Shown in pieces: positions 1 through 36,364 of a stretch of DNA of 36,364 bases. The position numbers were made by a program, and so were the translations under genes. Location of the stretch: positions 1-36,364 of IMG/VR virus record IMGVR_UViG_3300037424_001072. The stretch is one strand, 5' to 3'. The stretch comes from a virus. Taxonomy: Duplodnaviria > Caudoviricetes. Below the pieces are notes generated by a model that was given only the letters and a program-made list of their open reading frames with translations, did not search any database and was not told the origin of the DNA. Numbering within the stretch: the first letter of the stretch is position 1; every line of letters starts with the position of its first letter.

Positions 1-603
1 GTGACGCAGCCAGGGCCGCAGCCAGTGACGCAGCCTGGGCCGCAGCCAGGGCCGCAGCCAGGGACGCAGCCTGGGCCGCAGCCAGGGCCGCAGCCAGGGA
101 CGCAGCCAGTGACGCAGCCAGTGACGCAGCCAGGGACGCAGCCAGGGCCGCAGCCAGGGACGCAGCCTGGGCCGCAGCCAGGGCCGCAGCCAGGGCCGCA
201 GCCAGGGCCGCAGCCAGGGCCGCAGCCAGGGCCGCAGCCAGGGCCGCAGCCAGGGCCGCAGCTAGTGACGCAGCCAGGGCCGCAGCCAGTGACGCAGCCT
301 GGGCCGCAGCCAGGGCCGCAGCCAGGGACGCAGCCTGGGCCGCAGCCAGGGCCGCAGCCAGGGCCGCAGCCAGGGCCGCAGCCAGGGCCGCAGCCAGGGC
401 CGCAGCCAGGGCCGCAGCCAGGGCCGCAGCTAGTGACGCAGCCAGGGCCGCAGCCAGGGCCGCAGCCAGTGACGCAGCCAGGGCCGCAGCCAGTGACGCA
501 GCCTGGGCCGCAGCCAGGGCCGCAGCCAGGGACGCAGCCTGGGCCGCAGCCAGGGCCGCAGCCAGGGCCGCAGCCAGGGCCGCAGCCAGGGACGCAGCCT
601 GGG
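1..603 (+). repeat. Coding tandem repeat, 12-nt unit G(C/A)CGCAGCC(AGG/TGG/AGT), about 50 copies
   Basis: Directly visible; encodes (A/D)AA(R/W/S) units in frame 3. Confidence 0.97.
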
Positions 604-659
604 ATGCGCAAATTCAAGACTGTAAAACGCTACTACAACGATTGGAGAAATCAGAATGA
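3..659 (+). CDS. Ala-rich AAAR/DAAW repeat protein, 5'-truncated (true frame is +3, not the PQPG frame in the ORF track)
   Basis: Frame 3 reads DAARAAASDAAWAAAR...DAAWDAQIQDCKTLLQRLEKSE*; its TGA (657-659) overlaps the ATG of the next gene (656); this repeat type is common in phage early proteins. Confidence 0.85.
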   Translation, partial: DAARAAASDAAWAAARAAARDAAWAAARAAARDAASDAASDAARDAARAAARDAAWAAARAAARAAARAAARAAARAAARAAARAAASDAARAAASDAAWAAARAAARDAAWAAARAAARAAARAAARAAARAAARAAARAAASDAARAAARAAASDAARAAASDAAWAAARAAARDAAWAAARAAARAAARAAARDAAWDAQIQDCKTLLQRLEKSE

Positions 660-1153
660 TTGGAACATACCAAGGAAAAGCGATTGCATTCACGCTCGAT
701 ACGATCGGAGAAAACGGAAACCTAGCGGTCCAGATCCGCTGGGTTATCGAAAACGAATCCACGAAACCAATATCTACTCATTGGCTTACGGAAGCGGCGA
801 TGGAGTACTCGATCAAAGCGTTCCGTACGGCAGGGTGGAAAGGAAACGCGATTACCGATTTCGCAGATCCTAACACACCGATCGAATCTCTATTCCCCGA
901 TAAAGCTGATCTCGTGCTGTTCGAGGAACCGTGGACAACGAACGATGGCGAGGAACGCATTGCGACCAAGGTCCAATTCGTCAACCGGATCGGTTCGGCA
1001 ACGCTCATAGCCAAGCATGCGCCGGACAAGAAAGCACTGCTCGCAATGGCCGGCAAGTTCAAGGCTGCCGCAGCAAAGGATCCAGCGAAGTCCACGTCAA
1101 CGGAGCCGGCAGATGAGGATCCCTTCGGTGGGGATGATTTCGAGAATCTATAG
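656..1153 (+). CDS. Putative ssDNA-binding protein (DUF669-like)
   Basis: Beta-rich N-terminus, Ala/Lys linker, acidic aromatic tail DEDPFGGDDFENL; lies upstream of the helicase. Confidence 0.6.
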   Translation: MIGTYQGKAIAFTLDTIGENGNLAVQIRWVIENESTKPISTHWLTEAAMEYSIKAFRTAGWKGNAITDFADPNTPIESLFPDKADLVLFEEPWTTNDGEERIATKVQFVNRIGSATLIAKHAPDKKALLAMAGKFKAAAAKDPAKSTSTEPADEDPFGGDDFENL

Positions 1154-1161
1154 GAACAGCC

Positions 1162-1488
1162 ATGCCCGAGCAAACCAACACGACAGCAATCACCGAGCAG
1201 ATGGTTCGGATTGTCATGCTGCAAATCACTCAGCGCAAGCGGGAGCACAACCGCAAACGCATGAATGATCAGAAGCAACCGAACCAATCGCTTGTTGCAA
1301 CGTTCGGTGAGATCCAAAAGGCTCTCGAGAAAATTCCAAACGTCGTTGTTCCGGAGCCCATTCTCGAACGGTTGCTACTGTCGATGGTTCGCTCGGGCGT
1401 GATACGTCCAGAGCTGAAAGCGTTCGCTCTTGCCGAGTCGCTAAAGTCCGAGAAGGAAAGAATCGAGAAATCATGGCATACAGTATGA
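1162..1488 (+). CDS. Hypothetical protein
   Basis: AGGA upstream of the ATG; fills the gap; ATGA-coupled to the next ORF. Confidence 0.65.
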   Translation: MPEQTNTTAITEQMVRIVMLQITQRKREHNRKRMNDQKQPNQSLVATFGEIQKALEKIPNVVVPEPILERLLLSMVRSGVIRPELKAFALAESLKSEKERIEKSWHTV

Positions 1489-1700
1489 CGGGTCACCCTC
1501 CGTGGATCGGCAAACCGGGCGAACGCTTCGGCCCTCATCGATACATTGAACCGACGGGAGGTTCATGGGGAGGCTCGTCGCTGCATCGCGTGAAATGCGA
1601 GAACTGTGGACGGGTGACAACGAAAACGAGAGAAGAACTACAACGGATCAAGCGCCGAAATACCGCGCGATGCATCTACGAGATCATTGAGAAGAAATGA
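1485..1700 (+). CDS. Small hypothetical protein with CxxC motif
   Basis: ATGA overlaps at both ends (1485 and 1697); CENC motif. Confidence 0.6.
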   Translation: MTGHPPWIGKPGERFGPHRYIEPTGGSWGGSSLHRVKCENCGRVTTKTREELQRIKRRNTARCIYEIIEKK

Positions 1701-3103
1701 TCACCCTCCGCCCATTCCAGACCCGAACCTGTAAGCTCACCATGCAAGCGTTCGTCGCCCACCGCAGCGTGCTTGTTGTCTCTCCCACGGGCTCGGGTAA
1801 GACCGTCATTGGCACCGCGATCGTAAGACACCACTGGCGCCGCTCGCTCCGTACTCTGTTCGTCGCCCACCGCAGGGAACTCATCCTGCAGTCTGCGGAG
1901 AAACTCCGAATTATCGGCAAGCAAGAGGTCGGGATCGTTATGCCGGGGCACGAGCAGAAACTCCATTGCGCGATCCAGGTGGGAACTATTCAGACGTTGC
2001 TCGCGAAGGGGTTTCCTGAGAGTATTGATCTCGTCGTCCTGGACGAAGCTCATCATTACAACGCGGATGACTGGTCTGTGGTATTTACGAGATATCCAAA
2101 TGCAAAATTTCTTGGCCTAACGGCAACGCCAATGCGAAGCGACGGGCGCCCGTTGGGTGACATGTTCGAAGTAATGATCGTTGCCGAGAGCTACTCGAAT
2201 CTACTGGAGGCAGGATACATCGTTCCGTGTCGCATCTACCAGCCTGAGAGAGGGATGAAGTCCAATGAAGTTGCGCAAGATCCGCTCGTCGCTTACCGAA
2301 CGTTCGGCAACGGAACTTGCGCTTTTGGCTACGCTTCCCGCGTTGAACAGTGTGACACTCTTGCTGGTCGATTCTCCGATGCCGGTATTCCCTCTCGAGT
2401 TATCGAGGCCGGAACCAAACGAGGGGAGCGAGACGAGTCACTGCGACTATTTAGAGACGGATCGGTACGGGTACTATGGAACGTATACACGCTGACCGAA
2501 GGGGTGGACGTGCCCGAAGCTGGCTGTGCGATTATTGCGCGCCAAATGTTGCACGCTGGGATGTATCTCCAAACCTGCGGTCGAGTTTTACGACCAGCAC
2601 CAGGCAAGTTAGAGGCAATCATCATCGATCTAAGTGGTGCCACTCTGCTCCATGGGTTTCCGACTGAAGATCGAGAATATTCACTCGACGGAACCGCGAT
2701 CAAGCGCACGTCTGCAGAGCCGTTACGAGTGTGTCCGCAGTGCGGCGCAACGTCACAGGCTTGGCGCTCGTCATGCCCGGAGTGCGGATTCGTTCCTCCG
2801 ATCACTGAAGCGCCGAAGCTCAAGATCTATTCGCAAGCACTTCGCGAAGTATTCGCCGGAATAGGCACGCCTGCAGAAGCAAAGAGCACGGAGCTAGATC
2901 GGCTACTTCGCGTGGCCCTTGAAAAAAACTGGGATATGTACGCGGTAAGAAAGAACTATCTCACGTTGTTCGGGGAGATCCCAGATCTCAGAAACGTTGA
3001 CAGCGAGACGAAACGACGGCAGCTTGAAAGGCTCCGCTCTCGCTATGCGAATCCGAAGCAGGCGAATGTGATGTATAAGGAGCTGTTTGGAACATGGCCT
3101 TAG
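1697..3103 (+). CDS. SF2 DEAD/DEAH-box helicase (RadD/YejH-like) with C-terminal zinc ribbon
   Basis: SPTGSGKT (Walker A), VVLDEAHH (motif II), LTATP (III), EGVDVP (V), QTCGRVLR (VI), CPQC...CPEC. Confidence 0.93.
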   Translation: MITLRPFQTRTCKLTMQAFVAHRSVLVVSPTGSGKTVIGTAIVRHHWRRSLRTLFVAHRRELILQSAEKLRIIGKQEVGIVMPGHEQKLHCAIQVGTIQTLLAKGFPESIDLVVLDEAHHYNADDWSVVFTRYPNAKFLGLTATPMRSDGRPLGDMFEVMIVAESYSNLLEAGYIVPCRIYQPERGMKSNEVAQDPLVAYRTFGNGTCAFGYASRVEQCDTLAGRFSDAGIPSRVIEAGTKRGERDESLRLFRDGSVRVLWNVYTLTEGVDVPEAGCAIIARQMLHAGMYLQTCGRVLRPAPGKLEAIIIDLSGATLLHGFPTEDREYSLDGTAIKRTSAEPLRVCPQCGATSQAWRSSCPECGFVPPITEAPKLKIYSQALREVFAGIGTPAEAKSTELDRLLRVALEKNWDMYAVRKNYLTLFGEIPDLRNVDSETKRRQLERLRSRYANPKQANVMYKELFGTWP

Positions 3104-3303
3104 AAATCGAAGTTCATCCGGGTTCTGAAATTGTGAAAGAACGACGAGTGCGCGACTGTAATCGGTTCGAGATGACCGTTCCCAGTGACTGGTCTCCGCC
3201 GGTCCTAACCGTGTCCACTCCTGACATCGAAATCGACATCTACTGCGTAGACGCCATTGCGGCGATGCGACTGTCTGGGATGGAGGTGACATGGAAGCGC
3301 TAA
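3094..3303 (+). CDS. Hypothetical protein
   Basis: Short ORF overlapping both neighbours within the operon. Confidence 0.5.
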   Translation: MALEIEVHPGSEIVKERRVRDCNRFEMTVPSDWSPPVLTVSTPDIEIDIYCVDAIAAMRLSGMEVTWKR

Positions 3304-3677
3304 GTGAGACACAGATCAAAGCAAAAGTGCGATTGAGACTCTCGAAACTAGGGTGTGTGGTTTGGCAACAGGCCACTGGACATGGACGCACCGACACAGG
3401 TTCGGAGATCTCGTTTGGATTATGCCGAGGTTCGAGCGATATTATCGGAATTGCTCCCGTCGGAAAATTCCTGGCGGTCGAAGTGAAGACGATCGCTGGA
3501 ATGAAAGCCCATATACAAGCTCTCGCGAGAGCAGCGCGAAGACAGAATGGACCGCTTACACGCGCCGAGCGTCGCGCGTTTGAACAACATTTATTCATTG
3601 ATGTCGTAAAACGCCGAGGCGGGATCGCTGGATTCGTGACATCGGCAGATGAGGCAGAGGAGCTAGTAAAACCATGA
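3291..3677 (+). CDS. VRR-NUC domain nuclease (Holliday-junction resolvase-like)
   Basis: SETQIK...GSSDIIG...FLAVEVKT...Q..FI..V...GG.AG pattern of the PD-(D/E)xK VRR-NUC family; GGAGG upstream. Confidence 0.88.
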   Translation: MEALSETQIKAKVRLRLSKLGCVVWQQATGHGRTDTGSEISFGLCRGSSDIIGIAPVGKFLAVEVKTIAGMKAHIQALARAARRQNGPLTRAERRAFEQHLFIDVVKRRGGIAGFVTSADEAEELVKP

Positions 3678-3997
3678 CCAAACAACCGCGAAAGCTGCCG
3701 GTGATTACGGCGATCATCTACACAGATGACACCGGAAAACAATCTGTCTTGGGTGCCGCTGTTGATGAGCCTGAGGTATCTGGGATTGCACGCGCATCGT
3801 CAGTACCAATAGCGTCTGGCGATGCTGTCCTGTCGCTTTACATCCCCGACATCCCGCGGTGCAGAACGTGCGACTTTTACAAGGAACACATGAACCTGCC
3901 GGGACTGATGATTTGTGTGCGCCACATTACCGCAGAGCACGATGTAAGCGTCGACGGATACTGCGACCAGCACTCGGAACTGACGAGGGCGACATGA
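3674..3997 (+). CDS. Hypothetical protein with Cys/His-rich C-terminus
   Basis: ATGA-coupled at both ends; CRTC...C...YCDQH. Confidence 0.65.
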   Translation: MTKQPRKLPVITAIIYTDDTGKQSVLGAAVDEPEVSGIARASSVPIASGDAVLSLYIPDIPRCRTCDFYKEHMNLPGLMICVRHITAEHDVSVDGYCDQHSELTRAT

Positions 3998-4803
3998 CCG
4001 ACAACAAGCACATTATCACATTCGAACAAGCCAAAGCCGCGCACGCGAGGGGTGTCGAGGTGTACACAGACAGCAGCGACGGCTCATGGTTCGCGATCGT
4101 CAAACCACCAGCCGAAAACTGCGACTCCTGGACCTACGCCCTCGATCGCACTCCTGGGCGCGTGCTCACGTACGATGAGACGTGCGTGCACAATGACTGC
4201 GGGCTGAACGTTGAGCTGGAATGCGATGACGGGGACAGGATCATACGTCATCCTCCGTCGTCGCAGCGTTCTAAGGGTTTCATTTACTGCGTCCCCCTCA
4301 CCGAACCCGCAAAGGGAGAGCCAGCGCAATCGCAATACGAATACGTGACCGGGCTGCGCAACGTGCCAGAGGGGAAAGAGAAAGAGTGGGAGTGCTACGT
4401 CCTAGATCAATCGTGGCAGAAGCGCGGATATTGGAAGGATTGCACGACGGGTCACACCGAGTGTGCCAAATTCCGCCGCCGGGTGCCAGTGGTGAAGAGA
4501 GAGGCGATGCGATGCGAATTCCCCGAGACCGTGAATTCGTGCGGCGGATTGCGACCGTGGCTCACTACTGCGTGGGTCGGCAAGCGCGTCGCTGTAACCG
4601 TCCGCGAAATCCTGCCCGATGCCCCGCCCGCAGTGGACTTGGAAGCAGAGCTGCGCAGAGTACGGAGCGAGCGCGACGAGCTGCAACAGAAGCTCGACCC
4701 GCTCGCGATTGCGGCGGAAGCGCTTTTGACCGCGATGTCGTTCACGGCTGACATTGAAGACGAAGTGAATGACCTTCGCGCCGCTCTGAAAGGTGACGAG
4801 TGA
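3994..4803 (+). CDS. Hypothetical protein with C-terminal coiled coil
   Basis: Start reassigned to ATG 3994 (GAGGG upstream, ATGA overlap); LEAELRRVRSERDELQQKL heptads. Confidence 0.7.
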   Translation: MTDNKHIITFEQAKAAHARGVEVYTDSSDGSWFAIVKPPAENCDSWTYALDRTPGRVLTYDETCVHNDCGLNVELECDDGDRIIRHPPSSQRSKGFIYCVPLTEPAKGEPAQSQYEYVTGLRNVPEGKEKEWECYVLDQSWQKRGYWKDCTTGHTECAKFRRRVPVVKREAMRCEFPETVNSCGGLRPWLTTAWVGKRVAVTVREILPDAPPAVDLEAELRRVRSERDELQQKLDPLAIAAEALLTAMSFTADIEDEVNDLRAALKGDE

Positions 4804-4928
4804 TGAACGATTCGCGCAAAGAGTCTGTCGATAGGCTTACGGCCGCCAATGCGCGGATTGCGGAGCTGGAGCGGCGCCTGGATCTTCGCTTTGAGGCAAC
4901 CATTCGTAGAATCCGCAGGTACCTATGA
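4803..4928 (+). CDS. 41-aa coiled-coil peptide (absent from the ORF track)
   Basis: MNDSRKESVDRLTAANARIAELERRLDLRFEATIRRIRRYL*; bridges two genes with start/stop overlaps at both ends. Confidence 0.55.
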   Translation: MNDSRKESVDRLTAANARIAELERRLDLRFEATIRRIRRYL

Positions 4929-7123
4929 CTCAATCCTCGCTACCCGAACCAAAGCGATTTCCCAACGTCACATGGGCGCAGAACTACGCCAAGCAATTCG
5001 GGTGGCACGTGTTTCCGCTTCACTCTATCGACTCGAAGACGGGGCACTGCACATGCAAGCGAGCCGAATGCATCGGCTCGAACAACGAGGGCAAGCATCC
5101 GCGAACTCGGAATGGCGTGCTTGACGCGACGACAGATCCGGAGATAATCGGGAAGTGGTGGTCGAAACATCCAGATTCGAACATCGGGGTTGCGTGCGGC
5201 CCGTCAAAGCTCGTAGTTATTGATATCGATCCGCGCAACGACGGAGACAATACGCTCGTTGCTCTCGAGAAAACCAACGGAAAGCTACCAAGCACGCCTT
5301 GTGCGCTTACGGGTGGAGGCGGGCAGCACTATCTATTCCGGATGCCATCCGAGTCAATGCGCGGCTCGAAGATTCCGGACGGAATTGACGTCAAGGCTGA
5401 TGGCGGGTACATCGTAGCTGCGCCATCGAACCATCTGTCAGGGCGTCGATATGAATGGGATGCCGGCGCACACCCAAAGGACGTTGCGCTTGCAGAGCTA
5501 CCGGTATGGATCATCGGGCTACTGAGAAAGAAAACCGATGCGAAGCAATCAGAGATCAAACCGGAAGACGGATACCTTGGAGCGGCATTCAAAGCAGCCG
5601 GATGGGCAGGGCAATCAATTGGGTCAGACAAGATTGCTGTCCAATGCCCATGGGAGTCGGAACATTCGTCGGGATCTCGATTCGACTCCTCTACTGTTAT
5701 CTATTCTCCGAATTCTGGATGCAATACCGGCGCCTTCTGGTGTGCACATTCGCATTGCCAAAATTCGCGGACTCTGAAAGATGTCCTTCGGAAGCTACCA
5801 GCGTCTGCTCACGCTTCCGCGCGAAAGCATCTTGGACTCCCCGAAAAACACTCACCCCCTCCGGAATCATCTCCTAGCGAAATCGATACCAATGAACCCT
5901 GGACTCAAATGCTTCGTTTCAACGGAGAAGGGCAAATGAGAAAAGATCCAGGTAACGCGGCATTGCTGCTTGCGAATTTACCCGAGTGGAAAGGCGCGAT
6001 TCGCTACGATGAATTCAGCGGAAAAACGCGATGGGCCCGCCCCGCTCCACTCATTGACGGTATGGCTCGACCAGTAGTTGGCGAAGAATTGAAAGATACT
6101 CACGTCATTTATGTTGGGCACTGGCTTTCGCGATTTTCTCGTGTGACATTCACGCGGGAGACCGTACGTGATGCGATTGAGTCGGCGGCGCTGTCGCATC
6201 GCTACAATCCGTTGCAGGAATATCTCGAGTCTCTGGCATGGGATCGGAAGCCTCGGGTAGGTGTCTGGCTCTCGACTTACCTCGGCTGCGAGGATTCGGA
6301 ATATACTCGCATCGTGGGAAGGTGGTGGCTCATCTCTGCGGTGGCGCGGGCAATGAAACCTGGATGCCAAGCGGACTGCGTGCTTGTTCTGAAGGGGCCG
6401 CAAGGAGCGCGCAAATCATCCGCGGTAATCGCCCTAGCCGGTGATCAGTGGGTACTCGAGAGTCTTCCGAAACTCAACGACAAAGACTCTGTTCAGATTC
6501 TAAGGGGAGTGTGGATCGCAGCAATGAATGAACTCGAGTCGATCCGAGGAACCGCACTGACACGAGTGAAGGACTACATTTCGACTCGAGTCGACAAGTT
6601 CCGAGCGTCGTACGGTCGATATACGATCGACGTGCCGAGAGCCTGCGTGTTTGTTGGAACCGCAAACGAGCAATACTGTCTGCCCTACGATCCAACGGGA
6701 CTGCGCCGGTGGTGGCCGGTCGACGTTGGGGCGATTGATACAGACGCGATCGAACGCGACCGTGACCAGATTTGGGCCGAGGCAATGGCGTACTATCGGG
6801 CGGGCGAGCATTGGTGGCCGGAGTCCATGGGACACCTGGATCTACTCCATGAGCAGCAGCAGAGTTCAGTCGACTCCGATCCGTGGGAGTCAGTGATCGG
6901 AGACTGGCTTGCTCATCGTGAGGAGATCCTAGAGCCAGGAGATACTCTCCACGTGACGACTACTCACGTACTACAGTCGTGCCTTGGGGTCACGCCGGAC
7001 AGAATGACCCGGGCCGACCAAACGCGCGCAGGGGGCATCCTCAGAGGACTGGGATACGAGTCCCAAAGGGTGCGGACAGGGTCCGGGAATCGGGAGTACC
7101 AGTATTCCCGGGTTTCCGGCTAG
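4925..7123 (+). CDS. Bifunctional primase/polymerase (Prim-Pol) fused to a VirE/VapE-like P-loop helicase
   Basis: GKHP..NGVLDAT, NIGVACG, LVVIDIDPRN, TGGGGQHYLF, GIDVKADGGYIVAAPSNH; C-terminal VLKGPQGARKS, FRASYGR, FVGTAN, DPTGLRRWWPV, RDQIWAEA. Confidence 0.93.
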   Translation: MTQSSLPEPKRFPNVTWAQNYAKQFGWHVFPLHSIDSKTGHCTCKRAECIGSNNEGKHPRTRNGVLDATTDPEIIGKWWSKHPDSNIGVACGPSKLVVIDIDPRNDGDNTLVALEKTNGKLPSTPCALTGGGGQHYLFRMPSESMRGSKIPDGIDVKADGGYIVAAPSNHLSGRRYEWDAGAHPKDVALAELPVWIIGLLRKKTDAKQSEIKPEDGYLGAAFKAAGWAGQSIGSDKIAVQCPWESEHSSGSRFDSSTVIYSPNSGCNTGAFWCAHSHCQNSRTLKDVLRKLPASAHASARKHLGLPEKHSPPPESSPSEIDTNEPWTQMLRFNGEGQMRKDPGNAALLLANLPEWKGAIRYDEFSGKTRWARPAPLIDGMARPVVGEELKDTHVIYVGHWLSRFSRVTFTRETVRDAIESAALSHRYNPLQEYLESLAWDRKPRVGVWLSTYLGCEDSEYTRIVGRWWLISAVARAMKPGCQADCVLVLKGPQGARKSSAVIALAGDQWVLESLPKLNDKDSVQILRGVWIAAMNELESIRGTALTRVKDYISTRVDKFRASYGRYTIDVPRACVFVGTANEQYCLPYDPTGLRRWWPVDVGAIDTDAIERDRDQIWAEAMAYYRAGEHWWPESMGHLDLLHEQQQSSVDSDPWESVIGDWLAHREEILEPGDTLHVTTTHVLQSCLGVTPDRMTRADQTRAGGILRGLGYESQRVRTGSGNREYQYSRVSG

Positions 7124-7567
7124 GACATATATAGGTATATAGAGATATATATAGGTGTACTATGCATAGGATTCTAGTCAACATAGAGGACAGATTGTGG
7201 AATGAAATCGAAGCTTTGCGCAATGAACACGGGTGTTCGGCTAGATACGTGATCGAATCAGCTTTGGGCCATTTTCTAGGGAAAAAACCAGAGAACAGGA
7301 TCATGTGGATGTCCCCAACGAATCCGGAGTTGAGTGTCCAGGGTGGCCCGTCCCGTCCCATAGGATAGACCGTCGCTTAAGAACCCTATTTCTCAGGTAC
7401 TACTATACTGTATGTAATTCATTTCATATAGGTTAGGACAGTTAGACCGCTTCTGAAACATAAACGGTTACAATAACTTACGGCGTCCCATTATATGTCC
7501 TAACTGGACCATCGTCCCGGGCAATATGATTTTCTCTAACGTAACACATCAACAATAAAGAGGTAAC
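7121..7567. other. AT-rich region with TAGGACA-type repeats; candidate replication origin
   Basis: Clearly AT-richer than the flanks; TAGGACATATA (7121-7131) inverted at 7492-7502; GTTAGGACA (7432-7440); directly follows the primase-helicase. Confidence 0.45.
7162..7368 (+). CDS. Small ribbon-helix-helix-like DNA-binding protein
   Basis: RILVNIEDRLWNEIEALRNEHGCSARYVIESAL fits the strand-helix-helix pattern. Confidence 0.5.
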   Translation: MHRILVNIEDRLWNEIEALRNEHGCSARYVIESALGHFLGKKPENRIMWMSPTNPELSVQGGPSRPIG

Positions 7568-8143
7568 ATGGCGAATCTATTCAATGAATTGGCAATACAG
7601 ACTTCACTTCGGGCAGGGCTGATTTCCGAACTACAAGCCACAGAGACTAGAATTCTAGAGCTCTGCGGTAAGATGCGGCCAGCCGGAATTCCTACTAGTG
7701 AACAGCCGGCCGCCGCTAGCGCGCCTGTCAAGCGTGGTCGGAAACCGAGGTCTACCGTAGAGATCCCGGCTGCTGACGGGACCACATGCGGAGCGGCAGA
7801 GGCGCTGGAGCGGGCTGACGCTGAAGACGCCGCGGGAAATGACTATAGAAGCCCGCTACAACGCGAGAAAGATGCCGAGTCTCCAGCCCCCGAACCTGAG
7901 CACGCAGACGCTCCTGACGCCAAACAGAACGAGCTCATCGAACTCCTCGGTGCCATTACCCTCGGAATCGAGATGACTACGGAAAATCTGCTAAATATCG
8001 CGAAAAAACTGAGAATCATCGAGGACATAACCCAGCCGGTGGCGAAGAGATACGTGGGCAAGCTGGTCGAGCAACTGCTTGGCTCGGGTCACCTGCGCCG
8101 ACAGGGTGGTGGTCCGGCTACGAGGTACGTCCGCGTCAAGTGA
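7568..8143 (+). CDS. Putative DNA-binding protein (KRGRKPR motif, acidic linker, C-terminal winged-helix-like domain)
   Basis: AGAGGT RBS; KRGRKPR; C-terminal LLGSGHLRRQGGGPATRY wing-like end. Confidence 0.6.
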   Translation: MANLFNELAIQTSLRAGLISELQATETRILELCGKMRPAGIPTSEQPAAASAPVKRGRKPRSTVEIPAADGTTCGAAEALERADAEDAAGNDYRSPLQREKDAESPAPEPEHADAPDAKQNELIELLGAITLGIEMTTENLLNIAKKLRIIEDITQPVAKRYVGKLVEQLLGSGHLRRQGGGPATRYVRVK

Positions 8144-8186
8144 CGACATATTGTGACACGTGGTAACACGTGCTACGACTGAATCC

Positions 8187-8351
8187 GTGGCAACAGTAGT
8201 AATTCCAAAGCGAGTCTTCGTGCCGATAACGCCGGAGGCTCGCTTATTGCTCGACCAATGGCTATCGAAATTTCCGGTAGCCCCATCGCTGTCGGCGGTA
8301 TGCCAGGTGGCTCTTGAGCGAGGGCTAAGGGAGATTATTGAGAATGGCTGA
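8187..8351 (+). CDS. Small RHH/Arc-like regulator (start uncertain, GTG 8160 or 8187)
   Basis: KRVFVPITPEARLLLDQW...SLSAVCQVALERGL. Confidence 0.5.
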   Translation: MATVVIPKRVFVPITPEARLLLDQWLSKFPVAPSLSAVCQVALERGLREIIENG

Positions 8352-8577
8352 ACCTGTATCCAACCTACCTCTTGCTCGTGCAGCATTCGAGATCCTCAGG
8401 TGCTATCTCGGCAAACACGATGCTCCAGTCGATGTCGACGGACTCCGAGTCTGTCTCGATGACGGGCTGCTCGAGATCTCGAAAGCGCATGTGCCGGCTC
8501 TCACCGACAGGGGCCAAGCGATGATCAATCGGATTGTCATGGGCGCGTTTCCGAAAGTGAGCGGATGCGATGACTAA
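8344..8577 (+). CDS. Hypothetical protein
   Basis: GGAG upstream; overlaps both neighbours. Confidence 0.55.
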   Translation: MAEPVSNLPLARAAFEILRCYLGKHDAPVDVDGLRVCLDDGLLEISKAHVPALTDRGQAMINRIVMGAFPKVSGCDD

Positions 8578-8824
8578 ATCCCTGTCGCTCCTAGTGCTTC
8601 TAATTCCTATCGCCTGCGACGTCATTACCCTCCCCGAGGACTCAGTACCGGCGTGCCTGTCGGACCTGGATTGCCAATCGACCGAGCGGTGCCTGGACTC
8701 GACCTGTCGGTTGGAGTGCTATGGATACGGTGACTGCCCGAGCGGGATGAAGTGTTCGCATGCGTCGAGGGATGCGCTGACATTGGACCCGTGGGACGGT
8801 AGCGCTTGCTGGCCTGAGGAATAG
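8570..8824 (+). CDS. Cys-rich lipoprotein
   Basis: Signal MTKSLSLLVLLIPIA-C (lipobox-like) followed by two C-x4-DC-x5-C type repeats. Confidence 0.7.
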   Translation: MTKSLSLLVLLIPIACDVITLPEDSVPACLSDLDCQSTERCLDSTCRLECYGYGDCPSGMKCSHASRDALTLDPWDGSACWPEE

Positions 8825-8874
8825 GGGCTAGACTATAGGCCGAGTGTTCAGTCACGCGGATCGGAGAATACGAA

Positions 8875-9054
8875 ATGGCCATTATTCAGAGATCAAAAAC
8901 GACCAGGACTAGCGGAGGTAAGGGTAAAACTACCAACCAAAACATCCGTGTTGGAAGCAAAAGTAGGGCGTCGAAAGCGGATCGCTCTTCGGCAAAGGGA
9001 TTGAAGAGGAATAAGACGTCCACGACGTATCGAATGAGTTCAGGCGGCGGATAA
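8875..9054 (+). CDS. 59-aa very basic peptide ending in SSGGG (absent from the ORF track)
   Basis: MAIIQRSKTTRTSGGKGKTTNQNIRVGSKSRASKADRSSAKGLKRNKTSTTYRMSSGGG*; GGAG RBS; TAGACT -10-like box at 8829-8834; stop abuts the TTG start at 9055. Confidence 0.75.
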   Translation: MAIIQRSKTTRTSGGKGKTTNQNIRVGSKSRASKADRSSAKGLKRNKTSTTYRMSSGGG

Positions 9055-9726
9055 TTGGATAAGTTAGCGGAAACCACCAAGCTAATTGCAGATGCCTGCG
9101 AGATTCACTCCAGAGTGTGCGTCGCCTACAGCGGCGGTAAAGATAGCTTGGTGGTTACTGCTCTCGCGTGCCGCTCGTTCGGGTTCGTTTCGGCGTTCCA
9201 AATGTGCTTGATTCCCGGACTGAGGTACAATGAGGAACGGCGAGCGTTCGCGAAAGAACGCTGGGGGATCGAAGTCCTTCCGATGCTGCACCATGACACG
9301 GTGCGACTGTTTCGTGGTGCTCATTACTGTTGGCCAGGAGTACTTCCGGTCGATGCATTCTCGTGGGGAGTATCAGAGTCGTACGCGATGGCAGCTCACG
9401 CAACCAGGTCGACTCTTGTTGTAACCGGCATGCGCCGAGGGGATTACTGCTTTCGAATTGGGAACAGCAACAACATACGTTCGGTTCCTACTCTAAGCCC
9501 GATCAGGGGTTGGAATACGTTCGATGTGCGCGGGTTTCTGAAGTCAGATGGAATATCTTTGCCTCCAGGGAGTGGCAAGCAAACTACCGGGCTTGACTTG
9601 TCAACGCCTTCGATCCTTTGGCTGCATCGAGAGTATCCGGACGACTATGAGCGAGTGCGCGCGGTGTTCCCGTTCATTGAGGCCGTGCTTCGACGTGAGG
9701 AATTCTATGGCAAAAAAACAGCCTGA
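9055..9726 (+). CDS. PAPS-reductase-like PP-loop (adenine nucleotide alpha hydrolase) protein
   Basis: VCVAYSGGKDS PP-loop, VVTGMRRGD, LSPIRGW; no C-terminal ECG(L/I)H reductase motif. Confidence 0.88.
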   Translation: MDKLAETTKLIADACEIHSRVCVAYSGGKDSLVVTALACRSFGFVSAFQMCLIPGLRYNEERRAFAKERWGIEVLPMLHHDTVRLFRGAHYCWPGVLPVDAFSWGVSESYAMAAHATRSTLVVTGMRRGDYCFRIGNSNNIRSVPTLSPIRGWNTFDVRGFLKSDGISLPPGSGKQTTGLDLSTPSILWLHREYPDDYERVRAVFPFIEAVLRREEFYGKKTA

Positions 9727-10417
9727 GGTGTTGAGCCATCCCTGGGAAAACTGGGTTCCGATGCGCATTCTGCGCAGTCAAATCCGTGGCGCGGAGTACA
9801 ACCCGCGCACAATTAGTGACTCGGGAAGGCGTAGGCTCAAGTCAGGGATGAAGAAACTCCACTTGCTGCAGCCGCTTGTCTGGAATGTCCGCAGCGGCGT
9901 GCTTGTCGGGGGCCACCAACGACTCGAGATACTCGACCGCAATGCCGGAGGAGCCAAGGATTATTACCTCACGGTTGCGCAGGTCGATTTGTCAGAGGCG
10001 GACGAGGTAGCCGCAAATCTATTGCTCAACAATCAAGAGGCTGGCGGAGAGGTGGACGTGGCCAAGCTTCGCGCTGTATTTGATAGACATCCTAATCTGG
10101 ATTTGGGTGCGGCGGGATACGAGCGCGTTGACGTGCTTCGGTTGTTCGGTATGGCGAAAGCCGAAGTAGCAACGGCAAGCGAGCTCGCTGAAATGGGCGA
10201 GTCACTCGACAAGATGCGAGACTTGGCCGACAGGATAGCCGAGACCAGTCGCAAGCGAGACGACGGTCTATTCTACGTCGTTCTCATCTTTCGCGATTCG
10301 GACGAATCGATCGCATTCGTCGAACACCTCAAATTGAGGGACGACCAATTTCAGTCGGCTGCCGACGTGCTAGGGGCAATCCGTGAGCACGGGTTGCCCG
10401 TCCAGGGGGAGAATTAG
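9707..10417 (+). CDS. ParB/Srx-like N-terminal domain protein
   Basis: AEYNPRTIS, LLQPLVWN, LVGGHQRLEIL; start reassigned to ATG 9707 with GAGG upstream. Confidence 0.88.
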   Translation: MAKKQPEVLSHPWENWVPMRILRSQIRGAEYNPRTISDSGRRRLKSGMKKLHLLQPLVWNVRSGVLVGGHQRLEILDRNAGGAKDYYLTVAQVDLSEADEVAANLLLNNQEAGGEVDVAKLRAVFDRHPNLDLGAAGYERVDVLRLFGMAKAEVATASELAEMGESLDKMRDLADRIAETSRKRDDGLFYVVLIFRDSDESIAFVEHLKLRDDQFQSAADVLGAIREHGLPVQGEN

Positions 10418-10702
10418 CGTGTCGGGCACCTTGAAAAATCTAGCGTTGCCGCGCCATGGGATCGGACGGATTCGTCGTACGTTGCGAAGGTCCCACTCGT
10501 ACAGCTCTCCCGTATCACGGCAGGCGATCACATCTGCAATTGCCACGACTGCTCCCCGTTGCAGTCCATTGCCGGTTCCGCCTTTACTGCAATGCAGTAG
10601 CAGAGGGCCACGGTGCAAGGTGGGCCACGATCGGACCTCGCAAATCTTTCTGCCCGCTACAATCTCCCCGATATGGGGCTGCCGGATAGACAGACACAAC
10701 AT
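10370..10702 (-). CDS. ASCH domain protein
   Basis: MLCLSIRQP..I..GRKICEVRSWPT.HRGPLLLH, GAVVAIADV..C, YEWDLRN...PIPWRG...FFKV: ASCH GxKxxExR signature. Confidence 0.88.
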   Translation of the reverse strand: MLCLSIRQPHIGEIVAGRKICEVRSWPTLHRGPLLLHCSKGGTGNGLQRGAVVAIADVIACRDTGELYEWDLRNVRRIRPIPWRGNARFFKVPDTLILPLDGQPVLTDCP

Positions 10703-10731
10703 ACTCGCAGTATGGCACATCGGAGGTCCTC

Positions 10732-11214
10732 GTGCCACGTAAATCTGCCACCAGGCTGGCCACTTCGGGTGCTAAGCCGGTTGGTTCGGAGATGGCTCGC
10801 AAACGCGAGGTCCGGGTACGCGAGGCGATGGCTATGATGGCTTCCGGGGCCTACGTGTTAGGTCAGACGAGTTTCGTTCTGGCTGAGAAGTGGGGGCTGA
10901 CTCATGATTCGGTGCGTCACATTACCGGGGAGGCATCGCGTAGATTGGTAGCCGGGGTCGCGCTCGAACCAGAGATGAAGTCGCTGTTGTTCGTAACGAT
11001 CCAGCAGATTGGCTCGGATTGCGAAGCTCTAACCAAGGCTCTATCCTCGAGCTCTAGGCCAAATGTTGGGGAGTACCTAGCAACGCTACGGCTCAAATTC
11101 GACATTTGCCGATATTTACACGGCGCGAACGTCGACGTGCCGAGGGGCACGGACTTGTCTACTAAATCCGAACGCGAGCTACTCGAAATCATTGCAAGGA
11201 GCACTCAGGAGTGA
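10732..11214 (+). CDS. Terminase small subunit (putative)
   Basis: GGAGG RBS; HTH-like LAEKWGLTHDSVRHI; C-terminal DLSTKSERELLEII; upstream of TerL. Confidence 0.6.
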   Translation: MPRKSATRLATSGAKPVGSEMARKREVRVREAMAMMASGAYVLGQTSFVLAEKWGLTHDSVRHITGEASRRLVAGVALEPEMKSLLFVTIQQIGSDCEALTKALSSSSRPNVGEYLATLRLKFDICRYLHGANVDVPRGTDLSTKSERELLEIIARSTQE

Positions 11215-11302
11215 ATCTGGGATGTCGACATCGAGTACCGTCTTGGGCCACCGAGTTGCTCGGAGCCATTTGGCTGTATCTGTACTGCAAGGAAGAATTC
11301 AA

Positions 11303-11518
11303 ATGCGAAAATTGAAATTAGTCCGCCTGATCCCAGGTCGCTTTGACAAGCAAATGCTCAGTTCGTCGAATACCACTCGACTTGAGATTGACGAGAACAA
11401 CGTCGTTCACGCTGTGATGCGTGACACTGGTGATCATTGGGGACTGTTCGGTGTCGTCGATGCGGTTCAATTCGATGAGTCGGAGCAGCCGAGGCCTCTG
11501 GTGAACGCAAAGCGGTGA
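11303..11518 (+). CDS. Hypothetical protein
   Basis: AAGGAAG RBS before ATG 11303; GTGA-coupled to TerL. Confidence 0.6.
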   Translation: MRKLKLVRLIPGRFDKQMLSSSNTTRLEIDENNVVHAVMRDTGDHWGLFGVVDAVQFDESEQPRPLVNAKR

Positions 11519-12948
11519 CCTTTCGCCTCGACGCTCTTAGGGAGCAAGCGTCTCGCGAACTTCAGGTGCAACGCATTCTCGAGCAGTTGCATCCGAAGCA
11601 GCGCGCATTCTGCCTTGAGCGCTCGAAACGGTCCGCGGCGCGGTCAGGGAGACGCGGTGGTAAAAGCCACGGCATTGGCGGCAAGCTCATGGTTACCGCG
11701 GTTCGGAACCCGGGGTTAGAATCGCTGTTCATCGCAATCTCGGCAGCCCGAGCCAATGACATCGTAGGGCGTGCCTTTCAGGTACTCGGGCGGTCAACTG
11801 GACTCGCCGCTCGTTCGACCAAGCGCGATGGGCAACTCTGCTACCGATTCCCAAATGGGCATACGGTTTGGGTTGCGGGCTGTAAGAACCGAGCGGATGC
11901 AGAGAAATTCCGAGGCTCTCCACTATGCGGAGCCGCTGTCGATGAGTGCGATTCGATGCGAGGACATCTCGAATATCTGACCGAGGATGTTCTTGAACCC
12001 TGTCTACTCGACTATAGTGGTTGGCTTGCTCTCACTGGTACGCCCGGCGTTACTCCGACCGGATACTTTCACGCGATCACTACTGGCGAAGGAATGCAGC
12101 AGTGGCCAACGCACCATTGGACCGTGTTGGACAATCCGTACATTCCGCATGCTGCTGAGTGGCTGCGAGAGAAGTGCGAAAAGCTTGGACTCGACCCGAC
12201 GTCACCGTCGTATCTGCGTGAGTGGATGGGTCAATGGGTTCTCGATACCGAGTCGCTTTGCTACCCATACGACGGACAGATCAATCGCGAATTTGGATCG
12301 TTCGCCGAAGGATCAGAGACTGATTGGCGATACATCCTTGGGGTAGATCTCGGTGTCAATGACGCGAGTGCTTTCGTTGTGATTGCGTATCGACCTGCGA
12401 TGCCAACGATCCACATCATCGAGTCGGTGGCTTTCGAAGGATTGTCCCCGAGTGGAGCCGCGGCGAAAGTTCTTGCATATCGCGATCGGTTCCGAGGGCT
12501 CCGAGTCGTTGCGGATACCGGAGGGATCGGGAAGGGGTTCGTCGAGGAATGGATCCAACGATTCTCTTTGCCTGTTGAGCGCGCGATGAAACTCGATGTA
12601 CGAGGACAGATCGCACTAGTGTCTGGACTCATGAGGAGTGGAGACGTCAAGGTCCACACTCCAGCGTCGTCGGGGCTGATCGCCGAATGGCAAGCGTTGC
12701 CATGGAATGAGGACCGAGACGGACACGACGAGGGTTACCCGGATCACCAGAGCGACGCAGCCCGCTATGCGATCCTAGCGGCGCAGCCGCGATACAAGGG
12801 CGAGAAGGATCTGCCCGAGCCCGGTACTCCGGAGCATGTGCGAATGATGATGGATAAGCAGCGGGAAGCGGCTTTCAAGCGGGGGGCAAAGCGGAAAATC
12901 AGAAACCTTTTGACAGAATCCGAACCATGGGTCAAAATAGCAGCGTGA
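11515..12948 (+). CDS. terL: Terminase large subunit
   Basis: LHPKQ, SGRRGGKS (Walker A), AAVDECD (Walker B), LTGTP, REWMGQW, ILGVDLG and DHQSDAARYA nuclease motifs. Confidence 0.93.
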   Translation: MTFRLDALREQASRELQVQRILEQLHPKQRAFCLERSKRSAARSGRRGGKSHGIGGKLMVTAVRNPGLESLFIAISAARANDIVGRAFQVLGRSTGLAARSTKRDGQLCYRFPNGHTVWVAGCKNRADAEKFRGSPLCGAAVDECDSMRGHLEYLTEDVLEPCLLDYSGWLALTGTPGVTPTGYFHAITTGEGMQQWPTHHWTVLDNPYIPHAAEWLREKCEKLGLDPTSPSYLREWMGQWVLDTESLCYPYDGQINREFGSFAEGSETDWRYILGVDLGVNDASAFVVIAYRPAMPTIHIIESVAFEGLSPSGAAAKVLAYRDRFRGLRVVADTGGIGKGFVEEWIQRFSLPVERAMKLDVRGQIALVSGLMRSGDVKVHTPASSGLIAEWQALPWNEDRDGHDEGYPDHQSDAARYAILAAQPRYKGEKDLPEPGTPEHVRMMMDKQREAAFKRGAKRKIRNLLTESEPWVKIAA

Positions 12949-14840
12949 CGGATGCCTGGCACAAGTCGAAAGGCGCAACGCTTGCGACACATGTCGTTTC
13001 GCTGGGTCGTAGCCTCTACCAGCAAGACGCGCCTCGCCGCGGGCGCATGCGTGCCGACCTGTCGCGTTACGAAGGTTACCGTCTCGCGTCGCTCGATCCG
13101 AGAGGGTATCGCGACCGAGGCGCGTTGATGATCGATTCAGCGGACGGTCAAGAGCGTGTTCGCTGGAACCTCTGTCGTTCACTAACTGACGCGGCCACCG
13201 CGAAGGTAGCAGGCACGCAGCAACCGAAGATACAGTTCCTTTGCTCGAACGCTGATTGGCGCACCCGACGCAAGGCGCCAAAGCTCGATGCGTTCATCGA
13301 AGGCGGATGGGGAACTCGGCAAGAACCTTACGCTGACATTCACGAGATGGGATCGATGATGTTTCGCGATGCGTGCGTCTGCGGTGAGGGCTACATCAAA
13401 GCCGAGGCAGATGTTGATGCCGGCAAAATTGAACACTCGAAACCATACCCGTGGGAGATTCTCCATGATGCCGACGATGCTCAACGTGGCAGGCCGAATC
13501 ACCGCTGGCAGGTATACAGTGAAACTCGTGATGTGTTGAAGGCGCGCAATCCTGGACGCGAAGATTACATCGATGGCGCGCGAATTCGATCTCCATCTGA
13601 GGAGTCATTCGACTCAGCGGTGACCGCCGGAGTCGTTGAACGCGTTTGGGTCTACGAGTGGTGGACGCTTCCCGAGGGGCCAGACGCTCCAGGAAAGCAC
13701 GTCAAGGCTCTCGACTCTACAGGTGAGCCTCTTGTCGAGGAACCTTGGACGCGTTCATCGTTCCCACATGTTGGGATGTTCTGGAGCCGCACCGTGATTG
13801 GGCACGGAGGAACTTCGCTCGTTCATGAGGTGTCCGAGATCTCAGATGAGATGAATGCTGTCATCGGTCGAATGTCGAGGTCGATCCACTTGACCTCGAT
13901 GTCTCACATTCTGGCTCCAAGCGGAGCGGGGCTCGGAGATAAGCTCAGGGACAACGAGGACTGTAAGGTTACTGAGTACGATGGTCAGATGGTTCCGACG
14001 GTTCAGAACCCAGCCCCCTTCGGGCAAGAGCATATCAATTGGATCCAGTTGCAGAAGGGTGCAGCGTACGAACTAAGCGGGATCAGCCAGCAGACTGCGA
14101 CCGCGCAGAAGCAACCGGGGATCGAAAGCGGAGCTGCAATTCGCATGGTGGCCGATATTCAGTCCGAACGATTCTCTGTCGCTTGGAAAGCGTACCAGTC
14201 TGTATTCGTGGAGCTTGCTCGGCACGACATCGCTTGCATTCGTGAGCTCGCTGAGGTTGACAAGGACTTTGCTATCAAGTGGCCCGGAGAAGGATTTCTC
14301 AAGACAATCAAATGGGCAGACGCAGATCTCGATGATGAGATGTATTCGATCCGGGTTTCCGAGGCTCCTGCAGTAAAGGGAACCGGCGCAGATCGGATGC
14401 AAACGGCACAAGAGCTCTTTGGCGCCGGGATGATTTCTCAGGACGCGTTTCTTGCTGTTCGACAGTATCTCGACCTTCCGGGTGAAATGGACTCTGGCTC
14501 GAGACAGCGCAATCTCGTGTCGCAGTACATCGAGAATTGGCTGGATGCGACACCCGAGCAGTACGAGTCGGGAGAACTTGCGGATGGCAAACCTCTATTC
14601 CGTCCGCCGATCCGCTGGATGCGGCTCGAAGACGCTCTCTTGCAGGTGGCTGACGCTTACATGCAAGCCGAGCTTGATGACGCGCCCGACGAGGCTAAGG
14701 ATTTGATGCTTCGTTGGATCGAATTGGCCGACGGTGAGATCCAAAAGAAGATGCAACGGATGGCAGCAATGGCGCCGCCGCCCGCTAACCCCATGCCACC
14801 CCCCGGCGCTATGCCGCCCACCGGAGGACCCGCAGTATGA
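12945..14840 (+). CDS. Portal protein
   Basis: About 630 aa directly after TerL (GTGA overlap); helical; AYELSGIS...SGAAIR motif; Pro-rich tail. Confidence 0.85.
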   Translation: MTDAWHKSKGATLATHVVSLGRSLYQQDAPRRGRMRADLSRYEGYRLASLDPRGYRDRGALMIDSADGQERVRWNLCRSLTDAATAKVAGTQQPKIQFLCSNADWRTRRKAPKLDAFIEGGWGTRQEPYADIHEMGSMMFRDACVCGEGYIKAEADVDAGKIEHSKPYPWEILHDADDAQRGRPNHRWQVYSETRDVLKARNPGREDYIDGARIRSPSEESFDSAVTAGVVERVWVYEWWTLPEGPDAPGKHVKALDSTGEPLVEEPWTRSSFPHVGMFWSRTVIGHGGTSLVHEVSEISDEMNAVIGRMSRSIHLTSMSHILAPSGAGLGDKLRDNEDCKVTEYDGQMVPTVQNPAPFGQEHINWIQLQKGAAYELSGISQQTATAQKQPGIESGAAIRMVADIQSERFSVAWKAYQSVFVELARHDIACIRELAEVDKDFAIKWPGEGFLKTIKWADADLDDEMYSIRVSEAPAVKGTGADRMQTAQELFGAGMISQDAFLAVRQYLDLPGEMDSGSRQRNLVSQYIENWLDATPEQYESGELADGKPLFRPPIRWMRLEDALLQVADAYMQAELDDAPDEAKDLMLRWIELADGEIQKKMQRMAAMAPPPANPMPPPGAMPPTGGPAV

Positions 14841-15964
14841 CCGAAACCGCCGTAGAAAGCCCTGGATTCACTCCGCCCGAAAACGTCCGAGAGCGCAACG
14901 CGAAATGGTCCGGCGCGTCCAATGAGACTCCTATTGCAGCTGTCGATACTCCAGTTTCTACTGTTCCTGCTGCTGATCCAAAGCCTGTTGTGGCTGATCC
15001 AGATCCTAAGCCTGTGCCTGCAGTTGCTGAGGCTAAGCCAGTCGTCGAAACCAAGCAAACGATCGATGTCGACAAGCTCAAGAAACTAGCGACCGACGGA
15101 CAATTTGAGGATGTTCTGCGCGCCCTGGGTCTCGATCCGGCAGGAATCAAGGTTCCCTCGAGTCGCTTCGCAGAGTTCCGGCAATGGGAAAAACAGGAGA
15201 AGGCGAAAATCCATCAGGCCTCTCAGCGAGTATTGAGTGAACAGGCCGAGGTTCGTTCGCTTGCTCAGCAAACGGTCAAGCAGTTCGAGCCGTTCGTCTC
15301 TGCGAAAGCAGCATGGGACAAGGGCGACGTTGAAACCGCCATCAAGCAGGCCTTCGGTGCCGATATCGAAAATTTCAGCGAGCTGGCCGTCAAACAGAAA
15401 CTTGGTCAAGATCCCGAAGTCACCCAGCTGAAACGCTGGAAGGAACAGCAAGAGGCGCGTGAAGCTGAACGTATCGAGAGTGAGAAGAAATCTCAGGCTG
15501 AGCAGTTCACCCAGCGACAGCGCAATGAGTATTGTGCCGCTCTGAAAGTTGAACTCAAGCAGGCGGAACCGGTCGTTGCGGCCGCCGTCGAGACTTTCGA
15601 CGATTTCCCGACTCGAGTGATGCAGCTTCAACTCGAGCATTATGAAAAAACTGGCGAGGAAATGCCAGCCGAAGAAGCTGGCGCAAAGCTTTTGGAGACC
15701 GTTCGCTCGAATGTCGAGCGCTGGAACAAGGTCTTTGGTGTCGTGGCACCCAAACCACTGAGTAGCGACGCGGCCGCGACACAGCCGCTGGATACCGCCC
15801 GGGCAGGGACATCGCCCGCGTTTACTGCGAAAAAAAGCAGTAAAAAGCAGGCGCAACCCGCTCCGGCGTTACCGGATTCTGAGCTGTCAGAAGATGAGAA
15901 GAGAGCCGTTTGGAAGAAACGGATCAAGCAGGCAGCTATTGAAGACGGTTTCGTTCAGGGGTGA
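14837..15964 (+). CDS. Capsid scaffolding protein (putative)
   Basis: Between portal and capsid; charged coiled coil with disordered Pro/Ala-rich termini; GGAGG RBS. Confidence 0.7.
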   Translation: MTETAVESPGFTPPENVRERNAKWSGASNETPIAAVDTPVSTVPAADPKPVVADPDPKPVPAVAEAKPVVETKQTIDVDKLKKLATDGQFEDVLRALGLDPAGIKVPSSRFAEFRQWEKQEKAKIHQASQRVLSEQAEVRSLAQQTVKQFEPFVSAKAAWDKGDVETAIKQAFGADIENFSELAVKQKLGQDPEVTQLKRWKEQQEAREAERIESEKKSQAEQFTQRQRNEYCAALKVELKQAEPVVAAAVETFDDFPTRVMQLQLEHYEKTGEEMPAEEAGAKLLETVRSNVERWNKVFGVVAPKPLSSDAAATQPLDTARAGTSPAFTAKKSSKKQAQPAPALPDSELSEDEKRAVWKKRIKQAAIEDGFVQG

Positions 15965-15987
15965 GGTAAGCGCCATGGAGAAAGTCC

Positions 15988-17262
15988 ATGTCCGCTACAC
16001 TCGCAACTGTTGATGCAATGATGAAGGACAACTACGGGCCAGGCTCGAAGCGCGTCCAAAAACTCATGTACAAGGATTTCCCGTTTCTTGGCTACATCAA
16101 GAAGAACGTGGGAGTTGAAAACGGATCCGGTCGTAAGCTGATCGCCCCTTGCCTCTATGGCTCAGCGCAAGGACTGTCGTCTGGATTCACCACTGGTCGT
16201 ACCGCAGCAAGTACCACGGGCGGCAACACCAAGTCGCAAGATTGGAACGTAGAATGGGGCGAGTACTTCGCATTCTGTGACATCAGTGATAAGCTGATGA
16301 AGTTGAGTGCGGGAAGCGGCTCCTACATCGACACGATTCAGACCGAGATCGACTCGCTGTATACGTCCTGGTCTATGACGTTTTCGAAATACTTGCTCGG
16401 AAGCACCGCGCGTAACCTCGGCTCGTTCACGATTTCAACGGGCGTCTGTACGATGGTAGTGCCCGAAGATATCGTGAATATCAAGGTCGGGATGCTGGTT
16501 CAGGCGTCTGCTAACGACGGCTCCAGTTCGGGCCACACGTTGCTCGGCTCCGGTTCGATCGGGTATGTCATTGCGGTCAATCAGAACGCAAATACGTTCA
16601 CGGTTTCCGCGACTGATGGGGGAGCGGCTGGTGATCCCTCGAGTTGGACCGGTACCATGCACGCCTTTCGTTACGGAGACTTCGGCGGGTCCGGGGCAAA
16701 CACAGTTTGCCAAGGATTCGGCGATTGGTGTCCCGCGGCGGATCCGAGCGCGACGGCGTTCAATGGCGTCGTCCGCACGCAAGACGTGATTGCTCTGTCG
16801 GGAGTCCGTCTTACGGCTGCTGAGATCTCCGGGCTCTCTCTCGAGAGCAGGATCAAGCGTTTGGTTACCCGTATGACGAGTCGAGGATTCGGAGCACCGC
16901 GAGCAGTGTTCGTCAACCCCGAGAAGTGGCAGGACCTTGCCGATTCGTACGAACAGCGAGCGATTGCTGCAGATCGGATCGGAACGACTGGCACCTTCGG
17001 ATACAAGACGATTAAGGTCATTGGAGGCGGCGCTGAGGTCGATGTTATGACCGATCGTTGTGTCGGAGCGACGGATATCCTCGCAATGGGCGAGCCTGAT
17101 TCGTTCACGCTGAACACTCCGGAAGAGTTCCCTGCCGTGGTGAATGGCGACGGACTCGACATGCTGCGCAAGGTCGGCTCGAACGACTACGAGCATCGGC
17201 TCGGCGCATACCCGGCCACGTTGGCCATCCCGGGATTTCTCGGGCGAACCACGGCGCCATAA
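15988..17262 (+). CDS. Major capsid protein
   Basis: 424 aa after the scaffold; strong GGAG RBS; HK97-like layout (MMKDNY..., PFLGYIKK, AVFVNPEKWQDL, VDVMTDRC). Confidence 0.85.
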   Translation: MSATLATVDAMMKDNYGPGSKRVQKLMYKDFPFLGYIKKNVGVENGSGRKLIAPCLYGSAQGLSSGFTTGRTAASTTGGNTKSQDWNVEWGEYFAFCDISDKLMKLSAGSGSYIDTIQTEIDSLYTSWSMTFSKYLLGSTARNLGSFTISTGVCTMVVPEDIVNIKVGMLVQASANDGSSSGHTLLGSGSIGYVIAVNQNANTFTVSATDGGAAGDPSSWTGTMHAFRYGDFGGSGANTVCQGFGDWCPAADPSATAFNGVVRTQDVIALSGVRLTAAEISGLSLESRIKRLVTRMTSRGFGAPRAVFVNPEKWQDLADSYEQRAIAADRIGTTGTFGYKTIKVIGGGAEVDVMTDRCVGATDILAMGEPDSFTLNTPEEFPAVVNGDGLDMLRKVGSNDYEHRLGAYPATLAIPGFLGRTTAP

Positions 17263-17270
17263 CCCGCACA

Positions 17271-17310
17271 GGCTTGAGCGGCGTGCCTGCTCTGGTGCGC
17301 CGCTCCAGCC
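17271..17310 (+). other. GC-rich hairpin after the capsid gene (stabiliser, processing site or weak terminator)
   Basis: GAGCGGCG (17276-17283) pairs with CGCCGCTC (17298-17305), closed by GGCT/AGCC; no U-tract. Confidence 0.55.
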
Positions 17311-17322
17311 GAGGAAAAAATC

Positions 17323-17730
17323 ATGAGTACTCACGCAGCAAACGCGCCCGACGCGAACAAGGCCAAGACGGCCAGCTGTCGAGCGATAGTTGTCTTTCGG
17401 GAGCGGGTAGCTATTGGCTCTACCGGCGCCCCGACTCAGGCCACGGTTACCACGTCCAAACCGCCTTCGAACGGTTACGACGATCCGGGCTTTACAATCA
17501 CCAGGACATCCACTGGGCTCTATGCAATCACGTTCCCCAAGGGGCGGCGCGCTTGGATCGATGTTCGGGCGATTTCACCTGCGCAGACTGTGACTACCTG
17601 GAATCTGGTGGCAATCGACCCGGAAGCTGGAACCGCGTCATTCACTATGCTGGCCGGCACAAATGCAGCGGCCGCAACCGATCCAGCGAGTGGAGACGCT
17701 CTGTTGATTCGGATTGAAGTCGAGGTGTAA
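17323..17730 (+). CDS. Putative head decoration/minor virion protein
   Basis: Thr/Ala-rich beta protein right after the capsid gene; ITRTSTGLYAITFP; GAGG RBS. Confidence 0.55.
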   Translation: MSTHAANAPDANKAKTASCRAIVVFRERVAIGSTGAPTQATVTTSKPPSNGYDDPGFTITRTSTGLYAITFPKGRRAWIDVRAISPAQTVTTWNLVAIDPEAGTASFTMLAGTNAAAATDPASGDALLIRIEVEV

Positions 17731-17731
17731 C

Positions 17732-17947
17732 ATGGGCAAGGGACTTTCGATCGGAATCCTCTTAGGAAAGGGTAAGCACGCCAGTGAATCGGCGGACAAG
17801 TCTCTGGAAAATTCCGAGGAAATGTCATCGAGTGAAACGGGCGACGAATTGCCGCCAGGATTGCTCGAGGCCGTGTCAGAATTCAGAGCGGCCGAAACTG
17901 ACGAGGATGCCGCCAGGGCGTTCAAATCCGCCATGGATTGCTGCTAG
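17732..17947 (+). CDS. Small acidic hypothetical protein
   Basis: GAGGT upstream; fills the gap between virion genes. Confidence 0.55.
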   Translation: MGKGLSIGILLGKGKHASESADKSLENSEEMSSSETGDELPPGLLEAVSEFRAAETDEDAARAFKSAMDCC

Positions 17948-17962
17948 AAAGGAAGCCGAGCA

Positions 17963-18688
17963 GTGAGCTATCGAACGATGACTGAACTCGAGGCGGACGT
18001 TAGGTTTCGCTACGACTTGGAGACGTTCACTGCTCGGCATCCACAGGCAAACGTGTTTCGATTGTTGAACGATGCGATGCGAGATTTTAGGGATCGGCTG
18101 ACTGTTGATGGTTCGTCGCTGTTTTTGACATCGATGATCATATTGAGCAGTGCTGTCGGACCGAGCGCTTATTTCCCGGGCACCTTGATCCCATTTGGGT
18201 CAACGAAATTCACTTTCGTTCGTGACGTCCATTTGCTGGAAGGAACGTCGTGGCTCCCGCTCCGCGAAATTAGCTACGATGATGCGCTGAATTGGACAGA
18301 CTTGTCGTCGAATTCGCAGCCTCGGGCATGGTGTCTGGCTGGCGTTGACGTTGAAAGCGCCGCGTCAACTACCACCGGGCAGTCGATGCAGATTATGGTG
18401 GTACCCCCAAACAATACAACAAGGAGCTATCGTGTCGTTGGGTTAGCCACAGTCGCTGATTTGGGCGCGAACGATCGAGTAATGACCGATCTCGGAATGC
18501 ATGAATACGCGATTCGCTGGGTTGGGCTGCAACTTGCGACTCGGGACGACGATGTGGCGCTATGGCAGGCGCGCTCGGCGGAACTGCAACAGTGCTACCA
18601 GGACAGCTTGAAACGTGCGAAAAACCGCACTCCTGGGCATTCCAGGCGAACTGACACCAGGACCCGGGGGACCCAATGGCGCTGGTAA
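17963..18688 (+). CDS. Head-tail adaptor protein (putative)
   Basis: TMTELEADVRFR...LLNDA N-terminal helices, beta insertion (QPRAW, IMVVPP), C-terminal helices; position after head genes. Confidence 0.7.
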   Translation: MSYRTMTELEADVRFRYDLETFTARHPQANVFRLLNDAMRDFRDRLTVDGSSLFLTSMIILSSAVGPSAYFPGTLIPFGSTKFTFVRDVHLLEGTSWLPLREISYDDALNWTDLSSNSQPRAWCLAGVDVESAASTTTGQSMQIMVVPPNNTTRSYRVVGLATVADLGANDRVMTDLGMHEYAIRWVGLQLATRDDDVALWQARSAELQQCYQDSLKRAKNRTPGHSRRTDTRTRGTQWRW

Positions 18689-19077
18689 CCAAATTGAAGC
18701 GCCGAGGCCACTGGCCTGGGATTGCTGATCCTTATCGATCAGCGTTTGCTGATGTCGAGAGCAATGCGGCAGATGCGATTGACCAGTTGGAGCAACGCAA
18801 GCGCTCAGCTTGGAATCGTGTCGTCTCCAATACTCCCAGCGTTCAGGCTTCGCTTTGGGACCTTGTGATCTGCCAGGTGAATTGCGAGGTGCTGATACCA
18901 GCTGCGAGCGTCCAGAATTTCGGCGCTGAGATCTGTGTTCAGTGCGGGTCGTCTCTCACGGTTACGATCCGTCCGCTCTCCGGTACGATCAATGGTTCAG
19001 CAAGCTACGCCGCGGCCCCCTCGGACAGAGCTAGAGTTTTCGTTTCTACGGGACTCGGGTGGTCGTCCTATGCCTAG
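18676..19077 (+). CDS. Putative virion/tail protein
   Basis: Overlaps adaptor and nozzle; VTIRPLSGTINGS beta repeat-like segment. Confidence 0.55.
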   Translation: MALVTKLKRRGHWPGIADPYRSAFADVESNAADAIDQLEQRKRSAWNRVVSNTPSVQASLWDLVICQVNCEVLIPAASVQNFGAEICVQCGSSLTVTIRPLSGTINGSASYAAAPSDRARVFVSTGLGWSSYA

Positions 19078-22000
19078 GATCCCGATCGCACTCAATGGGT
19101 TTGCTCAAGTTCCGGACGAACATGGTGGGCCACCGCGCGTTGCTCGTCTTATAAATGCTCGCGTGGATGCTCCACAGAGAATCGCCAAATCACCTGGGTC
19201 CATAGCATTGCCGACTGCAACGGTTCCGAGTGGTAGCGGGCTGACGGCTCCATTGGCTTATGGCGTCACCCCGACGGGGGAAGCATACGCGGTAAGTCGC
19301 CAGGCATTATCCGTGAATCGAGGCGCGTCGGTTTACGGAATTGACGACTCCGCTTGGTACCAGGCAAGCAGTGATCCATACGTGGTATACGATGAGGCTC
19401 CGAGAGTAGAGGATATTTTCGATCAAGAAAGCTATTCGTACAATGCCCCTGGGATTCTTGATCTCGGAAACGGCGACTACGTTGTAGTAGCCGAAGCGTT
19501 GAAGAATTTCGCTGGCTCTGGAGGTGGTTCATTCACGTACAACGAACTTCACTGGGCTCTCGTATCTGGTGGAGATCTAAAACCAAAGTCCCGCGGAAGT
19601 ATCCTCACATGGTCCGGTACTACACAACGCTCATATCCGGTCACAGCTGGGCCATATGTGATCTGCTGGACAGACACGAATACGCTTACGATTTGGAGCT
19701 TTAGTAACTCAACCACATTGGGTTTGGTGGCTATCGCTACAGTAACCTCGTCAGTAGCGTGGTCAAGCGGATACCAACTGGACGCGTCGTATGACCCGAT
19801 CTTAGGTCGACTACTTCTCATCGGTCCACTCGGTGAGTTTTGGCTTCTAAATACCACGACTTGGGCAGTCGCTCTCACCGGTACACTTCCCATTTCTGGC
19901 CCAGTGCAAGGCACTATTGGAGTCGCTGTAAACTCAACAATCACACCGGGAAGGACCTATTTGGCATATCGAACTTCCAGTTCAGCGTGGTTCTGTTACA
20001 TTGCAAATATTTTGGACTCGGGAATCGTTCCGGTGCTTGCCGTGACTCCGCTGTTCACTTCTCCAAACGCCATGAGCGATCCGGGGTTCGTGAAGTGGCG
20101 TGCGCAAATTACGGCATGGGCTGACCCAACCCTAAATCTTACCGAAGGTGCGGTTGCCGCCATTTATCAGAACGCGCTAATTGATGATTCTCCGACCGGG
20201 ACCGGCTTATTGATGGTGTTCAGTGCATCCGGAGTGGCATCGAGACTGTCTTACGGGTTCGAAATGTTCGCATCGATCCCAGCGTGCAAGCCGATCGTTA
20301 GGGCAACCGATGCAGTTGCTCCGGCAAAGGTCGCGTCATTTAGAATCTGGGGATATCAGACTCAAGGCAGAACGCTGCGTAGCGCAGTGGCTCTGTCGAC
20401 CGGCTATACTCAGTACCAGGATGGAGGAAATGATCGCATGTATCCCCGGCTGACCGGGGTTGCGTTTCGAGCTGCCGATCCGGGCCCTGCTCCGTCGGAA
20501 TTACTTATTGGAGCCGTCAACGCGAGCGTTGTGACGCCAACGGGGATTGGCGGAAAGTCGGGATGGCTCACGGCATTGTGTTGTCAAAAATATGCCGATC
20601 TAGGCCCGAATACTTGGGCAAATGTAAGCGTAAAATTGGTAGCACAAGCGGATGGAGATCAGCTGTTGACCGGATCGACATTGCCCGATGTGCTAAAAGG
20701 GGTGCCTACTGTAGATTCGTCGATCATTGTATCTGCAATTCCGGATCAATTCGGCGGCAGGGTCGACATGCAGGGTGCGCAGTACCCTCCACGCAATCCA
20801 ATCCTAGTGGAGAGGGCGATCGGTTCTACTCCGGCGGCTGGTACGTATGTATATTTGGTAGTCCGCGAATGGCGGGACGGAAAAGGGAACGTTCACCGGA
20901 GTCCACCGAGTGACCCAAAGACCATTAGCACGGCTGATCCGGGGACGATCGAAATCACTTGCTATGACGACCCGTGGCAAAATCGAGTACTGGAAACGGT
21001 TACAAAGATCTATCGAACAACCAACGGTGGCTCGGTTTTCTACAACGTTTCTGGAGCCGATGGAATAACCACTCCTGGTTCGACAAATGCTGGGGTTATG
21101 TTCACTGATGGAGCATCGGACGCGAGTATTGTCAGCAATGAAATCCTTTATACGCAAGCTGAGCGAGGAGGGAACTCGGGAATGCTTGATTGGTGGGGAA
21201 CTCCTCCCTGTAGATGCGCATGGGCTGGAGCAGACAGGGTGATTGCTGGTGGACTCGAGAATCCATGCAGGTTCCGTCTTTCGAATCTGTTCTTTTCGAC
21301 CGAGGGGATTTCGTGGCCTGAGCATGCTGCGTTTTGGGGAACGATCAACGAAGCGGTTACGGCTGTTGCGTCACTCGACGTTGCTTGGTTGGTATTCGGG
21401 GGAAATTCTGTTTGGCTCGTCTCTGGTCAGGGTCCGGATTCGTTTGGAAATGGAACGTTCGAGGTTCCGAGGAAACTATCGACCGGTGTGGGCGCACGCA
21501 ATCAGCGTTCGGTTGTAGAGACTCCAGAAGGCATCATGTTCCAGTCGAGCGATGCCCAGATCTATCTCGTGCAACGTGGCACCTATCAAGTTGTCCAGAA
21601 GTCGCAGGCGATTCGGGATGCGATTGGAAAGTCACCCGCAAGCGTATCAGTAGTAACGCTTGGCGGAAATGACTATTCCGATCCAACTTATTGGATCGTT
21701 GGGGCTGTCCACGATCCATTCGCTAATGAAGTCTGGTTCAGCGACTTGCTCAGTCGTTCTTGGGTTTACCAGCCCGACTTCGGGGCGTGGCGAGAAGAGG
21801 TAGCTGTTTCGGAGTCGAGTAAGATCTGCATTTACGTCGGTTCAATCAAAGTGACCGGCTACGAAGGTCCCGCATTTATTCGAGTCCCCTCCGTTGGAGC
21901 ATCCGCAGGATATCGCGTCGCGCGCAAGTCCGACACGAATACATACACCGATCGGCTCGGGAATATTCGTGTCATGGGGTTTCACACAAACGACATTGAC

Positions 22001-22381
22001 CTGATTCACGGGAGGCTCAAGCGGATCTGGGTGCGCATGTATCGTCAACCAGATGAAGCAAGCCCAAAGATCATGCCATGTTCAGTTGCGCTATGGTTTG
22101 ACGGTTCTCGCGATACCGGACTTCCGTCGGTCCCGACTAATCCCGACGAAACTCGATCATATCCCCTTGAGTCTGCAGCGGACAACACACGATTTATGGA
22201 TCTTGAGTTCTGTCCGGCACGGCAAAAGTGCAACCAGTTCAGATTCTGTTGGTACGACGCTCCCGCTGTGGGCGCGACCGCAAATCTTTCGACCTACATC
22301 ATCGGCGTGGACGTCGAGATCGAACAATCTCCAAAGGTCCGCGGGATCCGTTACGCGGCAGGAACTCCGAGGGCAACCTAA
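19070..22381 (+). CDS. Large tail nozzle/stabilisation protein (beta-propeller-rich)
   Basis: About 1100 aa, start reassigned to ATG 19070; propeller-like C-terminal half (VTAVASLD..WLVF...VWLVSG.GP, GVGA....SVVETPEGIMFQS); precedes ejection genes. Confidence 0.7.
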   Translation: MPRIPIALNGFAQVPDEHGGPPRVARLINARVDAPQRIAKSPGSIALPTATVPSGSGLTAPLAYGVTPTGEAYAVSRQALSVNRGASVYGIDDSAWYQASSDPYVVYDEAPRVEDIFDQESYSYNAPGILDLGNGDYVVVAEALKNFAGSGGGSFTYNELHWALVSGGDLKPKSRGSILTWSGTTQRSYPVTAGPYVICWTDTNTLTIWSFSNSTTLGLVAIATVTSSVAWSSGYQLDASYDPILGRLLLIGPLGEFWLLNTTTWAVALTGTLPISGPVQGTIGVAVNSTITPGRTYLAYRTSSSAWFCYIANILDSGIVPVLAVTPLFTSPNAMSDPGFVKWRAQITAWADPTLNLTEGAVAAIYQNALIDDSPTGTGLLMVFSASGVASRLSYGFEMFASIPACKPIVRATDAVAPAKVASFRIWGYQTQGRTLRSAVALSTGYTQYQDGGNDRMYPRLTGVAFRAADPGPAPSELLIGAVNASVVTPTGIGGKSGWLTALCCQKYADLGPNTWANVSVKLVAQADGDQLLTGSTLPDVLKGVPTVDSSIIVSAIPDQFGGRVDMQGAQYPPRNPILVERAIGSTPAAGTYVYLVVREWRDGKGNVHRSPPSDPKTISTADPGTIEITCYDDPWQNRVLETVTKIYRTTNGGSVFYNVSGADGITTPGSTNAGVMFTDGASDASIVSNEILYTQAERGGNSGMLDWWGTPPCRCAWAGADRVIAGGLENPCRFRLSNLFFSTEGISWPEHAAFWGTINEAVTAVASLDVAWLVFGGNSVWLVSGQGPDSFGNGTFEVPRKLSTGVGARNQRSVVETPEGIMFQSSDAQIYLVQRGTYQVVQKSQAIRDAIGKSPASVSVVTLGGNDYSDPTYWIVGAVHDPFANEVWFSDLLSRSWVYQPDFGAWREEVAVSESSKICIYVGSIKVTGYEGPAFIRVPSVGASAGYRVARKSDTNTYTDRLGNIRVMGFHTNDIDLIHGRLKRIWVRMYRQPDEASPKIMPCSVALWFDGSRDTGLPSVPTNPDETRSYPLESAADNTRFMDLEFCPARQKCNQFRFCWYDAPAVGATANLSTYIIGVDVEIEQSPKVRGIRYAAGTPRAT

Positions 22382-24001
22382 ATGGCGTACTTCCCCCCAG
22401 GCGATCCGAGAAATTCAGATCCAAATGCAAACCCAAACGATCCTAGAGTTTGGGTTGGTGATCATTACGAGATGCCGAATGGATCAGGGGTTCCTAATTC
22501 GATTTCACAGGGCACCGGTGCCCACGCAAGCGATGCGTCGTCATTTCTCGCTGTTCCGGACGAATTGTTCACCGGACTCACTGGATCAAAAACCAGTCCA
22601 ACCGACTGGGTGACTGACATGTATTCGGCGCAAGATGCAAGCGCCGGAAAAACTGACGCTAGAGATTTTCAGTACGGTGGTGACGCTCAGGTTCGAGATC
22701 AAACTATACAGGGACTAGCGGCGCGCGGTACCGGTAACTACGGCGTGCTTTCTGACGTTGCGAATCAAGACTACCGAGCGCTGCAAGGTGCTGCCGGAAG
22801 CATCTACAGCACTGGAGCTGAAGCGGCGCACAACGCGGCAGCGAATGCGGTCGCAGCGGCGTCGCTGTCGGATGAGGCGCGTCTAGCCGGTCAAACTCTA
22901 AATCCTTACGGGGATCAGTATTCGCTCGGAAACTGGCAGCGACAAGCCGGCGCAATGGGGGCTTTCCAGCCGAGTAACACCTCGGTTGCCGCCGGCAAGA
23001 GTCTTGCGGCGTATCAGCCTACGTCAGCTGCGGACGCTTCGAATCGACTCCTAGGATTTGACGCTGGTCCCGTCTCGAATCAAACACTCGACACCTACGG
23101 CGCACTGCGGAACTACGCCGAACAAGGCCCGGGTCCATCGGCAGCTGAAGCGCAACTGACGAAAGCACAGGATACCAATGTGGCTGCTCAGGTGGCACTC
23201 GCTCGCTCCGGAAGAGGGGCGGGAGCAAACGCCCAAGGCGCTCGTCAGGCGCAGTTCCAAGCGGCTGATATTGGCCAGAAGACCGCCGCGGACATGGCCA
23301 CGCTGCGAGCAAACGAAGCTGCGACATGGCGCGGACAGCAAATGCAGGCGCTTGGTCAAGCCGGTGGACTCGCGACGAACTACGAGCAGGCACGCCAGGG
23401 TGTAGAGGGCATGGGCCTTTCCGCGCTGCAATCGGCCGGGCAACTGTACTCGACTCAGGATCAACAGAGACTCGCGGCACTCGAGGCCTCTGGGCAGTTC
23501 GCGGCCAATCAAGATCAACAGAGACTCGCAGCGCAGCAAGCTGCAGCTAGTGCTTACGGGCAGCAATACGGCGCAGTTAGCGGGAATCAGGCGGCCACAA
23601 CGCAGGCGCAACAAGGGTATCTTAGCCAGGCTCTCGCTGGGCAGCAAGCGTGGGCTGGGCAACAGGCTGGATCCTATGACCAGTACCTTGGCGCGCTTAC
23701 TTCAGGTGCTGGAGTCCAGAATACGGCGGGGCAGAACAGAATCGCGGGAATCGAAGCCGGTCTCGGACAGCAAGCGGCATACGACCAGGCGGCGATTGGC
23801 GTGCGTGAAAACGAGGCAGCGCGAAGGACTCAGCTCGCGAATACTACCATCGGCGCGCAGACGCAAGCGTCGCTCGGGAATCAGCAGGCAGATCTCGAGA
23901 AAGACAAATCCAGCGCTGGGTTCATCGGCGGCCTGTTTATGCCGTCTGACAAGCGAGTAAAGACTTCAATCAAGCGCTACTGCGCGCTCGGAGGCAAATA
24001 A
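22382..24001 (+). CDS. Gln/Ala/Gly-rich ejection (pilot) protein ending in the S74 autocleavage motif
   Basis: Low-complexity helical composition; GPSAAEAQL; C-terminal GFIGGLFMP-SDKRVKTSIK. Confidence 0.7.
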   Translation: MAYFPPGDPRNSDPNANPNDPRVWVGDHYEMPNGSGVPNSISQGTGAHASDASSFLAVPDELFTGLTGSKTSPTDWVTDMYSAQDASAGKTDARDFQYGGDAQVRDQTIQGLAARGTGNYGVLSDVANQDYRALQGAAGSIYSTGAEAAHNAAANAVAAASLSDEARLAGQTLNPYGDQYSLGNWQRQAGAMGAFQPSNTSVAAGKSLAAYQPTSAADASNRLLGFDAGPVSNQTLDTYGALRNYAEQGPGPSAAEAQLTKAQDTNVAAQVALARSGRGAGANAQGARQAQFQAADIGQKTAADMATLRANEAATWRGQQMQALGQAGGLATNYEQARQGVEGMGLSALQSAGQLYSTQDQQRLAALEASGQFAANQDQQRLAAQQAAASAYGQQYGAVSGNQAATTQAQQGYLSQALAGQQAWAGQQAGSYDQYLGALTSGAGVQNTAGQNRIAGIEAGLGQQAAYDQAAIGVRENEAARRTQLANTTIGAQTQASLGNQQADLEKDKSSAGFIGGLFMPSDKRVKTSIKRYCALGGK

Positions 24002-24002
24002 C

Positions 24003-24440
24003 ATGGACTTCGGATCTTTGCTCGGCGGACTGACGGGGAAAGCGGGTGGCGGACGTCAGCAGCCCCAGGCTGCGGCTCCCGCAACGACCGAAACGCTCGA
24101 ACGGCTCAAGCAGATTGCTGCCATGAACAATCAGCGCGGACTTGGATCGATTTCTGGACCAGACGCGGTACAAATGACGCAACAGGCGCCAGGGTACTCG
24201 TTTCAATATCGAAATCCTGGTCAGCCGGGAATGCCGCCGGGGCAGCAATTCGGTGTGATGACTCAGGACCTAAAAAAAACCCCTGCCGGTCGCAGCGTGG
24301 TGCAAGAGGGGCCAGACGGAGTGGAGCGAGTCAACACCCCTCGACTCACAATGCAGAATACAGCTGCAATCGGGGAGCTCGCGAATCGTCTCGATGAGCA
24401 GCCGCTGGATAAGCTACGTCGTTACGGCGGGGGCTACTAA
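24003..24440 (+). CDS. Stand-alone C-terminal part of a peptidase S74 (intramolecular chaperone) domain
   Basis: YSFQYR, FGVMTQDL, VV.EGPDG...VN, AAIGELANRLD; own GGAGG RBS at 23990-23994. Confidence 0.7.
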   Translation: MDFGSLLGGLTGKAGGGRQQPQAAAPATTETLERLKQIAAMNNQRGLGSISGPDAVQMTQQAPGYSFQYRNPGQPGMPPGQQFGVMTQDLKKTPAGRSVVQEGPDGVERVNTPRLTMQNTAAIGELANRLDEQPLDKLRRYGGGY

Positions 24441-24441
24441 C

Positions 24442-26226
24442 ATGGCAAATATCGTCAGCCGAACGCCGCACCCAAACATGAGTGGAGCCGATCTTATTCG
24501 GTTTGACGATGGCTCGACTCAGACTGTACCTAGTTCGTCGTTGCCTCAGTTTGCTCCAAAGCCTCAGCCTGTTGCTGCCCCAGCGATCGATGCTCCTCCA
24601 CAATACGCGATCCCTAGTCAGCAGCAACCGAATGGCCCAGTCGAGCGTCAAACCCGAAACATGATGACACCGTATGGGTTACCGTTGCAGGATGTCCAGC
24701 GACTCGCCGAACAGAAAGTCTATCAGCCGGGACGAGCGGCGTACGATCCAAATGCTGTCGTTGCGAAGCAAGTTCCTGTTCCAGTATCGAGACAGACTCA
24801 AGTGCAAGGCGCGAAGCCTTACGACGAATCCGAGTATTGGACTCCGCAGGCGAACGAAGCAAACGCCCAGCGAATAAAGGGCGAAGCTGACGTCCTTGCC
24901 GCAAACACCGACTTGCAGATCCAGCGCTCGGCGCAGATGGAGATGCAGTCATTGCAGCAACAGCAAGCAGCAAAACTGAAGGCCGACGAAGACAACTACA
25001 ACGAACGAATGGCTTCATTGAACGAAGAGGCTGCCGCGGTAGCTCGCAAGGAAATCAATCCGGATCGTGTATTTCAGAATATGGGAACCGGACAGAAACT
25101 CATGTTCGCGCTTGCCGGCGCGTTCAGCGGCTACGCAACACAGGGGCAACGTAACCCAGCGGCAGAATACATTTCTCACATGATTGATGTCGACGTGCGT
25201 GCGCAAGAACACGCGATCAGTCGACAGCAGGGGAATGTGGATAATGCCCTGTCTCGGTTGTCACAGCAATGGGGGAGCATTGAAGCCGGGCGCTCGGCAT
25301 TGAAGGTCCAACAGGCCGAGGTAATGAAGCAAAAACTTGCAACGATGGTTGCCGAATCGGGGACCAAGCGAGCGGTTGCAAATGCGAAGATTGCGCAAGC
25401 GTCACTCGATGCGATCCAACAACGCGAACTACTGACGCTCCGTGACGCGGCTCGCGGAAGTGTGACCACGGCCGAAACTGCCCAGATGCAGGTCCCAATC
25501 GCTGGACAGGCTGGCGGGTACCGCATGCCAACGGATGCAGAGGTGGAGAAGAGAATCGCTCGTGAACAGGGACTGCGCGCAAAGGGACAGGATATCATTG
25601 GGGGCGGACTCAAAAACGAAGCGACGGCAGCCGAGTTGCGCGGGGAAATTCCGAGCGATAGGCAGATGAAAGCCGATGAGCAGATTTCTCAGCGGCAAGA
25701 GCACCTAGGAAAGTCGATGTCCGAAGTCGCAAATCTCAGAACGAACGTTGACCAGATTATCTCGCGCGCCGGTATTACTGAAGACGAAAAGGGGAACGCC
25801 CACCACAAGGGGATCCCGGGGGTCGGAATGGGATACAACGTAGTTTCTAAGATCCCAGTCTTTGGGAACGAGTTGGCTTCGCTAGCCGCAAATGCCGCTG
25901 GGGCGGATTCTGCTGTCGTTCGCAACCAGGCAATGGAAGCTCTGACATACAAGATCAAGGACGCATCCGGAGCGGCATTTAGCGAGGCCGAGGCTCAGCG
26001 TCACGCGCAAGCGCTGGGTCAAGGGATGCTCGCTGGTGAGGATACGTTCGCGCAAGCGGTCGTAAACTTCCGCAAGGCTCTCGATGAGAAGGAGCAATCG
26101 CTTCGCGCTGGGGCTGGGCTTCCCGCTTCGCGCGGGTACGACGCTGCAAAGGGGCAATTGCAGCGGGAAGCTGCTTATTCGAAATCCGGGATCAGAGGCA
26201 AGTATCAGGGAACGGTGAGCAAGTGA
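24442..26226 (+). CDS. Internal virion/ejection protein
   Basis: Gln/Ala-rich coiled coil with short hydrophobic segments; start reassigned to ATG 24442. Confidence 0.65.
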   Translation: MANIVSRTPHPNMSGADLIRFDDGSTQTVPSSSLPQFAPKPQPVAAPAIDAPPQYAIPSQQQPNGPVERQTRNMMTPYGLPLQDVQRLAEQKVYQPGRAAYDPNAVVAKQVPVPVSRQTQVQGAKPYDESEYWTPQANEANAQRIKGEADVLAANTDLQIQRSAQMEMQSLQQQQAAKLKADEDNYNERMASLNEEAAAVARKEINPDRVFQNMGTGQKLMFALAGAFSGYATQGQRNPAAEYISHMIDVDVRAQEHAISRQQGNVDNALSRLSQQWGSIEAGRSALKVQQAEVMKQKLATMVAESGTKRAVANAKIAQASLDAIQQRELLTLRDAARGSVTTAETAQMQVPIAGQAGGYRMPTDAEVEKRIAREQGLRAKGQDIIGGGLKNEATAAELRGEIPSDRQMKADEQISQRQEHLGKSMSEVANLRTNVDQIISRAGITEDEKGNAHHKGIPGVGMGYNVVSKIPVFGNELASLAANAAGADSAVVRNQAMEALTYKIKDASGAAFSEAEAQRHAQALGQGMLAGEDTFAQAVVNFRKALDEKEQSLRAGAGLPASRGYDAAKGQLQREAAYSKSGIRGKYQGTVSK

Positions 26227-29009
26227 CGGAAGTTGTCCGCAACGGCAGTCGAATTCTACGCGATCCGCAGGGTCAACTGGTAGAAGTCGATCCGTCTAAA
26301 GCGGACCACCTTCTTAGCGTGGGCGTTGGTGGCAAAAAGTTCAGCGAGGTTACCGAAGCAGATGTCACTCGCCAGGACATTGAAGCAACGAATTCGACGC
26401 TCGGAGCAAAGGTAGAAACTTTCGGTCGTTCCGCTGCCGACTCTCTTGGCGACGTCGCTCGTCTCGGACAGTACACACCGAGTGGATTCCTAGCACAACA
26501 GGCCTCGAAGGCTGCGGGTCTGGAACTCCGTCACGACCAGAGCCTTCCGGCGCAAGCTGTCGGGATGCTGGGCGGGGATGCCGCGGCTTACGAAGCTAGA
26601 TCACGCGAGCTCGCGCAAACAAATCCTGGCAGCCAGATGCTGGGGCAGGTGGCAGGCACGCTACTCCCCGCGGTGGTGACGGGCGGGGTGACTTCGGCAG
26701 CCGCCGCTGGGCTCGGTGCTCGCATGGGAGGCGGGGCTCTTGCGCGGGCTGGTGGCGCAGCCCTGGCCTATGGTGCCGAAGGGGCGGCATATGGCGCGGC
26801 GGGAGCGGAAACGGCGGCCCGAGAGGCAGGGCAGACCGAAGGCGCAACGGCTGAGCAGCTGCTTTGGGGGATCGGCTTGGGCGGCGTGCTTGGTGGCGGG
26901 ATCGGAGCTGCGTCGAGCGCTACCAGTTCACTATTCCGTCGTATCGCCAGTGCCGAGCAGAGGGCGGCAGCTCCAGAAGTAGCGCAACGGGCAGCAGCAA
27001 ACAGGGCAGCGATTACCGGCACCGCTGAGGATTCCTTAGCGAGGTTGCAGTCGAATCTTACGGGCAACGAATATGAGACGCTTGCGAAGTATGGCGCGCA
27101 CAAGATGGATGACGCCGCGATTGAAGGTCGCAGACTTTGGAAAAACCGTGACAAGCTAATTGACGAGAAGGTCGCTCCAATTGCGAAAGACGTTCAAACA
27201 CTGAATGACGCTTTCGCTCCCGTAACCGAGATTGTTCGTAATCCGAACATTCGCAAGAATATTGTGGATTCACTCCCGGACTCAATGAAGCCGGCGGCTC
27301 GGGTTGCGGGTAGACAGGCGATCGGAGAGACTCTAGATGCTGCTCGAGTAATGTTGAGTGAGCTGCCGGAGAATGCTTACACGAAATCAACCCGAGCCAG
27401 TCTGCAGAGGTTCGTTGACTACGGCGATTCGGTCGCGTCGAAAATGAAGGGGACCGCGAATGATGCAAATGCGGCCGCCAATGCGATCAAGCAAGAGGCA
27501 CAACGGGTCAAGATGTCGTTGACCGACACTGCGATTTCTCCGGCTGCAAATGGCGAGCTCAAGCGTTACGCTCGTGAAGCGGCGCAACGATTCGAGTCGG
27601 AAGCGCAGGAACCATTGAGACAGCATCTCATGGATCCGAAAATCTGGGGCGAGGCTGGCGTGGCTCAGCAGGCTATCAACGGCAAATGGGAGACTCTGCT
27701 CAAGCGTTTTGATCGCTACAAGCAGGAACTTTTCGCGCAGGGACCGAAGGACTATCATACCGGGCAACGGCAGTTATTTGCGGACACAGCAAAGGTAAAG
27801 TCCTGGCTCTCGACGGCGGGAACGACAGCCGGGGAAACGCGTCAAACAATGGTGCGCGAGACGATCGATGCAATAGATGATCTAGCGTCTACGATCGGAA
27901 AATACCACGAGATGGGCCCCGGACAGGCGAAGCAATTGGAAGCGTTGCAGGGTGCGGCAGCTCGAATGCGTTCAGCAATTGGGGATGTCGACAAGACGGT
28001 CTCGATCGCAAACAAGATCGATGACGTCATGGCAATGGACAAGCGAGGGATCGGGCAGCTTGTCACCCCTGGAGCCTTAGCAGCTACCGGAGCAATCTTA
28101 GGGGGGCCGCTAGGCGCTGCAGCTGGACTTGGGATCGGAATGCTTGCTCGGCCCGGCGCGGCAATCGGGGCGGCCGAGGCAATCCAGTCGGTGGCCGGGC
28201 GCTTCGGAGTAAAACTCCAGAACGGAACTTCGAACTGGATTCTAAGCGCCGCTGGACTTCGGAAAGCGGCTACCCGGGTTGGACAAGCGGCAACGGGAAC
28301 GGCGGTGGCCGCTACCACTACCGCGCGAGCTGCTATACCTACGACCGTTGCGTCGTTCGTCGGGCGCGAGAAGTCTCTGGACAAGGCGTACGAAAAGCGG
28401 ATCGAGCAACTGGTCCAAGCGAAGCAAGACCCGTCAATACTGATTGACAATCTTGCCAAAGCAACCGGAAATCTATCCGAAGTCAATCCGAACCTGGCGG
28501 GCGCTCTGATACAGAAAGCGTCGGCGGCAATCGATTTTCTTGCATCCCGAGCGCCCGCCGGGACTATCGATCCGACGATGCTGCAGCCAGGTCGCAAATC
28601 AGTCGTCTCGGATTTGGAAAAGAAACGCTTCGCACGGCTCTGGATGGCCGTCGAAAAACCAGAGACCGTGCTGAACGACCTACGACGAGGAATGGCCACG
28701 CCAGACCAGTTAGAGGCTTTGCGTGTAGTTCACCCCGAGACCTATCAAGCGATTCGAATGACCGTCATGGACGCAATCGCCGAAGTCGATCGCAAGGGTG
28801 CTAGGCTACCACTTGCCGTGCGCACTCAACTGGATCTACTGCTCGACCTGGACGGGGCAGGCGTGCCTGCTCTCGGTCCCGAGATTGCACAACGAATCTC
28901 CGGACTACAACAAGCGAAGCAACAGAAGCAGCCGCAACAAAACAAGGTTCCGAATCTTACGAAGTCGATGAAACTCACCCAGCAAGGCTGGCCTAGTGTA
29001 GGAGCGTAA
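26223..29009 (+). CDS. Large internal virion/DNA ejection protein
   Basis: 928 aa, Ala-rich helical, two glycine-zipper hydrophobic regions; third gene of an ejection trio. Confidence 0.7.
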   Translation: MTEVVRNGSRILRDPQGQLVEVDPSKADHLLSVGVGGKKFSEVTEADVTRQDIEATNSTLGAKVETFGRSAADSLGDVARLGQYTPSGFLAQQASKAAGLELRHDQSLPAQAVGMLGGDAAAYEARSRELAQTNPGSQMLGQVAGTLLPAVVTGGVTSAAAAGLGARMGGGALARAGGAALAYGAEGAAYGAAGAETAAREAGQTEGATAEQLLWGIGLGGVLGGGIGAASSATSSLFRRIASAEQRAAAPEVAQRAAANRAAITGTAEDSLARLQSNLTGNEYETLAKYGAHKMDDAAIEGRRLWKNRDKLIDEKVAPIAKDVQTLNDAFAPVTEIVRNPNIRKNIVDSLPDSMKPAARVAGRQAIGETLDAARVMLSELPENAYTKSTRASLQRFVDYGDSVASKMKGTANDANAAANAIKQEAQRVKMSLTDTAISPAANGELKRYAREAAQRFESEAQEPLRQHLMDPKIWGEAGVAQQAINGKWETLLKRFDRYKQELFAQGPKDYHTGQRQLFADTAKVKSWLSTAGTTAGETRQTMVRETIDAIDDLASTIGKYHEMGPGQAKQLEALQGAAARMRSAIGDVDKTVSIANKIDDVMAMDKRGIGQLVTPGALAATGAILGGPLGAAAGLGIGMLARPGAAIGAAEAIQSVAGRFGVKLQNGTSNWILSAAGLRKAATRVGQAATGTAVAATTTARAAIPTTVASFVGREKSLDKAYEKRIEQLVQAKQDPSILIDNLAKATGNLSEVNPNLAGALIQKASAAIDFLASRAPAGTIDPTMLQPGRKSVVSDLEKKRFARLWMAVEKPETVLNDLRRGMATPDQLEALRVVHPETYQAIRMTVMDAIAEVDRKGARLPLAVRTQLDLLLDLDGAGVPALGPEIAQRISGLQQAKQQKQPQQNKVPNLTKSMKLTQQGWPSVGA

Positions 29010-29011
29010 AA

Positions 29012-29311
29012 ATGAACATCAGGCACTCAGAAACAGGATTACATTTCCCGTCTGGCTGGTTCAAGTCGGCGTGGACAACCACTCCTGCTGACTACGACAT
29101 CATAGCAAACGGGCCAGAGTATACTGCAGGGTATTCGGGGCGAATGTGCAAGCGCATTTACGCCGGAAAAGCAGGAACGCTCGTAATAACTCCAATCGAG
29201 GGAGCTACCGCCAATCGAACGATCATCGTTGCCGCTGGCACGTGGGTTGATGTCGAGGCCATTGCTCTCGGTGCGGCTAGCACTGCTCAAGACGTTTCCA
29301 TCTACTGGTAA
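29012..29311 (+). CDS. Small virion protein resembling the RcGTA head-spike base (Rcc01079-like)
   Basis: TTP.D...KRIYAGKAGTLVI...VAAGTW....AASTAQDV pattern recalled for that family; GGAG RBS. Confidence 0.55.
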   Translation: MNIRHSETGLHFPSGWFKSAWTTTPADYDIIANGPEYTAGYSGRMCKRIYAGKAGTLVITPIEGATANRTIIVAAGTWVDVEAIALGAASTAQDVSIYW

Positions 29312-29324
29312 GAGGAATTGAGTC

Positions 29325-30014
29325 ATGAGCATTCCAGGAAATGGCCGGGTAAAATCAGCGGCGAATTTGGCGACAGTGGACGCTCCAACTGGAACTAAGA
29401 TTTGGGTTGACGACGATCAGTGCTCCTACGAATCGGTTCCAGCCATCACCGTGCAGACCGGTGACATTGCGGGGCCAGGCGAGGCCGAGACCAGTGTTTG
29501 GCGCAGGATATCCGGCACCATCGCCGTCAAGCTACCAAACGCGACGTCGGTGCAGGCCTCGGAATATACCTTGCCACCGGGTTGCACCGCAGCCGGTACG
29601 GTCGTCTCTGTATTTCGCGGCGGACAGACCGCGGCCGACGTCAATCTCGGCACCGACGCATCGACAGCCATCTTGGCGGTGACCATTGCGGCGGGACTCG
29701 CAGCCAGTAGCAAATTCACTGCGACTCTTGGATTTCGCACAGTAATCTGGCAAGGCGGCACCGAAGCAAATTCCGGGTCAATGGACACGGTCGTTGACAT
29801 CTATATCACGACCGACGGCGCCTCGGTTGCGACGGTCGTGTTTCAGACGGTGCCATTCGCGGACACTTCGCGACTCCTTGCAGCGCTGGCAGGCGCAACG
29901 ATGACCGCGGCCGCCAGCGCCGGAGGATTCACGATTTCGGCAACACGTCCAGCCGGCGTTAACTGCGATTGCCGCGCAAAATGGTGGGTCGTGCAATTCG
30001 AGGATATCACATGA
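29325..30014 (+). CDS. Putative fibre/spike protein
   Basis: Ala/Thr/Val-rich beta composition in the late operon; GAGGA RBS. Confidence 0.5.
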   Translation: MSIPGNGRVKSAANLATVDAPTGTKIWVDDDQCSYESVPAITVQTGDIAGPGEAETSVWRRISGTIAVKLPNATSVQASEYTLPPGCTAAGTVVSVFRGGQTAADVNLGTDASTAILAVTIAAGLAASSKFTATLGFRTVIWQGGTEANSGSMDTVVDIYITTDGASVATVVFQTVPFADTSRLLAALAGATMTAAASAGGFTISATRPAGVNCDCRAKWWVVQFEDIT

Positions 30015-30673
30015 CGCTGGCACCTGGTGCCCTTTGGTTGCCTCAGCAAGTGAGGCCGCCATGGTTGACTGATGCGCTGCGATCAGTCTTTGGCGCGGAC
30101 ATCATCAGCTTGCATTTTGTCGAGCAATGCGCGTTCGACAGTGCGAACGTGCTGCTTTCGGTACCGGGCGCAATCGGCGGGGATCTAGTAAATGCCACCG
30201 CGGATGTATTCGGCACCGCAGTGGTCAGAGGACGTCGTATTAGCGCTACTGGTGCTGCTGCGGGCCTCAAGTCACTCATTCTGGCCGACGGAATCGTCGC
30301 AAAAAGCGTGTGGGTGGTCTGCAGATGCAATTCCCCGCCCAATTACGCGTATGAATCCGTCGTCTACAGCGCGAATCTGAACGAAACGCCGCTTGTGAGA
30401 GATGTTCTAACCAACCAGTGGTACACGACCGGAGGCTGGAATCACTACTGCGATGGCGTTGCAAGTGAGACGATTCCTGCGTCAGGCATCCACATTTTTG
30501 AGGGCGAAAAGGCCGGACCGTCAGATGGCGGAATCCAAGCTCTCGGAGCTACGACCTACAACGCGGCAACGGTGTTCAACGTCGCGTTGATTATGCGACT
30601 GACCACCCAGTCATTAGCGGCTCGTCGTGCCGCCGGACTGGTCCCAATGCTGCAGTATTTTGGAGGACCGTAG
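30011..30673 (+). CDS. Putative fibre/lectin-like virion protein
   Basis: ATGA-coupled (start reassigned to 30011); beta-sandwich-like composition. Confidence 0.45.
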   Translation: MTLAPGALWLPQQVRPPWLTDALRSVFGADIISLHFVEQCAFDSANVLLSVPGAIGGDLVNATADVFGTAVVRGRRISATGAAAGLKSLILADGIVAKSVWVVCRCNSPPNYAYESVVYSANLNETPLVRDVLTNQWYTTGGWNHYCDGVASETIPASGIHIFEGEKAGPSDGGIQALGATTYNAATVFNVALIMRLTTQSLAARRAAGLVPMLQYFGGP

Positions 30674-30675
30674 CA

Positions 30676-31122
30676 ATGGCTTTCGAACCGAGCAAATCCG
30701 CAATTCTAGCCGCTAAATCGCTTCCCGAAGCGAAATTGCTCTTGACCGCAAACGTCGATAGCGTCGACTCGGACACCTCTCTGCAATGCACGGGGTGCGA
30801 GACCTGCCAGCGTTGCAAGAACTGCAAGGACTGCGAGAATTGCGTCAATTGTCGCGACTGCGAGGGCTGCTCGAACTGCAGTGACTCGAGTTCACTCGAG
30901 AATTGCCACAACTGCAAAAAGTGCTTCGGGTCGGACGCCAGCCGCGTCAAAATGCTACGCGACTGCGAAGACTGCGTCTACGTCGAGCGGTCGATCATGG
31001 TGTTCGGGGAGCGAGGAACGCCGGACGTCCCTATTGCCAATCGATTCGGCCCATTGCAGCTGACGGCCGCAGAATTCAACTTCATTTGGGCCTTGCCACT
31101 CGAGCCAATCGTCCAACCATGA
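30676..31122 (+). CDS. Cys-rich (CxxCxx)n repeat protein
   Basis: CTGCETCQRCKNCKDCENCVNCRDCEGCSNC; GGAGG RBS. Confidence 0.8.
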   Translation: MAFEPSKSAILAAKSLPEAKLLLTANVDSVDSDTSLQCTGCETCQRCKNCKDCENCVNCRDCEGCSNCSDSSSLENCHNCKKCFGSDASRVKMLRDCEDCVYVERSIMVFGERGTPDVPIANRFGPLQLTAAEFNFIWALPLEPIVQP

Positions 31123-31366
31123 GGCATAAATGCACATACCAACCAATCGATCCGATTCAGCCACCTGCCCCGAAGGCACCGTGACTTTTGGCGCCGATGC
31201 CACTTTCGCGGCGCATTCCGTGACAACACAAGCGGCAACGACCGTGCCCGGAGGTGGCCGCGCACGGCGGTTACTTCAACGTGACGTTCGGAGACTTCGT
31301 GAAGCTTTGGAACGATGGCGGAGAGGCTGAGTGCGCGCTATGAGCTAGGGTGCTAGAATTCGAGTC

Positions 31367-32008
31367 ATGATACTTCGACGATTGACAGACAAGGAAGTCA
31401 CTCTGACCATTTCAGCGGCCGCCAAAGAAGCGCTCTCTCGGCTATTTCCGAAAGACTTTGGCGCTGAAATGGATTTCATGATCGACGGTCAACGGTACGT
31501 GGCGCGATTGGAGCGCCACTACCATCCGCCGGGTGGACCATTGAAACCATGGGGGTCTCACAAGGGGATCTCGATGTTTCTGGCAACCGAGGAGCCATCA
31601 ACCCCTGCAGTGGAATTGCCAGCGTCAAAGTTCGTTCTCGGAGCTCGCTCACTTTCGAAACTTGTCGGCCTCCATCCTGATTTGATCAGAGTGATCAAAC
31701 GAGCGATTGAAATCACCCCGATCGATTTTACGGTCGTCGAGGGGTTTCGAACGGTCGAGCGTCAAAAGGCGCTAGTAAGTTCAGGCGCTTCGCAGACGAT
31801 GAAGTCTCGCCACCTTACCGGGCATGCTGTCGACCTGGCACCGTGGGAAGGTGGAGTGATTCATTGGGATTGGCCTCGGTTTCGAAAGCTGGCCCCTGCG
31901 GTAAATCAGGCCGGAGTCGAGTGCGGGGTAAAAGTTGAATGGGGAGGTAACTGGACTTCGTTTCCTGATGGGCCACACTGGCAACTACCATGGAGCATCT
32001 ACCCATGA
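31367..32008 (+). CDS. Endolysin, M15 family L-Ala-D-Glu peptidase with extra N-terminal domain
   Basis: LHPDL..VIKRAI, EGFRTVERQ, SRHLTGHAVDL, WGGNW.SFPDGPHWQL. Confidence 0.93.
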   Translation: MILRRLTDKEVTLTISAAAKEALSRLFPKDFGAEMDFMIDGQRYVARLERHYHPPGGPLKPWGSHKGISMFLATEEPSTPAVELPASKFVLGARSLSKLVGLHPDLIRVIKRAIEITPIDFTVVEGFRTVERQKALVSSGASQTMKSRHLTGHAVDLAPWEGGVIHWDWPRFRKLAPAVNQAGVECGVKVEWGGNWTSFPDGPHWQLPWSIYP

Positions 32009-32289
32009 CCGACCGCGAAACCTCACTGCAGGCCGAACTCGACCGAACGCAACAAGAGCTAGAATCGATACGCGCGCTACTACGGCAGCACGAACAGAGC
32101 GATACAATTCCCCCGCCAGTCGATCATGATCTGCTGATGCAGATCGCCAGAGAGGTGTCGGAGCATACGCGACGATTCGACGATATCGACACAAGGCTAA
32201 CACTCATCGCAAACGAGGTGCGGCGTCATGGGCAATGCATCGCAGCGGCAACATTGATCCCGCCGCCAGCCGAAAGTGAAGCGGGATAG
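32005..32289 (+). CDS. Coiled-coil hypothetical protein (lysis cassette)
   Basis: ATGA-coupled to the endolysin; heptad repeats. Confidence 0.6.
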   Translation: MTDRETSLQAELDRTQQELESIRALLRQHEQSDTIPPPVDHDLLMQIAREVSEHTRRFDDIDTRLTLIANEVRRHGQCIAAATLIPPPAESEAG

Positions 32290-32588
32290 TGCCGCGCGAT
32301 CGCCTCCCCTCGGTTTCCGATCATCGCGACAGTGAGGCCATGTCGCCGGCGCAGGCTGATGCTCTACTCTCAGCGTATGCGATGCTCGAGCATCGAGTGC
32401 ACGATCTCGAGTCGCGACTCGCTGACAGCTCCCCCCCTGGCCGCACGCTCGACATCAGACTGCCGTGGGGGGCCCGGGTGCGAGGTGCCGCGTGGGCCGT
32501 GGCGAGCGTGCTTGTTCTGCTCGCCCTGTTGGGCGGGATCGCGTATGTCGCCGCGTCATGGGGCCGTCCAGCGCCGAGCGGGAGATAG
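32289..32588 (+). CDS. Holin-like membrane protein
   Basis: One C-terminal TM helix AAWAVASVLVLLALLGGIAYVAASW; adjacent to the endolysin. Confidence 0.5.
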   Translation: MPRDRLPSVSDHRDSEAMSPAQADALLSAYAMLEHRVHDLESRLADSSPPGRTLDIRLPWGARVRGAAWAVASVLVLLALLGGIAYVAASWGRPAPSGR

Positions 32589-32594
32589 TAGATA

Positions 32595-32852
32595 GTGTCG
32601 GGGCGTCGGTGTCGTCGGTGCGGGGAGTATTGGCCGCTGGACCAGTACCACAGAGATCGGACTGGCACGCTCGGCCGCAAAAGTACTTGCCGATTTTGCC
32701 GGCATAAGCCGGGTCTTTCGCGCGAAGATAGGGCATTTACGCCGGAAACCGCTAGGGCCGCTTCGCTTTTGCGAAAAACTGTGGGGAATCGACACACCCA
32801 GCCGGGGCGCGGGTATCAGAGGCGCAAATTGTCACTCCCGAGACCCAGGTGA
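32595..32852 (+). CDS. Small basic Zn-finger protein
   Basis: CRRC...CRFC with spacing like the N-terminal Zn domain of phage HNH/endonuclease VII proteins; no nuclease domain follows; GGAG upstream. Confidence 0.55.
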   Translation: MSGRRCRRCGEYWPLDQYHRDRTGTLGRKSTCRFCRHKPGLSREDRAFTPETARAASLLRKTVGNRHTQPGRGYQRRKLSLPRPR

Positions 32853-32951
32853 CAATTTTGGTCACCATGGTTTTTTGCGGGCTTTTGCAGTCGATGACAA
32901 TTTTGGTCACTTTGCGGTGACGCCGATTGTCACTGTATCAATTCGGATACA
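32826..32951. promoter_or_regulatory. Array of GTGAC-N7-GTCAC palindromes plus TGTATC-N6-GATACA
   Basis: Sites at 32849-32865, 32894-32910 (ATGAC variant) and 32917-32933; half site at 32831-32835; second palindrome at 32934-32951. Confidence 0.75.
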
Positions 32952-32996
32952 CCCGTAAACTCCGCAAATCCACAATATCACTACCAACGCAGGGGT

Positions 32997-33012
32997 TGGC
33001 ACGACCCCTGCA
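32997..33012 (+). promoter_or_regulatory. Sigma54 (RpoN)-type -24/-12 promoter
   Basis: TGGCACG-ACCC-CTGCA, one mismatch to TGGCACG-N4-TTGCW with exact GG/GC spacing; lies in the late/early intergenic region facing the early genes. Confidence 0.7.
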
Positions 33013-33176
33013 TTGGTAGGGATTATCTCGCAAGAGAGTCGAGACGGAGCAGAGGGACGCACTCAGCCTGACAGGTCGGAAAGACGACCCACCCTCGGAC
33101 GCTCGGAAGGTAGAGAGAGCGTCACCCGGAGCTCAACAGGACGATGAGCACAATTTTTAGACCGAGGAGCACGACA

Positions 33177-33386
33177 ATGACCAAAATCACCGTGAACGGA
33201 AAAACGAGTAACGTAGTCGTCCGCACAGTCGGGCAATGCTTCGCAACCGAGGCGCATTGCACCGTCGACGGGCGCCGATACGATAGCGAGACGAGGCCGC
33301 TCGGTTTTGCGTCCGCTGCGATCGAGGACGTAGTGACTCAGGTCACGCGAGACTTTCCTGCAGCACGAATTGCCGAGGTCGACTGA
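33177..33386 (+). CDS. Early hypothetical protein
   Basis: GAGGAGCACGACAATG leader; start reassigned to 33177. Confidence 0.7.
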   Translation: MTKITVNGKTSNVVVRTVGQCFATEAHCTVDGRRYDSETRPLGFASAAIEDVVTQVTRDFPAARIAEVD

Positions 33387-33409
33387 TATTCGATTTGCCC
33401 ATCAGCACA

Positions 33410-33460
33410 GCCCGAACCCATTCAGTTGGGGCGGGCTTGAGGGGCAGGAGCACGACGATG
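33410..33460 (+). repeat. Early-gene leader repeat, copy 1 (hairpin + RBS + ATG)
   Basis: 46/51 identical to 34278-34328 by manual alignment. Confidence 0.9.
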
Positions 33461-33649
33461 GCACTCAAAACATACCGGCTAGTCGACTCGGATACAAAAT
33501 GCGAAATAGCTCTCGTGGAGGCCACTTCCGCCGAACACGCTCTCGACAAGTACGCCCCAAGCGCCAGTCAGGAATTCCGCGATAGTTTCGAGGTCCGGCA
33601 GCTAAGCCACAATATCCCAGAGTCGTCACACACTGTAGTGATCCCGTAG
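33458..33649 (+). CDS. Early hypothetical protein
   Basis: AGGAG RBS inside the leader repeat; MALKTYRLVDSDT... Confidence 0.7.
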   Translation: MALKTYRLVDSDTKCEIALVEATSAEHALDKYAPSASQEFRDSFEVRQLSHNIPESSHTVVIP

Positions 33650-33902
33650 TGATCACACACCTTCCCCCGGTCCAGAGCGCAAGCCTGGGCCTTTCGGGGC
33701 GTCAGCAAGCCACAGAGAAAGCCGTCTACCTGGATCACTTGTGGCTGACGCCCGTCTCCGCGCCGCAAGACGGGGGCACTACGGGCGTCAACCGACGGAT
33801 CTCGACGCACTCGAGAGGACCTGCCCCACCAACGGGGAATAGCACGAGCGATGCAATCATGGCTGGTGTCCGGTGAGGAACCGGTCAGACGAGGAGTCTA
33901 AG

Positions 33903-34256
33903 ATGACCATTAGTTTTTACGAGAACGGCTCAGATGTAGTGGCGGTCGAAACCGGCATGCCCGAACACCAAATTCGCGTGGGCGTAGGCAGCACCCATGC
34001 AGAGGCGTATCTGGCACGCATGCTCGAGGAGTCTGTGGGTGAGACCAGTGACGATGGACCATACTGCCTGTACTGGGATACCGTCTCCGACGACGAGTCG
34101 GGACCCAGCGAGCGCTACGCGACTCTCGGTCAGGCCCAGGCGCGTGCTCAGATCGCGAACCGCGATCTCCACCAGCATAACCCTGGTGACTTGCTGTGCG
34201 GGTACTCGGTGCGCCATATCGTCGATGACGAGTGGGTGCCGGTAGAGCCCGAGTAG
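33903..34256 (+). CDS. Early acidic hypothetical protein
   Basis: GAGGAG RBS before ATG 33903. Confidence 0.7.
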   Translation: MTISFYENGSDVVAVETGMPEHQIRVGVGSTHAEAYLARMLEESVGETSDDGPYCLYWDTVSDDESGPSERYATLGQAQARAQIANRDLHQHNPGDLLCGYSVRHIVDDEWVPVEPE

Positions 34257-34277
34257 CCACACCCCCCCTCAAAGTCC

Positions 34278-34328
34278 GCCCGAACCCATCAAGTTGGGGC
34301 GGGCTTTCGGGGCAGGAGCAAGACGATG
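34278..34328 (+). repeat. Early-gene leader repeat, copy 2
   Basis: GCCCGAACCCATCAAGTTGGGGCGGGCTTTCGGGGCAGGAGCAAGACGATG. Confidence 0.9.
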
Positions 34329-35342
34329 ACGAAAAATAGCACATCGGAGGACGCCGTGACCGAAAAGCGTATTTGGGTACTAGGCTCCGCCGACCCAGAA
34401 ATGTCGGCCATAGAAGGTCTGCTCAACGAATGCGGCGAGCAGGTTATTTACGCGACCTCCGGGGGACACCGCGTGAATCCGGGGAATGCATATCGCACGG
34501 ACACACCGCGTCACGAGCTGATTTGGCACAATGGCATCGGGACCATTTACGCCGTCGAATGTGATTGGGAGCATTTGGACGGAGAGACTGGGGACGTCCA
34601 ACACATTGACCACCACCGCCCTGGAGATCCGGGTTACGGCGTGCCGCCAGCGGAGTTCTTTCGCGGGTCGAGCCTCGGGCAGGTGATCGCGGAGTTGGCA
34701 CGACTCGGTGTGCTCACGTGGCCAGTTGGGCCGCTCATGAGCCGCAATCCAGCGGGCACGCTGGTGGTTGCGCATCACCAAGGCAACATGGTTGATCCGC
34801 TCATTCTCGCGGCTGCAGCCGACCATTGTCTTGGCGCTGCCTACGCAGGGCAGTGCCCGGGCGTCGACGTTGGGGCACTGGGCGAGTGGCGCATCGCTAC
34901 TCGTGCCGCGCATCAAGGGCGGTCCGTAGACGAGGTTCGCGCTGACATTGAGAGGGCCATGGCCGCGTTACGTGCAGCGCCTATGGTCACGCTCCTGGAT
35001 GTAGCGGATATGTCACACACATATGACCACGACTGGTCACGATCGGTGTGTGACGGCTGCAATCGAGAGCCTGTCATCTGCCGCGACATGCGCAATATTC
35101 ACGTGTCTGAGCTACCAGAGGCAGGCACAAGGCTTGGCGAATCGTATATCGCCGTCGGGCTCCCGGGCCCAGACGGTAGAAGCAAGGTCGTGTGCAGCGG
35201 AACAAGCGAAGTTGTTGGGGCATTTCTCAGAAATTGGGCCGAACGCAACGGGCTCGACGATTGTTATGGCGACCCGGCGCGAGGGTTCGCCGGAGGTTAC
35301 TACGCCAAAGGGTCGGAGATGACGCCGGAGCAACAACCATGA
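34326..35342 (+). CDS. DHH-superfamily phosphoesterase-like protein (NrN-like)
   Basis: WVLGSADPEM, YAVECD, HIDHH, SSLGQV, AAADH, C-terminal GFAGGY. Confidence 0.6.
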   Translation: MTKNSTSEDAVTEKRIWVLGSADPEMSAIEGLLNECGEQVIYATSGGHRVNPGNAYRTDTPRHELIWHNGIGTIYAVECDWEHLDGETGDVQHIDHHRPGDPGYGVPPAEFFRGSSLGQVIAELARLGVLTWPVGPLMSRNPAGTLVVAHHQGNMVDPLILAAAADHCLGAAYAGQCPGVDVGALGEWRIATRAAHQGRSVDEVRADIERAMAALRAAPMVTLLDVADMSHTYDHDWSRSVCDGCNREPVICRDMRNIHVSELPEAGTRLGESYIAVGLPGPDGRSKVVCSGTSEVVGAFLRNWAERNGLDDCYGDPARGFAGGYYAKGSEMTPEQQP

Positions 35343-35437
35343 CTCTCTTGGAATTCATAGGCTGTGTTACGGTCGGTTGTTTTCTGTGCGTCGCCAACCT
35401 GCTTTGGGCAATGCTTCAGCACACAGAGGATAAATGA
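35339..35437 (+). CDS. 32-aa hydrophobic membrane peptide
   Basis: GGAG RBS, ATGA overlap; [32 protein letters not shown]. Confidence 0.5.
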
Positions 35438-35479
35438 CCGCCGGAGAATCTGGCATGATCGAATGGAGGTAATTGTACC

Positions 35480-35758
35480 ATGGACAGATCTGGACTTGTT
35501 CGCTCGATTCGGATCGCCCGCGCTGCTTCTCGCACGGATCTAGCGATGTCGAAACATTCAGACGCCGCTCTTGCGAGGAATTCTTGCAACGATACCTACG
35601 CACAGGCCGAGAGATTTGCTCTCGATGGGTTGGTCGGATGGGAGAGACAGACACGAATAGCACTCGAGCATGCACAGAAGCTCGAACGACTGGCACTCGC
35701 TGGTGATGACAGCCACGCGAGCAGTGCACTTGATGCCCTCTCCCGTCTCCAGCGCTGA
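35480..35758 (+). CDS. Early hypothetical protein (start uncertain)
   Basis: GGAGGT upstream; helical C-terminus. Confidence 0.5.
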
Positions 35759-35787
35759 GAGCGAACCACGTGTAGAGCACCCCAGTG

Positions 35788-35842
35788 CTGCCCCGCCGCC
35801 CAGGTTCGTCCCGGCGGCTTTCGGGGCAGGAGCAACGACATG
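35788..35842 (+). repeat. Early-gene leader repeat, copy 3 (divergent hairpin, conserved 3' half)
   Basis: GCCGCC...GGCGGC stem then GGCTTTCGGGGCAGGAGCAACGACATG. Confidence 0.8.
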
Positions 35843-36064
35843 ACAATCCTATCCCTCTCAGACCTCCCCACTCTGTCCGAGCACCTGCGGCACGCCGACA
35901 TCGTTGACGCGCGCGCAGCTGCCGCCCGAAGGCTCCTGGCCTGGCATCGCAAGGCTGATGCCCAAGCCGCCATGCTAGACGCACTACGCACACCAGTCGC
36001 GGGCTGGAGCGAGTGCGGGCGGCTGGTGGTCGACGAGTCCGGACGATGCGAGGTGACGCTGTGA
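35840..36064 (+). CDS. Early hypothetical protein
   Basis: AGGAG RBS within the leader repeat; GTGA-coupled to the next gene. Confidence 0.65.
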
Positions 36065-36364
36065 CCCAAATCACTCGGTGGGATACTGGAGTCGTGATCC
36101 ATGAAGGCGAAAGCACGATCGCGGAATTGGTTGCGGCATGCGGCAAGCTGGGGATCTCGGCGTTTCGCGCCAACCTCAGCGACGCCGACCTCAGAGGCGC
36201 CAACCTCAGAGGCGCCAACCTCAGCGACGCCAACCTCAGAGGCGCCGACCTCAGAGGCGCCGACCTCAGCGACGCCGACCTCAGAGGCGCCAACCTCAGA
36301 GGCGCCGACCTCAGAGGCGCCGACCTCAGCGACGCCGACCTCAGAGGCGCCAACCTCAGAGGCG
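36061..36364 (+). CDS. Pentapeptide-repeat protein, 3'-truncated (absent from the ORF track)
   Basis: GAGGT RBS, GTG 36061; [17 protein letters not shown]...[21 protein letters not shown]... Confidence 0.9.
36169..36364 (+). repeat. Coding tandem repeat, 15-nt unit GCC(A/G)ACCTCAG(AGG/CGA)C
   Basis: Directly visible; encodes A(N/D)L(RG/SD). Confidence 0.95.

Follow-up and report, generated by a model that had tools for sequence, protein, structure and literature searches.

A basic, small-residue-tailed peptide gene, a PP-loop enzyme and a ParB-like gene form a conserved module ahead of phage terminases, with a possible role in reversible peptide marking of DNA

Why should a virus encode a small, strongly basic peptide that ends in a run of serines and glycines, and place its gene directly against that of an enzyme shortly ahead of the terminase? 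The question is raised by a 36-kb virus record (36,364 nt; completeness estimate 43%), the whole of which was analysed and is referred to here as the window. The relevant features are the following.

8863..8867, plus strand: ribosome-binding site GGAGA of the peptide gene, read from the sequence, 7 nt ahead of the ATG
8875..9054, plus strand: 59-aa basic peptide with a Ser/Gly tail, an ORF; putative substrate (acyl donor)
9055..9726, plus strand: 223-aa PP-loop (adenine-nucleotide alpha-hydrolase fold) enzyme, by model and conservation; putative adenylating ligase
9707..10417, plus strand: 236-aa ParB-like protein with an N-terminal nucleotide-binding and a small C-terminal domain, by PHROG and ParB/Spo0J matches; putative DNA loader or adaptor
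10370..10702, minus strand: 110-aa ASCH-domain protein (Pfam ASCH, E 9e-4); putative N4-acyl-cytosine eraser
10792..11214, plus strand: candidate small terminase subunit, by position only; no family match
11515..12948, plus strand: terminase large subunit (phrog_2, E 3.5e-28; Terminase_6C)

The peptide carries 15 Lys/Arg residues and one acidic residue and has the C-terminus SSGGG, as a first-pass annotation of this DNA had described. The same annotation was right in giving the peptide its own ribosome-binding site, for which a near relative, L121, has GGAGG at the same position, and in noting that the peptide stop (TAA, 9052-9054) directly adjoins the enzyme start (TTG, 9055). A -10-like box that it had also proposed found no counterpart in a sigma-70 scan of positions 8400-11300, which returned zero plus-strand promoters. 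That the peptide is a real gene follows from the comparison with L121, whose enzyme is 97% identical: over the first 57 codons of the peptide, 12 codon changes are synonymous and 5 non-synonymous, and the L121 tail carries an in-frame 9-nt insertion that adds three extra glycines. ORFs with a Gly-Gly end are rare in the window (4 of the 580 that are at least 20 aa long). Family searches of the Pfam and PHROG type gave no match for the peptide, and PADLOC gave none for the enzyme, the peptide or the ASCH protein. The low-complexity composition, together with peptide lengths from 24 aa upward, argues against a beta-grasp fold.

The enzyme belongs to a family usually annotated as "PAPS reductase", and many homologues carry a precomputed Pfam label. 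The window enzyme itself matches Pfam PAPS_reduct only over residues 21-43, at 15.5 bits for a cut-off of 22.5. Its structural model (pLDDT 91) predicts a Rossmann-like alpha/beta fold which, with the SGGxDS loop, assigns it to the PP-loop superfamily. Fold neighbours were LarE (Z 14.1), NAD synthetase (Z 12-14), NcsA (Z 12.7), QueC (Z 12.5), FAD synthase and GMP synthetase (Z 12.4), APS reductase (Z 11.6) and Cap9 (Z 11.0), with TilS and TtuA (PDB 5GHA) also among them; no single member of the superfamily stands out, and a second structural search agrees. A co-folding run that combined the enzyme, ATP, Mg and residues 28-59 of the peptide scored 0.01, too low to be informative. At E 1e-30 or better the family comprises 611 representatives, and at E 1e-10 it comprises 1,308, which may include other families.

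Across 338 homologues, a redundant set, the conserved positions are S26-G28-K29-D30-S31, G125, D130, R134, P149, W153 and D197. The motifs ECG[LI]H and CCxx[RL]K occur in none of the 338; no column holds Cys in more than 62% of sequences, CxxC is present in five, and six have no Cys at all. Because these motifs and a conserved Cys are missing, a PAPS reductase is ruled out, and a cluster-dependent thiolase or a DndC is unlikely. The earlier description of an enzyme that keeps SGGKDS and lacks ECG(L/I)H is confirmed for the window protein, while the thiocarboxylate option raised with it finds no conserved Cys to work with. Like CysH and DndC, the enzyme has the PP-loop SGGKDS and a related fold (Z about 11); unlike them it has neither ECG[LI]H nor a Cys dyad, and no Dnd partners were seen at its loci. 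PP-loop thiolases that work with a Gly-Gly sulfur carrier form the pairs TtuA-TtuB, NcsA-SAMP and Ncs6-Urm1. The window pair shares with them the PP-loop fold and a small, Gly-ended partner; it differs in that the enzyme has no conserved Cys with which to bind a cluster or form zinc fingers, and in that the partner is basic, of low complexity and variable at its end.

The ParB-like gene (ATG at 9707) overlaps the enzyme gene by 20 nt, an arrangement that the first-pass annotation had reported correctly. Its product matches phrog_9353 (E 8.8e-37), the ParB-like phrog_620 and ParB/Spo0J profiles (E 3e-4 and 5e-4), with no match in Pfam and weak Foldseek matches to ParB CTPases (best E 2.4e-3). 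The motifs NPR and GHQR align to QPR and GERR of ParB/Spo0J, that is, to the PR and GxxR nucleotide-binding motifs, and the canonical ParB Glu-Asn box reads Asn-Asn. The C-terminal part is modelled with low confidence; it weakly matches a stand-alone partner in Pasteurella phage Pm86 (probability 45%) and negligibly the partner in CA1NRNZ (5.5%), and an Atlas search with it returned unnamed viral clusters only. We suggest that the ParB-like protein would load the enzyme onto DNA. A pairing of a PAPS-reductase-like with a ParB-like protein is also found in IbrA/IbrB, where the same two folds lie side by side in prophages. In the four loci L023-L026, which we take to be of the IbrA/IbrB type, the enzyme is about 350 aa long and matches our enzyme profile at positions 4-44 only, that is, in the PP-loop; there, unlike in the window, the ParB-like gene lies upstream, in the opposite order, and no tailed peptide is present.

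A fourth gene had been missed. The first-pass annotation placed the ParB-like gene just upstream of the small terminase gene, yet a minus-strand ASCH gene lies between the two, convergent with the ParB-like gene and overlapping it by 48 nt. Its claim that the locus sits beside the terminase stands for the large subunit, whereas the small subunit is identified by position only. The window ASCH protein has an intact G-x-K-x-x-E-x-R motif, and a profile of its family matches TRIP4/ASC-1 (E 3e-16) and TTHA0113 (TthASCH, PDB 2DP9; E 1.5e-10); the ASCH domains of TRIP4 and TthASCH are the nearest solved relatives. By fold and motif the protein belongs to the GKER group of amidohydrolases. In a 2026 preprint (10.64898/2026.02.27.708502), each of the 19 ASCH proteins assayed is reported to strip ac4C from tRNA, with the Lys and Glu of the motif described as catalytic and as essential in TthASCH; the preprint also discusses earlier work in which Glu-motif ASCH proteins were found inactive. 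Escherichia coli YqfB cleaves bulky hexanoyl- and benzoyl-N4-deoxycytidine (PMC6972931, Table 1), and passages of PMC4738411 predict ASCH to be a reader of modified bases. Hydrolysis of N4-acylcytidine has thus been demonstrated for relatives on tRNA and nucleosides, not on DNA, and we infer by analogy that the module protein would act on such an amide. The ASCH gene is the best clue to the acceptor.

To see how general the peptide is, loci were gathered via an enzyme profile, a ParB profile and annotated phages; a single-protein viral scan returned zero relatives. A full-length enzyme homologue was present in 75 of the 80 viral loci picked by ParB alone and in 64 of the 80 prophage loci. Enzymes were clustered at 70% identity before tails were counted. 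At each locus we then looked at the ORFs that end no more than 250 nt from the enzyme start and took the most basic one, judged on charge alone and with the last six residues left out of account. The viral and phage set, which keeps one locus that is not a true family member (L032) and some shadow-frame picks, comprised 65 clusters, of which two were dropped for too little upstream DNA, 63 were examined and 54 gave a pick; 31 of these 54 picks end in Gly and 15 in Gly-Gly. When the same rule was applied to other long ORFs of the same loci, 162 of 269 sites gave a pick, with 23 of the 162 ending in Gly and two in Gly-Gly (Fisher p for the Gly end 1.7e-9). Similarly, the prophage set of 38 clusters (three dropped, 35 examined) gave 31 picks, 18 of them ending in Gly and 15 in Gly-Gly, against 11 Gly ends among 111 picks from 173 control sites (p 7.7e-8). 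Dereplication was within each set, not between the two. No basic ORF satisfied the pick rule in nine of the 63 viral and phage loci and four of the 35 prophage loci.

The tails also recur within single loci. At 13 of 103 loci, two or three basic ORFs agree in four or more of their five final residues, as compared with none of 80 control loci (undereplicated). Some three of the 13 appear to be shadow frames; the others mostly differ at synonymous sites. One example is Lactobacillus phage JNU_P7, in which three otherwise unlike basic proteins, all encoded downstream of the enzyme, have one identical tail. Thus, the observation that a basic ORF with a small-residue or Gly tail accompanies the enzyme family and is conserved is supported.

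The end itself is less strict. Among 68 hand-picked tails, a choice that favours Gly, 52 end in Gly and 16 in S, K, H, A, Q, R, I, D or N, and these 16 are scattered across the enzyme tree. In the branch without the ParB N-terminal domain, the peptides of Pm86 and Morgana end in Ser, and in the ParB-less VanLee, CA1NRNZ and BigBern1 the candidate peptides finish on basic or bulky residues and have their Ser/Gly run a few residues further in. The expectation of a consistently Gly-ended upstream ORF survives as an enrichment, and fails for about a quarter of the tails. A strict Gly-Gly end of the ubiquitin type does not survive, since Gly-Gly accounts for only 15 of 54 and 15 of 31 picks and since the ends vary. 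These non-Gly ends are the main result against activation of the peptide C-terminus.

We inspected the same loci for ASCH genes. With a local profile, an ASCH gene was found in 29 of the 65 viral and phage clusters and 26 of the 38 prophage clusters, that is, in 55 of 103 module loci, and was absent from the other 48. ParB-methylase control loci gave none in 27 clusters (one in 80 loci; p 6e-8 against the module), and these controls have no peptide either. In a spot check, 10 of 12 of the proteins matched ASCH in Pfam, eight of them above the cut-off. The gene lies within 700 bp in 51 of the 55 loci, 29 times convergent on ParB, 18 times upstream on the same strand and four times divergent, and G.K..[ET].R is kept in 46 of the 55 proteins. 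The converse search was less exclusive: 19 of 65 phage clusters selected by ASCH have such an enzyme within 2.5 kb, several of them being our own seed loci, and 46 have none within that distance. Other ASCH neighbours, as far as scanned (73 of 126), include methylases, Mom, radical-SAM-like and replication genes. The linkage to ASCH and the tail enrichment together rule out chance adjacency, and we regard it as almost certain that the peptide, the enzyme, the ParB-like protein and, often, the ASCH protein act together as one conserved module.

The position of the module was also surveyed. A downstream scan covered 90 clusters with enough DNA, 77 of which had a candidate long ORF; 80 of 130 candidates, from 73 loci, were scanned, and a PHROG scan counted by hand placed a terminase subunit just downstream in 52 of the 73. 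These terminases span PHROG families 2/3717, 15/675, 38/4758, 979/9526 and 9. The hosts include Bacillota, Pseudomonadota, Bacteroidota, Myxococcota, Planctomycetota, Verrucomicrobiota, Acidobacteriota and Gordonia; many of the loci are prophages, and the module is also present in cultured phages of harmless hosts, among them Lactobacillus phage LR1, Bacteroides phage BS-TP2 and Gordonia phage Morgana. By position, then, it is a ParB-terminase locus in the broad sense. Phage ParB-terminase (ParB-Tls) loci have been predicted to modify DNA during packaging, with methyltransferases as the only enzymes named in the passages concerned (PMC4738411). Like them, the module has a ParB-like gene and an enzyme ahead of the terminase, as well as ASCH, which is linked to DNA-modifying enzymes; unlike them, it has a PP-loop enzyme and an encoded tailed peptide in place of the methyltransferase.

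What might such a module do? From the genes, their linkage, the conserved tails, the fold, the intact PP-loop and ASCH motifs and the position ahead of the terminase, we infer each chemical step, the acceptor and the purpose. In the scheme that we prefer, the PP-loop enzyme would adenylate the C-terminal carboxylate of the peptide and join the activated peptide to the N4 amine of cytosine, giving N4-peptidyl-cytosine. The fold neighbours of the enzyme are adenylating synthetases. A carboxylate-activating fold, a partner conserved in nothing but its small-residue C-terminus and a cytosine-N4 amidase family point in combination to a product of the form peptide-CO-NH-cytosine. The ParB-like protein would load the enzyme on DNA undergoing packaging, and the ASCH protein, as eraser, would hydrolyse the peptide-cytosine amide. 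The tethered basic peptides may hide sites in virion DNA from restriction and from other defences that sense DNA, and may offset its charge; their removal after infection would free the genome. A parallel exists in TmcAL, the acetyl-adenylate writer of tRNA ac4C. As with TmcAL and ASCH/YqfB, the ASCH Lys/Glu/Arg residues are intact, and the N4-amide would be the same if the writer adenylates a carboxylate; unlike the ac4C system, which places acetyl on tRNA, the module has a PP-loop writer, a peptide neighbour and a place in a packaging operon.

These steps do not deserve equal trust. We lean slightly toward activation of the peptide C-terminus. That the module writes and erases a peptide tag with cytosine N4 in phage DNA as the acceptor is, taken overall, a plausible proposal that falls somewhat short of an even chance, and a reversible coat of ribosomally made basic peptides, held as N4-peptidyl-cytosine on packaged DNA across hundreds of phage lineages, is more tentative again. 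Against this main reading stand the non-Gly quarter of the tails and the absence of ASCH from about half of the loci, as well as the loci where the pick rule gave no basic ORF, the phage ASCH clusters that have no such enzyme nearby, the proposal of ASCH as a reader and the earlier finding of inactive Glu-motif members. In addition, JNU_P7 carries its ASCH gene on the enzyme's strand, 40 bp upstream, which means that a separation of writer and eraser in time is not possible in every case.

The leading alternative is that the enzyme transfers to cytosine a small carboxylate, such as acetate or a free amino acid, in the way that TmcAL works on tRNA. ASCH would erase this group, and the peptide would be a non-covalent partner, which either activates the enzyme by docking or condenses DNA as a core protein with an enzyme-binding tail. 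This would account for the ASCH linkage and tolerate non-Gly ends, and many of the peptides do resemble Lys/Ala repeats of the histone H1 type. A docking motif, however, has no need to be terminal. In most loci the run of small residues does stand at the very end, and unrelated proteins have come to share it; we consider this reading unlikely, if worth keeping in view.

Rather less probable is that the enzyme adenylates the nucleic acid, at a base carbonyl or backbone phosphate, and that a peptide amine or Ser hydroxyl attacks, the tail merely positioning it. TilS adenylates a base carbonyl, and adenylation of the backbone phosphate has been proposed for DndC. TilS, NcsA, TtuA and GMP synthetase are all among the fold neighbours, many peptides are Lys-rich, and the ParB-less branch keeps its Ser/Gly run internally, all of which would suit such chemistry. 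It would leave an amide-hydrolase-family neighbour unexplained, however, and some tails have no Ser, while several peptides are rich in Arg and nearly or wholly devoid of Lys.

We give slightly less weight still to tagging of the ubiquitin or Pup kind, in which the activated peptide would be transferred to lysine residues in a protein of the phage or its host. The Gly-Gly ends of some picks speak for it, as does the existence of a PP-loop enzyme that conjugates onto protein, Cap9-CdnD (PDB 9NTO, Z 11). In Cap9-CdnD of type IV CBASS and in QatC-QatB, the nucleophile is supplied by an N-terminal Gly, and what is activated is a free deazaguanine. The module resembles these in its PP-loop enzyme and in the proposed nucleobase-protein conjugate at a terminal Gly; it differs in that the C-terminus is conserved while N-termini vary, and in that the enzyme has no conserved Cys. 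Most tails, moreover, are not Gly-Gly, ParB and ASCH are directed at nucleic acid, and no E2-like or protease partner was noticed, though without a systematic scan. The varied terminase families and many host phyla favour a universal acceptor over one virion protein, and it is for this reason that we prefer DNA to protein.

An RNA acceptor, such as a tRNA cytidine, is improbable to a similar or somewhat greater degree. The module would then be a toxin-antidote or host-takeover pair, with a convergent ASCH gene protecting the lysogen; ASCH activity has been demonstrated on tRNA, many loci are prophages, and the 29 of 55 ASCH genes that are convergent on ParB are for that reason separately transcribed. 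DNA is favoured over RNA because the module heads the packaging genes and includes a ParB-like partner; moreover, the 48 of 103 loci without ASCH would not be tolerable for a potent toxin, and the enzyme has no PADLOC match. Finally, a sulfur role, be it as a PAPS reductase auxiliary metabolic gene, a TtuA-TtuB-like thiocarboxylate carrier or DndC-like phosphorothioation, is suggested by database labels and by LarE, TtuA and NcsA as top fold matches, and is very improbable and largely refuted, given the motif and Cys counts above, a Pfam match below cut-off and confined to the PP-loop, and a low-complexity peptide with no family match.

A literature search found no description of the module, although Iyer et al. 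2013 or its supplement may list the neighbourhood. As far as their passages go, PMC12839542 and PMC10853773 deal with BREX and Dnd systems, and term searches of PMC8320454 and PMC12694917 returned nothing on the module genes. For the cultured carriers checked, the literature yielded no data on modified virion DNA. The module is real even should its chemistry differ from what we propose. A DNA mark consisting of a whole peptide would be a new kind of DNA modification. If the preferred reading of N4-peptidyl-cytosine is true, phages would possess a peptide-sized mark, served by a dedicated writer and eraser, which would parallel ubiquitin tagging except that a base carries it. A ligase able to couple small-residue-tailed peptides to DNA would then be a useful reagent. 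The mark would also likely represent a new counter-defence strategy, and a large enzyme family that now carries a sulfur-metabolism label, one that would mislead surveys of auxiliary metabolic genes, would acquire a function.

Outside the module, two further genes upstream in the window deserve mention:
4925-7123, + strand, primase-polymerase fused to a VapE-like helicase, recognized by family matches
8570-8824, + strand, 84-aa Cys-rich ORF lying directly 5′ of the peptide gene, with a signal-like N-terminus

Family searches gave weak WAP/Dumpy-type matches for the latter, which may encode a small lipoprotein. Downstream of the module, the virion encoded in the window is predicted to be divergent, because family searches across the stretch presumed to hold the portal, head and tail genes (12927-29009, + strand) returned almost no matches, the sole one being a weak match to a major head protein (phrog_14242).

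Among the comparison loci, one branch comprises Morgana, Pm86, VanLee, CA1NRNZ and BigBern1 (L037, L039 and L374-L376), in which the ParB N-terminal domain seems to be missing from the partner protein. The last residue of the peptides in this branch is Ser or a basic one. In VanLee, a short tandem repeat array (L374:2111-2467) lies in frame and 5′ of the enzyme gene, close to the right end of the genome. Elsewhere, additional genes were seen within or after the module: an HNH-like gene, so assigned by reading the sequence, separates the enzyme and ParB genes in locus L003 (3563-4219), and extra ParB-methylase, methylase or Mom-like genes lie between module and terminase in L090, L139, L144, L153 and L189.

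ASCH genes also occur in other neighborhoods. At L320:1023-3645, one is flanked by an N6/N4 methylase gene and a Pfam-positive PAPS_reduct gene, the latter belonging to a family other than that of the module enzyme. At L305:2486-3555, a Mom-family gene and an ASCH gene are convergent; the geometry is that of the module, but the partner differs, being another acyl-transferring DNA modifier. ASCH genes converge on ABC/AAA-like ATPase genes in L295, where a glutamine amidotransferase domain also adjoins the ASCH gene, and in L315 and L317, an arrangement that is possibly another ASCH-linked module.

Follow-up and report, generated by a model that had tools for sequence, protein, structure and literature searches.

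A phage gene for a predicted DHH/DHHA1 phosphodiesterase from a sister family of the CRISPR-associated nuclease NrN

The phage record and its accessory block

The window, the whole stretch of 36,364 nucleotides that was analysed, is a tailed-phage record with helicase, terminase, head protein, primase and endolysin genes and an estimated completeness of 43%. Searches with its terminase and head protein found no related cultured phage, and an Rfam scan of the window gave no match. Both contig ends are tandem repeats, built from a 12-nt unit at positions 1-660 and a 15-nt pentapeptide unit at 36138-36364, and so the record is probably broken at these repeats. An ORF of 148 aa that contains a string of CxxC repeats (30676-31122) lies just 5' of the endolysin gene and matches phrog_15341, to which no function is assigned. 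At 32823-32934 and 32977-33023, where the lysis genes give way to the accessory block, a short motif occurs four times in direct and inverted orientation together with a 20-bp hairpin; the set includes two identical 16-mers 45 nt apart and is a possible operator or origin.

Downstream of the lysis genes is a block of small ORFs, apart from the replication genes of the window, and within it lies a gene (34326..35342, + strand) whose 338-aa product, P0001, is assigned by ORF, profile and fold searches to a DHH/DHHA1-fold phosphodiesterase family that is a sister of NrN. The gene starts with ATG, with AGGAG 7 nt upstream. Compared with a related sediment contig, 28 of the 40 differences listed (107 in total) fall at third codon positions (p 2e-6), an excess which suggests that purifying selection acts on it.

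A GC-rich hairpin followed by a ribosome-binding site forms the leader of the gene (34262..34325, + strand; z -3.25 for the hairpin). The same hairpin-RBS arrangement occurs at only two other places in the window, both on the + strand: before a 63-aa ORF at 33458 (33410..33460) and, in diverged form, before a 74-aa ORF at 35840 (35790..35842). The initial annotation had described a strong early leader. The hairpin and ribosome-binding site are real, but a search for a sigma-70 promoter at the gene and its leader gave none, and early timing is suggested by gene order only. No copy of the leader motif turned up in other viral contigs, and ahead of other family genes it gave two further hits of 94, neither convincing.

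In related contigs the leader is joined to other genes. Upstream of the P0001 gene is an acidic ORF (33903..34256, + strand), the last ~80 aa of which are homologous to the end of a very acidic 186-aa tail (26% D+E). Two close relatives, P0363 and L102 (positions 1-1383), carry this tail as a C-terminal fusion on the DHH protein, with two different junctions. In L102, the DHH gene fused in frame to the acidic domain is followed by the leader and then by the counterpart of the gene at 35840. A 536-aa fusion is present in P0001's own cluster; longer fused forms (710-2025 aa) were sought and none was found, and an Atlas search with the acidic tail returned nothing usable. The cassette is shuffled at the repeated hairpin-RBS leader.

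Catalytic motifs and fold

All of the motifs quoted in the initial annotation are present in P0001, and in the order given. Motif I, L19-G-x-x-D23-P-E25 (34380..34400, + strand), aligns D23 and E25 with D19 and E21 of NrN, the latter being the residue mutated (E21A) in PDB 9LQA/9LQB, of which 9LQA shows SAM-AMP trapped on the mutant. Motif II (E78-C79; 34557..34562, + strand) pairs its glutamate with that of the NrN 'GVEL' motif, while the cysteine is specific to the family. D95-H96-H97 (34608..34616, + strand) aligns with D85/H86/H87 of NrN and is followed by a family-specific GDPG loop. Motif IV runs from AAAD166-H167-C168 through C177 (34812..34856, + strand); D166 aligns with NrN D119, whereas H167, C168 and C177 belong to the sister family and not to NrN. 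The linker helix, R189-x3-R193-x3-Q197 (34890..34916, + strand), aligns with the R..DR..QG motif of NrN without its aspartate, and a C-terminal YGDPARGFAGGY motif (35265..35300, + strand) lies in the DHHA1-like domain.

Among 118 homologues E78, H96, H97, D166, H167, C168, C177, R189 and R256 are invariant, as are Y314, G315, R319 and G320, and conservation is 90% or higher at D23, E25 and D95. The predicted metal ligands (D23/E25/E78/D95-H96-H97/D166) are all intact in P0001. Three cysteines near the catalytic motifs are specific to the sister family, and Y56, Q119, R189, R193 and Q197 align with conserved residues of NrN.

As a single sequence, P0001 found no match in Pfam, PADLOC, PHROGs, NCBIfam or PDB, and tblastn against 50,697 phage records was also negative. 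Atlas gave unnamed clusters only, with DHHA1 and MYG1 as weak leads below 0.9. The family is nevertheless large: of 7,997 candidates that were scored, 927 are homologues, and the family profile matches 1,630 clusters defined at 50% identity. When a profile of 32 diverse members was searched against the PDB, three of 177,635 sequences fell below E 0.01 and NrN was the only significant match (best E 1.4e-4), the alignment pairing D23, E25, E78, D95-H96-H97 and D166 with NrN D19, E21, the motif-II glutamate, D85-H86-H87 and D119. By hhalign, the DHH domain together with the linker matches a profile of 100 NrN homologues at 98.4% (E 8e-15). Searching 401 genomes of one phylum with the family profile returned the seed genome and two further genes, both of them NrN genes in cmr loci, one adjoining a CorA-like gene and the other fused to one. 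The PADLOC models DHH_CorA and C3a116 match short members of the sister family weakly.

Structural modelling leads to the same relative. AlphaFold2 models of P0001 (pLDDT 87) and of an insert-free member from Variovorax (pLDDT 97) both match DHH/DHHA1 proteins over their full length, with a DHH catalytic domain and a DHHA1-like C-terminal domain. Foldseek with the P0001 model places NrN (9LQA) at the top (E 3.7e-5); in the wide VIA fold search NrN (Z 11.6, rmsd 4.3, 230 residues aligned) is tied with the next DHH protein at 10.7. With the insert-free model NrN is clearly first (E 2e-8, TM 0.58; Z 12.9 against 8.6 for the next). The structural neighbours that follow NrN are nano-RNases and pApA/pGpG phosphodiesterases, namely TM1595, DhhP, Rv2837c, GdpP and PggH, with GdpP-like enzymes scoring far below NrN. 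Sequence and model together predict that P0001 is a metal-dependent DHH/DHHA1 phosphodiesterase, with NrN as the nearest protein of solved structure. From the initial annotation's reading the DHH/DHHA1 fold and the intact catalytic residues are upheld, and NrN proved to be the characterised protein most closely related to P0001 when tested five ways; the Foldseek-type comparison that the annotation proposed finds a DHH fold with NrN ranked first, and the likeness of motifs that it named is confirmed by the profile and hhalign alignments.

A sister family distinct from NrN

Although the catalytic core is common to both groups, P0001 is not an NrN. In 242 family members and 120 NrN sequences the motifs G..D.E (228 and 119, respectively) and DHH (240 and 119) are shared. 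Others are divided almost cleanly. AxDHC occurs in 238 family members, DHH..GD.G in 230 and G...RG[FY] in 231, and none of the three is found in NrN; a VEC-type motif II is present in 233 of the 242. Conversely, GIEL (1 family member against 111 NrN), AAND (1 against 107), R..DR..QG (0 against 119), Y.GGG (0 against 103) and, less sharply, FSP..D (19 against 101) mark NrN. The C-terminal domains of the two groups have no profile similarity (probability 0.2%).

A tree built with IQ-TREE from 88 rows separates 12 NrN from 76 family rows by a branch with support of 100 and a length of ~3.9 changes per column; it is a quick tree with no outgroup, from which partial, split and duplicate loci were left out, and the direction of origin cannot be read from it. 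Taking NrN as the reference, members from Patescibacteria are nearest, followed by a proteobacterial and plasmid group and then by a phage-dominated group that includes P0001. The idea that P0001 is a recently captured CRISPR nrn gene is rejected on this split. A scan of IMG/VR with two patterns for true NrN found none, which is weak evidence.

On account of its own motifs, its non-aligning C-terminal domain and the lack of CorA or Cmr neighbours in the loci described below, P0001 belongs to a sister family of NrN and not to NrN proper. Membership of NrN, as the initial annotation would have had it, is not borne out, since the NrN-specific motifs are absent and P0001 falls in a separate group on a long branch.

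Two exchangeable inserts

The sister family tolerates inserts at two positions, residues 127-159 and 218-254. Insert 1 (residues 127-159; 34704..34802, + strand) is variable and is swapped between near-identical genes. Its long form is found in 29 of 36 viral loci, 7 of 32 genome loci and none of four plasmid loci, counting those in which both anchors are present. Insert 2 (34980..35084, + strand) is likewise variable, exchangeable and dispensable. In P0001 it carries the pattern H231-x3-H235-x6-C242-x2-C245, which is larger than the segment quoted in the initial annotation and is modelled with a pLDDT of 88-91. Among 242 homologues, 39 have an insert 2 of this HHCC type, 74 another Cys/His-rich form and 49 a Cys-poor form, and in 80 the insert is absent. 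From its sequence and model, the HHCC insert is likely to be a zinc site, and to that extent the metal site suggested earlier is probable; a catalytic role for the insert is ruled out, because 80 of the 242 homologues do without it.

The two inserts assort independently on near-identical cores, to judge from the sequences compared, a pattern to which assembly chimeras could add. Only one of 11 pairs with at least 90% core identity has insert 1 in common, a count biased by the clustering of the database at 90%. P0049 and P0109 share insert 1 and differ in insert 2, P0042, P0107 and P0109 share insert 2 and have three different inserts 1, and P0001 itself has the insert 1 of P0004 and the insert 2 of P0002.

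The P0001 allele is shorter by 78 nt (26 codons) at ~34799-34804, in frame and within insert 1, leaving the core helix intact. The missing codons are kept in a 99% identical soil contig, in P0363 and in L102. An assembly artefact is rejected as the source of the shortening, as the junction is covered, with no mismatch, by a contig of its own of 58 nt. In the best-matching run the junction contig has a depth of 5.4 between flanks of depth 11.3, and for this reason the short and long alleles probably coexist.

Distribution and gene neighbourhood

Relatives were gathered from 50 viral loci, 41 genome loci and 13 large plasmids, four of which were read. The carriers are phages, megaplasmids and some chromosomes, including those of Patescibacteria, and the distribution of the family is patchy. 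In 400 more genomes of the Patescibacteria group the family profile gave a single new match that scored strongly, and in 400 genomes of another phylum it gave no match of family strength.

A link to type III-CorA loci, drawn in the initial annotation, is not borne out. Searches by tblastn (E 0.01) for CorA, Cmr2, Cmr4, Cmr6 and Cas1 found none in 96 loci and the window, while the positive controls were found. Among the carrier genomes, which are incomplete, Cmr2 is present in 4 of 41, and none of the four has a match to NrN. With the sister-family gene itself set aside, one of 251 Myxococcota-group genomes has an NrN match.

One locus out of 101 unites the two families. In a member of the Patescibacteria (L081, 8938-10840) an NrN-type gene (E 2e-45) lies directly 5' of the sister-family gene, and neither CorA nor Cmr was found within this tandem locus. 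Both kinds of gene are rare there: among 401 Patescibacteria-group genomes the NrN profile and the family profile each match in four, partly as cross-matches. The tandem arrangement fits two different substrates for the two enzymes. Three other genomes of this group also match NrN-type genes.

Of the 41 genome loci, 39 yielded 126 neighbours to which Pfam was applied; some settings are prophage-like, and about 20 are housekeeping, to judge by the labels. A proteobacterial group of 11 members adjoins aminotransferase, hemerythrin and MFS genes, while the members from Patescibacteria adjoin ClpP, IF2, trigger factor and TrmB. A chromosomal group from Rhodanobacteraceae and Burkholderiaceae (L057-L059, L062, L064-L066, L069, L075 and L082) has class I/II aminotransferase, hemerythrin and MFS neighbours at changing sites. 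On the viral side, Pfam was applied to 148 of the 156 listed neighbours, which are mostly unassigned ORFs, together with methylases, helicases and pentapeptide repeats; no known anti-defence label was found among the 148, the majority of which match no family. Two rounds of neighbour clustering revealed no conserved partner gene, the best cluster covering five loci. Pentapeptide genes adjoin the sister-family gene in L012, L033 and L078.

Further features were noted around individual members. Of 91 loci, 5 have CRISPR arrays with repeats of ~36 nt no more than a few kb from the family gene, as do none of 74 control viral loci; the count is post hoc, with a one-sided p of 0.049, or 0.16 for the viral loci only (2 of 50). 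The arrays are at L020:7620-9800, L031:6496-8450, L070:6133-7300, L051:8990-9162 and L053:29-285 and 1816-1993. That of L020 is accompanied by a 573-aa Cas12u1-like effector (E 1e-88) and that of L031 adjoins a 447-aa Cas12f/TnpB-like effector; no cas1 or cmr gene was found at these two arrays, and the array stretches have no match to the window or the other loci. In L020, a phage locus, two ribozymes, one a type II hammerhead and the other a twister-P5, lie just 5' of the sister-family gene (5470-5685). In L037 (5479-5889) a partial second copy of the N-terminal part of the family precedes the full gene, and P0048 appears to have an internal duplication or an extra N-terminal segment before the full motif set.

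Relation to known systems

The closest known system is NrN of the Bacteroides fragilis type III-B Cmr/CorA locus (PDB 9LQ9, 9LQA, 9LQB and 9LQC; PMC10600005; PADLOC DHH_CorA PDLC01149). The two proteins share a compact DHH/DHHA1 fold, insert-free members of the family being ~250 aa, and the same order of motifs: D-x-E in motif I, a glutamate in motif II, DHH, S..Q, AAxD and the R...R...Q linker helix. Unlike NrN, the family has the motifs VEC, DHH..GD.G, AxDHC, CPG and YGD..RGF.GGY, is located away from corA and cmr on phages, megaplasmids and scattered chromosomes, and carries the two variable inserts.

NrnA, TM1595, DhhP, Rv2837c, GdpP and PggH have the same two-domain DHH/DHHA1 fold as P0001. 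The canonical motif I of DHH enzymes is D-x-D, as in the NrnA-type proteins, whereas P0001 has D-x-E; moreover, NrnA-type enzymes have no significant sequence match to the family, which is shorter, patchy and mobile. A phage SAM-AMP lyase resembles P0001 in being a phage-borne enzyme related to the signal eraser of a CorA locus, but it has an unrelated PII-like fold and lyase chemistry, and its activity on SAM-AMP is documented in vitro while P0001 is known from sequence. With viral signal-degrading anti-defence enzymes (ring nucleases, Acb1 and AcrIIIB4) P0001 shares its place in a phage accessory region, here a block of small ORFs with repeated leaders and an order that is shuffled in relatives.

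Phage DHH enzymes directed against nucleotide signals have been proposed in jumbo phages (PMC7824862), a general statement that is the nearest to the present case in the literature searched. The jumbo-phage proteins themselves (BFVD) are weak fold matches to P0001, with a best E of 1e-4 and 11-13% identity. The leader has a parallel in the PeSL cassettes of T4-type phages, where a repeated stem-loop and ribosome-binding site precede accessory genes and shuffling takes place at the repeats (PMC2839356); no sigma-70 promoter was found in the window's leader, and the resemblance is one of organisation only. No description of phage NrN homologues was found in the literature searched, the supplements and the structure paper for 9LQ9-9LQC, which could mention the family, lying outside it; PMC11974786 uses the letters in an unrelated sense only.

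Proposed function and alternatives

Hydrolysis of a single phosphodiester with the aid of two metal ions is the established chemistry of DHH enzymes. P0001 has the fold, the homology to NrN and the conserved residues D23, E25, E78, D95, H96, H97 and D166. By analogy with that chemistry and with the NrN mutants, these ligands would bind two divalent ions and activate a water molecule for attack on one phosphodiester, with the C-terminal domain closing over the nucleotide. Divergence around the metals (C79, the GDPG loop, H167-C168 and C177) and throughout the C-terminal domain would make the pocket unlike that of NrN, and the substrate probably differs as well. NrN cuts SAM-AMP but not cA2, cA3, cA4, cA6 or pApA (PMC10600005), which favours a small AMP-linked conjugate over a cyclic oligonucleotide. 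The position in an accessory cassette, the spread through phages, plasmids and Patescibacteria, and the phage-enriched exchangeable inserts suggest that the enzyme may act in conflict, helping the phage against a nucleotide-based response of the host; a counter-defence role is plausible from such sequence-level evidence. The reading tentatively preferred here, with a probability approaching but not reaching even, is that P0001, an accessory enzyme of the phage, serves in phage-host conflict as a phosphodiesterase for some small AMP-linked nucleotide distinct from SAM-AMP. A purely counter-defensive role leaves the chromosomal members among housekeeping genes unexplained.

These same chromosomal members favour a clean-up or salvage enzyme, an NrnA-like protein cutting linear RNA or DNA dinucleotides, pAp or similar end products of infection with no immune target. 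The nano-RNases and pApA/pGpG phosphodiesterases are next after NrN by structure, some plasmid and phage members adjoin genes for dUTPase, uracil-DNA glycosylase, an exonuclease or a 5'-nucleotidase, and DNA dinucleases with a different fold are linked to mobile elements (PMC13464484). Nevertheless, pApA is not cut by NrN, the closest relative (PMC10600005), the family is patchy, and P0001 sits in an accessory block and not with replication genes; salvage, though the main rival, is rather unlikely. It is also conceivable that the AMP or nucleotide is removed from a macromolecular or metabolite adduct, covering adenylated DNA, RNA or protein and ADP-ribose-type products, possibly under redox or metal control through the conserved cysteines. 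SAM-AMP is itself a nucleotide-metabolite conjugate, the three family-specific cysteines are close to the catalytic motifs, five proteobacterial members adjoin hemerythrin genes and one plasmid member is in a stress cluster. Against this, no ligase, adenylyltransferase or repair partner recurs among the neighbours and the hemerythrin cases come from related genomes, and adduct removal is judged improbable.

Two further alternatives retain a recognised immune signal. The main idea of the initial annotation, that the protein is a SAM-AMP phosphodiesterase and hence an anti-CRISPR against type III-CorA systems, draws on NrN as nearest characterised relative, on the alignment of the catalytic residues together with Y56, Q119, R189, R193 and Q197, and on the precedent set by a SAM-AMP lyase from a phage (PMC12255297). 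It is hard to square with the missing NrN-specific motifs, C-terminal domains without profile similarity (0.2%), the absence of CorA and Cmr from the 96 loci and the finding of Cmr2 in 4 of 41 carriers, none with NrN. CorA is present in 53 of 1,113 type III loci (PMC11229360), and rare CorA/NrN systems are a small target for a family of ~1,600 clusters. SAM-AMP is disfavoured as a general substrate by the altered pocket, by how large the family is, by the missing connection to CorA and by the locus where an NrN-type gene stands in tandem, and this explanation is improbable. The degradation of cyclic oligonucleotide signals (CBASS, cOA, c-di-AMP/GMP) in the manner of Acb1 or viral ring nucleases is the least probable of all; in its favour are the cleavage of cyclic dinucleotides by some DHH/DHHA1 enzymes, the proposal that jumbo-phage DHH proteins counter cyclic nucleotide signals (PMC7824862) and two viral loci that adjoin a cyclic-phosphate-processing receiver domain. 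GdpP-like enzymes rank far below NrN in fold searches, and the extension to CBASS made earlier finds no support in homology, NrN itself having left cA2, cA3, cA4 and cA6, as well as pApA, uncut (PMC10600005).

In a CorA system reconstituted in E. coli, immunity requires the degradation of SAM-AMP, and the phage SAM-AMP lyase was scored there by its ability to replace the host enzyme (PMC12255297). Rescue of phage or plasmid from a type III-CorA system, put forward in the initial annotation as a check, would mislead for that reason.

Implications for nucleotide signalling

A bolder extension of the preferred reading, that of an accessory phosphodiesterase acting on a small AMP-linked nucleotide, is speculative and, on balance, unlikely. 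The family would then be a widespread eraser, borne by parasites in the form of phages, megaplasmids and Patescibacteria, of a new SAM-AMP-like messenger, 'AMP-X', with NrN as its CRISPR-linked sibling and the inserts as modules of an arms race.

SAM-AMP itself came to light through the question of which molecule NrN degrades. With ~1,600 clusters that keep the catalytic core and probably have a different pocket, the sister family offers a handle on further nucleotide signals or their viral erasers. It is found mainly on phages and plasmids, and Pfam, PHROGs and NCBIfam all miss it; members that lack the inserts occur on plasmids of cultured Variovorax and Pseudomonas, which makes the family easy to test. 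If the AMP-X reading is true, the substrate would reveal a new bacterial second messenger together with the defence system that makes it.
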